From Laetmonice hystrix (Eukaryota), in assembly GCA_965235115.1 (NCBI GenBank), contig OZ249436.1, forward strand, positions 1,428,001 through 1,492,000: a stretch of DNA of 64,000 bases, in the 5' to 3' direction. Under the pieces are notes generated by a model. The model saw only the letters and a program-made list of their open reading frames with translations. It had not been told where the DNA came from and did not search any database. Positions 1 through 64,000 of the stretch are shown one piece after another. Within the stretch, counting starts at the first letter, position 1. Every line of letters starts with the position of its first letter. The translations under genes were made by a program, and so were the position numbers.

Positions 1-1557
1 TAGGGGATCTCACTACATGCAGTATACAGTTACATAATGATAGGGGGCATCACTACATGAGTAGGCGGTAACAAAATGATAGGTGATATCACTACCCTGT
101 ACATCATGCAAGATGTGGTCACGATAGGGGTATCTCACAAGATCTAGTATGTACCCCACTACGTCCAGGAACTTACATAATGACAGGGCATCTCACTACA
201 TGCAGTAGAAGGTTACATAATGACAGGGCATCTCACTCACAAATTTCCCTGATGACTAAATGCAGGATTCTGACACATGAAAACAGAAGGTCCCATATGA
301 CGTTTATTGTCAACGGAAATTTTTCGAACGTAAGACTATTCAATAGGAATTTGATAACAAAAACACGAGAAACGTCAGCGACCGGCTTCGACTCGGAATT
401 TTGCTTCCTGTTCGTGCCCAGATGAGCCCAGATACAGTCAACAATATTTTGTCAAACGGTCCGTTTTTTCTACCAGTGCTGTTGTTTACACGGTGCCAAC
501 CAGTGACTATGGACAGCCAGCAAAACACGAAATAGGTGACCTACCTGGGGGGGGGGGGGGGCGGGGGGGCGGGGGGGGGTCCCACTCTCCCATGAGCCAC
601 TGCACGCCGAGAGTCGGGGAATCCCAGCCTTCCATTCGCCCAATGAGAGGCGCTCACTCAACCATATTGCTGGAGCATAAAATGAAAGCCCCGCGCCGTG
701 TCGAGAGAAAACTTGTCGTGACAGCAGGTTTATTTTACATCCCAGTACCTGTAAAACCAGGAATCCATGTGTCCGTATTGCGTAATCAAAACAATGAAAA
801 CACGCATTACGCATACATGGAATCACTCCACTTGTTTTCATTGATGTTGATGAATACGCATTACGCACTACGCCCACACCACGTGGCTTCCTGTGCCTAG
901 TCTAACCTCATCTAGGGTCGCTTCTAAACGTGCTCAGCCACACGATGTGTCAGCTGTACTAGTTACAAACATTATACTCAAATATCTTACTTATATGCGG
1001 CACGATTGTTGAATGGTTAAATACAATAATTCCCATTCAATATATCAGTACATAATATTCACAGTGTTCAGTAGCTGTCAGTATTCTTGATGTTTTAATC
1101 AATTACAAATGAAACAAAATCGGTTGTTCTCTTTCTGTCGCCTTCACTTTATTTGCTATTGTACAGCACCACCACCACCACCACGAGTCAAGTATCCGGT
1201 ACCATTGCCCTGTTTTTATAAACTTGTAAGGTGTAAGGTGACACAGACACACAAACATGGCAAAGTGAACAGTGGATCATTAAAACAACATGTTCCGATT
1301 CAGTTCCACACGGCACAAGATCTAAATACAAATACATGTGTACATTCACTGACTTCGGAGAGTGATACTCCATTGCATACAGTTTAGCTATCCATTTTTA
1401 AAGAACCAACGGCAGTAAACTGTTAACAATAAGCCATTCAATAGGTTTATGTCGGTAAAACTCGAGTGTGACGGCTCAAGTATGTCTCCCTGAAAATATG
1501 CTCCGTGCCTCGACGACATAATGTTCACCAGTGAAGTCGACGAATATTATTAAACTC

Positions 1558-2814
1558 TATAATCTAACCGTCCACCTTGGAGCACCCGTCAAGGGCCCGG
1601 GAGGGTGACTAGTTGAATCCCCACACGTTCATACAGAACCTGTGTATAATCTAACCGTCCACCTTGGAGCACCCGTCAAGGGCCTGGGAGGGTGACTAGT
1701 TGAATCCCCACACGTTCATACAGAACCTGTGTATAATCTAACCGTCCACCTTGGAGCACCCGTCAAGGGCCCGGGAGGGTGACTAGTTGAATCCCCACAC
1801 GTTCTACCACAACCTGTGTATAATCTAACCGTCCACCTTGGAGCACCCGTCAAGGGCCCGGGAGGGTGACTAGTTGAATCCCCACACGTTCTACCAGAAC
1901 CTGTGTATAATCTAACCGTCCACCTTGGAGCACCCGTCAAGGGCCCGGGAGGGTGACTAGTTGAATCCCCACACGTTCTACCAGAACCTGTGTATAATCT
2001 AACCGTCCACCTTGGAGCACCCGTCAAGGGCCCGGGAGGGTGACTAGTTGAATCCCCACACGTTCTACCAGAACCTGTGTATAATCTAACCGTCCACCTT
2101 GGAGCACCCGTCAAGGGCCCGGGAGGGTGACTAGTTGAATCCCCACACGTTCTACCAGAACCTGTGTATAATCTAACCGTCCACCTTGGAGCACCCGTCA
2201 AGGGCCCGGGAGGGTGACTAGTTGAATCCCCACACGTTCTACCACAACCTGTGTATAATCTAACCGTCCACCTTGGAGCACCCGTCAAGGGCCCGGGAGG
2301 GTGACTAGTTGAATCCCCACACGTTCTACCAGAACCTGTGTATAATCTAACCGTCCACCTTGGAGCACCCGTCAAGGGCCCGGGAGGGTGACTAGTTGAA
2401 TCCCCACACGTTCACACAGAACCTGTGTATAATCTAACCGTCCACGTTGGAGCACACGTCAAGGGCCCGGGAGGGTGACTAGTTGAATCCCCACACGTTC
2501 TACCAGAACCTGTGTATAATCTAACCGTCCACCTTGGAGCACCCGTCAAGGGCCCGGGAGGGTGACTAGTTGAATCCCCACACGTTCTACCACAACCTGT
2601 GTATAATCTAACCGTCCACCTTGGAGCACCCGTCAAGGGCCCGGGAGGGTGACTAGTTGAATCCCCACACGTTCTACCAGAACCTGTGTATAATCTAACC
2701 GTCCACCTTGGAGCACCCGTCAAGGGCCCGGGAGGGTGACTAGTTGAATCCCCACACAATCTACCACAACCTGTGTATAATCTAACCGTCCACCTTGGAG
2801 CACCCGTCAAGGGC
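1558..2814. repeat. 87-bp minisatellite, segment 1 (about 14 units)
   Basis: Near-identical unit aatctaaccgtccaccttggagcacccgtcaagggcccgggagggtgactagttgaatccccacacgttctaccagaacctgtgtat, interrupted at 2815 by a LINE. Confidence 0.97.
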
Positions 2815-3765
2815 AGTCTTAATGCAGGGTTGAAATGCGTAGCTGACGACCATGGGTGCTTGTTCATTGATAACAATGAACATTTCCTAACAAAGAGAGG
2901 AGATGTCATCAGTTGTTTCCTGTCCGATGATAAAGTGCATCTCTCAAGGCAAGGATGTGACGCGTTAAGATGCAGCCTATCGTTGCACAACAGGGACAGC
3001 AAAAGAGTAGACTGGACAGTGGTTAATAAAAGGAAAAAGCTAAGCAAAAACAAGGGACAAAAAGGGCACCACTCGACTGTAATTAATGACGCTGGGAATC
3101 TTTTCAAAGCATTTGCAAAGACTATAACTTCGAGAAAAGAGGCTATGCAATGGCTAGCCAAGTTACAAGAGGAGAAGGTTGTAGACAAGGCTACGAGTAA
3201 CAGCTGGGCCTATAGGTTGCGCACAGACAACGGAGTTGCTGAACGACATCAGGATGATGGTGAAAGGGGTGCCGGTGAGAAGCTACAAACCCTACTAAAG
3301 GAAAACCAGCTGTCTGACATAATGGTCGTCGTCAGTCGTCATTTCGCATGTCACCTCAACCAAGCCCGATGGGATCACATCTTGGATACGGCTGCTGACG
3401 CTTTGAAAAGGACGACCGGGCGGCAACATATCAAGAAACGGGCGAAACCCCAAACTCAGAGGAGGAACGGCAGTAGGGGGCCTGCATATCATGATTCTCA
3501 GTATAGCAAACAGAAGATCACACGGACGTCAACTTACGATAGCCACCAACAATCATACGACAGGGAATGTTATTCGGACAGATTACATGATCATTACCCG
3601 ACGCGTCATGATTACGACACACACGGGCACGTGCAGGGCCAGTGTGCGACTTGTGGTGAAACGAACCATGTGACTAGTAACTGCAGGCACCAAAATCAGG
3701 TGCAATGCTTCACATGTTACGCTTTTGGTCACAAGAGCAAGCACCACAACCGGCCTGGGGAGTAG
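2815..3765 (+). CDS. LINE ORF1 (5'-truncated): SGNH-esterase C-terminal part + IMPACT/YigZ (UPF0029) domain + two zinc knuckles
   Basis: FIDN...DKVHLSRQG (DxxH, 2929-2940); ATSNSWAYRL...DDGERGAG...IMVVVSRH (about 3070-3408); CATCGETNHVTSNC (3643-3684) and CFTCYAFGHKSKHH (3706-3747). The first 14 aa of the ORF-track call come from the minisatellite. Confidence 0.85.
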   Translation, partial: SLNAGLKCVADDHGCLFIDNNEHFLTKRGDVISCFLSDDKVHLSRQGCDALRCSLSLHNRDSKRVDWTVVNKRKKLSKNKGQKGHHSTVINDAGNLFKAFAKTITSRKEAMQWLAKLQEEKVVDKATSNSWAYRLRTDNGVAERHQDDGERGAGEKLQTLLKENQLSDIMVVVSRHFACHLNQARWDHILDTAADALKRTTGRQHIKKRAKPQTQRRNGSRGPAYHDSQYSKQKITRTSTYDSHQQSYDRECYSDRLHDHYPTRHDYDTHGHVQGQCATCGETNHVTSNCRHQNQVQCFTCYAFGHKSKHHNRPGE

Positions 3766-3783
3766 GGGCACGGCCAGTATGAA

Positions 3784-6603
3784 GTGGCCACGCACGACGC
3801 GTATACAACTTGTAAACAACCAATACCGGTCTTTATGTCGTTGCGTGCTTGTTGTCCCAATCAGGCCAGGGGTAAGGGGTCGAGCAACGAGAATTTAGTA
3901 TGTGTCCCCACTATGAGGAATTGGGACCTACCTCGAGTGTTGAACCTGAACGCCCGATCTTTAAACATTGAGAAAACAGACGAGTTGAGTGCTGCTATGT
4001 ATCTGAATGATATATCATGCGCCTGTATAACCGAAACCTGGTTTTCTGAACATGTGCCTACTGAAGCTGTGGCTATTCCTAATTTTTACTGCGAAAGAAA
4101 GGATCGTCACTCGGGGCGAGGAGGGGGTGTGGCATGTTACATTAAAGACACCCTTTCATATGAACGATTGCATGATCTTGAAAACGAGTTACATGAGGTT
4201 TTGTGGATCAAACTGAAACCCACTAAGTTGCCACGTCGGTTCTCATGTATTGTGGTGGCTTGTATCTACCATCCACCAGATGCAGACAACAAGACAATCC
4301 GTGAATATCTAATTATGTGTATTGATAGTGTTTTAAGAAAACATCCTGAATGTGGAGTTATATTAACTGGAGATTTTAATCAGATGTATGATAAATTCCT
4401 CTCCCAGCATTATGGATTCAAACAACTGATTACTAACCCCACACGTAATAGAGCTATTCTAGATAAGTTATGGACAAACTTGTATGAAGTGTATGATGGG
4501 GCAGCAGTACTATCTACATTAGGGAAGTCAGATCATAATATGGTCTTACTAGCCCCGGCGTTTAGTCCATCTATAAATACTGGGCAGGTACAGAAAGTCG
4601 TTGTCAGAAGCATGGGTACCGCTGAGAAGGCGCATTTTGCCAACGATTTGGCTGATATAAGATGGGAACCCCTTTTTCGACTGGAGTTCTGTAATGACCA
4701 GTTCATGTATTTCCAATCAATTATGGACCTCTTATTGCAAACCTGTTTCCCATTGAAAACCGTCACCCGTCATACTGGCGAAAAGCCATGGGTTACTGAC
4801 AAGTTCAGACAACTTATACGAAAAAGGCAGCGGGCACTTATGGCTGGCCGTAAAGAGGAGGCCAATAAGTTTAGGAATAAGGTGAATAGGGAAGCAGCAA
4901 GACTAAGACATGACTTTTATAGAAAGAAAATAACGACACTGGAGAGCAATTCTTCCAGAGATTGGTGGAAACATATGAAAGAATTAATGGGGCTAGGCAA
5001 GGGTGAGAACGCTGAAATGAGGATCTTGGCTAACACACACACGGAAGGTGATATGGAGGCTTTGGCGTGCAAAATTAATGATTTTTTGGTAACCGTTAGC
5101 AGCAGCCTGCCCAGATTATCTGAAGCTCATGAAATATTTCAGCTTAAGGACCCCCTCCCTGCAGAATATATTATAAGTGTGGCCCAGACGGAGGATGCCC
5201 TAAACAAAGTAAAGACTAACAAAGCATGTGGACCAGATAATATTCCTCCATGGGTACTAAAGGAATTTTCGCATGTATTGGCTGCACCTTTGGCGGCAGT
5301 ATTCAACAGCTCACTACGCGAAGGGGTGGTACCAAGTCTGTGGAAAACGGCCTCAGTTGTGCCGCTAGCCAAGAAACATCCACCCACGAACATCGAGAAT
5401 GATATCCGGCCCATTTCACTAACCCCTATAGCCTGCAAGGTATTTGAATCCATCGTTATGAAATGGCTTGACAAGGTGTTAATGCCAGTCATTGACCCCA
5501 GACAGTTTGGTTCAATAGCTGGCACTTGCACTACCGACGCTTTAGTAGAGATGGTCCATAAGTGGTCTGAGGCTACTGACATTCCGGGGACATATGTAAG
5601 AGTAGTCCAATTAGATTTTTCAAAGGCTTTTGATCTCATTAATCATGAAATCCTGATTAACAAGTTGATGCAAATGGGAATTCCCCTTCACATTGTGAGA
5701 TGGATGGCTGCTTTCCTCTTGAATAGGGAGCATAAGGTCAAAATAGGAAATTATGAGTCACACCTCAATTCCCCGAATGGTGGGGTACCCCAGGGAACCC
5801 TATCTGGCCCCAAAGATTTCCTGGTCCATATTAATGACCTGGCGACCCCATGTCCATTGTTTAAATACGTAGACGACAGCACGATTTTTGAAGTATGTAC
5901 GCATGATAACGTGTCAAAATTACAAGATTCTGTAGATATTGCAGGACAGTGGGTGATAGATAATGATATGCGGGTGAATGTTAGTAAAACATATGAAATG
6001 ATAATAGATTTTAGTATGAACCGTAATAGGGAGGTACCTCATATTACTGTGAATAACTCCATAGCTAAACGTACTGATACAGTTAAAATCCTTGGTATTT
6101 CTATTACAAAAGACCTATCATGGAATGTGCATGTTGAGAATATTATTAAGAAAGCTAGTAAGAGGATTTACATCTTATATCAGTTAAAGAGAGCAGGGAT
6201 TGATCAAGGTGATCTCCTGAGGATATATCTCAGTATAATAAGGCCTGTACTGGAATATGCATGTCCTGTGTGGAGCACAAGTCTGCCACTCTACCTTTGT
6301 GATAGTATTGAAATGATACAGAAGCGAGCTTTTAGAGTAATATATCCTGGGACCACGTACCACCAGGTACTCATTGATGTAAACCTACCAATGTTGTTGA
6401 ACAGACGGAAAGATCTATGTAAGAAGTATTTTAACGAAATGACGAAGCCATCACATAAACTAAACCATCTGGTACCAGAAGTAAGATCCATACCATATTC
6501 TTTGCGAGAATCTAATATTTACCCACTAATTAAGGCAAGAACAAATAGATTTAATAATTCCCTTATTCCGTGGGCTTTACGCAATTACCAATGTGAACAA
6601 TAA
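3784..6603 (+). CDS. LINE ORF2: apurinic-like endonuclease + reverse transcriptase
   Basis: APE motifs LNARS, ITETW, GDFN, SDH; RT motifs RPISLT, LDFSKAFD, GVPQG, YVDD; uninterrupted 939-codon frame; first in-frame ATG at 3835. Confidence 0.97.
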   Translation: MATHDAYTTCKQPIPVFMSLRACCPNQARGKGSSNENLVCVPTMRNWDLPRVLNLNARSLNIEKTDELSAAMYLNDISCACITETWFSEHVPTEAVAIPNFYCERKDRHSGRGGGVACYIKDTLSYERLHDLENELHEVLWIKLKPTKLPRRFSCIVVACIYHPPDADNKTIREYLIMCIDSVLRKHPECGVILTGDFNQMYDKFLSQHYGFKQLITNPTRNRAILDKLWTNLYEVYDGAAVLSTLGKSDHNMVLLAPAFSPSINTGQVQKVVVRSMGTAEKAHFANDLADIRWEPLFRLEFCNDQFMYFQSIMDLLLQTCFPLKTVTRHTGEKPWVTDKFRQLIRKRQRALMAGRKEEANKFRNKVNREAARLRHDFYRKKITTLESNSSRDWWKHMKELMGLGKGENAEMRILANTHTEGDMEALACKINDFLVTVSSSLPRLSEAHEIFQLKDPLPAEYIISVAQTEDALNKVKTNKACGPDNIPPWVLKEFSHVLAAPLAAVFNSSLREGVVPSLWKTASVVPLAKKHPPTNIENDIRPISLTPIACKVFESIVMKWLDKVLMPVIDPRQFGSIAGTCTTDALVEMVHKWSEATDIPGTYVRVVQLDFSKAFDLINHEILINKLMQMGIPLHIVRWMAAFLLNREHKVKIGNYESHLNSPNGGVPQGTLSGPKDFLVHINDLATPCPLFKYVDDSTIFEVCTHDNVSKLQDSVDIAGQWVIDNDMRVNVSKTYEMIIDFSMNRNREVPHITVNNSIAKRTDTVKILGISITKDLSWNVHVENIIKKASKRIYILYQLKRAGIDQGDLLRIYLSIIRPVLEYACPVWSTSLPLYLCDSIEMIQKRAFRVIYPGTTYHQVLIDVNLPMLLNRRKDLCKKYFNEMTKPSHKLNHLVPEVRSIPYSLRESNIYPLIKARTNRFNNSLIPWALRNYQCEQ

Positions 6604-6745
6604 CCGTTTTTGAATGTATATAATTCTTTTTTTTTTTTTTTTTTTTTTTTTTCTTATGTATTATGTACTGTGTATTAAGTATTATGTACACATATGTATG
6701 TTATCTTAATCCAACCTTACGGTTGCAAATAAAAACTTATCTTAT

Positions 6746-7907
6746 GAGGGTGACTAGTTGAATCCCCACACGTTCTACCAGAACCTGTGTATAATCTAAC
6801 CGTCCACCTTGGAGCACCCGTCAAGGGCCCGGGAGGGTGACTAGTTGAATCCCCACACGTTCTACCAGAACCTGTGTATAATCTAACCGTCCACCTTGGA
6901 GCACCCGTCAAGGGCCCGGGGGGGGGGGGGGTGACTAGTTGAATCCCCACACGTTCTACCAGAACCTGTGTATAATCTAACCGTCCACCTTGGAGCACCC
7001 GTCAAGGGCCCGGGGGGGTGACTAGTTGAATCCCCACACGTTAATACAGAACCTGTGTATAATCTAACCGTCCACCTTGGAGCACCCGTCAAGGGCCCGG
7101 GAGGGTGACTAGTTGAATCCCCACACGTTCTACCAGAACCTGTGTATAATCTAACCGTCCACCTTGGAGCACCCGTCAAGGGCCCGGGAGGGTGACTAGT
7201 TGAATCCCCACACGTTCTACCAGAACCTGTGTATAATCTAACCGTCCACCTTGGAGCACCCGTCAAGGGCCCGGGAGGGTGACTAGTTGAATCCCCACAC
7301 GTTCTACCAGAACCTGTGTATAATCTAACCGTCCACCTTGGAGCACCCGTCAAGGGCCCGGGAGGGTGACTAGTTGAATCCCCACACGTTCATACAGAAC
7401 CTGTGTATAATCTAACCGTCCACCTTGGAGCACCCGTCAAGGGCCCGGGAGGGTGACTAGTTGAATCCCCACACGTTCATACAGAACCTGTGTATAATCT
7501 AACCGTCCACCTTGGAGCACCCGTCAAGGGCCCGGGAGGGTGACTAGTTGAATCCCCACACGTTCTACCAGAACCTGTGTATAATCTAACCGTCCACCTT
7601 GGAGCACCCGTCAAGGGCCCGGGAGGGTGACTAGTTGAATCCCCACACGTTCTACCACAACCTGTGTATAATCTTACCGTCCACCTTGGAGCACCCGTCA
7701 AGGGCCCGGGAGGGTGACTAGTTGAATCCCCACACGTTCTACCAGAACCTGTGTATAATCTTACCGTCCACCTTGGAGCACCCGTCAAGGGCCCGGGAGG
7801 GTGACTAGTTGAATCCCCACACGTTCTACCAGAACCTGTGTATAATCTAACCGTCCACCTTGGAGCACCCGTCAAGGGCCCGGGAGGGTGACTAGTTGAA
7901 TCCCCAC
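6746..7907. repeat. 87-bp minisatellite, segment 2 (about 13 units)
   Basis: Same unit as 1558-2814, resumes directly after the LINE tail. Confidence 0.97.
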
Positions 7908-10764
7908 GAATACGAGAGAGTTCGGCCTCACGGAGGTTTCGGCCCAGCGGAGGTTTCGGCCCAGCGGAGGTTTCGGCCCAGCGGAGGTTTCGGCCCAGCG
8001 GAGGTTTCGGCCCAGAGGAGGTTTCGGCCTCAGGAGATTTCGGCCCAGAGGAGGGTTCGGCCTCAGGAGATTTCGGCCCAGAGGAGGGTTCGGCCTCAGG
8101 AGATTTTGGCCCAGAGGAGGCCCATGGAAACCTAAAGATTGGGACGTCAGAATAAATTTGGCAAAAGATGGGAAGCCCCGCCCTTGTGGGATACACATTC
8201 AGTCTACTTCGTTATGTTATACACTGTGTGCCTGCGGTTATGTGGTCTGGGATGGCATGTGGTTTAAAGAGGTCAGTCAGCTGACAAGGGGTTACACTCT
8301 CAACGGCTCTGTATCTCATTAAACCACCGTCTGTAAACTCTGCATAAATATTATTTCAGATGTTGCCAGCAGTTGTGTTTGGGCCTTCACTACAGGTATA
8401 TACAATGAATGAATAGATAAATCTTATGCAGTGCTTGAGGATCTGTGCGTCTGACATAAAAACTGTGCACATTTTTGCAACCATATTTAAAAATAACTTG
8501 AGTATCATATAGTCTTTTAAATGTATAGAAATACAAAATTAAGAGTGTCCTCTTCATTTTACCAATTTAAACTAAACAAATCCCTTTACCGCCTTTACGC
8601 AACTGTTGTAGTAGTGCTACGCAAATTGTGGAGTCTGTTTAGGGGTGCTTCCCCGAATCTGCTCTAAGCCCACGAAATCTCAAAGTTTGCCGCTAGAGCA
8701 CTCTCTGAATCAGCCATGATTCCAATTCATGTTCTTATATTCTTTTTATTCTTTTTCTCTGAAACTAATATTTGTGAAATCCGAGCTCGGCGCCAAAGAG
8801 CCGGGATCATTTATGGAGGAGAAACGAGGAGTTTGCGTAGGTATGAGATTAGTATAGGTACTCTCACATAATATGTATCTAGGACCCATGTCGTGTGCTC
8901 AGTATGTATTGTCAAGGAAATGTAAACAATAGCTGTACAACCGTTAACCACCATCTTGGTTCTCACCTCTCGCGCGCTCTGGGTCGGAAGTGACGAAGGC
9001 GACTTGGGAGACGATTCGGAGGGTATAAATACAACCGAGCAGACAGAGTCGAGTTCTCCACCTTTGGAAGCATCGTGGCAATCAGACGGCCCACCTCCGC
9101 CCCGACTCCTCCATGTTTCATGTCGACTTGGGGGAATATTCTGTCTCAACGCCTTTGTCTAGGTTCACTTATGTTTTTATGTAGGCCTGCTGGGTTTGGC
9201 TCGGGGTCAGCATGGCTGCTCGAGTTCTTTTCTCAGTTTGGTGGGATGGGTGTGTATTTGGGTTCCTGGATGGGCATTGTCTCCACCTAATAAGGCATAC
9301 TATACCTATATCCGTGTATTTTGGACTATGTATTTCTATATAATGTATTATCAGTTATGGTATTATGACTATGGTATTGTTATGTTATGTTACATATATC
9401 AGTTACACGTTATATGGATTTATCATTTACCATATTATAATGATGTTGAGTCCCCCATTGCATGGGGTGATCGACGGGTTACTACATGTATCGGGTGGAT
9501 AAAAAAAAACGCCCCGAACTTTAAACTTTAATATTTCAATAACTGTGCCTTATAATTCAATAAAATTTCTCTTAATATAACTTCATGATGTTATCTCTTG
9601 TATGTTAAAGTTTCAGCTCAATAGCTTTGATATTAATCCCGTGGCGCTAAAAACAAAAATCAGTGTCTAAAAACACAATGCCGGAATTAGGTCAAATATC
9701 ATGCAGCTGCCAGGTGTCCAATTTGACACCTGTTTGATGCACCGCATTGTACCTTGGGTAAAAAAGTTTTCAATATCTAGTTTTTGCATGTTTTACAATA
9801 TGTATAATGTTGTGAACCACTAGATATAATAGATTATGTGCTAATCCTAGTACTTCTAGAGAAAACCAGATGTTTACTGTGCCAAACCCTACAGAGAAAC
9901 TGCAACATTAGGACGATATGACTGTAACCAGAAGTTCAAGGGGAATCGTATCATTATCACGTTTAGCAACACGTTCAGAACGCTGCTTATTTCCCAATAA
10001 TGGGAAGATAATTCCTTTTCAGAGATCAGGAAGTGCATTGGCGCATGTAAAAAGAGACTGAGAGCAGTATGAAGTGAAAACGGGGGACCAATTGACCACC
10101 TACTCGAATGTGAGGCCTGGGACTCTGGGTGCGACTACCACTCGCTTTAGCCCGGCATTGCGCTTTTTTACAATGATTTTTGTTTTTAGCCCCACGGACA
10201 TATTATCCAAGCAATTGAGTTGTAACATTCTCAACTAAGAGACAACATCATGAAGTGATAGTAAGAAAAATTTCATTGAATTGCAATCAATACTTTTTGA
10301 AATATTAGAGTTTAAAGTTCGGGGCGTTTTTTTTATCCACCCGATATATGAATAAAATGTAACCTACAGCAAGCATTCCCGTTCTCCCAATAATTAGACT
10401 TTAACAAGTTAATTTGGTAGCTGAGCATTTAAGTATAATATAATCGCAACTTTTATTCTTATATGTTTGACGTCACCCGCCCAAAGAAAACAATAGGGGT
10501 AGATAACAGGTTTGGCATACAACATGAACTGACTTCAGGCGATTCTATTTCACCTTCATCTTTAATCACAAATTCACAGGCTAAAATACACACAGGCCGA
10601 AATCTCTCACGGCCGAAATTATCCCAAGGCCGAAATCTCCGCAGGACCGAAACCTCCTGAGGCCGAAACCTCTTGTTAGTACCTGGGCCGAAACCTCCGA
10701 CCGGCCGAAACCTCTCGAAAGTGGCCGGGCCGAAACCTCCACGGGGCCGAAGTCTCCGGGTACC
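7908..10764. mobile_element. Non-autonomous cut-and-paste DNA transposon with subterminal GGCCGAAACCTC-type repeats
   Basis: 8-bp TSD atccccac at 7900-7907 and 10765-10772; imperfect TIRs; arrays of gaggtttcggcc at the left end (7915-8120) and inverted ggccgaaacctc at the right end (10595-10757); no transposase ORF. Confidence 0.8.
9491..10344. mobile_element. Nested MITE with long imperfect TIRs, TA target (Tc1/mariner-like)
   Basis: Left tcgggtggataaaaaaaaacgccccgaactttaaact; right agtttaaagttcggggcgttttttttatccacccga; inverted similarity runs roughly 200 bp inward; TA on both flanks. Confidence 0.85.
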
Positions 10765-12087
10765 ATCCCCACACGTTCTACCAGAACCTGTGTATAATCT
10801 AACCGTCCACCTTGGAGCACCCGTCAAGGGCCCGGGAGGGTGACTAGTTGAATCCCCACACGTTCTACCACAACCTGTGTATAATCTAACCGTCCACCTT
10901 GGAGCACCCGTCAAGGGCCCGGGAGGGTGACTAGTTGAATCCCCACACGTTCTACCAGAACCTGTGTATAATCTAACCGTCCACCTTGGAGCACCCGTCA
11001 AGGGCCCGGGAGGGTGACTAGTTGAATCCCCACACGTTCATACAGAACCTGTGTATAATCTAACCGTCCACCTTGGAGCACCCGTCAAGGGCCCGGGAGG
11101 GTGACTAGTTGAATCCCCACACGTTCTACCAGAACCTGTGTATAATCTAACCGTCCACCTTGGAGCACCCGTCAAGGGCCCGGGAGGGTGACTAGTTGAA
11201 TCCCCACACGTTCTACCAGAACCTGTGTATAATCTAACCGTCCACCTTGGAGCACCCGTCAAGGGCCCGGGAGGGTGACTAGTTGAATCCCCACACGTTC
11301 TACCAGAACCTGTGTATAATCTAACCGTCCACCTTGGAGCACCCGTCAAGGGCCCGGGAGGGTGACTAGTTGAATCCCCACACGTTCTACCACAACCTGT
11401 GTATAATCTAACCGTCCACCTTGGAGCACCCGTCAAGGGCCCGGGAGGGTGACTAGTTGAATCCCCACACGTTCATACAGAACCTGTGTATAATCTTACC
11501 GTCCACCTTGGAGCACCCGTCAAGGGCCCGGGAGGGTGACTAGTTGAATCCCCACACGTTCTACCAGAACCTGTGTATAATCTAACCGTCCACCTTGGAG
11601 CACCCGTCAAGGGCCCGGGAGGGTGACTAGTTGAATCCCCACACGTTCTACCAGAACCTGTGTATAATCTTACCGTCCACCTTGGAGCACCCGTCAAGGG
11701 CCCGGGGGGGTGACTAGTTGAATCCCCACACGTTCTACCAGAACCTGTGTATAATCTAACCGTCCACCTTGGAGCACCCGTCAAGGGCCCGGGAGGGTGA
11801 CTAGTTGAATCCCCACACGTTCATACAGAACCTGTGTATAATCTAACCGTCCACCCTGGAGCACCCGTCAAGGGCCCGGGAGGGTGACTAGTTGAATCCC
11901 CACACGTTCTACCACAACCTGTGTATAATCTAACCGTCCACCTTGGAGCACCCGTCAAGGGCCCGGGAGGGTGACTAGTTGAATCCCCACACGTTCTACC
12001 AGAACCTGTGTATAATCTAACCGTCCACCTTGGAGCACCCGTCAAGGGCCCGGGAGGGTGACTAGTTGAATCCCCACACGTTCTACC
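10765..12087. repeat. 87-bp minisatellite, segment 3 (about 15 units)
   Basis: Same unit; ends about 190 bp downstream of the IVD stop codon. Confidence 0.97.
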
Positions 12088-12275
12088 GGAAGCTCTATGT
12101 GGTTTGTAATACTTGATCAGGACACAACCTCCACTTTATTACGGCACTCTCTGTCTCACAAAACAGCTGGTAATCTTCATTGAATCCCGTCGTTCACAGC
12201 AGTATCTGATACTGTTCACACCTGTTCACAGACGACCCGTCGTTCACAGCAGTATCTGCTACTGTTCATACCTGT

Positions 12276-15200
12276 TCAGGACCTATATTCATTGTTCAAA
12301 CTGCGCCCAATGAGCCAGCGTCGAATCTCACTAGTTCCGGCACCAATCTCGTAGAGTTTGGCGTCTCGTAGCAGACGACCCGTCGGGTAATCATTGATGT
12401 AGCCATTACCACCTGAATCATAGCGAGAAAATAGGGTTAAAATAAACGTCATTAAGACTTTATGTTGCTTTTGACGTTAGAATTTTATCCCACTTTGGTG
12501 GGGGATGGGGAGGGTGTACACCTGCCCTCTGACAGGAAGGCAAGACTTGCGCACCGAACTATTATTATCCAGCTGTTTAATAATAGTTTGCGGGTCGGCA
12601 AGTGTTGCCTGTGCTTTGTGTCCGCACGCGATAGGTGTACATGTATATCGATTCCAAACTTGGTTCATGACTACGCCACCAGGTGGCAGCAGCAGCAACA
12701 TGCCACTCACCCAGAATCTGAATGGCATCCAGTGCCATCTTTGTAGCAGCCTCGGCACTCATCAGGATAGCGCCAGCACAATCCTGCTCCAACATCAAAT
12801 TAGATCATCAGCGTTATACGGTTCACTTTAGGTTCAGTTTAGTTTTCATGGGGTTGCCTGAATTATAGCGAGAAAATATGGTTAAAATAACTAAATTAAT
12901 ACTACCAAATACAGAGTACTTTCAAGATATACACAGGCAGTATAATACAGATATCTTTTCTAAATATGAACTTACCGCTATCCCTGTGCATCACTATGAG
13001 CACTTATCTTTAGACTTTGCTTCGGGTTATTTTTTTTTTTCTTTTCAATTATCTGTTGTAATCACAAGCGACTTCCGTCCTTTAATACGGGCTGTAATAA
13101 TGATTCCGCCCGCCAGATGGCAGCACTGACCTTGGAAACAATGAGCCCTCTGTCGAGAGACCGTGCTACATTGTACACGTACGAACGGCTGTAGGACAGG
13201 GTGGTGTACATGTCGGCCATTTTACCTTGTAACAGCTGGGAGCAAAGAAACAAGGTCATAAACTTACTGTACGGCATTCATCATGGTATCAACAACATTG
13301 AATCATCACAGAGTGGTAATATCTAAAAATGAACAGGTAGCAAATAAAACGATTTGCAATGGAATTTTTGGAAGACTTTAGACATATTAGGGGAAGCCAT
13401 ATGGTGCACATAAATATGAGGAGTGTACGAAACAAGTACGACCAAATGCGTGCAGAATTTATTGACAAAAACATAGATGTTATAACAATGTCTGAAACTT
13501 GGCTTGACAACAGAGATCAGAACGATAGTTTTTCTCTGCCAGGTTATCACTTGATAAGACATGATAGAAGGTGGGGGTTTTCTAAAAATGGTGTTCCCAA
13601 AAAAGGAGGAGGACTTGGCGTATATATTCGAAATCATATACCTTTTTCGACAGAAAATTTTGAACACTTGAACCTTTCTATGGAAGACATCGAGCTTCAA
13701 TGTATAGTTTTAATGCCTCCGAAAAACAAAAAAGTTGTAATTTTAAATATGTATAGACCGCCGTCGGGCAACGTCGCAAGTTTCTGCGAAAAACTATACA
13801 ATACCTTAGATGCTATTGAAAATAAACATAAGTTGGAAATATTCTTATTCGGAGATATGAATATAAATATATTGAATAAAGATGGTGAGAGTACTAAGAA
13901 GCTGTTTGAAGTCACAGGGGAATATGGTCTAAAGGCATGGATAGACTTACCAACAAGATATAGCAATAATAACGCATGTTTAGACCTGAGTTTTAGTAAC
14001 GCAAATGATATTGACAAAGCAGGAGTATTAACGTTGAACATCAGTGATCATGAAATGGTATACATTACGAGACGCAAGTCTAATGGGAAAGGTAAAAAGG
14101 TTGTTTTTCATGGTAGAACATATAGGAACTATGATCAGGATAGGCTAACATCTGAACTTTTGGAACATGATTGGAACAATTATTATAATTGCTCAGACCC
14201 CGAAATGTTATGGGACGAGGTAGAAAATGCAATTTTATCTATACTAGATAAAATGTGTCCTATTAAGGAGTACAAAGTTAAGGAGATTAAAGAACCATGG
14301 ATATCAAATGAAATATTAGAAATTATTAAGGATAAAGATCATCTCTTATTAAAAGCAAAAAGAACTGAGAAAAATGAAGACATTTCTGTAGCCAGAAGAG
14401 CAAGGAACGAAACTACTAAATTGCTTAGAAAGGCCAGGCAGGAATATATTATGGAGTTGATCGATCATAATAGGACCAAAAGAAATTCTGGAACGAGGTA
14501 AACAAAATTATGCCTGGAAAAATGAAAAGCAAAACGGATATCACATTAATTGATCAAGAATCAGGTATCCAGATTAGATCTAGTGAGATATCGAATTATG
14601 TGAACCATTATTTTGCTGGTATTGGTCCGAAACTGGCACAAAAAATGAATAAGGAGTGGAAATTTGATGGTAAAATTTGCAGTGATAAGGTGCTTAATCT
14701 TTAAACAAACAAAGATGAAATAATGAAATTGTGCAATGAAATTAACTTAACTAAATCATCAGCTATAGATAATATATCAACTAGGATGTTAAAGGATTCT
14801 TTTCTCGTGATATCCGAACAGGTGGCTCACTTATTTAACAAGTCGATAGACACAGGAGTCGTTCCAAGCAAATGGAAGTTAGGCACTGTGGTGCCCATCC
14901 CGAAAGGTGGCGATAAACATAATGTTGCGAATTTAAGGCCAGTATCTCTGTTGCCTTTACCGGGAAAGCTCTTAGAGAGAGTTGTATATAATAAAATTTA
15001 TGAACATTTAGAGACTAATCAGATATTAAGTACTTTACAAGGCGGTTATAGGAAGGGTCATTCAACAATACAAACGATAGCAGATTTTACTGATGATATG
15101 TTAAGGGAAAGAAATGTTGGGAAATTCACTGCAGCTATTTTTATCGACCTAAAAAAAGCGTTTGATACCGTAGATCACATCATCTTATTGCATAAATTAG

Positions 15201-16228
15201 AAAAATATGGTATATGTGGAAAAATATTAAGTTGGGTCAAAAACTATCTAAGTGGGAGACAGCAAAGAACACTGGCAAATGAAATAATGTCAACAGTAAG
15301 TGATGTAACGTGCGGGGTTCCACAAGGTTCTATTTTGGGACCTTTGTTGTTTTTGATCTATTTTAATGATGTAGAAAGTGTCTGTTCAAATTCCAAAATT
15401 AGATTATATGCAGATGACACAGTGTTGTATAGCTCTGGTACTAGCATTGAAGTTGTGGAGGAAAACGTACAGAAGGATTTAGATAAATTTTCTGAATGGT
15501 GCCTGAGAAATAAGCTAACCGTTAATATTGCAAAAACCAAGTATATGCTATTCAGCCCACAAAAGAAAAGAATGAGCGATACGACACTGATGTTACAGGG
15601 TGAGAGGTTACATAGAGTCCATAGTTATAAGTATCTAGGTGTTACGCTTGACCCACTGGTTAATTTTGAACTATTTGTAAAGAATCAGTTACAAACCATT
15701 TCATTTAGAACGTATCAGTTAAACAAGTTAGCATGTTATATGCCAGTAGATGCATTGGTGAAACTGTATAAGTCTTATATTTTACCCATTATAGACTATG
15801 GTGACGTGTTGTATGCTAATGTCAGCGTGGCACTACTTAACAAACTTCAAAGGTGTCAAAATCGGTGTTTAAAAATATGCTTAAAGGTAAATAATCGCAC
15901 CTCAACAGACTACATACATGCAGTAACGAAAACTCCTTTTTTAAGTCAACGTAGACTAATGCACCAGAAAGTATTCACTTATAAGAGATCACGGATAGAC
16001 GGATACATAGACTCGCAGCATAATAGGACAAGAAATCGTAACGGGCCAATCCTTAAGGTTTTCATGGCTAACACAACTTCCTATCAAAATAGTGTCGAGT
16101 ATTCAGTTGGAATATTATGGAACAATTTGTCGTCAGAAGTAAGACTTGTGCCTTCCCTAGACAATTTTAAGAAAACAATGAAGAATGAACTTTTTGACAC
16201 TATACCATTACTGTGAAACGATTGAAAC

Positions 16229-16261
<33 letters not shown>

Positions 16262-19200
16262 CTTCTTTGGTAAGTTTATTGTTTAGTTTGTTAGTCAGGA
16301 AAAAAAGCGGGTAGTTAATATGAAATAACTTTGTGTGTGATGGTTGCTGCCGAAAACCAGCGATGAGCTGAAAAGCGACCATTTATTACGGCAAGAATAT
16401 ACGTTTGAATCATGTATTAAATTATTATATAATGTTGTAAGTGCTGTAACCATGCTGTAATAAAGAAATCTGGACTAAAAAAAAAAAAAACTCGCATTGT
16501 TTGGCTGCAGGTACATTGATTCACCACAAAACTCGCATTGTTTGGCTGCAGGTACATTGATTCACCACAAAACTCGCATTGTTTGGCTGCAGGTACATTG
16601 ATTCACCACAAAACTCGCATTGTTTGGCTGCAGGTACATTGATTCACCACAAAACTCGCATTGTTTGGCTGCAGGTACATTGATTCTCGGAGTAAACACT
16701 TCAGATTAAAGTCATTTACATTCACACGTATTTGTACTGACATTTCACTGACAATGTTTTATATTCCAAGCTATTCCTCCACAAATTTATATGTTGTTAC
16801 CTGGACACTAAATACTGCATAATGCACTACACGGAATATCTTACCTGAAATTCTCCTATGTGCTGTCCAAAGGCTTTCCTAGTGTGAGCATATTCAAAGG
16901 CCACATCACATGCTGCCTGCATCAGCCTACAAGGCGTTTATATGGGACAAAAAATACCACAGAAAATAACTATATTGTAATTTTTAAATTCTCAAAAACA
17001 TCTATGTCAATCTTATTTAGTCCAAATTTACTGGACTGAATTATCGGCATTATAGGAAATGTTAAAATCTGCTGAAACGTAACCAGACAAACTGAAACAT
17101 TGATGCTCATCTTGTACTCTGCACATCAAATGAATATCTTTCTGCAAATATCTAACGTTAGTGTTATTTCCTTATCCTTAAACACTGACTTTAAAATCTC
17201 TTCACTAAATAATAGTAGGACAGTAAGATGGAAGTCATCCCTTCTCTATGTCACCCACCACACACGAGTGTTCAAGCCATGAAACATGCACTGTAATTGC
17301 ATCATTTAATATTCTGGACTAAATCATGCTGACAAATTTTCAAATGGGCAATGCCTTTGGCATTCTTACCCCAGAGGGCCTCCCGAGAGAACAAGGCGTT
17401 CTATATCTAAACCACTGAACAGTACGTAGATACCGCTGTTTACTTGTCCCATCACCTGGTCCCCTGAAACAGACCCAAACACTGCGGTCAATGTCCTCAA
17501 ACAACTAAACCACTGAACAGTACGTAGATACCGCTGTTTACTTGTCCCATCACCTGGTCCCCTGAAACAGACCCAAACACTGCGGTCAATGTCCTCAAAC
17601 AACTAAACCACTGAACAGTACGTAGATACCGCTGTTTACTTGTCCCATCACCTGGTCCCCTGAAACAGACCCAAACACTGCAGTCAATGTCCTGAAACAA
17701 CTAAACCACTGAACAGTACGTAGATACCGCTGTTTACTTGTCCCATCACCTGGTCCCCTGAAACAGACCCAAACACTGCGGTCAATGTCCTCAAACAACT
17801 AAACCACAGTACGTAGATACCGCTGTTTACTTGTCCCATCACCTGGTCCCCTGAAACAGACCCAAACACTCTGGTCAATGTCCTCAAACAACTAAACCAC
17901 TGAACAGTACGTAGATACCGCTGTTTACTTGTCCCATCACCTGGTCCCCTGAAACAGACCCAAACACTGCGGTCAATGTCCTCAAACAACTAAACCACTG
18001 AACAGTACGTAGATACCGCTGTTTACTTGTCCCATCACCTGGTCCCCTGAAACAAACCCAAACACTCTGGTCAATGTCCTCAAACAACTAAACCACTGAA
18101 CAGTACGTAGATACCGCTGTTTACTTGTCCCATCACCTGGTCCCCTGAAACAGACCCAAACACTGCGGTTAATGTCCTCAAACAACTAAACCACTGAACA
18201 GTACGTAGATACCGCTGTTTACTTGTCCCATCACCTGGTCCCCTGAAACAAACCCAAACACTCTGGTCAATGTCCTCAAACAACTAAACCACTGAACAGT
18301 ACGTAGATACCGCTGTTTACTTGTCCCATCACCTGGTCCCCTAAAACAGACCCAAACACTCTGGTCAATGTCCTCAAACAACTAAACCACAGTACGTAGA
18401 TACCGCTGTTTACTTGTCCCATCACCTGGTCCCCTGAAACAGACCCAAACACTGCAGTCAATGTCCTCAAACAACTAAACCACTGAACAGTACGTAGATA
18501 CCGCTGTTTACTTGTCCCATCACCTGGTCCCCTGAAACAGACCCAAACACTGCGGTCAATGTCCTCAAACAACTAAACCACTGAACAGTACGTAGATACC
18601 GCTGTTTACTTGTCCCATCACCTGGTCCCCTGAAACAGACCCAAACACTCCAGTCAATGTCCTCAAACAACTAAACCACTGAACAGTACGTAGATACCGC
18701 TGTTTACTTGTCCCATCACCTGGTCCCCTGAAACAGACCCAAACACTGCGGTCAATGTCCTCAAACAACTAAACCACTGAACAGTACGTAGATACCGCTG
18801 TTTACTTGTCCCATCACCTGGTCCCCTGAAACAGACCCAAACACTGCGGTCAATGTCCTCAAACAACTAAACCACTGAACAGTACGTAGATACCGCTGTT
18901 TACTTGTCCCATCACCTGGTCCCCTGAAACAGACCCAAACACTCTGGTCAATGTCCTCAAACAACTAAACCACTGAACAGTACGTAGATACCGCTGTTTA
19001 CTTGTCCCATCACCTGGTCCCCTGAAACAGACCCAAACACTGCGGTCAATGTCCTGAAACAACTAAACCACTGAACAGTACGTAGATACCACTGTTTACT
19101 TGTCCCATCACCTGGTCCCCTGAAACAGACCCAAACACTGCAGTCAATGTCCTCAAACAACTAAACCACTGAACAGTACGTAGATACCGCTGTTTACTTG

Positions 19201-22200
19201 TCCCATCACCTGGTCCCCTGAAACAGACCCAAACACTGCGGTCAATGTCCTCAAACAACTAAACCACTGAACAGTATGTAGATACCGCTGTTTACTTGTC
19301 CCATCACCTGGTCCCCTGAAACAGACCCAAACACTCCAGTCAATGTCCTCAAACAACTAAACCACTGAACAGTACGTAGATACCGCTGTTTACTTGTCCC
19401 ATCACCTGGTCCCCTGAAACAGACCCAAACACTGCAGTCAATGTCCTCAAACAACTACAGATCTACAATAGATACACACTTCCATTTCCAGTGCTGATTT
19501 ATGGAAAGTATCAAGGAATGAAAAACATTTGACAGGACATTAAAAAATAAAGAGGTGTTCTGTGGCGATGAACCTAATAATCTGCCCTTCCGATATGGGA
19601 ACTGTGTGTGAGTGATTCCTGAAATACTGCCAGATTACAGCTTGACTTATTTTATTTCTATTATATTTTTGTATTATTTCAGATAAGAAAGATGTGGCAT
19701 TCCAGTGTTATTAAGACGCTTGGTAGAGAAATGGGGATTAACGCCGTGAGGCTGGTATTATATAATTGGTTGTTTCTGACTTAGCAGAACTCTCTGTGAG
19801 TTGAGGTGACACAGAAATGGATATCCCGACTTTAATAAGCTCACCCTATACAGCCAGCAGACCCTAGGCCTCTTTCTATGTCTAGACCTCCAAACAGAAT
19901 ATAGATGCCCTGGTTTTGCTGACCGAGCACATTTTCCTCTGCCACCAAATAAAAACACTTTTAAAACAAGTCACCAAATGAAAACACTTTTAAAACAAGT
20001 CACCAAATGAAAACACTTTTAAAACAAGTCACCAAATCCACTGATTATAAACCTGAAAGTAGTCAGATAACAAGAGGGGTCACACTACAACTTTGGACGT
20101 CTTTGTTTACATGTGTGTCTTTACGATATTAAAGTACATGTATTAAAGTCTCTAAGGTCCAAAACATCCCGACGTTTCCTAAATCCTAGAACTTCTGAAC
20201 ACATTTATGGCCAATTTGCGGCGAAACATGACCCGAGGGCCTAGTTGTGTTTACAAACTGGTTGGACTGTCATGACCTCAAGACTGAGAATGTATATTTT
20301 CACACAGGTATTCCACTCTGATGAACTTCATGAAGACTGCCAGGGTGGTAGTAGTGACACAGAGAAAAGATTTCACTTGACCCGCTTGGACAGCCTCTGC
20401 TCACCCAATACATCCAAACGCAACCAACACTCGCTCTATGTCAAGACCACTAAACAAAACATAGATGCCCTTCTTTCTCTGACCCAGCGTATTTTCCGCT
20501 GTCACAAAATAATGGAAGTTCAAATAAAATAACGGATTGAAGAAGTATGTCTAATACCAAGGCGTACAAAAGCAGTCATATAAAAGGAATTGGAGAGCCC
20601 TAAAACCAGAGTTATGTGTGTGTGTGTGGTGGTGGTGGTGGTGGTGGTGGTGGTGGTGGTGGTGGGGGGGTGTTTAACCAGATAATATGTACTGGTACAT
20701 GTAAATATTTTGTATGCATCATGAGTGCTAAATTCCACCATTAAAACTGAGGATCTTCAAGATCTTAACATTTAATTCTAATTACTAAACTGGAAAATGT
20801 TCTAAGTCTATTCTTGGATCAAGTCATTGATCACCTTCATAAAACAACACCAACACAAAACAGATTACTGAGGTTTCTTTAAAAAAAAAATAACAATAAC
20901 TGCAAGTATACCACATTAAATAAGTTGGCTTGTTAGTCCAGATAATAAATGATATAACAATTGTAACATGCTTACCTGGTACTTTGACATTATCAAAGAC
21001 AAGTTCACAGGTGTTTGAACCTCGCATGCCAAGTTTATCAAGTTTTGGACTTGTGCTGAACCCCTCCATGCCCTGCAAATAATAACATTTACAGTACTGT
21101 GTACATGTACATGTACAATACCTTTAAATGACATTCTTCACTTAAGGTTTCCGATACATATTTAACATTGCAAATGTGGCCAGCACCACTAATCCAAAAA
21201 AAGATATGTACCTTTTCAACGAGAAAAGCTGTGACTCCATGTTGTGGTTTTTCAGGAATGTTATCCGTCTTTGCATAGACAACAAGCACATCAGCATCAG
21301 GTCCATTGGTGATCCAAAACTTTGTACCATTCAGTATATAATGGTCCCCTAAAATAGAAGATCCAAAACTTTGTACCATTCAGTATATAGTGGTCCCCTA
21401 AAATAGAAGATCCAAAACTTTGTACCATTCAGTATATAGTGGTCCCCTAAAATAGAAGATCCAAAACTTTGTACCATTCAGTATAATAGTGGTCCCCTAA
21501 AATAGATGATCCAAAACTTTGTACCATTCAGTATATATAGTGGTCCCCTAAAATAGAAGATCCAAAACTTTATACCATTCAGTATATATAGTGGTCCCCT
21601 AAAAGAGAAGATCCAAAACTTTGTACCATTCAGTATATATAGTGGTCCCCTAAAATAGAAGATCCAAAACTTTGTACCATTCAGTATATAATGGTCCCCT
21701 AAAATAGATACCATACACATCACCATTAACATACACTGACCATTCTAATACCTTATACTCACTCTCTTACTATTATAACACTTCCAGGGATAAAACCATA
21801 AATAATGTGTCGCTATCCATGTTAAAGTTACTTTTCCTTCTAGAGTTTAGCTCTCCTACCTTTATGTTGAGCTGAGCATTTCATGGAGACGACATCAGAT
21901 CCAGCATTGGCTTCACTCATGGCCAACGCCCCCATGTATTCACCACTGATGAGCTAAATACACCACGGATAAACATTGTCATAACATTGTTTCTTTATCC
22001 ACATTACCAGCTCCTAAAAACCTACCATTGCCATGAAGGGATTCTTTTTGTTAATAATTTCTATTAATATTCCAGATAAACTCCTAAACCAATAAAGGAA
22101 GTGCAACTCTTATTGAGAATAAAAAAAACAGGATAGTAACCTTGGGAAGGTACTTGTCTTTTTGTTGCTGCGTTCCATTGCGAACAATTTGATTGATACA

Positions 22201-25200
22201 TAAGTTAGAGTGTGCGCCGTAACTGAGAGCTATCCCTCCTGCTGCCCGTGACATCTCTTCCATGACGATCAAATGGTCCATGTAGGAGCCTGCTACACCT
22301 CCATACTCCTCTACAAACACAAACATACTTGCACAACATTTTGATTGCCTTTCTTCATTTACAAGGCACAAAATAATCCAGAAATATCGTCTATACATAC
22401 CTGGTGCCATAACAATATCGTCTATACATACCTGGTGCCGTAATCCCATGTAAACCAAGCTCACCACATTTCTTCCAAAAGTCCTGTACGGAAATGAAGT
22501 GGTTCAACATAATAAACCTAATTTACACCAACTATTCAAGATTAGGATGCCAGACCCTCCGAATGACTGGCTCATGTATAATGTAGATCTATGAGTTGAA
22601 TTTCATTCCTAAAAGGAAAAGTTACGGTACTTAGTTAGTGCCATATGGTGAGATAGGGTAGAGGCTTACTGGTACATGTATATATAAAAACTAAAATAAA
22701 TTATACTGCAATGCGGGTGTGTTACATATTACAGAATTATATTCACCCTTAGACCATGAAAAGTGTTTTCCTTGTCAATTTCAGCTGCATGTGGTGCCAA
22801 TTCCTTCTGAGTGAACTGGAAAACTGTCTGTCGCAACTAAAAGGACAATTCAGAGTATTGATAAATATAACATAGGATAGGTCATAGGGGTGCACAGGAC
22901 TATAAAGTTATGTTGCCAACGATACAACTAGATTACATACAATAGGTATAACATAGCCTAGTCATAGGATAGGGGTGGGACTATAAAGTTATGTTGCCAA
23001 CGATACAACTAGATTACATACAATAGGTATAACATAGCCTAGTCATAGCTAGGGATGGGACTATAAAGTTATGTTGCCAACGATACAACTAGATTACATA
23101 CAATAGGTATAACATAGCCTAGTCATAGCTAGGGATGGGACTATAAAGTCATGTTGCCAACGATACAACTAGATTACATACAATAGGTATAACATAGCCT
23201 AGTCATAGCTAGGGATGGGACTATAAAGTTATGTTGCCAACGATACAACTAGATTACATACAATAGGTATAACATAGCCTAGTCATAGCTAGGGATGGGA
23301 CTATAAAGTCATGTTGCCAACGATACAACTAGATTACATACAATAGGTATAACATAGCCTAGTCATAGCTAGGGATGGGACTATAAAGTCATGTTGCCAA
23401 CGATACAACTAGATTACATACAATAGGTATAACATAGCCTAGTCATAGGATAGGGATGGGACTATAAAGTCATGTTGCCAACGATACAACTAGATTACAT
23501 ACAATAGGTATAACATAGCCTAGTCATAGGATAGGGATGGGACTATAAAGTTATGTTGCCAACGATACAACTAGATTACATACAATAGGTATAACATAGC
23601 CTAGTCATAGATAGGGATGGGACTATAAAGTTATGTTGCCAACGATACAACTAGATTACATACAATAGGTATAACATAGCCTAGTCATAGCTAGGGATGG
23701 GACTATAAAGTTATGTTGCCAACAATACAACTAGATTACATACAATAGGTATAACATAGCCTAGTCATAGCTAGGGATGGGACTATAAAGTTATGTTGCC
23801 AACGATACAACTAGATTACATACAATAGGTATAACATAGCCTAGTCATAGCTAGGGATGGGACTATAAAGTTATGTTGCCAACGATACAACTAGATTACA
23901 TACAATAGGTATAACATAGCCTAGTCATAGCTAGGGATGGGACTATAAAGTTATGTTGCCGATACAACTAGATTACATACAATAGGTATAACATAGCCTA
24001 GTCATAGCATAGGGATGGGACTATAAAGTTATGTTGCCAACGATACAACTAGATTACATACAATAGGTATAACATAGCCTAGTCATAGCTAGGGATGGGA
24101 CTATAAAGTTATGTTGCCAACGATACAACTAGATTACATACAATAGGTATAACATAGCCTAGTCATAGCTAGGGATGGGACTATAAAGTTATGTTGCCAA
24201 CGATACAACTAGATTACATACAATAGGTATAACATAGCCTAGTCATAGGATAGGGATGGGACTATAAAGTTATGTTGCCAACGATACAACTAGATTACAT
24301 ACAATAGGTATAACATAGCCTAGTCATAGGATAGGGATGGGACTATAAAGTTATGTTGCCAACGATACAACTAGATTACATACAATAGGTATAACATAGC
24401 CTAGTCATAGGATAGGGATGGGACTATAAAGTTATGTTGCCAACGATACAACTAGATTACATACAATAGGTATAACATAGCCTAGTCATAGGATAGGGAT
24501 GGGACTATAAAGTTATGTTGCCAACGATACAACTAGATTACATACAATAGGTATAACATAGCCTAGTCATAGGATAGGGATGGGACTATAAAGTTATGTT
24601 GCCAACGATACAACTAGATTACATACAATAGGTATAACATAGCCTAGTCATAGCTAGGGATGGGACTATAAAGTTATGTTGCCAACAATACAACTAGATT
24701 ACATACAATAGGTATAACATAGCCTAGTCATAGCTAGGGATGGGACTATAAAGTTATGTTGCCAACGATACAACTAGATTACATACAATAGGTATAACAT
24801 AGCCTAGTCATAGCTAGGAATGGGACTATAAAGTTATGTTGCCAACGATACAACTAGATTACATACAATAGGTATAACATAGCCCAGTCATAGGATAGGG
24901 AGGGGACTATAAAGTTATGTTGCCAACGATACAACTAGATTACATACAATAGGTATTTAACATAGCCTAGTCATAGCTAGGGATGGGACTATAAAGTTAT
25001 GTTGCCAACGATACAACTAGATTACATACAATAAGTATAGGGCCTATAACAAATTAACAGTTATAGTTATAGGGGTGCGACTTAACGATACAACTATATA
25101 GATTACCCCAGTTACATACAATAAGCACATGCCTCCCCCCTTTAGCTCCCCTAATTAGATCTAGGCCTATATGCTCATAATTTTTAAATAATGTTGTCAT

Positions 25201-25699
25201 GTTTACAACACTGGTGCATCTTAGGACATATATCATGGACATGGGTGTGGATAATGATGAAGCAAAATGGTTGTAACTTATTATGACACTTTAGTTATGC
25301 AAACAATCATGAATTATTTTCCTTTAGTGAAATCCTGGCTTCCCCAGTGTAGGCTGTAGGCCTATCTATCAATCTGATACACATGATGATGTGCCTGTAG
25401 CCTGTAGGCCTACACTGCCTACATCTGTACACTCAGAATCCACTACCCCGAGTCTGTCATTCTCAAGACTCAACATCATTCATGAGCATGCTCATAATTC
25501 CTCAACTAAATATATTGATTTTATAGCAGGGTAACCACGTTACCTGTTTCTGATCGTCTGTGAGGCCAAAAAAGTCATCGTTGATTGGGTAGTAGCTACT
25601 GTGTCTGACAGATGTCTTGAGTTTGTGGCCAGTTCGAAGCTGAGCGGCCGAAGAGAAGATTTTCCGAGATACAGACCTCAACATCGTCGTCGCTGACAT
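12276..25699 (-). CDS. IVD: Isovaleryl-CoA dehydrogenase, mitochondrial; 12 coding exons, exon 8 present in three alternative copies
   Basis: Exons (minus strand, all GT-AG): e1 25544-25699, e2 22747-22836, e3 22432-22483, e4 22141-22310, e5 21860-21953, e6 21212-21348, e7 20976-21072, e8 (20405-20498, 19845-19938 or 17370-17463), e9 16845-16926, e10 13131-13235, e11 12711-12783, e12 12276-12412. Motifs: [105 protein letters not shown]. Phases join into one open frame, and the N-terminus is a basic presequence-like segment. Confidence 0.97.
13311..16490 (+). mobile_element. 5'-truncated CR1/L2-group LINE in IVD intron 9 (antisense to IVD), ORF2 frameshifted
   Basis: APE motifs (HINMRS, SETW, GDMN, SDH) in 13359-14501 and RT motifs (RPVSLL, DLKKAFD, GVPQG, YADD) in 14723-16216; frame breaks near 14490 and 14704; aataaa and A-tail at 16477-16490; 5' boundary approximate. 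Confidence 0.92.
16487..16686. repeat. 40-bp tandem repeat (5 units)
   Basis: Unit aaaactcgcattgtttggctgcaggtacattgattcaccac, directly after the LINE A-tail. Confidence 0.9.
17237..17255 (-). promoter_or_regulatory. Putative docker element for IVD exon-8 choice (intron between 8c and exon 9)
   Basis: Transcript sequence GGUGACAUAGAGAAGGGAU is complementary to elements just downstream of both exon 8a and exon 8b. Confidence 0.65.
17370..17463 (-). CDS. IVD: IVD alternative exon 8c (closest to canonical IVD)
   Basis: tttcag|GG...CTG GG|gtaag, 94 nt, encodes (G)[30 protein letters not shown](G). Confidence 0.93.
17408..19457. repeat. 98-bp minisatellite (about 21 units) built from the exon 8c acceptor region
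   Basis: Each unit is intron tail plus tttcag acceptor plus the first ~55 nt of exon 8c; two units have a 3-bp deletion. Confidence 0.96.
19805..19817 (-). promoter_or_regulatory. Putative selector element downstream of exon 8b
   Basis: Transcript UUUCUGUGUCACC forms 13 contiguous pairs (2 G-U) with docker 17243-17255. Confidence 0.55.
19845..19938 (-). CDS. IVD: IVD alternative exon 8b
   Basis: ggcag|AG...ATA GG|gtgag, 94 nt, open, encodes (E)[30 protein letters not shown](G). Confidence 0.85.
20354..20371 (-). promoter_or_regulatory. Putative selector element downstream of exon 8a
   Basis: Transcript AUCUUUUCUCUGUGUCAC forms 18 contiguous pairs (3 G-U) with docker 17237-17254. Confidence 0.65.
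20405..20498 (-). CDS. IVD: IVD alternative exon 8a
   Basis: gacag|CG...ATT GG|gtgag, 94 nt, open, encodes (A)[30 protein letters not shown](G). Confidence 0.85.
21310..21708. repeat. About 49-51-bp tandem repeat (8 units) spanning the IVD exon 6 acceptor
   Basis: Unit gatccaaaactttgtaccattcagtatata(a/g)tggtcccctaaaatagaa is the reverse complement of the acceptor plus [13 protein letters not shown]. Confidence 0.93.
22868..25035. repeat. About 80-bp minisatellite in IVD intron 1 (about 27 units)
   Basis: Unit ggactataaagttatgttgccaacgatacaactagattacatacaataggtataacatagcctagtcatagctagggatg. Confidence 0.96.
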
Positions 25700-26203
25700 T
25701 CCCCGACCTGGCTGTCTCCCGCGACCTTCACCTTTAGTACCCATAGATACCAAAGGTTGGCACCAGACGGCGCCACGGAGCGTACACTCGGGATTGCCAA
25801 GCAATGTACAGGTAGGATCCCATTCCCCCAATGGTTTTCTATCATTACCTACATTTTTTCTCTACTTTAGTTTGACTGTCCTGTGATTCAGCCAACTGTG
25901 GAACCATCCACACCAACCTGCTGGCTCACTCTACCAAGGGCAGAGCTGGCCAAGAGTTCTCTTGTAACTTCAAGAAGACCGCTTAGCCTAATGTATGTAG
26001 CCTAGGGCCTAATCTTTATTTCCGCTCTCCACCAATATAAGATTCAAGAATACAATATACTCTTCCAATATAAGGTTCAAGAATATAATATCTTAGAGAG
26101 TTACATCTACAGTTATAAATACAAAGGTCCAGCTATTCAATTAAGTCTGTTCCCAGCAAGGGTCCACCAACCCACCCTGCCTGCATGGAGGAATGTGGGA
26201 GTC

Positions 26204-26382
26204 CAGTGGCGTAGGCACTGGACCCGGGGGGGGGGGGGGGGGGGTGCTGGAAATAACCAACGTCGTAGGCGCTGCAAATTAATTGTGAGGGGGCTGTGGG
26301 CAACAAGCGCACAAAAAAAAAGAATTGGGCAAATTGAGGGGGGTGCTTGAGCACCCCAAGCACCCCCCTGGGTATGCTACTC
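26204..26382. mobile_element. Short degenerate MITE
   Basis: cagtggcgta ... tatgctactc imperfect TIRs, flanked by similar ggagtc sequences. Confidence 0.45.
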
Positions 26383-26591
26383 AGGAGTCACCGCCGACCC
26401 CGACCTTATCAGTAGGCCTAGCAGTTACGTAACGCTGCCGACCCCGGGCGCTATTGAGTCGGTGGTCTCGAGTGACAAACATTTTATTGTTAAGACTATC
26501 GACTCTACCGATTAAAACTTACAATTCTGACCATATTACCTTTCCAAGAACTAAACGATCAGTGGTAGGCTATACCTGACTCTACATACAC

Positions 26592-26938
26592 CATAGTTGC
26601 CAACATTGGAGAGTGAAAAAGAGGTAGGGCCTAGACCTCTAGGTCTGTTGCTGGTCTGCGGAGGCGCGATGTGCCAAAGGCACATTGGCCTGCTAGGGGG
26701 CCCGGGGGCAGGCTCCCCCCGGAAAAAATTGAAACTAAAAGGTGCAAATCGTGCATTCTCCAGCAATCTAGGATGAAAATCACCTTATGAAAGTCAGGCT
26801 TGGCATGAGGTAAAAGAACAAAACTGACAAAAGCGGTAGATTTTTAATTATCAGAAATCCAAATGCGGTAGGCGGTAGCAGAGCTTAAAAAGCGGTAGGC
26901 CTATTCTACCGCCCAAAGCGGTAGAGTTGGCAACTATG
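26592..26938. mobile_element. MITE with 13-bp TIRs (hAT-like)
   Basis: catagttgccaac ... gttggcaactatg; no clean TSD. Confidence 0.7.
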
Positions 26939-29900
26939 CATGTATACACTTTGTAGGCCTAACTGTTATATTTGTAGATGGCTATCATACACGTTTCAAG
27001 ATAGAGCCTGTCAAAGTCAGATTACATATTTCATCATAAATACAAAATTATTGGTCGATTTATGAAAATAATTAGGCAAAGCGACCAATCCTTAATAGAA
27101 GCACACATCTAGTGACCAAATACATATTCCTATCTCATTGAAGCAGTTTTAGCAAAAAGTGCCAAATTTTAAAGTCACGTGACTCTCTAAATATAGGTCA
27201 AATTCCTGACCGTGTCTATAAAGGGCCACCTCATGACACTCTTTAGACAGATTTTAGGTATAGATTTCAAAATATCTAGGGAGGAGATGACATTTAGGCC
27301 TAAGCTGTTTACCATCTTTGACCTAGATCTCCAATAGACCAAAAGGTCACAGGTGAAATTCAAGTACATGTTTATTAACCTAACCTGTAACTACCTAATT
27401 AGAAACTATCATTCATGGAGATTGCTGCTGCTACTCTTCCAGAAATTCCAGAAATGAGCCCTCCTTTGAAAAACTTTAGTACGTCACAAATCAGTGACGT
27501 TACGTCATATGACGTAATCGGTCACTAGCTGATCTGCAGTTTAGTGTATGATCAATGTTCTCTGCAAGTTTCATGACGATACCTTCAGAGATAACCGAGA
27601 TATGGCCATAGTCTAACACACAAGAAGAAGAAGAAGAAGAAGAAGAAGAAGAAGAAGAAGAAGAAGAAGAATCTCATTTCCCCCTTCGGTTCTTGTAATT
27701 GTAAGTTTGATACAACGATCCGATAGATTGCCCCCCCCCCCCAATGGGGAATGGGAATTAATTTTTTTTCTTCTGCTTTTTTGTGTTGTTCCTAAAGGCT
27801 ATGACCAAAAAAGATTAGTGTAATACAGAATTGGTATAACAACACATTGTGTCTGGAAAGTTCAGTTACCTCGGGATTCCCGGTTGCTCCGTCCAGCGAC
27901 AGCTTACGTCTGGTGGCGCCACCTCTTGGCCAGTGGGTTACCTCAGGGATTGATAGTGGACGCTATGTTACATCCAGAAAAGCGAGAACATTTAACACTT
28001 GTATTTTAAAGGGATTGACGAAAATATTTGTATCTTGTTGGAGAAATACGGAGGGTACGGAACTATACCTCGTTTGCGTCCATGTTTTCAATGGGCCAAT
28101 CAGAGCGCTCACTTCGATTGGCCATCACCAGGCTCTATATACGTAGTGTATACGTAGTGTTTAGACCGGGAACCAGGCTAAGAGATTGAGACCAAACTGC
28201 GCATGCTCGTCCTCTGGAGCAAGAGCGACCTCTGGTGGAAGTTTAGGATTGAGACCAACTATGACGCTTTGTTTGCCGCCAGGTGGATGGCAATCTTGGA
28301 AAAAAAAATTTTCCCACATTAGTTCTGGATAGCCATTAGCATACAGCCAATCAGAAACAAGCACACACATGGCGCCTTATTATAGCGTGATAGAGCGATA
28401 GAGTCTGGCGTTCACTGATTGGCTGTATGCCAATGAAGCCAGAATGGTATCCGGAACTAATGTGGGGGAAAAAAAATCGCGTCCGGCGACAGATCCTCTC
28501 ACTCGGCGCTACCTCGACAGAATCATATCTCGGCCGTAAAGGTCAGGTCGCCATTTTTGAAAGTAGTCACACAACAAAACAAACCCATGTGCTTTCCACA
28601 GCTGCCATCTTGGCCTTTGTCGCTATAAAAAAAATTCTAGTTGGTGTTCACGGAAGGGACGGTGATCAGAGTTATGAGAAATAACGTCCTCCTTAATTTG
28701 TATCTCGCCTAGACTGCCTCACGAGTTTCCGAGCGCTTCGCGCTAGCAGTTAGCACTAGCAGCGGCGGCCCGCTGTCAGTAGCTGTGACTATGACGATGG
28801 GACGAATGGCGCCATAAGCCATTTCCGAGTTGAGCATGTTTCTCTCTGTTTTGGTTTAACTGCGCGACTTTCCTTTGGTTATCGGACAGTTTTCAAGTGC
28901 ATAATGCAAACACTCATCAACCGCTGCCATTACGCTGTAGGGATTAGGCCTACTTGGTCAGCGCGCATTCTGCCCCCTGCCTGCTCACTCAGTATTTATT
29001 CGCGCCGCATCACAAAGTCACACAAATTTGTCACACTCGAGGTGAAAATCCGAACCCACCGGAAGGTGGCGGACTTTCCCGAGGGTTCCCGAATGACATC
29101 CTTTCGGCCCTCGCACAGTCGTCACCATGTTGGATCTTCTTTCATCACGTGACACAACGTGGTCAAAACGGCGACGGCCGACACACCGACAAAGGTGAAA
29201 GACAAGCAGTGTCTGGCTTGTTTAAAAACAGATCTCCGCTTGATACCTCTGACAAGTGGATTAGACGTCAGAGAAAATCTATTTAGGTCTCTACAGATAC
29301 TTTTTTTAGATGTTGACATTCCTATTGGCATTGTTTATCGTCAAGGTCACCGTTTGTCCCACGGACGAGCTGTCTCACTTGGAATTCCCTCGGGATTCCT
29401 TTGGGCGTATGACGTCATTTCTTATGTTGATGCAAGCTAGTAAAGTCGTATGATTTCATAAATACTGCAAAACGGAATGTGTCGCGGCTGCTATATAAGA
29501 ACGATCGAGACTGCAAATCTTTGGAAATTATCCATCTTTCCTGATGAACAATCCCGCGTTAGGCCGAATACTGACGGTCTATGAACTACTTTGCGCCGTT
29601 GCGCACTACGCGAGTTGTGATGTGCCCAAACCCGTGGAATCACTATCTCTACGGCATTCGGGATTCCCTCGGGCATATGACGTCATATCTGCATATACCC
29701 TCGGGTGAAATGGGCGCCATTGGCAACCAGATACATGGCGAAATCGACCTGTGTAGCGAGGCACTGAGTGAACCGTCCTATCCCATCGAGCCAGAAAGTA
29801 GTGCATTATTGAAACCTGCTTCTTGGCATCGTCTGTGCAAATATATATTTGTGGTATGAATGGGAACGTTTGAACTGAAAAAATCAATTACCTAATTTAC

Positions 29901-31439
29901 CTAAATGGGCGTGATACGGTAATTTATCAAATTATGGGAAGCAATATGGCTGCGCCCATGAACGACAGCACCACGACAGATGGTACGACTACTTGTATCA
30001 TGAACATGATACTCTCGTAATATTGCCCACTGACTATGGGAAAAACACTGGAGGCCTATTTTAGTTGCTTCCATGCCTGATGCAGGCAAAATACTGCAAG
30101 CACTGCCATGCTGGCGAGAGTCCCAGCTAAATGTACCCGCGATGCAATGCTCAAAATGGCGCTTATTTTACCCGAGGCTACTTTCGAAGATATGGCCGAG
30201 GATTCCCGAATGTCTCTACGGCTTGCGAGGTCCGAGACCACAACTAGCGAAGCGACCGGAAGTTGTGCCGAGGTTTTCCGAATGTCTTGGAATATAGTCT
30301 AGAGTTCGCGAGTTTTGGAAAGGTTGCATTGCTCCCTCCCCGGGAATTGTTGCCCTTGCTTTTCTATGTAGCCGACTAGAGGTCTAAATGAGGTTTCGAT
30401 TTGCTTTTCTTCCACCATTACACTTGGGTTGGGTGTAGATTTACTAACCACGAAATCGAAACCGTCGAGAAGGTAAAAAAAAAATCATTTTAGGGCTGTT
30501 ATTATAAGAAAAAAAGTTACAAAGTCAGAAAGGGACAACTTCCATAAAAAAAAAGTCTTTAAGGGAACTTCAGAATTACTCTGAATATAAAATGGAATGA
30601 ATCCTTAGTGAGAATTTAATCCGAACCGCATTATTAAGACTCAATCAAGAAATACATTAATTGGATATTTTGATTGAATTCGGTTTTCCATCGGCTTTTG
30701 CCCTTTCAATTTCATACCCATGGGAACGTCATGGTCGTGTAAGAATGATAATTGTAAAGTCATTGAACAGTTGAATAGTTTCATTTCACATTCTTTATTT
30801 CAATGCATTACGGATCCAGGATATATCTTTTTTGTTAATCTTTATTCAGGAAAATACATTCGGCTTAAATGCCCTAACAAATGGTGTCCTGTAAATATAC
30901 ATCTTCCTTCGTGACGTCTCACAACTATCGTCATGTCTTTATTTTAATACAGTTACGGATCCAGGATTTCAGCCCGGACTCTTTCAGGGAACAGCGGCCA
31001 GTTTCACCAGCAAAAAAAGTCCTAAAATGTCAATGTCAGTATTCATGAAGGCAACACTAAGACACCAAGACTCCCTGCTGTGACTAAAACAAGACTTGAC
31101 CAATACTCTAGATCCTCTACCAGACCTACCATCAAGAACGACTGAAACACAGACTAACTTCTATCTACATTCGACAACCACTAAGCATGAGCTCGACAAA
31201 TCTATTTCAAGACAAGTAGATCCTCGAGAACCAAATAAAACTAACCTGAACTCCTCCATAAGGATCAAATCCACCCTACGACTAACCACTTGATGAACCT
31301 ACAACCTAACTATATGCCACCTACGTGAACACTGACATTGACTTCTGAATTAGAATACAAATTTATTTAACGGCCCATGTCCCGCATGGCTGAGATTTTA
31401 TAGCATGTAATTAAGTAGCCAACACTTATGGTGCATGGT

Positions 31440-32780
31440 CACTTCTGTTACTGGCCAACAGGCCGAAAATCTTCTTGATGCCTCCTCCATGTTGCTCCGT
31501 GCTAGCGAAACTCCCTCGCGTCCAATCCAGAAATTGCTGCCTTGGTCCCATTGACAGCACGTCTTTCTGAAAGTACCAAGTTCAGAACATGAGTTACGCC
31601 TGTATACGATATTAATGTGTAGGTAGTGGTCATTTATATAAATCTTTACAAAACTAGCCTATACCCCCAGTCTCAAATGGACCTCATACTTCTGTGTCCA
31701 ACCAATGCCACTGCCACTAGTTTTGAGGGAGTGATCCGACTTACTTGTAAACCGTCTGTAGACTTCATTTTGAGAAGGGTCCCGCCAGGCCTATTGACTC
31801 GACTTCACTGAGGGTCCCTGCTCCAGCTCCGTGTGTTGTCCATCCTCCCGTGAATCCACCTGGAGAATAATGACAGGAAACTTATCACTGGTCAGAAAGC
31901 AGCAAACATCATCGATACTTACAAACCTGCAGCTAGGACTTCCACATGGGTGGTCTACTTTCCTGACAAAAAAATGGACTTTTCTGGAAACAATAGTGGA
32001 CATCTACTTCATACGTCGTTTATTTCAAATTGTATGCTACACCAGTACTTACCTGAAAACTTATCCTCGACAACATATCCTCGACAACATATCCTCGACA
32101 ACATATCCTCACTTCTCTTACTGGCCAACAGGCCGAAAATCTTCTTGATGCCTCCTCCATATTGTCCCGTGCTAACGTAACTCCCTCACGTCCAATCCAG
32201 AAATTGCTGCCTTGGTCCCATTGACAGCAGGTCCTTCTGAAAGTACCAAGTTCAGAACATGAGTTACGCCTGTATACGATAATAATGTGTAGGTAGTGGT
32301 CATTTATATAAATCTTTACAAAACTAGCCTATACCCCCAGTCTCAAATGGACCTCATACTTCTGTGTCCAATAATGTCCCCTTACCCGATTCAGCCTCGC
32401 CACTGCCCCACTAGTTTTGAGGGAGTGCTCTGACTTACTTGTAAATCGTCTGTAGACTTCATTTTGAGAAGGCCCCCGCCAGGCCTATTGACTCGTCGTC
32501 ACTGGAGGTCCTTCCTCCAGCTCCGTGTGTTGTCCATCCTCCCGTGAAACCACCTGGAGAATAATGACAGGAAACTTATCACTGGTCAGGAAGCAGCAAA
32601 CATCATCGATACTTACAAACCTGCAGCTAGGACTTCCACATGGGTGGTCTACTTTCCTGAAAAAACGGACTTTTCTGGAAACAATAGTGGACATCTACTT
32701 CATACGTCGTTTATTTCAAATTGTATGCTACACCAGTGCTTACCTGAAAACTTATCCTCGACAACATATCCTCGACTTCA
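31440..32780. repeat. Direct tandem duplication of about 670 bp (two diverged copies)
   Basis: 31440-32109 aligns with 32110-32780 (e.g. ttactggccaacaggccgaaaatcttcttgatgcc twice); junction has repeated tcctcgacaacata. Confidence 0.9.
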
Positions 32781-35700
32781 GGAGAAACTTCCGGTTGAAA
32801 TGAACCATGCTTTCCTCGACAATGTTGTCTGTGGGACAAGAAATGAGAAGTCATTGTTATAGATCATAGTTTACGCTCTGTCAGTCTCATGGTCGATTCC
32901 TAGCCTTACCCTGCCAGACCATAACCTTTAAATAAATGGCCACAATAACCCGAGAATACTTACCTTCACAGAAATGGTTGATCAAAACCTGAGCGCCTGC
33001 ATCATCCTCCCACACACTGTCAGGGCAGCCACGTACCTGGCTATAGTAGAGTCTGGAAGATTCAAATAGAACATTCTAAATTGTCAGTTCATACCTTTAA
33101 CACTGTATAAAATTACACACAGGCAAGAGTTGTTCATCTATAAGGATTACCAGACAAAGAACAGTTTGTCACCTCAAAACCATTATGAATAGGTTAAGTG
33201 TAAGAGACAGACGTACGAAAACATATACATGTAGTTACCTCTTCAGTTGGTGGCAGTTCAGGATGATCTTTTCACCTGTGTCCCTTCATGCATTTGGTTG
33301 GCCTGTTCACCTCAAGAAACATCATTTTGACAGTCGTTCTCATGAAAATATAGGAAATCAAGAGTTATTTGTTCAAACCCTGAAATAAAAATTTGGTTAA
33401 CGTCAAGTCAATACCCAAAAGTCACCGGTGTGGTCAATGGGAGTTTACAAATAAAGGCAGACGCTGGGAGGGGGATAACCATTTTATTGTCCTCGTTCAC
33501 CTTGTCTGTTGATCAACAGACAGTCTGTACAATGTCTGTTTGCGGATTACCAGCTTCCTGGCCACTTCAGATGGTGAAATGATGCTTGAACTTGATGATC
33601 CTTGGCTGTATACCGTGTGACAGTAAGTTGTAGAACTTGTCCCAGTAAGTGAGGTGACATGTGTCGTCTGGTCGATCTGATGACTTGCAGCATAAAAATC
33701 GCGCGCCCTGAAAGATCTTTATTGAAACACGTCATGGCGATTACATCGAAGTGATCCTACAGGCTCTAACCAAGCCAGACACTATAATATAGTACAAACA
33801 CTAGAACCTAAGATATGCTCAATACATCAAGTTTCCTTACACTATCTACACGGTCGTTCTGGTGCTGTCGGTTTCAAACGACCACTTCCTCCTCAGACGG
33901 CATCATGCCCACATTCAACCTCACTCCGAGACACCAGTCGATATGGAAATGGAAAACAATCAAAGTTAATATATGTACAGCAGACGTCATGATTCTGAAA
34001 AAAAAATCCCAGTCCAAAAACAAATATTGAAAGTCAACTATCCGACTTTCAATATTCTGCCTTCATTTGAACTGGGATAGGGGAAGTACAAGCATAGAGG
34101 AGGTCCCTATCGTGTTTGCCCTACCTACCTAACTGACAATCTAACCTGAAACGAACCTAAAGCTAGCTTACTTGACAATCCGGTGTAGAGGGATGAACGG
34201 CGTCCTTTCTAGCAGCTGAAGGCCCCCTACAATACAAAAGTTAGTCTCATCCTACCTGTCGACGACAGTTGGTCGATGTGGACTGTGTTGAAAGTTCTTG
34301 GTTTAGAGTTCATTTCTCCAACTGCACGGTTTAGAGAATGTCAGTGTCAGTAATCCATTCCCAGTGTGAGTATAATCCATGTGAAGATGCAGGTAGTGCA
34401 TGAATATCCTGTTTAAATTCACGCAGGGCGTGCTTGAGTCACACAAGTCAATCACAGTCGACGCTGATAGCTTGACCCTGGGGTCTCCCGTCTGTGCGCT
34501 GCAGGTGCGCATCCAGAATTGGTGTCTACGGGGTCCACTTTTTGATCCCACGGCGGGCCGGTAAATTCGGCGGTGTCTAAAAATACATTTTTGGATCCAT
34601 GATCTCTTGCCGAGTTGGTAACAGCGCTGGGTCGTCTGCCTGGTGGGTGTCGCGACTGTAAGGCCACGTTTTGAACACTGTTTGCCGAGTTGTTTTGTGA
34701 CTTTGGCCCTGACTCCACTGAACCTTGTTTTAAAAATGCCAATGTCGCAAGGAAATTCACATACTGTTGGCAGGCTGCAGGCAATGTCGCTGTCGCAATC
34801 TGAGCGCACGTACGTGGTCAGTAAGAACCACACCGGGTGACACACGACTCAATCCTCTCCGGCACATGTCAACGAATGGCCGAATGATTGGCGTGGTGGT
34901 ACTTTTATAGTCACCAACCACGTAGATCTGACGTCATGGCCATTTCCTAATATGGATCTCATGTCCTTGTGCGTTGCTCCCGTTATGGAAACCGCCGAAA
35001 ACAGGTCCTTCAGAATCCGCAGCCGAAAAGGCTCAAGTCATTCCACCGGTATGGTCCGCGCGTAGGAATATTGTTTCATTATTCATGAGAGGAAGTATTC
35101 AAAAACACGTGTTCAGGAAGTAGGCCTCAATCTGCGCGGACTATTCCGTCCTTCGCAACTCAAGATGATATATATGTAGGCCATAGGTTACTGCATGCTT
35201 TCTTGGATTTTCTTCTTGCCTGTCAAAATTGTTCTGTGAATCAAAAATGGCATATCCAGGGAGCAAGCACTCACCCACCACCCCTAAGGCCAAAAAAATC
35301 CCGGTTTCCGGTCCGCGCGCGCGTCACTTCAGATGCCGCGCATCATTTCTTTTTTCTAGCGGTAAGGCTTAACACTAACCATTGTTGTACATTGGGTAAG
35401 GTCAAATCTAAAAGTTAAATAAGTGTTAACGCTAGGTATTTAGAAAGTGTACTACTAATCCAAAATTTGACCTCGTCCTGGGTGTTTACTTAACACTGAG
35501 TTAACACTGTCACAACAACGTGTTAACACCTAAAACACACCTTGTAAACACCTAGATAACCCAGGTGCCCCCTTAGTCTCAGTAAGGTCCCAGGTGTCTT
35601 TGGAATACCATAGAAAACCTATACCTAAAGTGTTAACCGCCTGAGACTTCTGAGAGAGCCCCATTTGTGCCGTTATCCATGAAAAATTTAGATTTCCTTT

Positions 35701-36111
35701 GTTGTGAATCTATTTCCATGATAGGTGGGATCACATAAACGTCAACAAAATTAAAAATAAAAAAATTGAATTTTTGTTCACGAATAGCACCTTTAACCAC
35801 TAAACATCGCAAACGACGGTATACCCTACAAGTATTTCGATGACCTATAAAGGTGTTATTTTGGGAACTCTTTCAAGCTGTTGTAGGCTATATATGGTTC
35901 AGCCAAACTATCGACGTCTATATAGTCTTGTTTTCAGGCAAATATTCTATAAGGATCTCGAGACATCCACCTAGATGTGTGTCGGGGAGTCGCAGATTGG
36001 CCCATCTACTCTCAGATGAATAACCCAAGGAAAACAAAAACGAAAGGACATAACGTTATTATCATTTTAATCAACCTTTTCTTGTTTTCAGGCAAATCGT
36101 CAAACACAGAC

Positions 36112-37377
36112 ATGGAAAAGTCAGAGAAGGATAAAACGACGACGTCGTTTGCCGTGTTAAAATGTCTGAGTATTCAAGCCGTTAGTTGGGTTCGTGTAAC
36201 TGCTGTGGCCTTATCAGGATTATTGTTAATAAGGCTGAGAGGAACCGTCGGTGTTTTACATCTCAACCTTTACCGGGCAGTCGCCATGCTCATCGGTGTC
36301 ACCCCAGCACTGATGGCATTTGGTGTTGATGTTCGAATACCAGACAGAACAAAATGGCCGCTGCTCGCTCTTCTTGGCTTTCTTGATTCTGTAGCAGGAG
36401 TAGCATACCAGGGACTTTTCTACCATATCCGCCTAGCTGAGGGATTCTCGTATTATCAAGTTGCTTTTCTTTTATCAGTGGGGGCAATGACCCGTTTCTG
36501 GATGAAAGAGAAGTTGAACTGTATAGACTTGGTTTTCGCTGCTCTAACACTGGCTGGATCAGTCGCCATTGGGGTTCCACACGGACCAGTTTATTACGGA
36601 AGTGAAATCACACCAATTGGCGTCCTTTCTAACTGCGGACCTTGTTCAGATAAAACAGACGGAAACTGCAACACATTGGTACGGGATTTCGTGACGAACC
36701 ATCGCGTAGAAAAACATATATACGACAATGGTTCTTTACAATACCGTCTGGTTTACAGTCATGAAGGAAGGAATTCCACATGGACGAATGGAACTAAACC
36801 TCTCAGCATGGACACGGCCAAGTATCTCATGGCAACAGCAGGGACGCATACCATCTCAATTATTGCAGGAGTATCGTCTGCTCTCTTCCTCGTCATCATC
36901 GCGTACCCCATCCGGGACTTACATATTCTGGTCACGATCTTCTGGCTCTCACTTCTGAACCTAGTCGGTAATTTTATAGCAACGTTTTATTTTACAGACA
37001 GATATTTACCTCAGGTGGATCTCAACTGCCTTCTGGTACTATTAGGATTTGTTGTTTCCAGTTCAGTGCAGAATATTTCATTCCTATTCTGTGGTCGATC
37101 TTTCCCGCCGCTATGTGTCGCCACCAACAGTTCGCCGGTCCTTGTTATATTTCTGGTGGCCCAGTATGTCTGGTTTGGAGTGTATCTACCTGACTCTATA
37201 AATCTACCACACACTATCGGATGTGTCATCATCATTTTCAGCTTTATTTTACACCTCCTCGTGAGAACAATAGATACCGTTGTTTCTCTCTACCCGAGAG
37301 GGGCCAGCACCGATTCTACGTTTCTATCGCAAAATTCAATGTCATTTGGAAGACATAAAAATAATAGTGACCGTTGA
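36112..37377 (+). CDS. EamA/DMT-superfamily (SLC35G-like) multi-pass membrane transporter
   Basis: Two blocks of about five hydrophobic helices separated by a hydrophilic loop; F-WMKEKL motif typical of the end of an EamA repeat; acceptor cttgttttcag at 36091 before ATG 36112. An upstream coding exon is possible. Confidence 0.7.
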   Translation: MEKSEKDKTTTSFAVLKCLSIQAVSWVRVTAVALSGLLLIRLRGTVGVLHLNLYRAVAMLIGVTPALMAFGVDVRIPDRTKWPLLALLGFLDSVAGVAYQGLFYHIRLAEGFSYYQVAFLLSVGAMTRFWMKEKLNCIDLVFAALTLAGSVAIGVPHGPVYYGSEITPIGVLSNCGPCSDKTDGNCNTLVRDFVTNHRVEKHIYDNGSLQYRLVYSHEGRNSTWTNGTKPLSMDTAKYLMATAGTHTISIIAGVSSALFLVIIAYPIRDLHILVTIFWLSLLNLVGNFIATFYFTDRYLPQVDLNCLLVLLGFVVSSSVQNISFLFCGRSFPPLCVATNSSPVLVIFLVAQYVWFGVYLPDSINLPHTIGCVIIIFSFILHLLVRTIDTVVSLYPRGASTDSTFLSQNSMSFGRHKNNSDR

Positions 37378-37532
37378 TAATAAGAGGTTGAGTATAATTA
37401 CATGTGTGATAATATTCATGAGGAGATTTATAAGCGTATAGGAAAAGAGTAATAAACGATGTTGTGATTATAACTTTTGTAGGTTCTGATGTGATAAGAT
37501 TTCTCATTCCGCGCTTCCTGAGTCTGGCGCCT

Positions 37533-38337
37533 CGTTCTGGAAAACTTCCTGACAATGGCCATGGTAATGATGTAATTATTTCAAGAGTTTGTAAAACTTC
37601 CTGACAATGGCCATGATAATGATGTAATTATTTCAAGAGTTTGTAAAACTTCCTGACAATGGCCATGGTAATGATGTAATTATTTCATGTAATTATTTCA
37701 AGAGTTTGTAAAACTTCCTGACAGTGGCCATGATAATGATGTAATTATTTCAAGAGTTTGTAAAACTTCCTGACAATGGCCATGGTAATGATGTAATTAT
37801 TTCAAGAGTTTGTAAAACTTCCTGACAATGGCCATGGTAATGATGTAATTATTTCATGTAATTATTTCAAGAGTTTGTAAAACTTCCTGACAGTGGCCAT
37901 GGTAATGATGTAATTATTTCATGTAATTATTTCAAGAGTTTGTAAAACTTCCTGACAATGGCCATGGTAATGATGTAATTATTTCAAGAGTTTGTAAAAC
38001 TTCCTGACAATGGCCATGGTAATGATGTAATTATTTCAAGAGTTTGTAAAACTTCCTGACAGTGGCCATGGTAATGATGTAATTATTTCATGTAATTATT
38101 TCAAGAGTTTGTAAAACTTCCTGACAGTGGCCATGGTAATGATGTAATTATTTCATGTAATTATTTCAAGAGTTTGTAAAACTTCCTGACAGTGGCCATG
38201 ATAATGATGTAATTATTTCAAGAGTTTGTAAAACTTCCTGACAATGGCCATGATAATGATGTAATTATTTCAAGAGTTTGTAAAACTTCCTGACAGTGGC
38301 CATGATAATGATGTAATTATTTCGAGAGTTTGTAAAA
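37533..38337. repeat. 52/66-bp tandem repeat overlapping the 3' end of the kelch ORF
   Basis: Unit aaaacttcctgacaatggccatggtaatgatgtaattatttcaagagtttgt. Confidence 0.92.
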
Positions 38338-40796
38338 ATCGTAGGGCGATGTACACAACACGTCTTCAGGTATCTGAGACCATGTTCCTGCTGTTGCGAT
38401 AGAAGCGTCACTTCCTCCTGTTCCATGTTGATGACCATGGCGTCACCGAACGCTGGCCCTCCTACCAGGTAAAACTCCTCCCCGACAACCACACCCCGCG
38501 TATGGCCCACACCCCGTGGTAAAGTCGTCGCTAACATACTCCACTGCTCAGTTTCCGGGTCGTAGATTTCTACCTCTAACACAGGAGATATTGCTCCTTC
38601 GTCATCCGTGCCATAGCCGCCACAAACCAAAACATTTTTTTAGCCCCCACAACGGGGGGCTTATAATTCGACCTCCGTCCGTCCGTACGGCCGTACGTCC
38701 GTCCGTATGTCCGTATGTCCGTAGACAGCGATTTCTCAGAAGTGTATGGGTCGATTTCTTTGAAACTTCACACAAGGATCAGGGATAAACTGAGGATGAT
38801 GCACGTCAAACAGATTTTTGATATCATTCAAAATGGCCGCTTGGCGGCCATCTTGGGTGTAAACACATTTTGAGCAATAACTCAGCCAAAACAATCACGA
38901 TTTCTTTCAAACATGGTGCAGGGATGAGGCATAATGAGGGCCAATATGCACCACAATAAAATTTCAATTCAGATCCAAAATGGCGAGATGGTGGCCATAT
39001 TTGTTTCTTGACCCCCACAATGACACTGTTTTGGCTTATATCTCGAAAACGGTGCAAGATGGCGCAATAGTTACTATTATTGATAGATAGGAAGTCATAT
39101 ATGACGTTTCATTTGGCGCCATTTTCGATGACCTTGAGCGACCTTGAAAGGTCAATCAAGGTCATGCATATTTTCAATATCCTGGATCTTCAAAACAATT
39201 AAAGATAACGACATAATCTTGCAAGAAACATTACATAATGATCCGGGACAGTCCACGGATGAGGCAGGTCAAAGATATTTTTGACATCAGTCAAAATGGC
39301 CGCGTGGTGGCCATCTTGGATGTAAACACATTTGGAGTAATAACTCACACAAAACGATCCCGATTTCTTTCAAATTTGGTGGAAAGAAGGTGTATATGAG
39401 GGGCAATGTATATGCCAATGTATTGCCAGATCAGTGCAAATATGGCGACATGGCGGCCATATTAATATTTTACCCCCCCCCCCATAACACTGTTTTGGCT
39501 CATATCTCGAAAACGGTGCAAGATAAGGCAATAGTTATTATTACTGACAGATAGGAAGTCATATATGACGTTTCATTTGGCGCCATTTTCGATGACCTTG
39601 AGCGACCTTGAAAGGTCAATCAAGGTCATGCATATTTGCAATAGCCTGGATCTTCAAAACAGTTAAAGATAACGATATAATCTTGCATGAAACATTACAT
39701 AATGATCCGGGACAGTCCACGGATAAGGCAGGTCAAAGATATTTTTGACATCAGTCAAAATGGCCGCGTGGTGGCCATCTTGGATGTAAACACATTTGGA
39801 GTAATAACTCACACAAAACGATCACGATTTCTTTCATATTTGGTGGAAAGAAGGTGTATATGAGGGGCAATGTATATGCCAATGTATTTCCAGATCAGAG
39901 GAAATATGGCGACATGGCAGCCATATTAATATTTTACCCCCCCCCCCCTCATAACACTGTTTTGGCTCATATCTCGAAAACGGTGCAAGATAAGGCAACA
40001 GTTATTATTATTGATAGATAGGAAGTCATATATGAAGTTTCATTTGGCGTCATTTTCCATGACCTTGAGCGAACTTGAAAGGTCAATCAAGGTCATGCAT
40101 ATTTTAATGGCCTGTACCTCCAAACCAGTTGAAAATAACATCTAATCTTGCATGAAACATTACATAATAACCAGGGACAGTCTAAGGAGGACACAGGTCA
40201 AATATATCATTAAAAATGGCTGCTTGGTGGCCATCTTGGATTTAAAGAAATTCGAAGCAATAACTGACATTTTCTGGATTTCGTTCTTGCTGACAGAATG
40301 CATGAGGGGCAACAAGCGTGCCAAAAGTACGCATAGTTCCCGGACCCACAGATAATTTGTCTCTATCAGTTGGTTCACGCCAGACAATGCTATCAAACTG
40401 TACATAACTGACCTCTAAAGGTCAATCGAGGTCAAGCATATCTACAAAATACTTCATGTCGGATAACACTATCAAACTGTACATAACTGCATAGTTATTG
40501 CAGACACATGCATCTTTACGCCTGATAATGCCATCAAGCTGTACATATAACTGCATAGAACTTTACTAAGTTTACAAAGTTTCATTTGACAATATTTCCT
40601 TTGCCCTTCAAAGATCAGTTGAAGTCGTGCATCGTTTTTTCAAGAATCCATAGTTTGTGGTGGGGGCTTTAAGCTTCACAAGCTTGTTCATTAAGAATTC
40701 AGTCTGCACGCTGCAGAAATGATATGAATGGCCGAATACCCGTCTTGCTCGTAAACCACCGGACCGTGTGGACGTTATATTTGCCCAATAATTATT
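38265..40796 (-). pseudogene. Kelch-repeat coding fragment split by a TE insertion
   Basis: VLVCGGY...VEIYDPETEQW...FYLVGG kelch motifs at 38340-38635. Removing 38636-40687 restores a continuous frame from 40796 (NNYWANITS...EFLMNVLVCGGY). Confidence 0.6.
38636..40687 (+). mobile_element. Non-autonomous Helentron-associated (HINE/DINE-1-like) element
   Basis: Inserted in a TT; 5' palindrome agccccc-acaac-ggggggct; (gtcc)n microsatellite near the 5' end; about three ~480-bp internal repeats; 3' gggggct subterminal repeat plus aagctt-cac-aagctt hairpin. Confidence 0.75.
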
Positions 40797-41245
40797 CAGG
40801 GGCGGATCCAGCTTTTTGCGTTAGGTGGCGACACAGACGTGACTGTACGAGCGCCGAAAGCGCGAAGTCTGCAAGCGCCGAAGGTGCGAAGCCTTCCTAG
40901 GGGGATCCGGCGGCATGCCCTTCCCCCCCCCCCCCCCCCGGAAAATTTTGAAATTCAAGGGTGTAATTTGTTGTAATCCGACGCATTTTGGAGCACAACA
41001 TAAGCTAATCAATGACCAATGTGACCAAGGGGAAAAGGGGCTCCTCAAGTCCTTGGCTATAGATCTAAGCATGAAATCGTGCCGAGCGTATAGCGAGGCA
41101 AAAAAAAAATTTAGGTGGTTTTTATCTTGCGACTGAAAAAACACCTTCTAAATTATAATGTTTGAACCCCCATAAGTTAAAATGTGTGTATCTGCAAAAT
41201 TTTAGGGGGGTTCGAACTCCCTGACCCCCCCTGGATCCGCCAGTG
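40797..41245. mobile_element. MITE, CAGGGGCGGATCC family
   Basis: caggggcggatccag ... ctggatccgccagtg. Confidence 0.75.
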
Positions 41246-42665
41246 ATATATAATCAAGGTCGGAATAGAAATTTCAATACTGTGGCTCTCTATAAAAATC
41301 GATTTCATGCTCCGTGGAAGAAGTTTAGTACCAAAATGAAGGCTGCAAAGTTGCGATAACGGACCTCTTCGCAGAGCGTCCAAGAATCGCTGGGCCAGCA
41401 TCACAACTAAACGGTGTTCTGGAAGACACCGTTCAGAAACTGAACTCTTTCCCGTCCTGTCAAAGCTGGGCGTTACAAACCATTGGCATAAGAAGCTGGG
41501 TGCAGAGGGGGCTGCTGACCCCCCCCCCCCCCCCCCCAATATTAAAATGACCGCAGGCTCAATGCAGAGCCATAGGCGTAAGTCATTGTGACGTCACTTT
41601 TTCCCTTCCTATGCACCACTGCAACCCCCATTTTCAGCATGTCACAACAACTTACGAGGCCCACTGAGCAGTTCTCACGTCACCCTTACAAATTAAGTGG
41701 CATTAATACTGCGGTAAAAACAAGAAAACTGCTCAGCAAACTGAAGGGGGAGCACATCACTCTGTGCCCTCCGAATCAAAGAGTGGCAGGTATTTCTAAC
41801 AATGGTTAAATGACCATAAACAAGATGCCAATTAAAAACGTATACCAAGTCGGACAATTTGCTCGGGCTACAATCAATGCACGTCTTAACTACTTTCACA
41901 AACACGTACTTTCAACCTCATGGCATAAAATCTTTCAGACAGCTTTGTATTAAACTCCAATTAGAAGGTTTCATTTTGTAACCCATTAAAAACAACACCC
42001 TGTTTTTTAGAAACAGATTTCTTGTTCAACATCTTGCACGGTTGTGTGCTATTTAGGTAGGCCTATAGTTGTAAATTTACTCATAACTCGGAGAGTTTTT
42101 GAGATATCTTGATGAAATCTGGAGAGGAGATGCCCACTTATGTGGACACCTCAGCAAATCAAGCAATAACTAGGAAAATACATTGTCTGAAATTTATATC
42201 GTTTAATATAGCAGGGACTTTGGCAGATATGGGCGCCGGTAATTGGTGAGACTGGCGTTGGTGATCTAAAATTCAGTAATGACCTGATGTTAGGCCTACA
42301 AGGTAAGAGATGACAGGGTCGATTAAATTATCGCGTTATTGCGCGATAATTTAGAGGTGTCTCTGCATGGAACACTTAATACTATAGTGACTGTAGTATC
42401 TATAGGCCCTATAGCCTACATGTCCTCATGCAGCAAGTGTTTGTTCTTAAAGTTGCTTACTCAGGCCACTAGACTCTATATACCTACATAGTGAAGAAAT
42501 GGTGGAATTAAACGCTACGGGTCTTATGTAGGCTACAATTATGTTGTCAACTCATAAATAATAGTTTAGACCAACAGAGAAGGTCTACCATTTTGTATAG
42601 ATAGATTTTAAGTATGTCAACAAGCCCCCCCCCCCCCCATCCGTGTCTCGATCAGTTCATGATTC

Positions 42666-43256
42666 TCAGCAAATATTGTCACCTTCAGTAAGGCACCCTA
42701 ACAGAAATGCGTAATGAATAAGTTGTTTCTGGAAACCCGTATTTGAAAGGATCTTTCCTCGAAGATTCTTAACGTTTCTCACAATATCTAAGAGTTTTGA
42801 TTTTCTCTTTGCCATTATATAGGCAATGCAGACAGCAACACTTCGGTTCATTCCCTTTGCACAGTAAACCAGCACCTTTCCGCCTGCGTTGTTGGCCGTT
42901 TCTATAAAATCTGTCGCTTCTTCAAAATGCTGAGATATCTGGTACGACTTTGAATCGTCCGCTTCAAATTGACGGTATGCCAGAATGCCGGCCTCTCCTC
43001 CTCGACAGAAGAGAGGCCGTCGGTTTCTTGTAGTGTATGCGCCTGCGCAGTTCAGAACGTGTGTGATTCCGAGTCCTTTGAGAAGTCCCGGGCTGTTAGC
43101 GTCGCTGTAGTCACCTAGATATAGGTAATGTAGCAACTGGGCTGGGCCGTGGCTGTACCATGAAGTTGATAAGTTCTGATGTGGCTTGCTGTGTAGAATA
43201 TCTTGTAAAAGACCCTGGACTCTTTCTTCATCTGCCTCTGTCATTGCAGACGTCAT
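42666..43256 (-). CDS. Atypical dual-specificity protein phosphatase
   Basis: YLYLGD, LGITHVLNCA, catalytic loop VYCAKGMNRS, AYIM, SNTGFQKQL; single coding exon preceded by an acceptor near 43273. Confidence 0.9.
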   Translation of the reverse strand: MTSAMTEADEERVQGLLQDILHSKPHQNLSTSWYSHGPAQLLHYLYLGDYSDANSPGLLKGLGITHVLNCAGAYTTRNRRPLFCRGGEAGILAYRQFEADDSKSYQISQHFEEATDFIETANNAGGKVLVYCAKGMNRSVAVCIAYIMAKRKSKLLDIVRNVKNLRGKILSNTGFQKQLIHYAFLLGCLTEGDNIC

Positions 43257-43319
43257 TGTCGACGTTCTTCACCTAGAAGAACAAGATAAAAACTGATCTA
43301 CAACATTGTGATTACACTG

Positions 43320-43629
43320 CAGTGGGGGATCCAGGATTTTGATAAGGGGGGGGCCCACCTGAAAAGTTATTGCACTTATAGCCATTTTGGGCCCCTTTTG
43401 ATCTATTTCAATGCGCAATGGCCCATAGTTATGTTGCTCCTGGATGACTGAGGAGGCCCCTTTGGGCCCGATGTTACTATCACGTATAATATAGGAGGCT
43501 TTTTTAAAAAGAATTTTGTTGGAATACTGGTTTCAGGGTCCGAATAATGCATCTTCTTTAAAAAAAAGCGGGGAAAAGGAAAATTTAAGGGGGGCCCGGG
43601 CCCCTTGGGCCCCCCTGGATCCCCCAGTG
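43320..43629. mobile_element. MITE with 5-bp TSD
   Basis: cagtgggggatccagg ... cctggatcccccagtg, with cactg duplicated on both sides. Confidence 0.75.
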
Positions 43630-44256
43630 CACTGTGTATCGTCTAGGTAACTTGGAGAGGGCATTGTGATTACACTGTGTATCGTCTAGGTAAACTAGCT
43701 GATCTACAACATTGTGATTACACTGTGTATCTGATCTAAAACTTTGTAATTACACTGTGTATCGTTTATAGGTAAACTGATCAACAACATTGTGATTAGC
43801 CTACACTGTGTATCGTCTAGGTAACTTGGAGAGGGCATTGTGATTACACTGTGTATCGTCTAGGTAACTTGGAGAGGGCATTATGATTACACTGTGTATC
43901 GTCTAAGTAACTTGGAGAGGGCATTGTGATTACACTGTGTATCGTCTAGGTAACTTGGAGAGGGCATTGTGATTACACTGTGTATCTGATCTACAACATT
44001 GTGATTACACTGTGTACCGTCTAGGTAACTTGGAGAGGGCATTGTGATTACACTGTGTATCGTCTAGATAACTTGGAGAGGGCATTGTGATTACACTGTG
44101 TATCGTCTAGGTAACTTGGAGAGGGCATTGTGATTACACTGTGTACCGTCTAGGTAACTTGGAGAGGGCATTGTGATTACACTGTGTACCGTCAAGGTAA
44201 CTTGGAGAGGGCATTGTGATTACACTGTGTATCGTCTAGGTAACTTGGAGAGGGCC
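43630..44256. repeat. About 44-bp tandem repeat
   Basis: Unit cattgtgattacactgtgtatcgtctaggtaacttggagaggg with variants. Confidence 0.9.
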
Positions 44257-46656
44257 TAACCTACTTTAGGAATTTATCGTACTGATGACGAATATACAGT
44301 ATTAGGCATGTGTTAAAACATGAGAGTAGATTTATTTATCGGTGGTGGACGTATCATAAATGTGCAGGACTATCTCTAAGCAAACAAACTATAGGCTATA
44401 CTGAAGGTATATGTTGCGGCATGATATGTCCGCCTGGCACGATATGTCCGCAGTTTTTTCCTAAAACGACACAATATGTTCGCACGGCACGATATGTCCG
44501 CGTTTTTTTTTTTCAGCAAAAAAGGCACGATATGCCTGCTCGTCAAAATAGTTGGCGTTTTTGTTCTTACAATGCAATATTTGATATATTTATAGAAAAA
44601 GATAATTTGTAGTTGACATGAATTAGGGACTCTACTCAGAACATTTTATGTGTGTGTAATTATGGTGACCCACGTACTGAGTAATTTTACGTATAGGCGC
44701 TTACTTTAATGAAAAGGCAATTTACAAATCCTGCTAATGGAAACCCGAGATCTTTGGATCAATCAGCATTAGGCCTAATGGACACATTTGTAATATTAAT
44801 TAATAGGGGTTTGATCACAGAAAAAATATAAAGTGTCCTCGGCCTATAGCACCAGACCTATATCCCGACTACAGAACCTTTCAGATGTAGGCCCTAGAAC
44901 TGTTTTCTATTGCCATGTTTATAATGTACAGTTACCGGCAAACTTGTGATAGAAATACGATATATGTGACTTTTTCCCCAGCTGAACAAACTTTGCAGGT
45001 GTCTCAATTTCAACCCAGCGTTGTTTAGAGGTTAACGAACATCAATGCTTTCAATGACTATTGGTCACAATGAAGCGTCAGATATCCTAGTGGTAATTAA
45101 ACATCAGGTACAGTTGAAATATCTCACAACTAATCATCAGTTAGGAGCCTAACTTCGCCCTCACCCTAGCCACCTGTATATACTCCTCCGAAATTTCACC
45201 ACACAGAAACCACCTGCTCTAGATCTGACTACTGGCAGCTATAACTGTATGGGAAAACCTGGCCGTTATCGTGCAGAGGTTCCAGCTGATACTCAAACAC
45301 TAAGTCCTCAACACGTTTTTATCGGGCAACATCAACATTTGGCAGACCAGGCTACGTAAAATAGTCCTAAAACTGCGCATGGTGAGAAAACAAATGGTCT
45401 ACGTCTCACTTAACCGCGTTGGGTTAGTTTTAAGGGAGACACCGGGTCCTAACTCCTCCAAATTTCTCTAATTTTCCTTCTCGCAAATATATATAATTAC
45501 ATGTATTGTAATCTGCTTGTCCTATTGGCATTTCACAGAACTTGTTCGGTTCATTGACCGATGAATATTCATTGGTTGTTCAAGTCAATGCCACGTCATC
45601 ATCAACCAGCCATAAGACGTTCGCTTTATGACGACAACGGGAAACTGGAATGTTAAATTTCATTAGATTTCTCCATTTCTGTAGAGATACATTTATTGAT
45701 GAACGTAGTCTAAGGCCTTATCATTATCTACCTCGGCTCGGAACCGGTACAAGAAGAAACACATGCAACTGCAGCTCGGGCTGCATGGTGTGTAACTAGC
45801 TCGCACTTTGCACATTGAAGGAAATGATCGACATGGCCGACTATGACAATGAAAGTCCCTTTCTAACAATTGCCTCTCAAATATTGCTGTATGTTGTATG
45901 TTGATTCGGCCACCGCCGGGTCGGTGTACCCCGAACGCTCGGCACGGATCTCAGTCAAACGTTTTGGATCATATTCACATGACTCGTCGCAGATAAATCC
46001 GCGACAAATCATAGAAAATGTATGCCATCGACCGCATGAGACTGAGAACATTAGTAACTTCTAATTTCACCGGTTTGTCATTTCTTATTCCAGCAGTGTG
46101 CAATTAAAAATGATCAAACCTCGGAGAGTAATATATCGCGACTTAATTAGGTCTTCAGACGTGACTTTGAAACTATATAAAACTTAGAGAAGGTGATTTT
46201 GTAGAAATGGGATAAAGGGAATGTTACTGAAGAATTCAACTCACCTCACGTGGATTAGGTTCAATAAGCACAATTCGGCTGTCTTCTGGAAACACGGTAT
46301 ATTCTAGGCCTATCTTCTTCCCACAAGAAAGAACTCAAACATGAAATGAAGCAATCGGGAGTTGGAAGAGTTTGTGACGGGTGATGATCCTACCGTGATG
46401 TATGTCTGGACGGGTGGAGGAGGGCGACCCGAGTGTGGGGTGGTTGCCGTGATGTATGTCTGAATGTGTGGAGGAGGGCGACCCGAGTGTGGGCTGGTTG
46501 CCGTCTGTGGCATCCTTGTGACTGAGCAGACGATCTGGCTAAAATAGACGCCCCCTTGACGCTGGCGTCTGGTAACGACACGCGCGTTCAGGGAAACACG
46601 AGCCGACACGGAAACTGATCTACCATCGCTCGCACATCGTCCGTGCTACACGCATC

Positions 46657-47222
46657 CTTCTCTATATCCTTGCTATTATTGGCTGTTTCTAAATCTGGAC
46701 TCGACAATATCTCTATATCCTTGCTATTATTGGCTGTTTCTGAATCTGGACTCGACAATATCTTTATATCCTTGCTATTATTGGCTGTTTCTAAACCTGG
46801 ACTCGACAATATCTCTATATCCTTGCTATTATTGGCTGTTTCTAAATCTGGACTCGACAATATCTCTATATCCTTGCTATTATTGGCTGTTTCTAAATCT
46901 GGACTCAACAATATCTCAATTATCCTTGCTATTATTGGCTCTTTCTAAATCTGGACTCGACAATATCTCTATATCCTTGCTATTATTGGCTGTTTCTAAA
47001 TCTGGACTCGACAATATCTCTATATCCTTGCTATATTATTGGCTGTTTCTAAATCTGGACTCGACAATATCTCTATATCCTTGCTATTATTGGCTGTTTC
47101 TAAATCTGGACTCGACAATATCTCCAATCCTTGCTATTATTGGCTGTTTCTAAATCTGGACTCGACAATATCTCTATATCCTTGCTATTATTGGCTGTTT
47201 CTAAATCTGGACTCGACAATAT
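46657..47222. repeat. 54-bp tandem repeat (about 10 units)
   Basis: Unit tctctatatccttgctattattggctgtttctaaatctggactcgacaata. Confidence 0.92.
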
Positions 47223-49079
47223 ACTCACATGTGGTAGGCCGACCATCATTTTGGGATGAGAGTGTCTTTTCATCAAAAAGGACTTTTATTATGCAATCTA
47301 AAGGAACGATCCGCTTCAAGTACATTGTAAATTGGTTTCGGAGCTTCTCTCTTCTGGGTTTGCACTACTATACTTCTTTCTACTTATACTACTTCTTCTT
47401 ATTCTACTGTTCTACCTCCAGTTCTTCTACATCCTCTACTTCTTCCAGCTTCTTCTTCTTATTCGTAATAGGCGATGAATGGGACGAGGACTGGTGAGGA
47501 TGAGAAAATATTGGTTTTCTGAATGGTTTTCCCAGGGCTCCACAACTAGGTCATTAAAAGTGTTTGTATCTCCAGCCGTGGCTGCATGTAACATTTTAAC
47601 AACACTTGCAATTTATCGAAAAGCGTAATTAATGGGTTTCCTTCATCCTAATCATCATTACAACCATCTGGGCGTAAAGATGGTTAAAATATACTGTCGA
47701 TATGGGGCGTAGAAGTTTACTCACTGATACACGTTTAAACTTCTTCTTCTTCTTCTTCTTCTTTTTTTCTTCTTCTTCTTCTTCTTCTTCTTCTTCTTCT
47801 TCTTCTTCTTCTTCTTCTTCTTTGTCTGCTGCTGCTGCTGCTGCTGCTCAGTTTAATTCTCAATGATTTTGCACTTCTAACCCAGACCGCTGGCGCCGCT
47901 TGTCGGTCCCGTCCCGTCACGATCTCCAGTTTAACTTTTAGATTTTAGAAACAGACGGGAGAACATTATGATTTATAGCTGCCGTTAGGTGGCGCTTCCC
48001 ACCACATGAAGCGCCACCTGGTGTAGTGTTGGAGAGGGGACCTCCCCATTAGTCGCCATCACGAACTCCTCCCATCGCCACCGGAATTTCAACAAGTAGG
48101 CCTAGCCTACATTTTAGATCATCATACAAAAATATTTAAATGTATCTCAATACTTCTTCATCTCATAAGGAAATACAATTTTACTTTTGGGTAAAATGAC
48201 GGGAGACCGGGGCACTACGGGAACTGTTTTTCAATTTCCATTTTTGAGCCCGTTTTATTGATGGCAGGACATCCAACTTTTAGAGCATTCATTTACTGCT
48301 TCGGTTTGTAGTTCCTGTGGACCATCGAGAGGGCGCCACGTGGTTGTAGCCGTGATATAGATGGTCGGATCAATAGTAACGTAATGACGAAGGCCTACCA
48401 CAGCTCACCGGCCGCAAATACGGGTCAGAGTGAACTTTTATTTTTAATCTTCTTCTTCTTCTTCTTTTCGCAATTTCCATTCGAAAGATTTTAGGCCTAT
48501 CTCACTGTGATTGCATCTCACCACACTGTAATAAAGACATCTATACAAAGTCTGAAGTCCGAAATTTCGCGGCGCGGCCAGATTTAGATCCACGTTTATT
48601 CAATTTTTCGGCGTTTTGAAAGGGCCTTAATATGGACGGAAAGTATAGGTCTATACACAGACCGCATCACCGGCTAGGATGAGTAGGCCTATAGGCCCCT
48701 TCCGGCATATTCTTGTATGAACCGGATGCCCAGGAATAGTGCCTATAGGCCTACCTACCTATAAAAGCCGTCCCCGTGCCAGTGTGTAGGTTAGCTCAGT
48801 GCAGCCCCGCCCACTGCTGGCCTGAACCAGTGGAGCACGGTCAACTGAGGAAACGAATCCCGGCCTTTAATAATGTTACAAAATGTATAGTGGTTTAACT
48901 TTTTTTTGGGGGGGGGGGGGTCAATCAAGAATCAAGGCGTTTTTTTGTTGTTGTTGTTGTCGTCGTCTTGGTTGTTCCTTAAATTATTTTGATTAGCTCC
49001 TTGTTTTGTTTCTTTGAATTAAAGAGATGTGAAATGGTTATACATGAATGCCATGGTTATCTGAAGCTATGGGTTTACA

Positions 49080-49310
49080 TATTCTATAGGAGTTACGGTT
49101 GAAGTATACATATTCTATAGGAATTACGGTTGAAGTATACATATTCTAGGAATTACGGTTGAAGTATACATATTCTAGGAATTACGGTTGAAGTATACAT
49201 ATTCTAGGAATTACTGCTGAAGTATACATATTCTAGGAATTACGGTTGAAGTATACATATTCTAGGAATTACGGTTGAAGTATACATATTCTAAGATATA
49301 CGGTTGAAGC
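49080..49310. repeat. About 30-bp tandem repeat
   Basis: Unit tattctaggaattacggttgaagtataca; continues degenerately after the MITE to about 49675. Confidence 0.85.
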
Positions 49311-49320
49311 ATAGACTACG

Positions 49321-49580
49321 CAGGGGCGGATCCAGGATTTTGGAAAAGGGGGGGGGGCGGTTGGAATTAAAGGGGGCGGAGCCCTGCTATGGGGGTCTGG
49401 GGGCATGCCCCGGACAATTTTGAACATCTAGAGTCTCTGAAATGGCATTTCCTGCATTCTGCGAAAGCAAAATGTGTGCTTTTACAGTTGCAAATAACAG
49501 AATTTTGCCTTTTTTCTGATTGGTACTCTGACGAAAGGGAGGGGTGGCCCCCTCGCCCCCCCCCCCTAAATCCGCCCCTG
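49321..49580. mobile_element. MITE, CAGGGGCGGATCC family, 5-bp TSD
   Basis: caggggcggat ... atccgcccctg, with ctacg duplicated on both sides. Confidence 0.8.
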
Positions 49581-50507
49581 CTACGTATTCTAGAAAGTAT
49601 GGTTGAAGTAGGCCCTATATTCTAGGAATTACGGTTGAGGAATACGTATTCTATAGGAATTACGGTTGAAGTATACTCTGTATATAGTTTTATGATACTG
49701 TTGTTGACGAGGTGGACACCACCCGTCTGTGCAGCCGTGTAACACACATTCTCCCCAGCCACAGGTATCCACCACCACCACCACCACCACCACCACCACC
49801 TGACCTGGAGAAGGTAGTCCCAGCCTTCCCAGAATAAATCGGTGGAGATCGGAGGGTCGGGTGGCCTTGAGGCGGACGCCCTGCTCGTCAGGTTCACAGC
49901 TGGCTGGTGGGAGGGGAGGCGAGGGGTGGGGGAGAATGGTGGGGAGGGGTGATTATGTTTTCAGGTGCTCGCGAGATCGAGGGTCCGGCTACCGTCGAGT
50001 GTACTGCAACCCCTCGCGGCGCACATACAGTCGTACGGCGACAAACTGCTATAAGATGCAGCATCTTGCATATGGTTCTTAAACAAAACCATAAACCAGG
50101 TTTCGCTTTTTTTATAATCATTGATATTTTACACATGCAATTCGGAACAGAAACGACTAAGATCTGGTATTCATGTTCAAAAAGGTATAGGAAGGCAATA
50201 GACTAATAACAAATCACACTGAAAACAAATAATATTTTTCATAAAAAAAAATCGCATTATATAATAATTATGGTCCAGCCTTTACTAAATGTTGTCCGGT
50301 GACTATCTACATGTTTATTAGGCGTATGCCTATAGGTTCATCGGGCGCTCTGCTATGTATTGATGAGAGCGAACGTCGACATAATATTGTTGATAATGCG
50401 TAGTAATGTGCAAGACTTGACAAAATAATAATATCACATGGTATAGGTAATAAAATATAAATCAAAGTAATATTGATATTAGCATGTTCAGTGTACACTC
50501 GATGATG

Positions 50508-51195
50508 TGAACGTTTAATCACGCTCGATGGTTTCGTCATGGTGGAGTAGGTTCCTCTGACGAGCCAGATAATACATTCAGATCAGTGACGTATATACGT
50601 TTAATCACGTTCGATGGTTTCGTCATGGTGGAGTAGGTTTCTCTGACATTCAGATCAGTGACGTATACGTTTAATCACGTTCGATGGTTTCGTCATGGTG
50701 GGGTAGGTTTCTCTGACATTCAGATCGGTGACGTGTAAGTTTAATCACGTTCGATGGTTTCGTCATGGTGGAGTAGGTTTCTCTGACGAGCCAGATGGTA
50801 TATTCAGATCCGTGACGTATACGTTTAATCACGTTCGATGGTTTCGTCATGGTGGAGTAGGTTTCTCTGACATTCAGATCCGTGACGTATACGTTTAATC
50901 ACTCTCGATGGTTTCGTCATGGTGGAGTAGGTTTCTCTGACGAGCCAGATGGTATATTCAGATCAGTGACGTATAGGCTACGTTTAATCACGTTCGATGG
51001 TTTCGTCATGGTGGAGTAGGTTTCTCTGACATTCAGATCGGTGATACCTACGTTTAATCACGCTCGATGGTTTCGTCATGGTGGAGTAGGTTTCTCTGAC
51101 GAGCCAGATAGTACATTCAGATCAGTGACGTATACGTTTAATCACGTTCGATGGTTTCGTCATGGTGGAGTAGATTTCTCTGACGAGCCAGATGG
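50508..51195. repeat. About 70/88-bp tandem repeat derived from the 3' end of the second DUSP CDS
   Basis: Unit cgtttaatcacgttcgatggtttcgtcatggtggagtaggtttctctgac... is the reverse complement of the last codons and stop of 51138-51695. Confidence 0.9.
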
Positions 51196-51695
51196 ATGAG
51201 CTGACGTTGGAACCCGTCGCTCACACAGACAATACCTCTCTGCTCCTTCACTCTCGTGAAAACGTCCAATAAGGACGCCTGGTACTCCAACATGAGATAT
51301 GCCACACAGAGGGCGCCACTGCGGTTCACACCTAGCCCGCAGTGAATGAAAACACGCGCTTTCTCGTCCCTTGCCTTATCAATGACTCGTTGTACTTCCG
51401 GGAGGTGCTGCATGAGATCGTAATCTCCATCATCTTGAGCGTATATATCGACATATTCCTTGATACAGCCAGATTGAGCATACAAGTCTTGGTTGTCAAT
51501 CGTAAGCGCTGAACAGTTGATGACGTAGCTTATTCCCAATCTGCGCAAGAGTCCAATGTTGCTTGCATCCTCGGCACTTCCAAGATAAAGATATTCAGTA
51601 AGTTGTGTCGGTTCTGGATCAATCCACACAGGTTCCTCACTTAGGATCTCCTGCATTCGACTCTCAAACATAGAGTCTTCAGCAATGGCCATCAT
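51138..51695 (-). CDS. Atypical dual-specificity protein phosphatase (paralog of 42666-43256)
   Basis: PTQLTEYLYLGS, LGISYVINC, catalytic loop IHCGLGVNRS, AYLM, GFQRQL; polypyrimidine acceptor at 51704-51719; in-frame ATG at 51695. Confidence 0.9.
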   Translation of the reverse strand: MMAIAEDSMFESRMQEILSEEPVWIDPEPTQLTEYLYLGSAEDASNIGLLRRLGISYVINCSALTIDNQDLYAQSGCIKEYVDIYAQDDGDYDLMQHLPEVQRVIDKARDEKARVFIHCGLGVNRSGALCVAYLMLEYQASLLDVFTRVKEQRGIVCVSDGFQRQLIHLARQRNLLHHDETIERD

Positions 51696-53644
51696 GTGCT
51701 CATCTACAAGAAAAAAAAGTGTCATGAGGTAGGTCTAAGGATCATGGACCAATCGAATAAATAACTGAGAGGCCTAGCTAATTGAGAGATTTTTCTGACA
51801 TCCTATAATGGTATTATTTTGTCGAGTAGGCTACCATGTTACTAGGCCTACTTTCATAGATAGCTTTTTGTTTTGGACAAACCATTCATCTCTCAGCCTT
51901 CCATTCCGTTTCTCACGTGACTTCCGGTAGCAATGTAAAGATATTTGCAATCCCGTGTTTATTATTTGTCGCTAGACCCCCAAACGTTGTTTCCAGGAAA
52001 GTATGATATCTTAAAAATTGTTCTAATAGATGCATTGGGGAGGGTGTAGGAGAAGTGTAAGAACCGTGTGTATGCATTCTATCCGCCCCGCTCAGTCTGG
52101 GCTGATGATGTTGGCTACCTCTTTTTATATAAATAGTCATGAACTATAGCAGTCACCCCCTCAGTGTATTACACAGGGTATCACTCTTGTCATCTAAAAG
52201 TTACATTAAGTTAACGTTGGTGTAAAACAAACGTTGATACAGGTCTATTATTGTAGATACAATCTTAGTATCATTTAGATTTATATTGTAACACTTCAAG
52301 ACTTAAATTATTATTTGATAAAAAATAATAAAATATACTTACGGTCAGCCATGGGACCTTGGTTTATAAATTCAGATGAGCCTGTAGAATAAATCGTTCA
52401 GAAGGTGGAATAAGTCATTCAGAAGATGGAATAAGACACGTATAGTAGACACTGCGTGTTGTAAGTTACTTCACATTCGTTAAATTCGTTTTATTTATAA
52501 TCGGAAAGTGTTCGAAGCAGAAAACTTAAAGGATAATAAAACATAGAAAGTTCTCGAATGTTGGTGGTTCTTGAAGCGCTAATACTTATTCCGCAAACTA
52601 GCGAACGTTTGCAAAATATCACAAGAAACTTTATAGATAAGTCGCCAAGTTCTCTATTTCAATGAATACATTATGCAAACTATATTCATGTGGCAAGACG
52701 TGCACAGAACTGTAGAATTGTGATACAAAATGATAAGAATAAAAACTGTATAGGGCCTACGTACATTCAAACATCTTGCCCTGTTTTCTGTCGGTCGTGG
52801 TATCTCCAGGGAAAAGTGGGGCAAACACTTCCTTGTTTACCGTAGATTTCTGCTGATACTCCAGCTGGAGTTAACGTTGGAAACTCGCACAAACCAGGTA
52901 AACTCTACCTGCCAGCACCTGTCGTCCTAATACACCGTACGCCTCCTGTACCTCGACGATATCCGGCCCAATGTGTAGATATACTCGCGGTATATAGCTA
53001 GAGTGGACTGCAGTATGTCCTACACCCCACGGAGTCCTTCAGCTAACTGTGTGCCACAGGCCGAAAGGACGAGAACTTATCTAACCGGCTCAAGGCCGCT
53101 AGCCACCTCAGACCCTGGAGGGGTGTGGGCCAGTGTACGAAACTCGAGTCACCCTCCCGCAGATTCTGCGCCACACAATTATTTCACCATACTCTTGACT
53201 CAGTCGGGATTCTGCGAATGTATAGGGTTCGCTGCACGGATGTTTGGTTGTTTGCTCATTTCCACAGCAAGCTAGGAGTCATTGCCTCATGGGGTGCTGA
53301 TTCACCAGGGGATAACACATCTTAAAATTACCTGCATCGCCCTAAAGACCGACAGAGCGGTGACTATAGAGAAAATACAAGCATTGCAGAAAAACTGTAT
53401 ACCTGGCGCACATTTCGATGCCTATGACGATCAGTCGTTTTTGAAATGAGTAATATGCCTAAGATTGTGTATAAATTATGTAGAATAGAGCATATTAAAG
53501 GAAAGGTTAAACACGATAATGATAGTCATCTTAGGTATAGATACCCTAAATTATACGCATAGGGGCCTAAATATCATCCTTCTTTTGTGACTATAGGCGA
53601 AAAATTAAACCAAACCGGGTAATTAGACGACTGTTCAGTTCAGT

Positions 53645-54531
53645 AATTAATGGCAGCATTCTATATAGATCTAGACTCCAAGTAACACAGACTCCCCATC
53701 TATAGGCGTACAAATTGTGTTTTAACAATGCCAATTTCAGAATCTGTTGTTGACCTTCACTTTAAACTTCACACAACCAACAAACTAAAAACGACTCTCT
53801 TTTACCAGCAATTAAATAGTCAAACTATAGCAAAAGCCCAAATTTTTCCGTCATTTGTAAAAGAAATTGACGTCAAATGTAAAAACAGAAACTTACGTCG
53901 TTTGTAAACACAATCGACATCATAATATAAAAACGACGTCATTTTGTAAACACAATCGACGTCATAATGTAGAACTACGTCATTTGTAAACACAATCGAC
54001 GTCATAATGTAAAAACTACGTCATTTGTAAACACAATCGACGTCATAATGTAAAAATTACATAAAATGTAACAGTTCCGCTATGTAGGCCTATAAAACAC
54101 AATAACATCAAACGTGAAAAAATCCGATCGTCTTGTTCAGTGAAATTATCCGATTTTCCCCGCAAATTTCTCAAGGAAACATAAAGAAATAATTAATGGC
54201 AGCATTCTATATAGACTCCAAGTAACACAGACTCCCCCTCTATAGGCGTACAAATTGTGAATGCCACACAACCAACAGAATAAAAACGACTCTCTTTTAG
54301 GCCTACCAGCAAATAAATAGTCAAACTATAGCAAAAGCCCAAATTTTCCCGTCATTTGTAAAAGAAAGTGACTTCAAATGTAAAAACAGAAACTTGCGTC
54401 ATTTGTAAACACAATTGACGTCATAATGTACAACGACGTCATTTGTCGACGTCATAATGTAAAAACTACATAAAATGTAACAGGTCCACTATATGTAGGC
54501 CTATAAAACAAAATAACATCAAATGTGAAAA
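53645..54531. repeat. About 545-bp direct duplication with internal 40-bp subrepeats
   Basis: taattaatggcagcattctatatag at about 53645 and 54190; subrepeat cgtcatttgtaaacacaatcgacgtcataatgtaaaaacta. Confidence 0.8.
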
Positions 54532-55210
54532 ACGTCCACGCCGTTTTAATTAATATTTTTTTAGGCCTAAGCCTAGGCCTGTAGATCTAGGCCTACATTA
54601 TAGCAGACCTGTTATATTTTATGTAATTCTTAGGCCCTACATAGGCCTAATAATGATTAGCCTAGGTCTATGACGTCGATTGCTTTTACAAATGACAGGA
54701 AAATGTTGTTAGGCCTAGCCTATAGATTTCTATTTGACATTGAGATCACGGTTTGCACATGTATGATGACGTCGGTTTTTACATTTCAATTTTCATTTGA
54801 TTTTATGCCTACGTTCATTAAATTGGGGGGGGGGCTGTTATAGGCCTACATTTGAAGTAATTTTTACATTTGCCTCAAGTGGCGGTCACCCATGTTCACA
54901 GTGCTCGCCATGCTCACAGAATTTTTTTCTCCAGGTTGGCAACACTGCCAACAGCTAGGCTATAGGCCTACTAGTAGGCCTACTATGTAGGCGCACAGGC
55001 CCGGGCCGGGGAGGCTGGGCTCATTGTCGCGATTAAGCGCCATCTCGTGACAAGGACTGAAATCCCTGCGTGCGCACCACATCATGCACGACGTGTCGGT
55101 CAGTTACTCGTCTGCAACTGACAAAGCGGTCTGCTAAACCATCGCCGAGCCCAACACTGAACGCTGAGCGGTCGGTCTGCCATCTCGGTTTCGTCTTCAG
55201 TGCCCACACC

Positions 55211-58200
55211 ATGAACATCCTGAATGCTGCTGTAAGTTTCTTGGCGGTACTGACCGCTGCTCTGTCCTCAGTCAGTGGACAGAGCAAGGTTGAGCAGGCT
55301 GAGGATGGGTCATCGGGAACCATCAGTTTCAGCACGCCCGACCTGCACGATGATGAGGCCCACAGTCCATGGATGCCAGACGAACTGCGGTGTGACGCTT
55401 GCACAGCGGTGGCCTACCAGGTAAAAATTTTAATTATTTAGGCCTACGGGTCACAACCTCCTGAGCCGGGAGATCTGAGCATCCGCGCATGAAACAGCTG
55501 TTTGTTCGTGGTGCATGCATAGGCCGCTAACTTGGATGGAAAAGGTAGGGCGGAGGGCTCACCGAGAGCCCGGGGAGAACACGCGACAAGCGCCGGGCGG
55601 ACCTGGGCGATAATATAAGCTAGCGGCCGGTAAGCTGACGCGGCCGGTGTTACCGGGGGAAAGGGGCGTTGCCGCGTAGGACGCGATGGAACCCACTGTG
55701 TATCAAGACTGTATAGGCCTCTTTCAGCGTTTAAATAGATGTAGGCCAAGGGATCTTTTTATGTTATTAGTAAAGTTCCTTGTAAGTTTGGTTGTTAGTT
55801 TTTTGAAACAATTATATAGGCCTATAATCCGCGGTGTAGGCGTTCTACTGAAGTGCAAGATATAGACTTGGAATAATTCAGGTAAACTGGTAGAGGTTGC
55901 CATGGCAACCTGCTAAGGCTGTCACCTGTCTGTACTCATGGTAGAGTACCGTCACAGGATGAGGAGGCCACGTGTCGTGATTTGATTGGTTGCAGTCGAC
56001 TTTTGTGCATGCAAAGGTTTTGTGCAAGTATGAACAAAGTAAGTATTAATAAAGTGGTATATATGCGTACCTGGGAAATATGTACAACAGGGCGTATAGG
56101 CCTGTTTATAAATATCCCAGCAAAGGCACAGTTAACAAGTGTGTGTCACACAGGTCCTAGGCAATGGAAGTTTGTCATATTTTCACCACAATGTCAATTG
56201 AGATGCTGTATTCCCATTTTTTATTCTTTTTTTTTTCAGATGTGGCACAAGTTTTTTGGTTATAATGAGAAAAGGAAGTCGTTGAAGTATAATTTACCCG
56301 AGTCAGATATTATTGATCTCCTAGAGCAGGTGTGCACAACAAGTAAAACATGGGAGGGGTGAGTAATCTTTTCATACCAATCTACATCTACTTCAAGCAA
56401 GATTGTAAAAATACCTCAATGATTTTGTCACAGAAATATTGAAACTTAGGTTTAAGAAAGTGAAAGTCTGAATAGTTCACTTCTAATAGCTAATGTTCAT
56501 GGTGTTATAAGTTGCTGAGCTCTTTATGTGTTCTCTTGTGATCATTTGTAAAGGAGGCTGAAGGTCAAGTTTCAGAGGTCAAGATTGTATAGTCTTTGTT
56601 TGACTTCCTTAAGGCGGTATTTTCACGCCTGTGGGTAAGAAATGTTTGATGTGTAAAATGATCTGCCATATCCAATCACAGATCAGTAACAGTAGTCAGT
56701 CATGTGATGTAGTAATTGTTGTACTTGGTGGAATGAATGGAGTATTGTAACATGATTAGTCTACGATACATTTGTCATCATGTCACAGTCTGGAAAACAC
56801 ATTGAAAACTTCTGAGCTGTGGACCACACATTAATAATATTGTTCCTTTCTGGCAAGTTGCAAATAACCTTCAAAGATGAAAGTATGTAAAAGGTTTTTG
56901 GTAAGAGTTTTTTTAAAGACTAATTATTCTCTCTTGATTTCGCCAGTTACAAACAATCGTTGACACAGGCAACCGTAAAGGTTTTCCTGTAACCTTTCCA
57001 GTGACTTAAAACATTCCCAATGAGATTCGACTGTGTAAAAACAGACAGGTCTATAACCACATGGAGAATATTTATGGAGGCAGTATTTCTGAGTGGGTAG
57101 GGGAGGACAGGGACGCCTGGGACGTGTATTATCAAGTTTATTATCACAGTACACATCTATAATAGTTCAGTTCGTTGTGCTGGATTGACAGCTATGGTCT
57201 GAGTGAGGGAGGGGAGGACAGGGACATGTATTAACAAGTTTATTATCACAGTACACATGTATAACTATAATAGTTCAATTCGTTGTGCTGGATTGACAGC
57301 TATGGTCTGAGTGAGGGAGGGGAGAACAGGGACATGTATTAACAAGTTTATTATCACAGTACACATGTATAACTATAATAGTTCAATTCGTTGTGCTGGA
57401 TTGACAGCTATGGTCTGAAGGAGATGAAACCAACCAAAGAACATCGCCTGGTTGGAGATGGTCTTCCTGACCACCAGATGGCAGGAGTGATCACTGGAGG
57501 TGGTAAATGGCCCGCCAGGTAGCGCTGCAACCGTTAAACGTGTGAGTGTGAGACTGCCAGTGTCAGAGTGTGCCTTCCTCGCTCCATGACCAATGGTAAC
57601 GCAAACCTGGATATCTATAACACACAGATAACTGAAAGGAGAAATTCTTCTTTGTGGGGGGCTGTAGCACCCCCAGTCCCCCTATAGGCCTAGGATACAA
57701 GATGGTAATTTTTTTATACAAAAGCCAACTTTAGGTGGAATGTAAAAATAGCGACTGAGAAGGAGCGAGTGCCTGGAAGGTTTTGGGTAACACCCTGACA
57801 CCTGGTGGACACTCTCCACACTACAAGGTTGAATTGTTTGCGAGCACGTGCACCCAGAATGACTCGGCACGACGCCATACAGACACGTGTGTTTGAAATC
57901 TCGAATATTCTACCCACAAAATAATTTATTACACCACTTATACAAACTCCTGCCTTCCTCGCACAAAATCTGCAGTCATGTTAACACATGCTACGTACAG
58001 TTTTCCAGTGGTTCTTTCAGTAACTAAACCAAGGTATGTAGTTTCCAGACGGTTTGCCGTGTTGGTGAACTTTCTGTCACAGAAAGTAAACCAAAGATGA
58101 ACTGGTAAGGACGTCTAAGATGTCTGTTCATTGTGTTAAACATGTGCAGGCAGCCAGGAAATATCACAATACCAGCAAAGGTGTAAGTCGGAGGTAGCCA

Positions 58201-61200
58201 TGGGGCTTCAGTTTGGTTGTGATAAAGTTAGTTTGCATTTCGTAATGTGTCCTTTCAGCTACGGTATGAAGGAGGTCCAGAAGAAGCACCGACTCTCCGG
58301 GGAAGGTTTACCATCCGCTGACGTACCTGGCATCACTGCGGGTGGGGGACGGTGGCCGGCCAGGTAGGCGGGGTGAGCGGGTCAGAACACCCCCACACCA
58401 CACTGACCCCTGGTGGTGTGGGTGGGGGACGGTGGCCGGCCAGGTAGGCGGGGTGAGCGGGTCAGAACACCCCCACACCACACTGACCCCTGGTGGTGTG
58501 GGTGTGGGTGGGGGACGGTGGCCGGCCAGGTAGGCGGGGTGAGCGGGTCAGAACACCCCCACACCCACACCACACTGACCCCTGGTGGTGTGGGTGGGGG
58601 TGGGGGACGGTGGCCGGCCAGGTAGGCGGGGTGAGCGGGTCAGAACACCCCCACACCCACACCACACTGACCCCTGGTGGTGGGGGTGTGGGTGGGGGAC
58701 GGTGGCCGGCCAGGTAGGCGGGGTGAGCGGGTCAGTACACCCCCACACCACACTGACCCCTGGTGGTGTGGGTGTGGGTGGGGGACGGTGGCCGGCCAGG
58801 TAGGCGGGGTGAGCGGGTCAGTACACCCCCACACCCACACCACACTGACCCCTGGTGGTGTGGGTGGGGGTGGGGGACGGTGGCCGGCCAGGTAGGCGGG
58901 GTGAGCGGGTCAGTACACCCCCACACCACACTGACCCCTGGTGGTGTGGGTGTGGGTGGGGGACGGTGGCCGGCCAGGTAGGCGGGGTGAGCGGGTCAGA
59001 ACACCCCCACACCCACACCACACTGACCCCTGGTGGTGTGGGTGGGGGTGGGGGACGGTGGCCAGCCAGGTAGGCGGGGTGAGCGGGTCAGAACACCCCC
59101 ACACCCACACCACACTGACCCCTGGTGGTGGGGGTGTGGGTGGGGGACGGTGGCCGGCCAGGTAGGCGGGGTGAGCGGGTCAGAACACCCCCACACCCAC
59201 ACCACACTGACCCCTGGTGATGGGGGTGAGGGTGAGGGTGGGGGACGGTGGCCGGCCAGGTAGGCGGGGTGAGCGGGTCAGTACACCCCCACACCCACAC
59301 CACACTGACCCCTGGTGGTGGGGGTGTGGGTGGGGGACGGTGGCCGGCCAGGTAGGCGGGGTGAGCGGGTCAGAACACCCCCACACCCACACCACACTGA
59401 CCCCTGGTGGTGTGGGTGGGGGACGGTGGCCGGCCAGGTAGGCGGGGTGAGCGGGTCAGAACACCCCCACACCCACACCACACTGACCCCTGGTGGTGTG
59501 GGTGGGGGTGGGGGACGGTGGCCGGCCAGGTAGGCGGGGTGAGCGGGTCAGTACACCCCCACACCACACTGACCCCTGGTGGTGTGGGTGTGGGTGGGGG
59601 ACGGTGGCCGGCCAGGTAGGCGGGGTGAGCGGGTCAGAACACCCCCACACCCACACCACACTGACCCCTGGTGGTGTGGGTGGGGGTGGGGGACGGTGGC
59701 CAGCCAGGTAGGCGGGGTGAGCGGGTCAGAACACCCCCACACCCACACCACACTGACCCCTGGTGGTGGGGGTGTGGGTGGGGGACGGTGGCCGGCCAGG
59801 TAGGCGGGGTGAGCGGGTCAGAACACCCCCACACCCACACCACACTGACCCCTGGTGATGGGGGTGAGGGTGAGGGTGGGGGACGGTGGCCGGCCAGGTA
59901 GGCGGGGTGAGCGGGTCAGTACACCCCCACACCCACACCACACTGACCCCTGGTGGTGTGGGTGGGGGACGGTGGCCGGCCAGGTAGGCGGGGTGAGCGG
60001 GTCAGTACACCCCCACACCCACACCACACTGACCCCTGGTGGTGCGGGTGGGGGTGGGGGACGGTGGCCGGCCAGGTAGGCGGGGTGAGCGGGTCAGAAC
60101 ACCCCCACACCCACACCACACTGACCCCTGGTGGTGTGGGTGGGGGACGGTGGCCGGCCAGGTAGGCGGGGTGAGCGGGTCAGTACACCCCCACACCCAC
60201 ACCACACTGACCCCTGGTGGTGCGGGTGGGGGTGGGGGACGGTGGCCGGCCAGGTAGGCGGGGTGAGCGGGTCAGAACACCCCCACACCCACACCACACT
60301 GACCCCTGGTGGTGTGGGTGGGGGACGGTGGCCGGCCAGGTAGGCGGGGTGAGCGGGTCAGTACACCCCCACACCCACACCACACTGACCCCTGGTGGTG
60401 CGGTTGGGGGTGGGGGACGGTGGCCGGCCAGGTAGGCGGGGTGAGCGGGTCAGAACACCCCCACACCCACACCACACTGACCCCTGGTGGTGGGGGTGGG
60501 GGACGGTGGCCGGCCAGGTAGGCGGGGTGAGCGTGTCAGTACACCCCCACACCCACACCACACTGACCCCTGGTGATGGGGGTGAGGGTGGGGGACGGTG
60601 GCCGGCCAGGTAGGCGGGGTGAGCGGGTCAGAACACCCCCACACCCACACCACACCGACCCCAGGTGGTGTGGGTGGGGACGGTGGCCGGCCAGGTAGGC
60701 TCCCGTCATCGGTCTGGTTGGTGGCAAGTGTACACAGGACACGTGGACACACCCCGACTGGTGGTGGTGGGGGTGAACCGGTCAGAATAAACCCACACCC
60801 ACACCCACCAAGTGTCTTTATTATGTCTTCCCCGCCTCCCCTCTCACTGTGTATTACCTTTCAGAAACTCTGAGGAAGTCAAGTCTGCAGTGGTAATTGT
60901 CAGGGAGTCTGGTCAGAAAGAGTTGGGTAAAGTTAGGGTTGTTGATTGCAGGTTTGGAGTGAAGGAGATAGGCGACGTCAAACGCCTCTCTGGTCCACGC
61001 CTGGCCACCCAGCACCACCCTGGCTCCACTCAGAGTGGTGGCCACTGGCCGGCTAGGCACAGCAACTGTCAATACGTGACAGCTGTCAATCATGTCATGT
61101 CAGATGTCCGTCACGTGATACCATTCGTGTGTTTTCGTAATAGGATTTGTTCTGTCATAGGGATTATAGCGCCAAAATATGTGCGATTACGGGTAAATGT

Positions 61201-62145
61201 AGGAGGGGGTCTAACAATTGGACAAAATCCCACAGCCCTCGGGTCTAACAATTGGACAAAATCCCACAGCCCTCCACATACTATTTTAGAATCACATTTT
61301 CATGAAAAACACATTGCTTGTGAATGCTCAATAAAGTGCTACCTTTAATAATACATTACCCCGGTAACAGTAAATATTCTGGTATAATGTTCAAATATTG
61401 ATGTACCGGTACTTATACAAATACAATGTATGTACGCCATCTGTGCACCTTGTGATCTAGAGTACGCTGTGCATGTAGTTTTATTTTCGGAGATGACTTA
61501 GACCAGCGTGGCACCATCGTCATGAGCTGTCAGAGGTGTTCTTCCCCTGATAGCTTTTCAGGAACTGTTAGAGTAGACATCTACTTATTAAACACTCATC
61601 TTTATTTATATGAATTAGGCGTGATTTGTTGTGCCCTGAAATATATTGTTGTCCCATTGTTTGTTTGATACCTTTGCTGCTAAAGTATGCGTAATGTCTA
61701 TTTTAGAAGCAGGATATTTAATGTAATATATTGGTAATAGTATGATACAGTCTTACCAAACAGTTATGATTTTACCAAATGATTTTAGAGGCTTTTAGAG
61801 TCTGAACAATTTTCATGTTATAAAGTTGTTTATATACATGTCTATGTAACATTCCTAAAAGTAAACAAATTTACCAATTGAACCTGCAGTTTTATCAAGT
61901 AAAATTACGATCCATGTAAATGTACAAGACAATCAACGCTTGGGTACGATCAAATGTCAACATATTTTTGCAGACTTCAAGATATGTGCGAGCAGTATAT
62001 CGGAGATCTGGGAGAAGTCGAGATCTACAAATATTTCAAGAAGGCACCCAAGAATCGGCAAAACTTTGAGGACTATTTATGTCATGGTGACGGAATCCGG
62101 GGAGATTGTTTAGGGGCGGATCGCTCCAGGAAGGACGAATTATGA
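55211..62145 (+). CDS. MZB1: MZB1/pERp1-like ER-resident saposin-fold (canopy-related) protein, 4 exons with three exon-3 variants
   Basis: e1 55211-55420 (signal peptide, PDLHDDEAHSPWMPDELRCDACTAVAYQ), e2 56240-56358, e3 (57408-57518, 58259-58363 or 60952-61056), e4 61974-62145 (RLQDMCEQYIGDLGE...LC...C...KDEL). Matches the MZB1 pattern LRCDAC-AVAYQMW / YGV-EV--KRL-G-GL / GG-WP-RL---C--Y-G--GE as I recall it. Confidence 0.88.
57120..57417. repeat. About 109-bp tandem repeat (about 3 units) spanning the MZB1 exon 3a acceptor
   Basis: ttgtgctggattgacag|ctatggtctga occurs three times (about 57190, 57299, 57407); only the last continues into the exon. Confidence 0.88.
57408..57518 (+). CDS. MZB1: MZB1-like alternative exon 3a
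   Basis: gacag|C...GCC AG|gtag, 111 nt, YGLKEMKPTKEHRLVGDGLPDHQMAGVITGGGKWPA(R). Confidence 0.85.
58259..58363 (+). CDS. MZB1: MZB1-like alternative exon 3b
   Basis: cctttcag|C...GCC AG|gtagg, 105 nt, YGMKEVQKKHRLSGEGLPSADVPGITAGGGRWPA(R). Confidence 0.88.
58341..60698. repeat. G/C-rich 80-98-bp minisatellite (about 26-27 units) spanning the exon 3b donor
   Basis: Each unit contains ggtgggggacggtggccggccag|gtagg plus about 60 nt of structured intron-like sequence. Confidence 0.95.
60952..61056 (+). CDS. MZB1: MZB1-like alternative exon 3c (non-canonical GC donor; may be weak or decaying)
   Basis: ttgcag|G...GCT AG|gcacag, 105 nt, FGVKEIGDVKRLSGPRLATQHHPGSTQSGGHWPA(R). Confidence 0.65.
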   Translation, partial: VWSEGDRRRQTPLWSTPGHPAPPWLHSEWWPLAG

Positions 62146-62235
62146 GAGGCAGAAAACGAAGGGGAAAAATGAAGAGAAATATATCATGTAACATCACGGA
62201 TGTCCTGTTTGTAAATACGCATCTTTGTACTGTTT

Positions 62236-62490
62236 CATCACATTCATATGGTAAAATACCTACAGTCTACTGGGTTTACGTGTCAAACGTATCACATTCA
62301 TATGGTAAAATACCTACAGTCTACTGGATTTACGTGTCAAACGTATCACATTCATATGGTAAAATACCTACAGTCTACTGGGTTTACGTGTCAAACGTAT
62401 CACATTCATATGGAAAAATACCTACATTCTACTGGGTTTACGTGTCAAACGTATCACATTCATATGGTAAAACACCTACGTGTCAAAACG
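62236..62490. repeat. 63-bp tandem repeat (4 units) in the MZB1 3' region
   Basis: Unit atcacattcatatggtaaaatacctacagtctactgggtttacgtgtcaaacgt. Confidence 0.9.
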
Positions 62491-62572
62491 AAATGTCAGA
62501 AAATTTGTAACAAATCCGGCCTTCACAGGTGGTCGTGAAATTTGACATCTAGTCATCCAAATGGGCAAGCCG

Positions 62573-64000
62573 GCTGAGACAGAGACTCTTACCAGCAGCA
62601 GACAATAAACCATGGCAGGGTGTATACAAATTTATAATAGAAGGGTGAGGTAGGGCTGAGACAGAGTCACTCTAACCAGCATACAATAAACCATGGCAGG
62701 GTGTATACAAATTTATAATAGAAGGGCGAGGTAGGGCTGAGACAGAGTCACTCTAACCAGCATACAATAAACCATAGCAGGGTGTATACAAATTTATAGC
62801 AGGTCGAGGTAGGGCTGAGACAGACTCTAACCAGCATACAATAAACCATGGCAGGGTGTATACAATAGAAGGGCGAGGTAGGGCTGAGACAGAGTCACTC
62901 TAACCAGCATACAATAAACCATGGCAGGGTGTATACAATAGAAGGTCGAGGTAGGGATGAGACAGAGTCACTCTAACCAGCATACAATAAACCATGGCAG
63001 GGTGTATACAATAGAAGGGTGAGGTAGGGCTGAGACAGAGTCACTCTAACCAGCATACAATAAACCATGGCAGGTTGTATACAATAGAAGGGTGAGGTAG
63101 GGCTGAGACAGAGTCACTCTAACCAGCATACAATAAACCATGGCAGGGTGTATACAATAGAAGGGCGAGGTAGGGCTGAGACAGAGTCACTCTAACCAGC
63201 ATACAATAAACCATGGCAGGGTGTATACAATAGAAGGGCGAGGTAGGGCTGAGACAGAGTCACTCTAACCAGCATACAATAAACCATGACAAGTTGTATA
63301 CAATAGAAGGGTGAGGTAGGGCTGAGACAGAGTCACTCTAACCACCAGCATACAATAAACCATGGCAAGGTGTATACAAATTTATAATAGAAGGGTGAGG
63401 TAGGGCTGAGACAGAGTCACTCTAACCAGCATACAATAAACCATGGCAAGGTGTATACAATAGAAGGGTGAGGTAGGGCTGAGACAGAGTCACTCTAACC
63501 AGCATACAATAAACCATGGCAAGTTGTATACAATAGAAGGTCGAGGTAGGGCTGAGACAGAGTCACTCTAACCAGCATACAATAAACCATGGCAGGGTGT
63601 ATACAAATTTATAATAGAAGGGTGAGGTAGGGCTGAGACAGAGTCACTCTAACCAGCATACAATAAACCATGGCAGGGTGTATACAAATTTATAATAGAA
63701 GGGTGAGGTAGGGCTGAGACAGAGTCACTCTAACCAGCATACAATAAACCATGGCAGGGTGTATACAAATTTATAATAGAAGGGCGAGGTAGGGCTGAGA
63801 CAGATTCACTCTAACCACCAGCATACAATAAACCATGGCAGGTTGTAGACAAATTTATAATAGAAGGGTGAGGTAGGGCTGAGACAGAGTCACTCTAACC
63901 ACCAGCATACAATAAACCATGGCAGGGTGTATACAAATTTATAATAGAAGGGTGAGGTAGGGCTGAGACAGAGTCACTTTAACCACCAGCATACAATAAA
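62573..64000. repeat. About 70-81-bp minisatellite running off the window end
   Basis: Unit gggctgagacagagtcactctaaccagcatacaataaaccatggcagggtgtatacaa(atttataa)tagaagggtgaggta. Confidence 0.95.

Follow-up and report, generated by a model that had tools for sequence, protein, structure and literature searches.

A candidate docking/selector-chosen cluster of three mutually exclusive exons at the catalytic site of IVD in Laetmonice hystrix

How might one acyl-CoA dehydrogenase (ACAD) gene make use of three versions of the exon that carries its catalytic base, and would the resulting proteins differ in what they accept? The question is raised in Laetmonice hystrix by the gene for an enzyme of leucine degradation, isovaleryl-CoA dehydrogenase (IVD). 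This gene lies within the window analyzed here, a stretch of 64,000 nucleotides from contig OZ249436.1 of assembly GCA_965235115.1. We consider it likely, from the features of the sequence set out below, that exons 8a, 8b, and 8c (Table 1) form a three-member mutually exclusive cluster in which the exon is chosen by docking-site/selector pairing and which yields enzymes with graded acyl pockets.

Table 1. Positions in the window of the IVD gene, the exons around the variable position, the tandem repeats, and the putative pairing elements
Feature	Position	Strand	Length or unit	Remarks
IVD gene	12279..25699 (limits approximate)	minus		about 12 coding exons; from tblastn with four RefSeq IVD proteins and splice-site context
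Exon 7, constitutive	20976..21072	minus	97 nt	last base is 1 nt into a codon
Exon 8a	20405..20498	minus	94 nt	V256, V258, F260, C262; nearest relative 8b
Exon 8b	19845..19938	minus	94 nt	G256, G258, C262; by sequence, ortholog of the X2-type alternative exon in other animals
Exon 8c	17370..17463	minus	94 nt	canonical version by sequence; L256, L258, P262; proposed default
Exon 9, constitutive	16845..16926	minus	82 nt	first base finishes the Gly264 codon
Putative docking site	17232..17277	minus	46 nt	intron between 8c and exon 9; 92 nt past the 8c donor, 305 nt short of the exon 9 acceptor
Putative 8a selector	20338..20372	minus		begins 32 nt past the 8a donor; pairs with the docking site over 30 bp at -38.5 kcal/mol
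Putative 8b selector	19795..19832	minus		begins 12 nt past the 8b donor; pairs with the docking site over 28 bp at -33.8 kcal/mol
Tandem array	17407..19457	minus	98 bp x 21	each repeat joins 42 nt of intron, acceptor included, to the initial 56 nt of 8c
Tandem repeat	19943..20037	minus	29 bp x 3.3	adjoins the 8b acceptor

Three copies of exon 8 and their counterparts in other animals

The gene carries the three Pfam domains of an acyl-CoA dehydrogenase, all above the curated cut-offs, namely the N-terminal helical domain in exon 4 (PF02771, 66.8 bits), the middle beta domain in exon 6 (PF02770, 41.3 bits), and the C-terminal helical domain in exon 12 (PF00441, 39.2 bits), and the best PDB matches of its exons are IVDs (human IVD, 1IVH and 8SGR). 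The placement of the gene in an IVD tree is suggestive of an annelid. An initial annotation of this DNA had described three paralogous 94-nt exons between exons 7 and 9, and we find these to be open, AG/GT-flanked, and phase-matched as described, with the same peptides. Specifically, each takes up the frame 1 nt into a codon and leaves it 2 nt into one, the preceding introns end in gtgacag, ggtggcag, and gtttcag and the following introns start with gtgagc, gtgagc, and gtaaga for 8a, 8b, and 8c, respectively. The whole 627-Mb assembly contains exactly three copies of exon 8, and these are 8a, 8b, and 8c.

With each single copy of exon 8 the frame stays open, and stops are met with none, with any two, or with all three. 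The initial annotation was correct that only single inclusion is open, but it was mistaken in attributing a frame shift to triple inclusion, which adds 282 nt and leaves the downstream frame unchanged, a stop codon still being met within the out-of-frame part. Because only single inclusion leaves the frame open, 8a, 8b, and 8c make up a mutually exclusive set and, judged by their sequence features, are a genuine mutually exclusive exon cluster in a single IVD gene. A transcript that has no copy, two copies, or all three would carry a premature stop and be removed.

In other animals, RefSeq isoforms of IVD designated X1 and X2, which are automatic gene models, contain a canonical and an alternative exon in many molluscs, in a nemertean (Tubulanus), in a bryozoan (Watersipora), and in amphioxus (Branchiostoma), the gene, the exon, and the exon length all being the same as here. 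In 12 species (molluscs, nemertean, and amphioxus) isoforms of equal length differ solely in a stretch of at most 31 residues that matches exon 8, and Ostrea edulis has three such isoforms (X1/X2/X3). A Logan contig of 1084 nt (P0255, 259 aa) represents a spliced transcript, since in it the oyster alternative exon adjoins sequence of exon 7 and of exon 9. Where models hold both exons (P0007 and P0148), the alternative one lies upstream of the canonical one. The author of the initial annotation knew of no such cassette in IVD; the exon pair is in fact already present in the RefSeq isoform models, while a full-text literature search found no paper describing an alternative IVD exon.

The two exon types are distinguished by the motifs ER[LC]xL..GP.G (canonical) and ER[GAT]L[GA]..G[CP].G (alternative). 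In a tree built from 47 exon peptides, the 17 rows of alternative exons, 8b among them, fall together to one side of a branch and the 25 canonical rows, 8c among them, to another, in an alignment of 32 columns with weak SH-aLRT values of 76 and 90 and an alternative label that partly follows the residues driving the tree. By sequence comparison 8c corresponds to the canonical exon of all animals, 8b is an ortholog of the old alternative exon modelled as X2 elsewhere, and 8a is an additional copy whose nearest relative is 8b.

Residue 258 and the floor of the acyl pocket

The peptides of 8a, 8b, and 8c align without gaps to residues 233/235-264 of human IVD (1IVH). In this alignment all three have E254, which stands where helix G begins, and residue 258 is V in 8a, G in 8b, and L in 8c, both as the initial annotation had stated. 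R255 is likewise kept in all three, and residue 256 changes in parallel with 258 (V, G, and L). A cryo-EM study gives E286 in precursor numbering, mature E254, as the catalytic base and places L127 and L290 (precursor) on the pocket floor as a barrier that keeps out chains beyond about C6 in length (PMC12369846). By alignment L290 is mature L258, and the pocket-lining role of L258, which the initial annotation gave as needing confirmation, is confirmed by this source and by the 1IVH alignment. L127 corresponds to mature L95. As L127 is retained in constitutive exon 4, residue 95 is Leu in all isoforms; the L95-L258 barrier is complete in the 8c isoform, which has the same floor as human IVD (1IVH, 8SGR), whereas the 8a and 8b isoforms differ at 258. 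According to the same study, MCAD has V284 and T121 (precursor numbering) at the positions of IVD L290 and L127 (PMC12369846), and it is therefore like 8a at the 258 equivalent but differs at the L95 equivalent, where all isoforms here have Leu. Exon 12, aligned with residues 383-425 of 8SGR, reads YEIGAGTSE and keeps G406/A407 (precursor), the Gly-Ala pair that is described there as making space for the branched chain where MCAD has Tyr-Glu (PMC12369846).

We propose that the catalytic Glu, the CoA contacts (D252 and R255), L95, and the Gly-Ala pair that makes room for the branch would be common to all three proteins, and that the depth of the pocket would be graded by residue 258, and with it residue 256, from L in 8c through V in 8a to G in 8b. 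The 8b form, and the 8a form less so, would then take longer or bulkier acyl-CoAs than isovaleryl-CoA. This reading of the pocket follows one structural paper (PMC12369846).

It is conceivable, though in our judgment unlikely, that all isoforms have the same chain-length range and that the alternative exon instead tunes stability, the interaction with FAD or ETF, regulation through Cys262, or the catalytic rate. Consistent with such a role, the Pro262 of the canonical exon gives way to Cys in 7 of 16 alternative exons as well as in both 8a and 8b, residue 256 changes too and is not named as pocket-lining in the excerpted text of PMC12369846, and the two glycines that helix G has at its start could change how stable the protein is, or where the catalytic base sits, instead of pocket depth. 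However, of the 16 alternative exons 14 have G and 2 have A at residue 258, and all 24 canonical ones have L there; loss of the L258 side chain is the sole change common to every alternative exon, and it falls on the residue that the cryo-EM study names as the chain-length barrier (PMC12369846). We continue to favor graded pockets.

Putative docking site and selectors

When 32,021 segment pairs were compared, the best duplexes joined the intron between 8c and exon 9 with one site after 8a and one after 8b, and we refer to these as the putative docking site and the two selectors. The 30-bp and 28-bp duplexes were equalled by 0 and 1 of 1000 shuffles, respectively. Scanning the whole 64-kb minus strand with the docking core ranked the two selectors first and second of 12,792 windows, with scores of -40.4 and -40.2 compared with a mean of -16.9 (sd 4.9). 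Conversely, when the gene was tiled with 1,181 windows, the windows overlapping the docking site, three in number, paired best with the two downstream regions jointly, with a joint pairing value of -39.2 as against -27.3 for the next unrelated window and a mean of -15.1 (sd 4.1). The docking region occurs once in the genome, and the 13-nt selector core occurs 39 times compared with 19 for a control, so the core is not a repeat family. Neither the docking site nor either selector has an unusually stable local fold (z of -0.2 to 0.5). Both duplexes use docking bases 17266-17236, and hence only one selector could be paired at a time. The pairing analysis found no selector for 8c, which is consistent with 8c being the default exon.

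We hypothesize that exon choice is made by competing RNA pairings between the one docking site past 8c and the selectors just past 8a and 8b. As long as the docking site stays unpaired, 8c, the proximal exon, would be used, while pairing of the docking site with the 8a or the 8b selector would loop out the intervening exons and bring the donor of the chosen exon near exon 9. New here is this predicted docking-site/selector pairing at IVD exon 8, for which the in-silico evidence, from one genome, is strong. In two studies of Dscam exons 4 and 9 and 14-3-3xi, a docking site lies downstream and the exon nearest the unpaired docking site is included (PMC4691838; PMC6071210). The arrangement predicted here resembles that in Drosophila Dscam1 exons 4 and 9 and in 14-3-3xi in having a single docking site after the last variable exon, selectors beside the upstream variable exons, and mutually exclusive pairings. 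The IVD cluster differs in gene and phylum, has only two selectors, which lie downstream of the variable exons and within 12-66 nt of their donors, and is predicted from sequence. The predicted system is compact, two selectors and one docking site fitting within 3.2 kb, and if the pairing is real it would extend docking/selector splicing to a spiralian metabolic gene. For a catabolic enzyme outside arthropods it would then be the first switch of this kind to be put forward.

The two selectors are paralogs of each other, so their shared complementarity represents one origin with retention and not two independent events. To that extent the signal is inherited, and premature stops on inclusion of zero, two, or three copies could by themselves enforce exclusivity at the mRNA level, as would be expected if exclusivity came from the frame, nonsense-mediated decay, and protein factors and the complementarity were a functionless leftover of duplication. 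We regard this as improbable, because direct duplication cannot produce opposite-sense complementarity with a third site, the docking site alone is an extreme outlier in the gene-wide tiling, the selectors take the top two ranks in the strand-wide scan, and the selector core is among the few islands still alignable between the 8a and 8b introns, the rest of which has diverged beyond alignment. Choice by docking site and selectors thus remains the reading that we prefer.

A separate observation, missing from the initial annotation, concerns the 98-bp array in the intron between 8b and 8c. Its last unit runs into the real exon 8c, leaving 20 decoy 8c acceptors between the two exons, and this is a caveat to the exon-choice reading.

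Age, retention, and origin of the copies

The nucleotide identity is 67/94 between 8a and 8b and 55/94 between 8c and each of the other two. Among the copies dS is 1.3-3.1 and dN/dS is 0.14-0.18, and synonymous differences are in excess (binomial P of 0.003-0.013). This bears out the suggestion in the initial annotation, which had proposed a dN/dS estimate as a check, that these are old, selected exons; the selection on them is purifying. All of the residues that are invariant in 40 other exon-8 sequences (G243, Y245, G250, L251, D252, E254, R255, G261, and G264) are kept by 8a and 8b. F260 of 8a is absent from the other exons compared, and 8a could be a lineage-specific, little-used copy.

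That only 8c is used and that 8a, 8b, or both are relic pseudo-exons, ignored by the spliceosome or merely feeding nonsense-mediated decay, is the least probable of the alternatives: a weak search of a 5.8-billion-protein collection found no counterpart of 8a, and the third copy in an oyster-like genomic ORF has a degenerate appearance in one variant, which carries E254Q, at the catalytic Glu, and G238D, but 8a and 8b retain an open frame, AG/GT sites, and the invariant residues, their dN/dS is 0.17 at a dS of 1.26, 8b matches an exon modelled as a spliced isoform in many species and found in the spliced oyster contig, and each of the two keeps an intronic selector complementary to the one docking site.

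With the three exons taken as a retained, mutually exclusive cluster, we tentatively suggest, at somewhat less than even confidence, that IVD already encoded two enzymes in the ancestor of bilaterians, where an alternative exon with L258 replaced by Gly or Ala gave a deeper pocket for longer or bulkier branched acyl-CoAs, that the exon pair survives in spiralians and amphioxus, that vertebrates and insects lost the alternative exon, and that the gene described here came to have three pocket sizes (L, V, and G) under a docking/selector switch. The alternative exon is old and widespread and is present in automatic annotations, and it could bring to light an unrecognized enzyme activity by which many marine invertebrates break down branched-chain compounds or fatty acids. 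In vertebrates different pocket depths come from separate ACAD genes, and the textbook route to ACAD specificity is gene duplication followed by remodelling of the pocket, whereas here exon choice within one gene would vary pocket depth, the same outcome apparently being reached by exon duplication and regulated splicing at the residue named as the chain-length gate. The potato 2-methylbutyryl-CoA dehydrogenase, which was reportedly derived from IVD and gained a new substrate range through pocket substitutions, is a case of gene duplication, in contrast to the exon duplication found and the alternative splicing proposed here. A parallel in form is the metabolic enzyme pyruvate kinase, in which PKM exons 9 and 10 are mutually exclusive exons of the same length that re-model a ligand pocket, although in PKM two exons change an allosteric site and in IVD three exons change the catalytic-site helix.

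The third copies probably arose separately in different lineages, since 8a is nearest the alternative exon and the X3 exon of Ostrea edulis is nearer the canonical one, being 7 residues different from its own canonical exon and 12 from its own alternative exon. Third copies of exon 8 seem to come and go.

IVD exon 8 and the floor of the acyl pocket

A single IVD gene occupies the minus strand of the window (roughly 25699–12279, ~12 coding exons), in which three acyl-CoA dehydrogenase Pfam domains score over their cut-offs (exons 4, 6, and 12) and for which the top solved-structure match of every exon tested is isovaleryl-CoA dehydrogenase. It is 65–73% identical to the 25 best-scoring of the animal IVDs retrieved, and in a 45-row tree it clusters with the Capitella (annelid) gene and with two unnamed transcripts (SH-aLRT 98), a single-gene placement that makes an annelid host probable. 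Between constitutive exons 7 and 9 lie three paralogous versions of exon 8, termed 8a, 8b, and 8c, all of the same phase. Their peptides are as the initial annotation gave them, and they are the only exon-8 copies in the assembly (627 Mb, 35 contigs). Any one of them used alone reads open into exon 9, skipping exon 8 brings an immediate stop, and any two together meet a stop within exon 9. Inclusion of all three adds 282 nt and keeps the downstream frame, contrary to the initial annotation, but a stop lies inside the out-of-frame middle. The earlier claim that only one version can be used therefore holds, since skipping, pairs, and the triple all meet stops.

Features of the IVD gene (positions within the window)
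Feature	Position	Strand	Details
Exon 7	21072-20976	minus	
Exon 8a	20498-20405	minus	94 nt, AG before, GT after
Exon 8b	19938-19845	minus	94 nt, AG before, GT after
Exon 8c	17463-17370	minus	94 nt, AG before, GT after
Exon 9	16926-16845	minus	
Predicted docking site	17277-17232	minus	
Predicted 8a selector	20372-20338	minus	30 bp (12 GC, 12 AU, 6 GU), -38.5 kcal/mol, matched by 0/1000 shuffles
Predicted 8b selector	19832-19795	minus	28 bp, -33.8 kcal/mol, matched by 1/1000 shuffles
98-bp array	17407-19457	minus	21 units, 96% alike
51-bp array	21311-21708	minus	8 copies; exon 6 acceptor and first ~40 nt of exon 6
Minisatellite	22383-22443		31 bp x 2; exon 3 end and donor copied
Minisatellite	19943-20037		29 bp x 3.3; ends 3 nt before 8b acceptor AG
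Minisatellite	22897-25039		80 bp x 26.7; intron 1
Minisatellite	16487-16686		41 bp x 4.9, 100% identity; intron 9

The three peptides align without gaps to residues 233/235–264 of human IVD (1IVH), and D252, E254, and R255 (mature numbering) are kept in all of them. According to a cryo-EM study of human IVD, which uses precursor numbering (PMC12369846), E286 is the catalytic base, D284 together with M280 contacts the adenine, R287 rivets the CoA, G406/A407 provide room for the acyl branch, and L127 and L290, which form the barrier at the pocket bottom, are replaced in MCAD by T121 and V284. The alignment equates precursor L290 with mature L258, and together with that study it bears out the initial annotation's naming of L258 as a pocket residue. 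At this position 8c has L, 8a has V, and 8b has G, and residue 256 follows the same pattern; L127 and G406/A407 are encoded by constitutive exons and are retained. In the aligned sequences, the residues for catalysis and CoA binding are constant across the predicted isoforms, and what changes is the floor residue (L, V, or G). Taken most simply, and on the basis of this one structural paper, the three isoforms may have three pocket depths. We propose that 8c would yield the usual isovaleryl-CoA dehydrogenase and that the 8b enzyme, and the 8a enzyme less so, would accept longer or bulkier acyl chains with the room for the branch retained. Alternatively, the choice of exon could alter how stable the enzyme is or where the catalytic base sits, or it could act through Cys262. 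For the alternative-exon (X2) isoform of Pecten, AlphaFold2 gave a poor model from a 17-sequence alignment (mean pLDDT 59.8, and <40 around exon 8 and in the bulk of the C-terminal domain), and nothing on the IVD pocket floor was found in a paper on the SCAD structure (PMC13027082).

The exon pair in other animals and the age of the copies

A search with exon 6 as the query, a profile search with segments of the alternative exon, and cluster look-ups led to RefSeq isoform sets. In 12 species these include equal-length isoforms that differ only within ≤31 residues matching exon 8: Dreissena polymorpha, Ruditapes philippinarum, Mya arenaria, Pecten maximus, Crassostrea virginica, Magallana gigas, Ostrea edulis, Haliotis rufescens, Haliotis asinina, Tubulanus polymorphus, Branchiostoma floridae, and Branchiostoma lanceolatum. 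Here the X1 isoforms carry a canonical exon of the 8c type and the X2 isoforms an alternative exon of the 8b type; Ostrea edulis has three forms (X1, X2, and X3). The alternative form was seen without its partner in Mizuhopecten, three Mytilus species, Crassostrea angulata, and the bryozoan Watersipora, and gene models of Plakobranchus (P0007) and B. lanceolatum (P0148) contain both exons in a row, the alternative one first. In a Logan contig (P0255, 1084 nt, 259 aa) exon 7 and exon 9 sequence directly flanks the alternative exon of oyster, and the contig can only be a spliced transcript.

The two exon types were compared using 16 alternative and 24 canonical exons of other animals, in rows hand-picked from the matches. 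Residue 258 is G in 14 and A in two of the alternative exons, as against L in 24/24 canonical ones; residue 256 varies among G, A, T, and C in the former and between L and C in the latter; and residue 262 is C (7), P (8), or T (1) in alternative exons and P in all 24 canonical ones. No variation is seen at the catalytic residues or in the glycine framework. In a tree of 47 exon peptides, which is weak because it has 32 columns, the 17 alternative exons, 8b among them, are set apart by one branch (SH-aLRT 76), the 25 canonical exons, with 8c, are set apart by a second (SH-aLRT 90), and 8a, the Ostrea X3 exon, and a third oyster copy are placed in between. The Ostrea X3 exon shows 7 residue differences from the canonical exon of its gene and 12 from the alternative one, and 8a is nearer to 8b, so that the third copies, judged from these sequences, probably arose more than once. 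Some of them also decay, since one oyster-like genomic ORF variant of the third copy carries Q in place of the catalytic Glu and D in place of G238, and this variant suggests that extra exon-8 copies are born and then degenerate.

Several other arrangements were seen among the fetched sequences. The oyster-like Logan genomic ORFs P0153, P0171, and P0180 have a third exon-8 copy ~18 intron codons after the alternative exon. A JGI transcript that groups with amphioxus IVD (P0182, 337 aa, 1535-nt contig) combines L256 with G258 (ERLLGSAGPLG), and its exon 8 is thus a mixture of the canonical and alternative types. In a gene model of the firefly Lamprigera yunnana (P0002, 941 aa), two complete IVD copies are fused in tandem, both with a canonical-type exon 8, which is a duplication of the whole gene and not of the exon.

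Within the window gene, 8a and 8b are identical at 67/94 nucleotides and either of them matches 8c at 55/94. Among the copies dS is 1.3–3.1 and dN/dS 0.14–0.18, and synonymous differences exceed the neutral expectation (P = 0.003, 0.009, and 0.013). The first 68 nt of 8a and 8b, through Glu-Arg, are identical at 53 positions, compared with 14 of the last 26 nt, which encode residues 256–264 (Fisher P = 0.04); at the level of sequence, the divergence of 8a and 8b is greatest where the pocket helix begins. Their similarity reaches 14 nt into the upstream intron. For the 49-aa open frame around 8a, 19 word-sharing candidates were found among longer proteins and none scored, a result that carries little weight.

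Predicted RNA pairings around exon 8

A duplex-energy scan between segments of the pre-mRNA, in which the tandem array was represented by its last unit only, showed that the two best long-range pairings share one site in the 8c–exon 9 intron, with partners just 3′ of the 8a donor and just 3′ of the 8b donor. We refer to the shared site as the docking site and to its partners as selectors. Docking bases 17266–17236 are used by both duplexes, and the two pairings are therefore mutually exclusive. Of 12,792 windows covering the entire 64-kb minus strand, the selector sites take the top two ranks (-40.4 and -40.2; background mean -16.9, sd 4.9), and the next matches are in unrelated parts of the window. 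When the gene was tiled into 1,181 windows, joint pairing with the 100-nt stretches that follow 8a and 8b was strongest for the three windows overlapping the docking site (-39.2; next unrelated window -27.3; mean -15.1, sd 4.1). The docking stretch occurs once in the genome, and a 13-nt selector core has 39 matches compared with 19 for a reversed control and so is not a repeat family. A three-way alignment gives a core, T.TCT.TGTCAC, common to both selectors and the reverse complement of the docking site, and alignment is lost in the intron around it. An unusually stable local fold was not found at the docking site or at either selector.

The layout of IVD exon 8 matches the downstream docking-site model of Dscam exons 4 and 9 and of 14-3-3xi, in which the exon nearest the unpaired docking site is included (PMC4691838), and it also fits a proposal that an exon is duplicated along with one stem arm to give competing selectors (PMC6071210). 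From this layout and the nearest-exon model we take 8c to be the default, and 8a and 8b would be switched on by looping out the intervening sequence. We infer that the choice of exon 8 may be made by RNA pairing, with the caveat that the selectors are paralogs of each other and are known from one genome.

Three further pairings were rejected by comparison with shuffled sets (-20.5 to -28.5). One between intron 7 (20792–20808) and the start of 8b (19921–19937), 17 nt with 82% complementarity, is within background, as is one between 8b and an array unit (-25 kcal/mol), and that between the (CCA)13(CA)n microsatellite of intron 7 (20626–20665) and the GU-rich 5′ half of the docking site (17277–17255; ~-24 kcal/mol) is within the shuffled range. 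The first 7 bases of the 17-nt stretch at the 8b start are common to 8a and absent from 8c.

A tandem cluster of mutually exclusive exons with competing RNA pairings is a well-known kind of system. The initial annotation knew of no such cassette for IVD, and in the full-text literature, with most subscription journals outside the coverage, we found no description of an IVD exon cassette, of an IVD exon duplication, of IVD splice isoforms that differ in substrate specificity, or of mutually exclusive exons in an acyl-CoA dehydrogenase, although the exon pair itself is visible in public RefSeq models. This particular case in IVD, how old it is, the residue that it targets, and the RNA switch predicted for it all appear to be undescribed.

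Tandem arrays at splice sites

The 98-bp array preceding and entering exon 8c has a unit made up of 42 nt of intron, including the acceptor, and the first 56 nt of the exon, so that 20 decoy acceptors with the very sequence of the genuine one precede exon 8c. Two of the units have a 5-nt deletion. Arrays of the IVD gene often overlap splice sites, and in a tblastn search the 51-bp array gave repeats of a 13-residue peptide.

What the first reader, a model, noticed from the sequence alone, without database searches (positions are those of the whole stretch)
57408..61056. Second exon-duplication cluster: three exon-3 variants in an invertebrate MZB1-like chaperone
Seen: three paralogous phase 2-2 exons (111, 105, 105 nt) share (Y/F)G-KE...RL-G--L...GG-WPAR but differ in the middle. 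Because they are symmetric they could be mutually exclusive or co-included; a single saposin-like fold argues for one at a time. Exon 3c has a GC donor and a second in-frame acceptor at 60865 that would add 29 aa. Established: vertebrate MZB1 is an ER co-chaperone for immunoglobulin and integrin maturation. Inference: in a probable invertebrate without antibodies, swapping this segment may change client specificity.
Basis: partly seen in the sequence, partly recalled or inferred. Interest (0 to 1): 0.72.

Follow-up and report, generated by a model that had tools for sequence, protein, structure and literature searches.

The report
Three alternative loop exons in MZB1
A worm-like animal's gene for a small protein-folding helper (MZB1, known in vertebrates for helping to build antibodies) carries three old, still-intact copies of the exon for its family-specific loop, most likely used one at a time, and similar twin copies turn up in other invertebrates, although no RNA was available to prove the splicing.

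Summary
Observation confirmed. An annelid-like MZB1/CNPY5 gene (55211-62145, +) holds three phase 2-2 copies of exon 3 (111, 105, 105 nt). They are old (third codon positions near saturation), keep frame and splice sites, and show a codon pattern of purifying selection. 3b is the most canonical; 3a and 3c evolve faster. The 3c 'GC donor' is a GC/GT polymorphism. The 29-codon extension from 60865 has the better acceptor and coding-like base periodicity, so a long 3c form is plausible. Exon 3 encodes the beta-hairpin/loop between saposin helices 2 and 3, which bears the CNPY5 signature and was proposed in print as the partner-specific part. New: tandem exon-3 pairs also occur in three unrelated records (L005, L009, P0145), while three other complete loci have one copy; copies tend to group within their locus (support unstarred). 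Best reading: mutually exclusive exons that tune the loop (0.6). Splicing, the exclusion mechanism and client change are untested. The kind is well known; the gene and the recurrence were not found in nine literature searches. The scan had no MZB1 note, but has an unchecked note of a similar switch in an ascidian canopy gene.

The parts
55211..55420 (+). Exon 1 (coding part): start codon, hydrophobic signal-peptide-like N-terminus, CxxC of helix 1; phase 0, GT donor
56240..56358 (+). Exon 2 (119 nt): end of helix 1, helix 2 with its cysteine; ends in phase 2
   Evidence: (weak DUF3456 match, E 0.065, under the curated cut-off)
57119..57418 (+). 108-bp x 2.8 tandem repeat that copies the 3a acceptor; the two upstream copies (exon starts 57192, 57300) would run into a stop after 13 codons
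57408..57518 (+). Exon 3a (111 nt, phase 2-2, AG/GT); two extra residues in the hairpin; signature reads LVGDGL; weak pyrimidine tract (9 of 17)
58259..58363 (+). Exon 3b (105 nt, phase 2-2, AG/GT); closest to the family consensus, probable main exon; signature reads LSGEGL; tract 12 of 17
58340..60700 (+). Minisatellite of about 92 bp x 26 made of the 3' end and donor of 3b (27 donor copies); use of a later donor would bring an in-frame stop
60865..60951 (+). In-frame 5' extension of 3c (29 codons, one extra cysteine) behind a stronger acceptor (tract 12 of 17, 50-nt AG-free zone, branch-point-like CTCAC at -19); coding-like periodicity
60952..61056 (+). Exon 3c (105 nt, phase 2-2); weak acceptor (8 of 17); donor GC in the window, GT in 2 of 3 runs; signature reads LSGPRL, with Arg where 100 of 101 relatives have Gly
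61974..62145 (+). Exon 4 (coding part): helix 3 cysteine, helix 4, C-x8-C, C-terminal KDEL, stop

Best explanation
A four-exon MZB1/pERp1/CNPY5 gene of an annelid-like animal duplicated its third exon twice, long ago. Each mature message most likely keeps one copy (3b mostly; 3a, 3c or a long 3c in some cells or conditions), giving ER proteins with the same disulfide-bonded saposin core and KDEL tail but different beta-hairpin/loop modules between helices 2 and 3. That module is the family-specific part, so the isoforms probably differ in partner or client binding as GRP94-type co-chaperones. Shown: gene anatomy, homology, selection pattern, position in the fold, recurrence of tandem copies in other animals. 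Inferred: that 3a and 3c are spliced today, that splicing is one-at-a-time, that exclusion rests on weak acceptors plus splicing regulators (no steric, frame-shift or RNA-pairing mechanism found here), and any change of client.
For: Same phase, length, frame and splice sites, the criteria used to predict such exons (PMC5740500 passages). Identity by codon position 20/29/8, 19/24/9 and 17/25/15 of 34; pS 0.93, 0.63, 0.59 against pN 0.28, 0.45, 0.39. Neutral drift to this divergence keeps frame and splice sites in 4-6% of 5000 runs without indels, 0-0.5% with them. A GT allele of the 3c donor exists; the only variant seen inside 3c is synonymous and none breaks the frame. In a model of the Owenia relative (pLDDT 74.6; matches human pERp1 7AAH, E 5.5e-10) exon 3 is strands 115-119 and 122-126, a loop and the first turn of helix 145-160; an exon end inside a secondary-structure element is typical of such exons (PMC5740500 section 7). 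Of 196 database proteins with an exon-3 segment, 195 have one; the exception, P0145, looks like an unspliced genomic read-through. Tandem copies with intact AG/GT ends and the same codon pattern in L005 and L009. PMC6566547 names LxGPGL as unique to CNPY5 and proposes the helix 2-3 region as the source of functional differences.
Against: No spliced transcript of any copy was seen. No database protein pair shares its flanks but differs in exon 3 (174 proteins; 259 pairs), though clustering at 50-90% would hide many. 3a and 3c rank 99th and 86th of 104 against a family profile and sit on long branches; dN/dS for pairs with 3c is about 0.5 and 3c lacks a near-invariant glycine, which also fits relaxed selection. 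All copies are symmetric and the introns between them are 740 and about 2500 nt, so neither frame shift nor steric hindrance can force exclusion. No docker/selector pairing above shuffles. Two relatives carry 72 residues between the helix 2 and helix 3 cysteines and one model 104, so long inserts may be tolerated.
Confidence: 0.6

Rival explanations
1. Only 3b is used today. 3a and 3c were once functional (hence the codon pattern) but are now rarely spliced or decaying, in a genome that readily duplicates exon edges.
For: 3a and 3c have weak acceptors (9 and 8 pyrimidines of 17), long branches (1.37 and 1.15 against a median of 0.22) and departures at conserved columns. One allele of the 3c donor is GC. 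Minisatellites sit on exon edges here and in the neighbouring acyl-CoA dehydrogenase gene. No swapped-exon protein pair was found in the databases.
Against: Both keep exact phase, open frame and splice sites at 50-56% nucleotide identity, which drift rarely allows. Conserved columns G, K, R, L, G, G, GG, W, P are kept in all three. Intact diverged pairs recur in other animals.
Confidence: 0.22
2. The copies are cassette or co-included exons: two or three are spliced together and give a longer insert with repeated hairpins.
For: Co-inclusion keeps the frame, all six cysteines and KDEL. No exclusion mechanism was found. Some relatives have long inserts at this place. Mandatory inclusion of a duplicated exon is reported for vertebrate COE factors (PMC2394523, title in search listing only).
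Against: Co-inclusion would give 84 or 119 residues between the two cysteines against 38-60 in 150 of 151 relatives measured. No full-length protein among 230 has two segments. Each copy ends in the first turn of helix 3, of which the fold has one. The spacers in L009 (79 nt) and, by inference, P0145 (about 54 nt) are short enough to suggest steric exclusion there.
Confidence: 0.13
3. Assembly artefact, collapsed alleles or remnants of tandem whole-gene copies.
For: The region is rich in tandem repeats and no contig bridging the whole cluster was examined.
Against: The copies differ at about 45% of bases, far beyond alleles; exons 1, 2 and 4 occur once in the window; 3c and exon 4 are covered by contigs of 3 of 3 runs at 95-100% identity, and these runs hold 72-89% of the sampled words of the exon 1-3b stretch.
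Confidence: 0.03

Closest known systems
Human MZB1 / pERp1 / CNPY5 (PDB 7AAH; PMC6566547; PMC13003553)
   Same: Four-exon gene, signal peptide, six cysteines with an N-terminal CxxC, saposin-like fold, KDEL-like end; only solved relative found by sequence (E 1.8e-36) and by fold.
   Different: Human splicing variants listed in PMC7927887 (passages) are one coding form plus decay and retained-intron forms, with no duplicated exon 3 mentioned. The last two cysteines are spaced C-x8-C, not C-x6-C. None of the three copies has the exact LxGPGL signature. Immunoglobulin clients are absent in invertebrates (own knowledge).
Mutually exclusive homologous exons born by tandem exon duplication (Hatje et al. 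2017, PMC5740500; PMC9741552 and PMC8373072 seen as listings only)
   Same: Neighbouring exons of the same frame, similar length and sequence, encoding one structural region, with one end inside a secondary-structure element.
   Different: Exclusion not shown by reads; no frame-shift or steric lock in this gene; one copy has a second acceptor that would add 29 residues, beyond the usual length tolerance of 20 residues used in prediction.
Single-exon-3 MZB1-like genes of other invertebrates (L001, L003, L007; annotated proteins of Owenia, Helobdella, bivalves, echinoderms)
   Same: Same exon boundaries and phases; 43-58% identity to the predicted 3b form for the nearest annelid-like proteins.
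   Different: One exon 3 between exons 2 and 4.

Membership tests
MZB1/pERp1/CNPY5 | Six conserved cysteines with N-terminal CxxC | tested here: met
   Cys 61, 64, 102, 150, 181, 190 in the 3b form; feature from PMC6566547 section 5
MZB1/pERp1/CNPY5 | C-terminal ER-retention signal | tested here: met
   ends in KDEL-stop
MZB1/pERp1/CNPY5 | N-terminal signal sequence | tested here: inconclusive
   Hydrophobic stretch at residues 1-21 (9-residue hydropathy up to 2.6); no signal-peptide predictor available
MZB1/pERp1/CNPY5 | Saposin-like fold like 7AAH | tested here: met
   Profile holding the window's exons hits 7AAH alone, E 1.8e-36; model of the 53%-identical Owenia protein matches 7AAH, TM 0.84 by target. 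The window's own spliced protein was not folded.
MZB1/pERp1/CNPY5 | LxGPGL signature between helices 2 and 3 | tested here: inconclusive
   Variants LVGDGL, LSGEGL, LSGPRL; the exact motif is in only 76 of 161 relatives, the looser hydrophobic-x-G-x-G in 155 of 161; 3a and 3b fit the looser form, 3c does not (by eye)
MZB1/pERp1/CNPY5 | C-x6-C at the C-terminus | tested here: not met
   C-x8-C (Cys 181, 190), as in the nearest annelid-like relatives (alignment); a lineage variant rather than a different family in my reading
MZB1/pERp1/CNPY5 | ER residence and GRP94/BiP co-chaperone activity | not testable with these tools
   Reported for mammals (PMC13003553 passages; PMC6566547 section 10)
Mutually exclusive duplicated exons | Homologous neighbours in the same frame, similar length, with splice sites and no stop | tested here: met
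Mutually exclusive duplicated exons | Kept by purifying selection | tested here: met
   strongest for 3a/3b, weaker (dN/dS about 0.5) for pairs with 3c
Mutually exclusive duplicated exons | Each exon joined to both flanking exons in transcripts, and no joints between copies | not testable with these tools
   No spliced reads could be laid for this organism
Mutually exclusive duplicated exons | An enforcing mechanism (steric, frame shift, U2/U12, RNA pairing) | tested here: inconclusive
   Frame shift and steric lock excluded in this gene; RNA pairing not above shuffles; most human clusters also lack these

The most novel reading that the evidence does not exclude
Exon 3 of MZB1/CNPY5, the signature loop module, has been duplicated independently in several invertebrate lineages (this annelid-like animal three copies; a second annelid-like record, an echinoderm-like record and a third record two each) and turned each time into a switchable partner-binding module, one version here with an added 29-residue, cysteine-bearing piece. 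That would give natural loop swaps on one core with which to find what the antibody-free ancestor of MZB1 binds and where client specificity lies.
Probability: 0.3. Interest if true: 0.7.

Novelty: new member of a known kind. Interest (0 to 1): 0.48.

Why it matters
How MZB1 recognises its clients is open, and what it does in animals without antibodies is not described in the papers searched. The helix 2-3 insert was proposed as the specificity-bearing part of canopy proteins (PMC6566547). A gene that swaps exactly this insert, in more than one animal lineage, points to the insert as the tunable element and supplies ready-made variants for pull-down tests. The splicing device itself is ordinary.

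Tried and rejected
RNA test: no RNA holder listed (3 runs of one study, kind not on record), which says nothing about expression. The three runs were laid only on 60705-62230 (3c to exon 4), so variants in 3a and 3b were not examined; no joints were listed. No whole genome is held. The organism's own protein was not among the hits. Idea that 60865-60951 is a decayed fourth copy: not supported (codon-shuffle p 0.27-0.61 against the window's exons, lowest 0.034 of 13 comparisons; profile rank 174 of 457 scored). Shared 9-mer before 3a and the first L005 copy: p about 0.005 for that pair, but a 9-mer or longer arises in 140 of 300 shuffled sets of all pairs; dropped as evidence of orthology. Docker/selector search: best sites -16 to -21 kcal/mol, within or at the edge of 12 shuffles; inverted repeats unremarkable. 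Trees: 34 amino-acid columns and 105 bases resolve little; no cross-locus orthology was rejected (p-AU 0.07-0.26) and a clade of the window's three copies was neither shown nor rejected (p-AU 0.13). Folding the long-3c fragment gave no usable model (pLDDT 42.9); the Atlas gave no usable hit. The coding-bias score used one training frame wrongly and was redone; only one search is used. Four of 13 metagenome loci (L010-L013) were dropped as chance matches (profile score under 11). Surface exposure of the variable residues could not be computed (no coordinates available); the paper on the 7AAH structure was seen only as a reference.
Full report
1. What is there. The window holds, on the + strand, a gene with exon 1 at 55211-55420, exon 2 at 56240-56358, three candidate third exons (3a 57408-57518, 3b 58259-58363, 3c 60952-61056) and exon 4 at 61974-62145. 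Every single-copy form reads open to a KDEL end with six cysteines (201-203 residues). The three peptides are 39-53% identical and align far above 2000 shuffles. A profile scan of the interval, leaving out the repeat array, finds three copies and no more. Exons 1, 2 and 4 occur once in the window.

2. Family and animal. A profile of 14 sequences that includes the window's exons hits one solved structure, human MZB1/pERp1 (7AAH, E 1.8e-36). The nearest full-length proteins are two unnamed ones (56-58%), Owenia fusiformis (53%), the nemertean Tubulanus (49%) and the leech Helobdella (43%), so the animal is probably an annelid (inference). Human MZB1 also has four exons (PMC13003553, passages). 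Relatives are widespread: 681 representatives at E 0.001, and pERp1-like proteins are noted even in trypanosomes (bioRxiv 10.64898/2026.04.03.716285, passages).

3. Are the copies alive? The pairs keep 29, 24 and 25 of 34 second codon positions but only 8, 9 and 15 third positions; pS is 0.93, 0.63, 0.59 and pN 0.28, 0.45, 0.39. Simulated drift to that divergence keeps frame and splice sites in 4-6% of runs without indels and 0-0.5% with them; this shows selection over most of their history, not necessarily now. 3b is the most canonical (profile rank 50 of 104; 3c 86; 3a 99), and 3a and 3c have long branches. 3c has Arg where 100 of 101 relatives have Gly. Contigs of three public runs laid on 60705-62230 show T at 61058 in two, so the donor is GC/GT polymorphic; the one variant inside 3c is synonymous and none of the coding variants breaks the frame.

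4. The long form of 3c. The acceptor at 60865 has 12 pyrimidines in 17, a 50-nt AG-free zone and a branch-point-like CTCAC at -19; the one at 60952 has 8 in 17 and a 13-nt zone. The 87 bases between them score as coding in the right frame (4.0 against -4.5 and -5.1; p 0.005 in 20000 shuffles, 0.016 among stop-free shuffles; reached by 1 of 2732 overlapping intron windows), and 2 of 3 variants there are synonymous, too few to count alone. So long 3c is at least as likely as short 3c (inference). It adds a seventh cysteine and makes the insert 76 residues, close to the 72 of two database relatives. It is not a detectable fourth copy.

5. Place in the fold. In an AlphaFold model of the Owenia protein (pLDDT 74.6; Foldseek to 7AAH E 5.5e-10), the exon-3 segment (114-148) is a two-stranded hairpin, a short helix and loop, and the first turn of helix 3. 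PMC6566547 (abstract, sections 5 and 10 read) reports that canopy proteins differ mainly between helices 2 and 3, that LxGPGL there is unique to CNPY5, and proposes that this region binds partners and gives GRP94 client specificity. The three copies read LVGDGL, LSGEGL and LSGPRL at that motif and differ most in the hairpin tip and the residues after it. That the region binds clients is a published proposal, not a result.

6. Recurrence. One metagenome scan gave 13 loci, 9 of them true exon-3 loci. Two carry two tandem copies with AG/GT ends: L005 (953-1057 and 2478-2582, then one exon 4 most like annelid-type sequences) and L009 (170-274 and 354-458, 79 nt apart; first copy 88% identical to Asterias MZB1-like proteins). 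Both pairs are 70/102 identical with only 12 and 11 of 34 third positions kept. Three loci span exon 2 to exon 4 with one copy (L001, L003, L007), three show one copy but are cut short, and one has no introns. A database entry from an ENA contig, P0145, reads through two copies 18 residues apart, which would be an intron of about 54 nt (inferred from the protein only). In the protein tree the L005 pair (90/84) and the P0145 pair (94/92) group together; in the DNA tree 3a with 3b (90/92) and the L009 pair (91/74) do; none is starred and cross-locus orthology is not rejected. Independent duplications are favoured, not shown; homogenisation of an old pair is possible.

7. One at a time? For: 195 of 196 proteins with the segment have one copy; 150 of 151 measured have 38-60 residues between the flanking cysteines, against 84 or 119 for co-inclusion and 12 for skipping; the exon ends inside helix 3, which PMC5740500 (passages and section 7) finds typical of validated exclusive exons. 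Against: no reads; no swapped-exon protein pair in the databases; no frame-shift or steric lock (introns 740 and 2501-2588 nt); no RNA pairing above shuffles; some relatives bear long inserts. The likeliest control here is a strong default exon (3b) and weaker acceptors opened by regulators (inference); the short spacers in L009 and P0145 would fit steric exclusion there (inference).

8. Background. This genome expands minisatellites at exon edges: 27 copies of the 3b donor, 3 of the 3a acceptor, and the acyl-CoA dehydrogenase gene 35-40 kb away has three 94-nt copies of one exon with a similar array. These arrays look like by-products; mis-splicing into them would give stops. Exon multiplication may therefore be common in this animal, which lowers the surprise of any one case.

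9. Novelty. Nine literature searches (listings seen, six papers opened in part) showed no report of a duplicated or exclusive exon in MZB1/CNPY5 or of the gene's role in annelids; the library lacks most subscription papers, and no supplements were read. Human MZB1 splicing in PMC7927887 (passages) concerns decay and retained-intron forms. The scan's earlier notes hold nothing on MZB1 but include unchecked notes on a middle-module switch in an ascidian canopy gene and on exclusive exon pairs in two Owenia genes. Verdict: a real, selected, probably mutually exclusive exon triplet, a new member of a known kind, with an unreported recurrence at the family's signature loop. Interest 0.48.

Noticed in passing
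window 20498-20405, 19938-19845, 17463-17370 (- strand): Acyl-CoA dehydrogenase gene (Pfam; isovaleryl-CoA type by recall) with three homologous 94-nt exons, all AG/GT; 94 is not a multiple of three, so co-inclusion of two shifts the frame. A 98-bp x 21 array (17407-19457) copies the acceptor side of the third. Same architecture as the MZB1 cluster.
   Followed up: partly
window 58340-60700 and 57119-57418: Minisatellites built from splice-site-containing exon edges (27 donor copies; 3 acceptor copies), a natural test of how decoy splice sites are ignored.
   Followed up: partly
window 21311-21708 (- strand): 51-bp x 8 array that repeats part of another coding exon of the same acyl-CoA dehydrogenase gene.
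   Followed up: no
window 51186-51695 (-) and 42672-43253 (-): Two single-frame dual-specificity phosphatase genes, 36% identical.
   Followed up: no
window 36100-37374 (+) and 38300-38639 (-): A long single-frame membrane-transporter-like ORF (weak EamA match) and a Kelch-repeat piece.
   Followed up: no
window 3766-6600 and 13341-16213 (+): Two diverged endonuclease/reverse-transcriptase-like long ORFs, probably non-LTR retroelements (family by recall).
   Followed up: no
window 31400-32860: Recent tandem duplication of about 700 bp (80-95% identical translations) with no gene assigned.
   Followed up: no
P0114 and P0067: MZB1-like database proteins with a naturally lengthened helix 2-3 insert (72 residues between the cysteines); P0114 is annelid-like and has a strongly changed loop, perhaps a paralogue doing by gene duplication what this gene does by exon duplication.
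   Followed up: partly
P0020 (Solemya velum model): Annotated MZB1-like model with two exon-1-like stretches in a row: an alternative first exon or two merged genes.
   Followed up: no
L008:492-995: MZB1-like sequence without introns across the exon 2-4 region.
   Followed up: no
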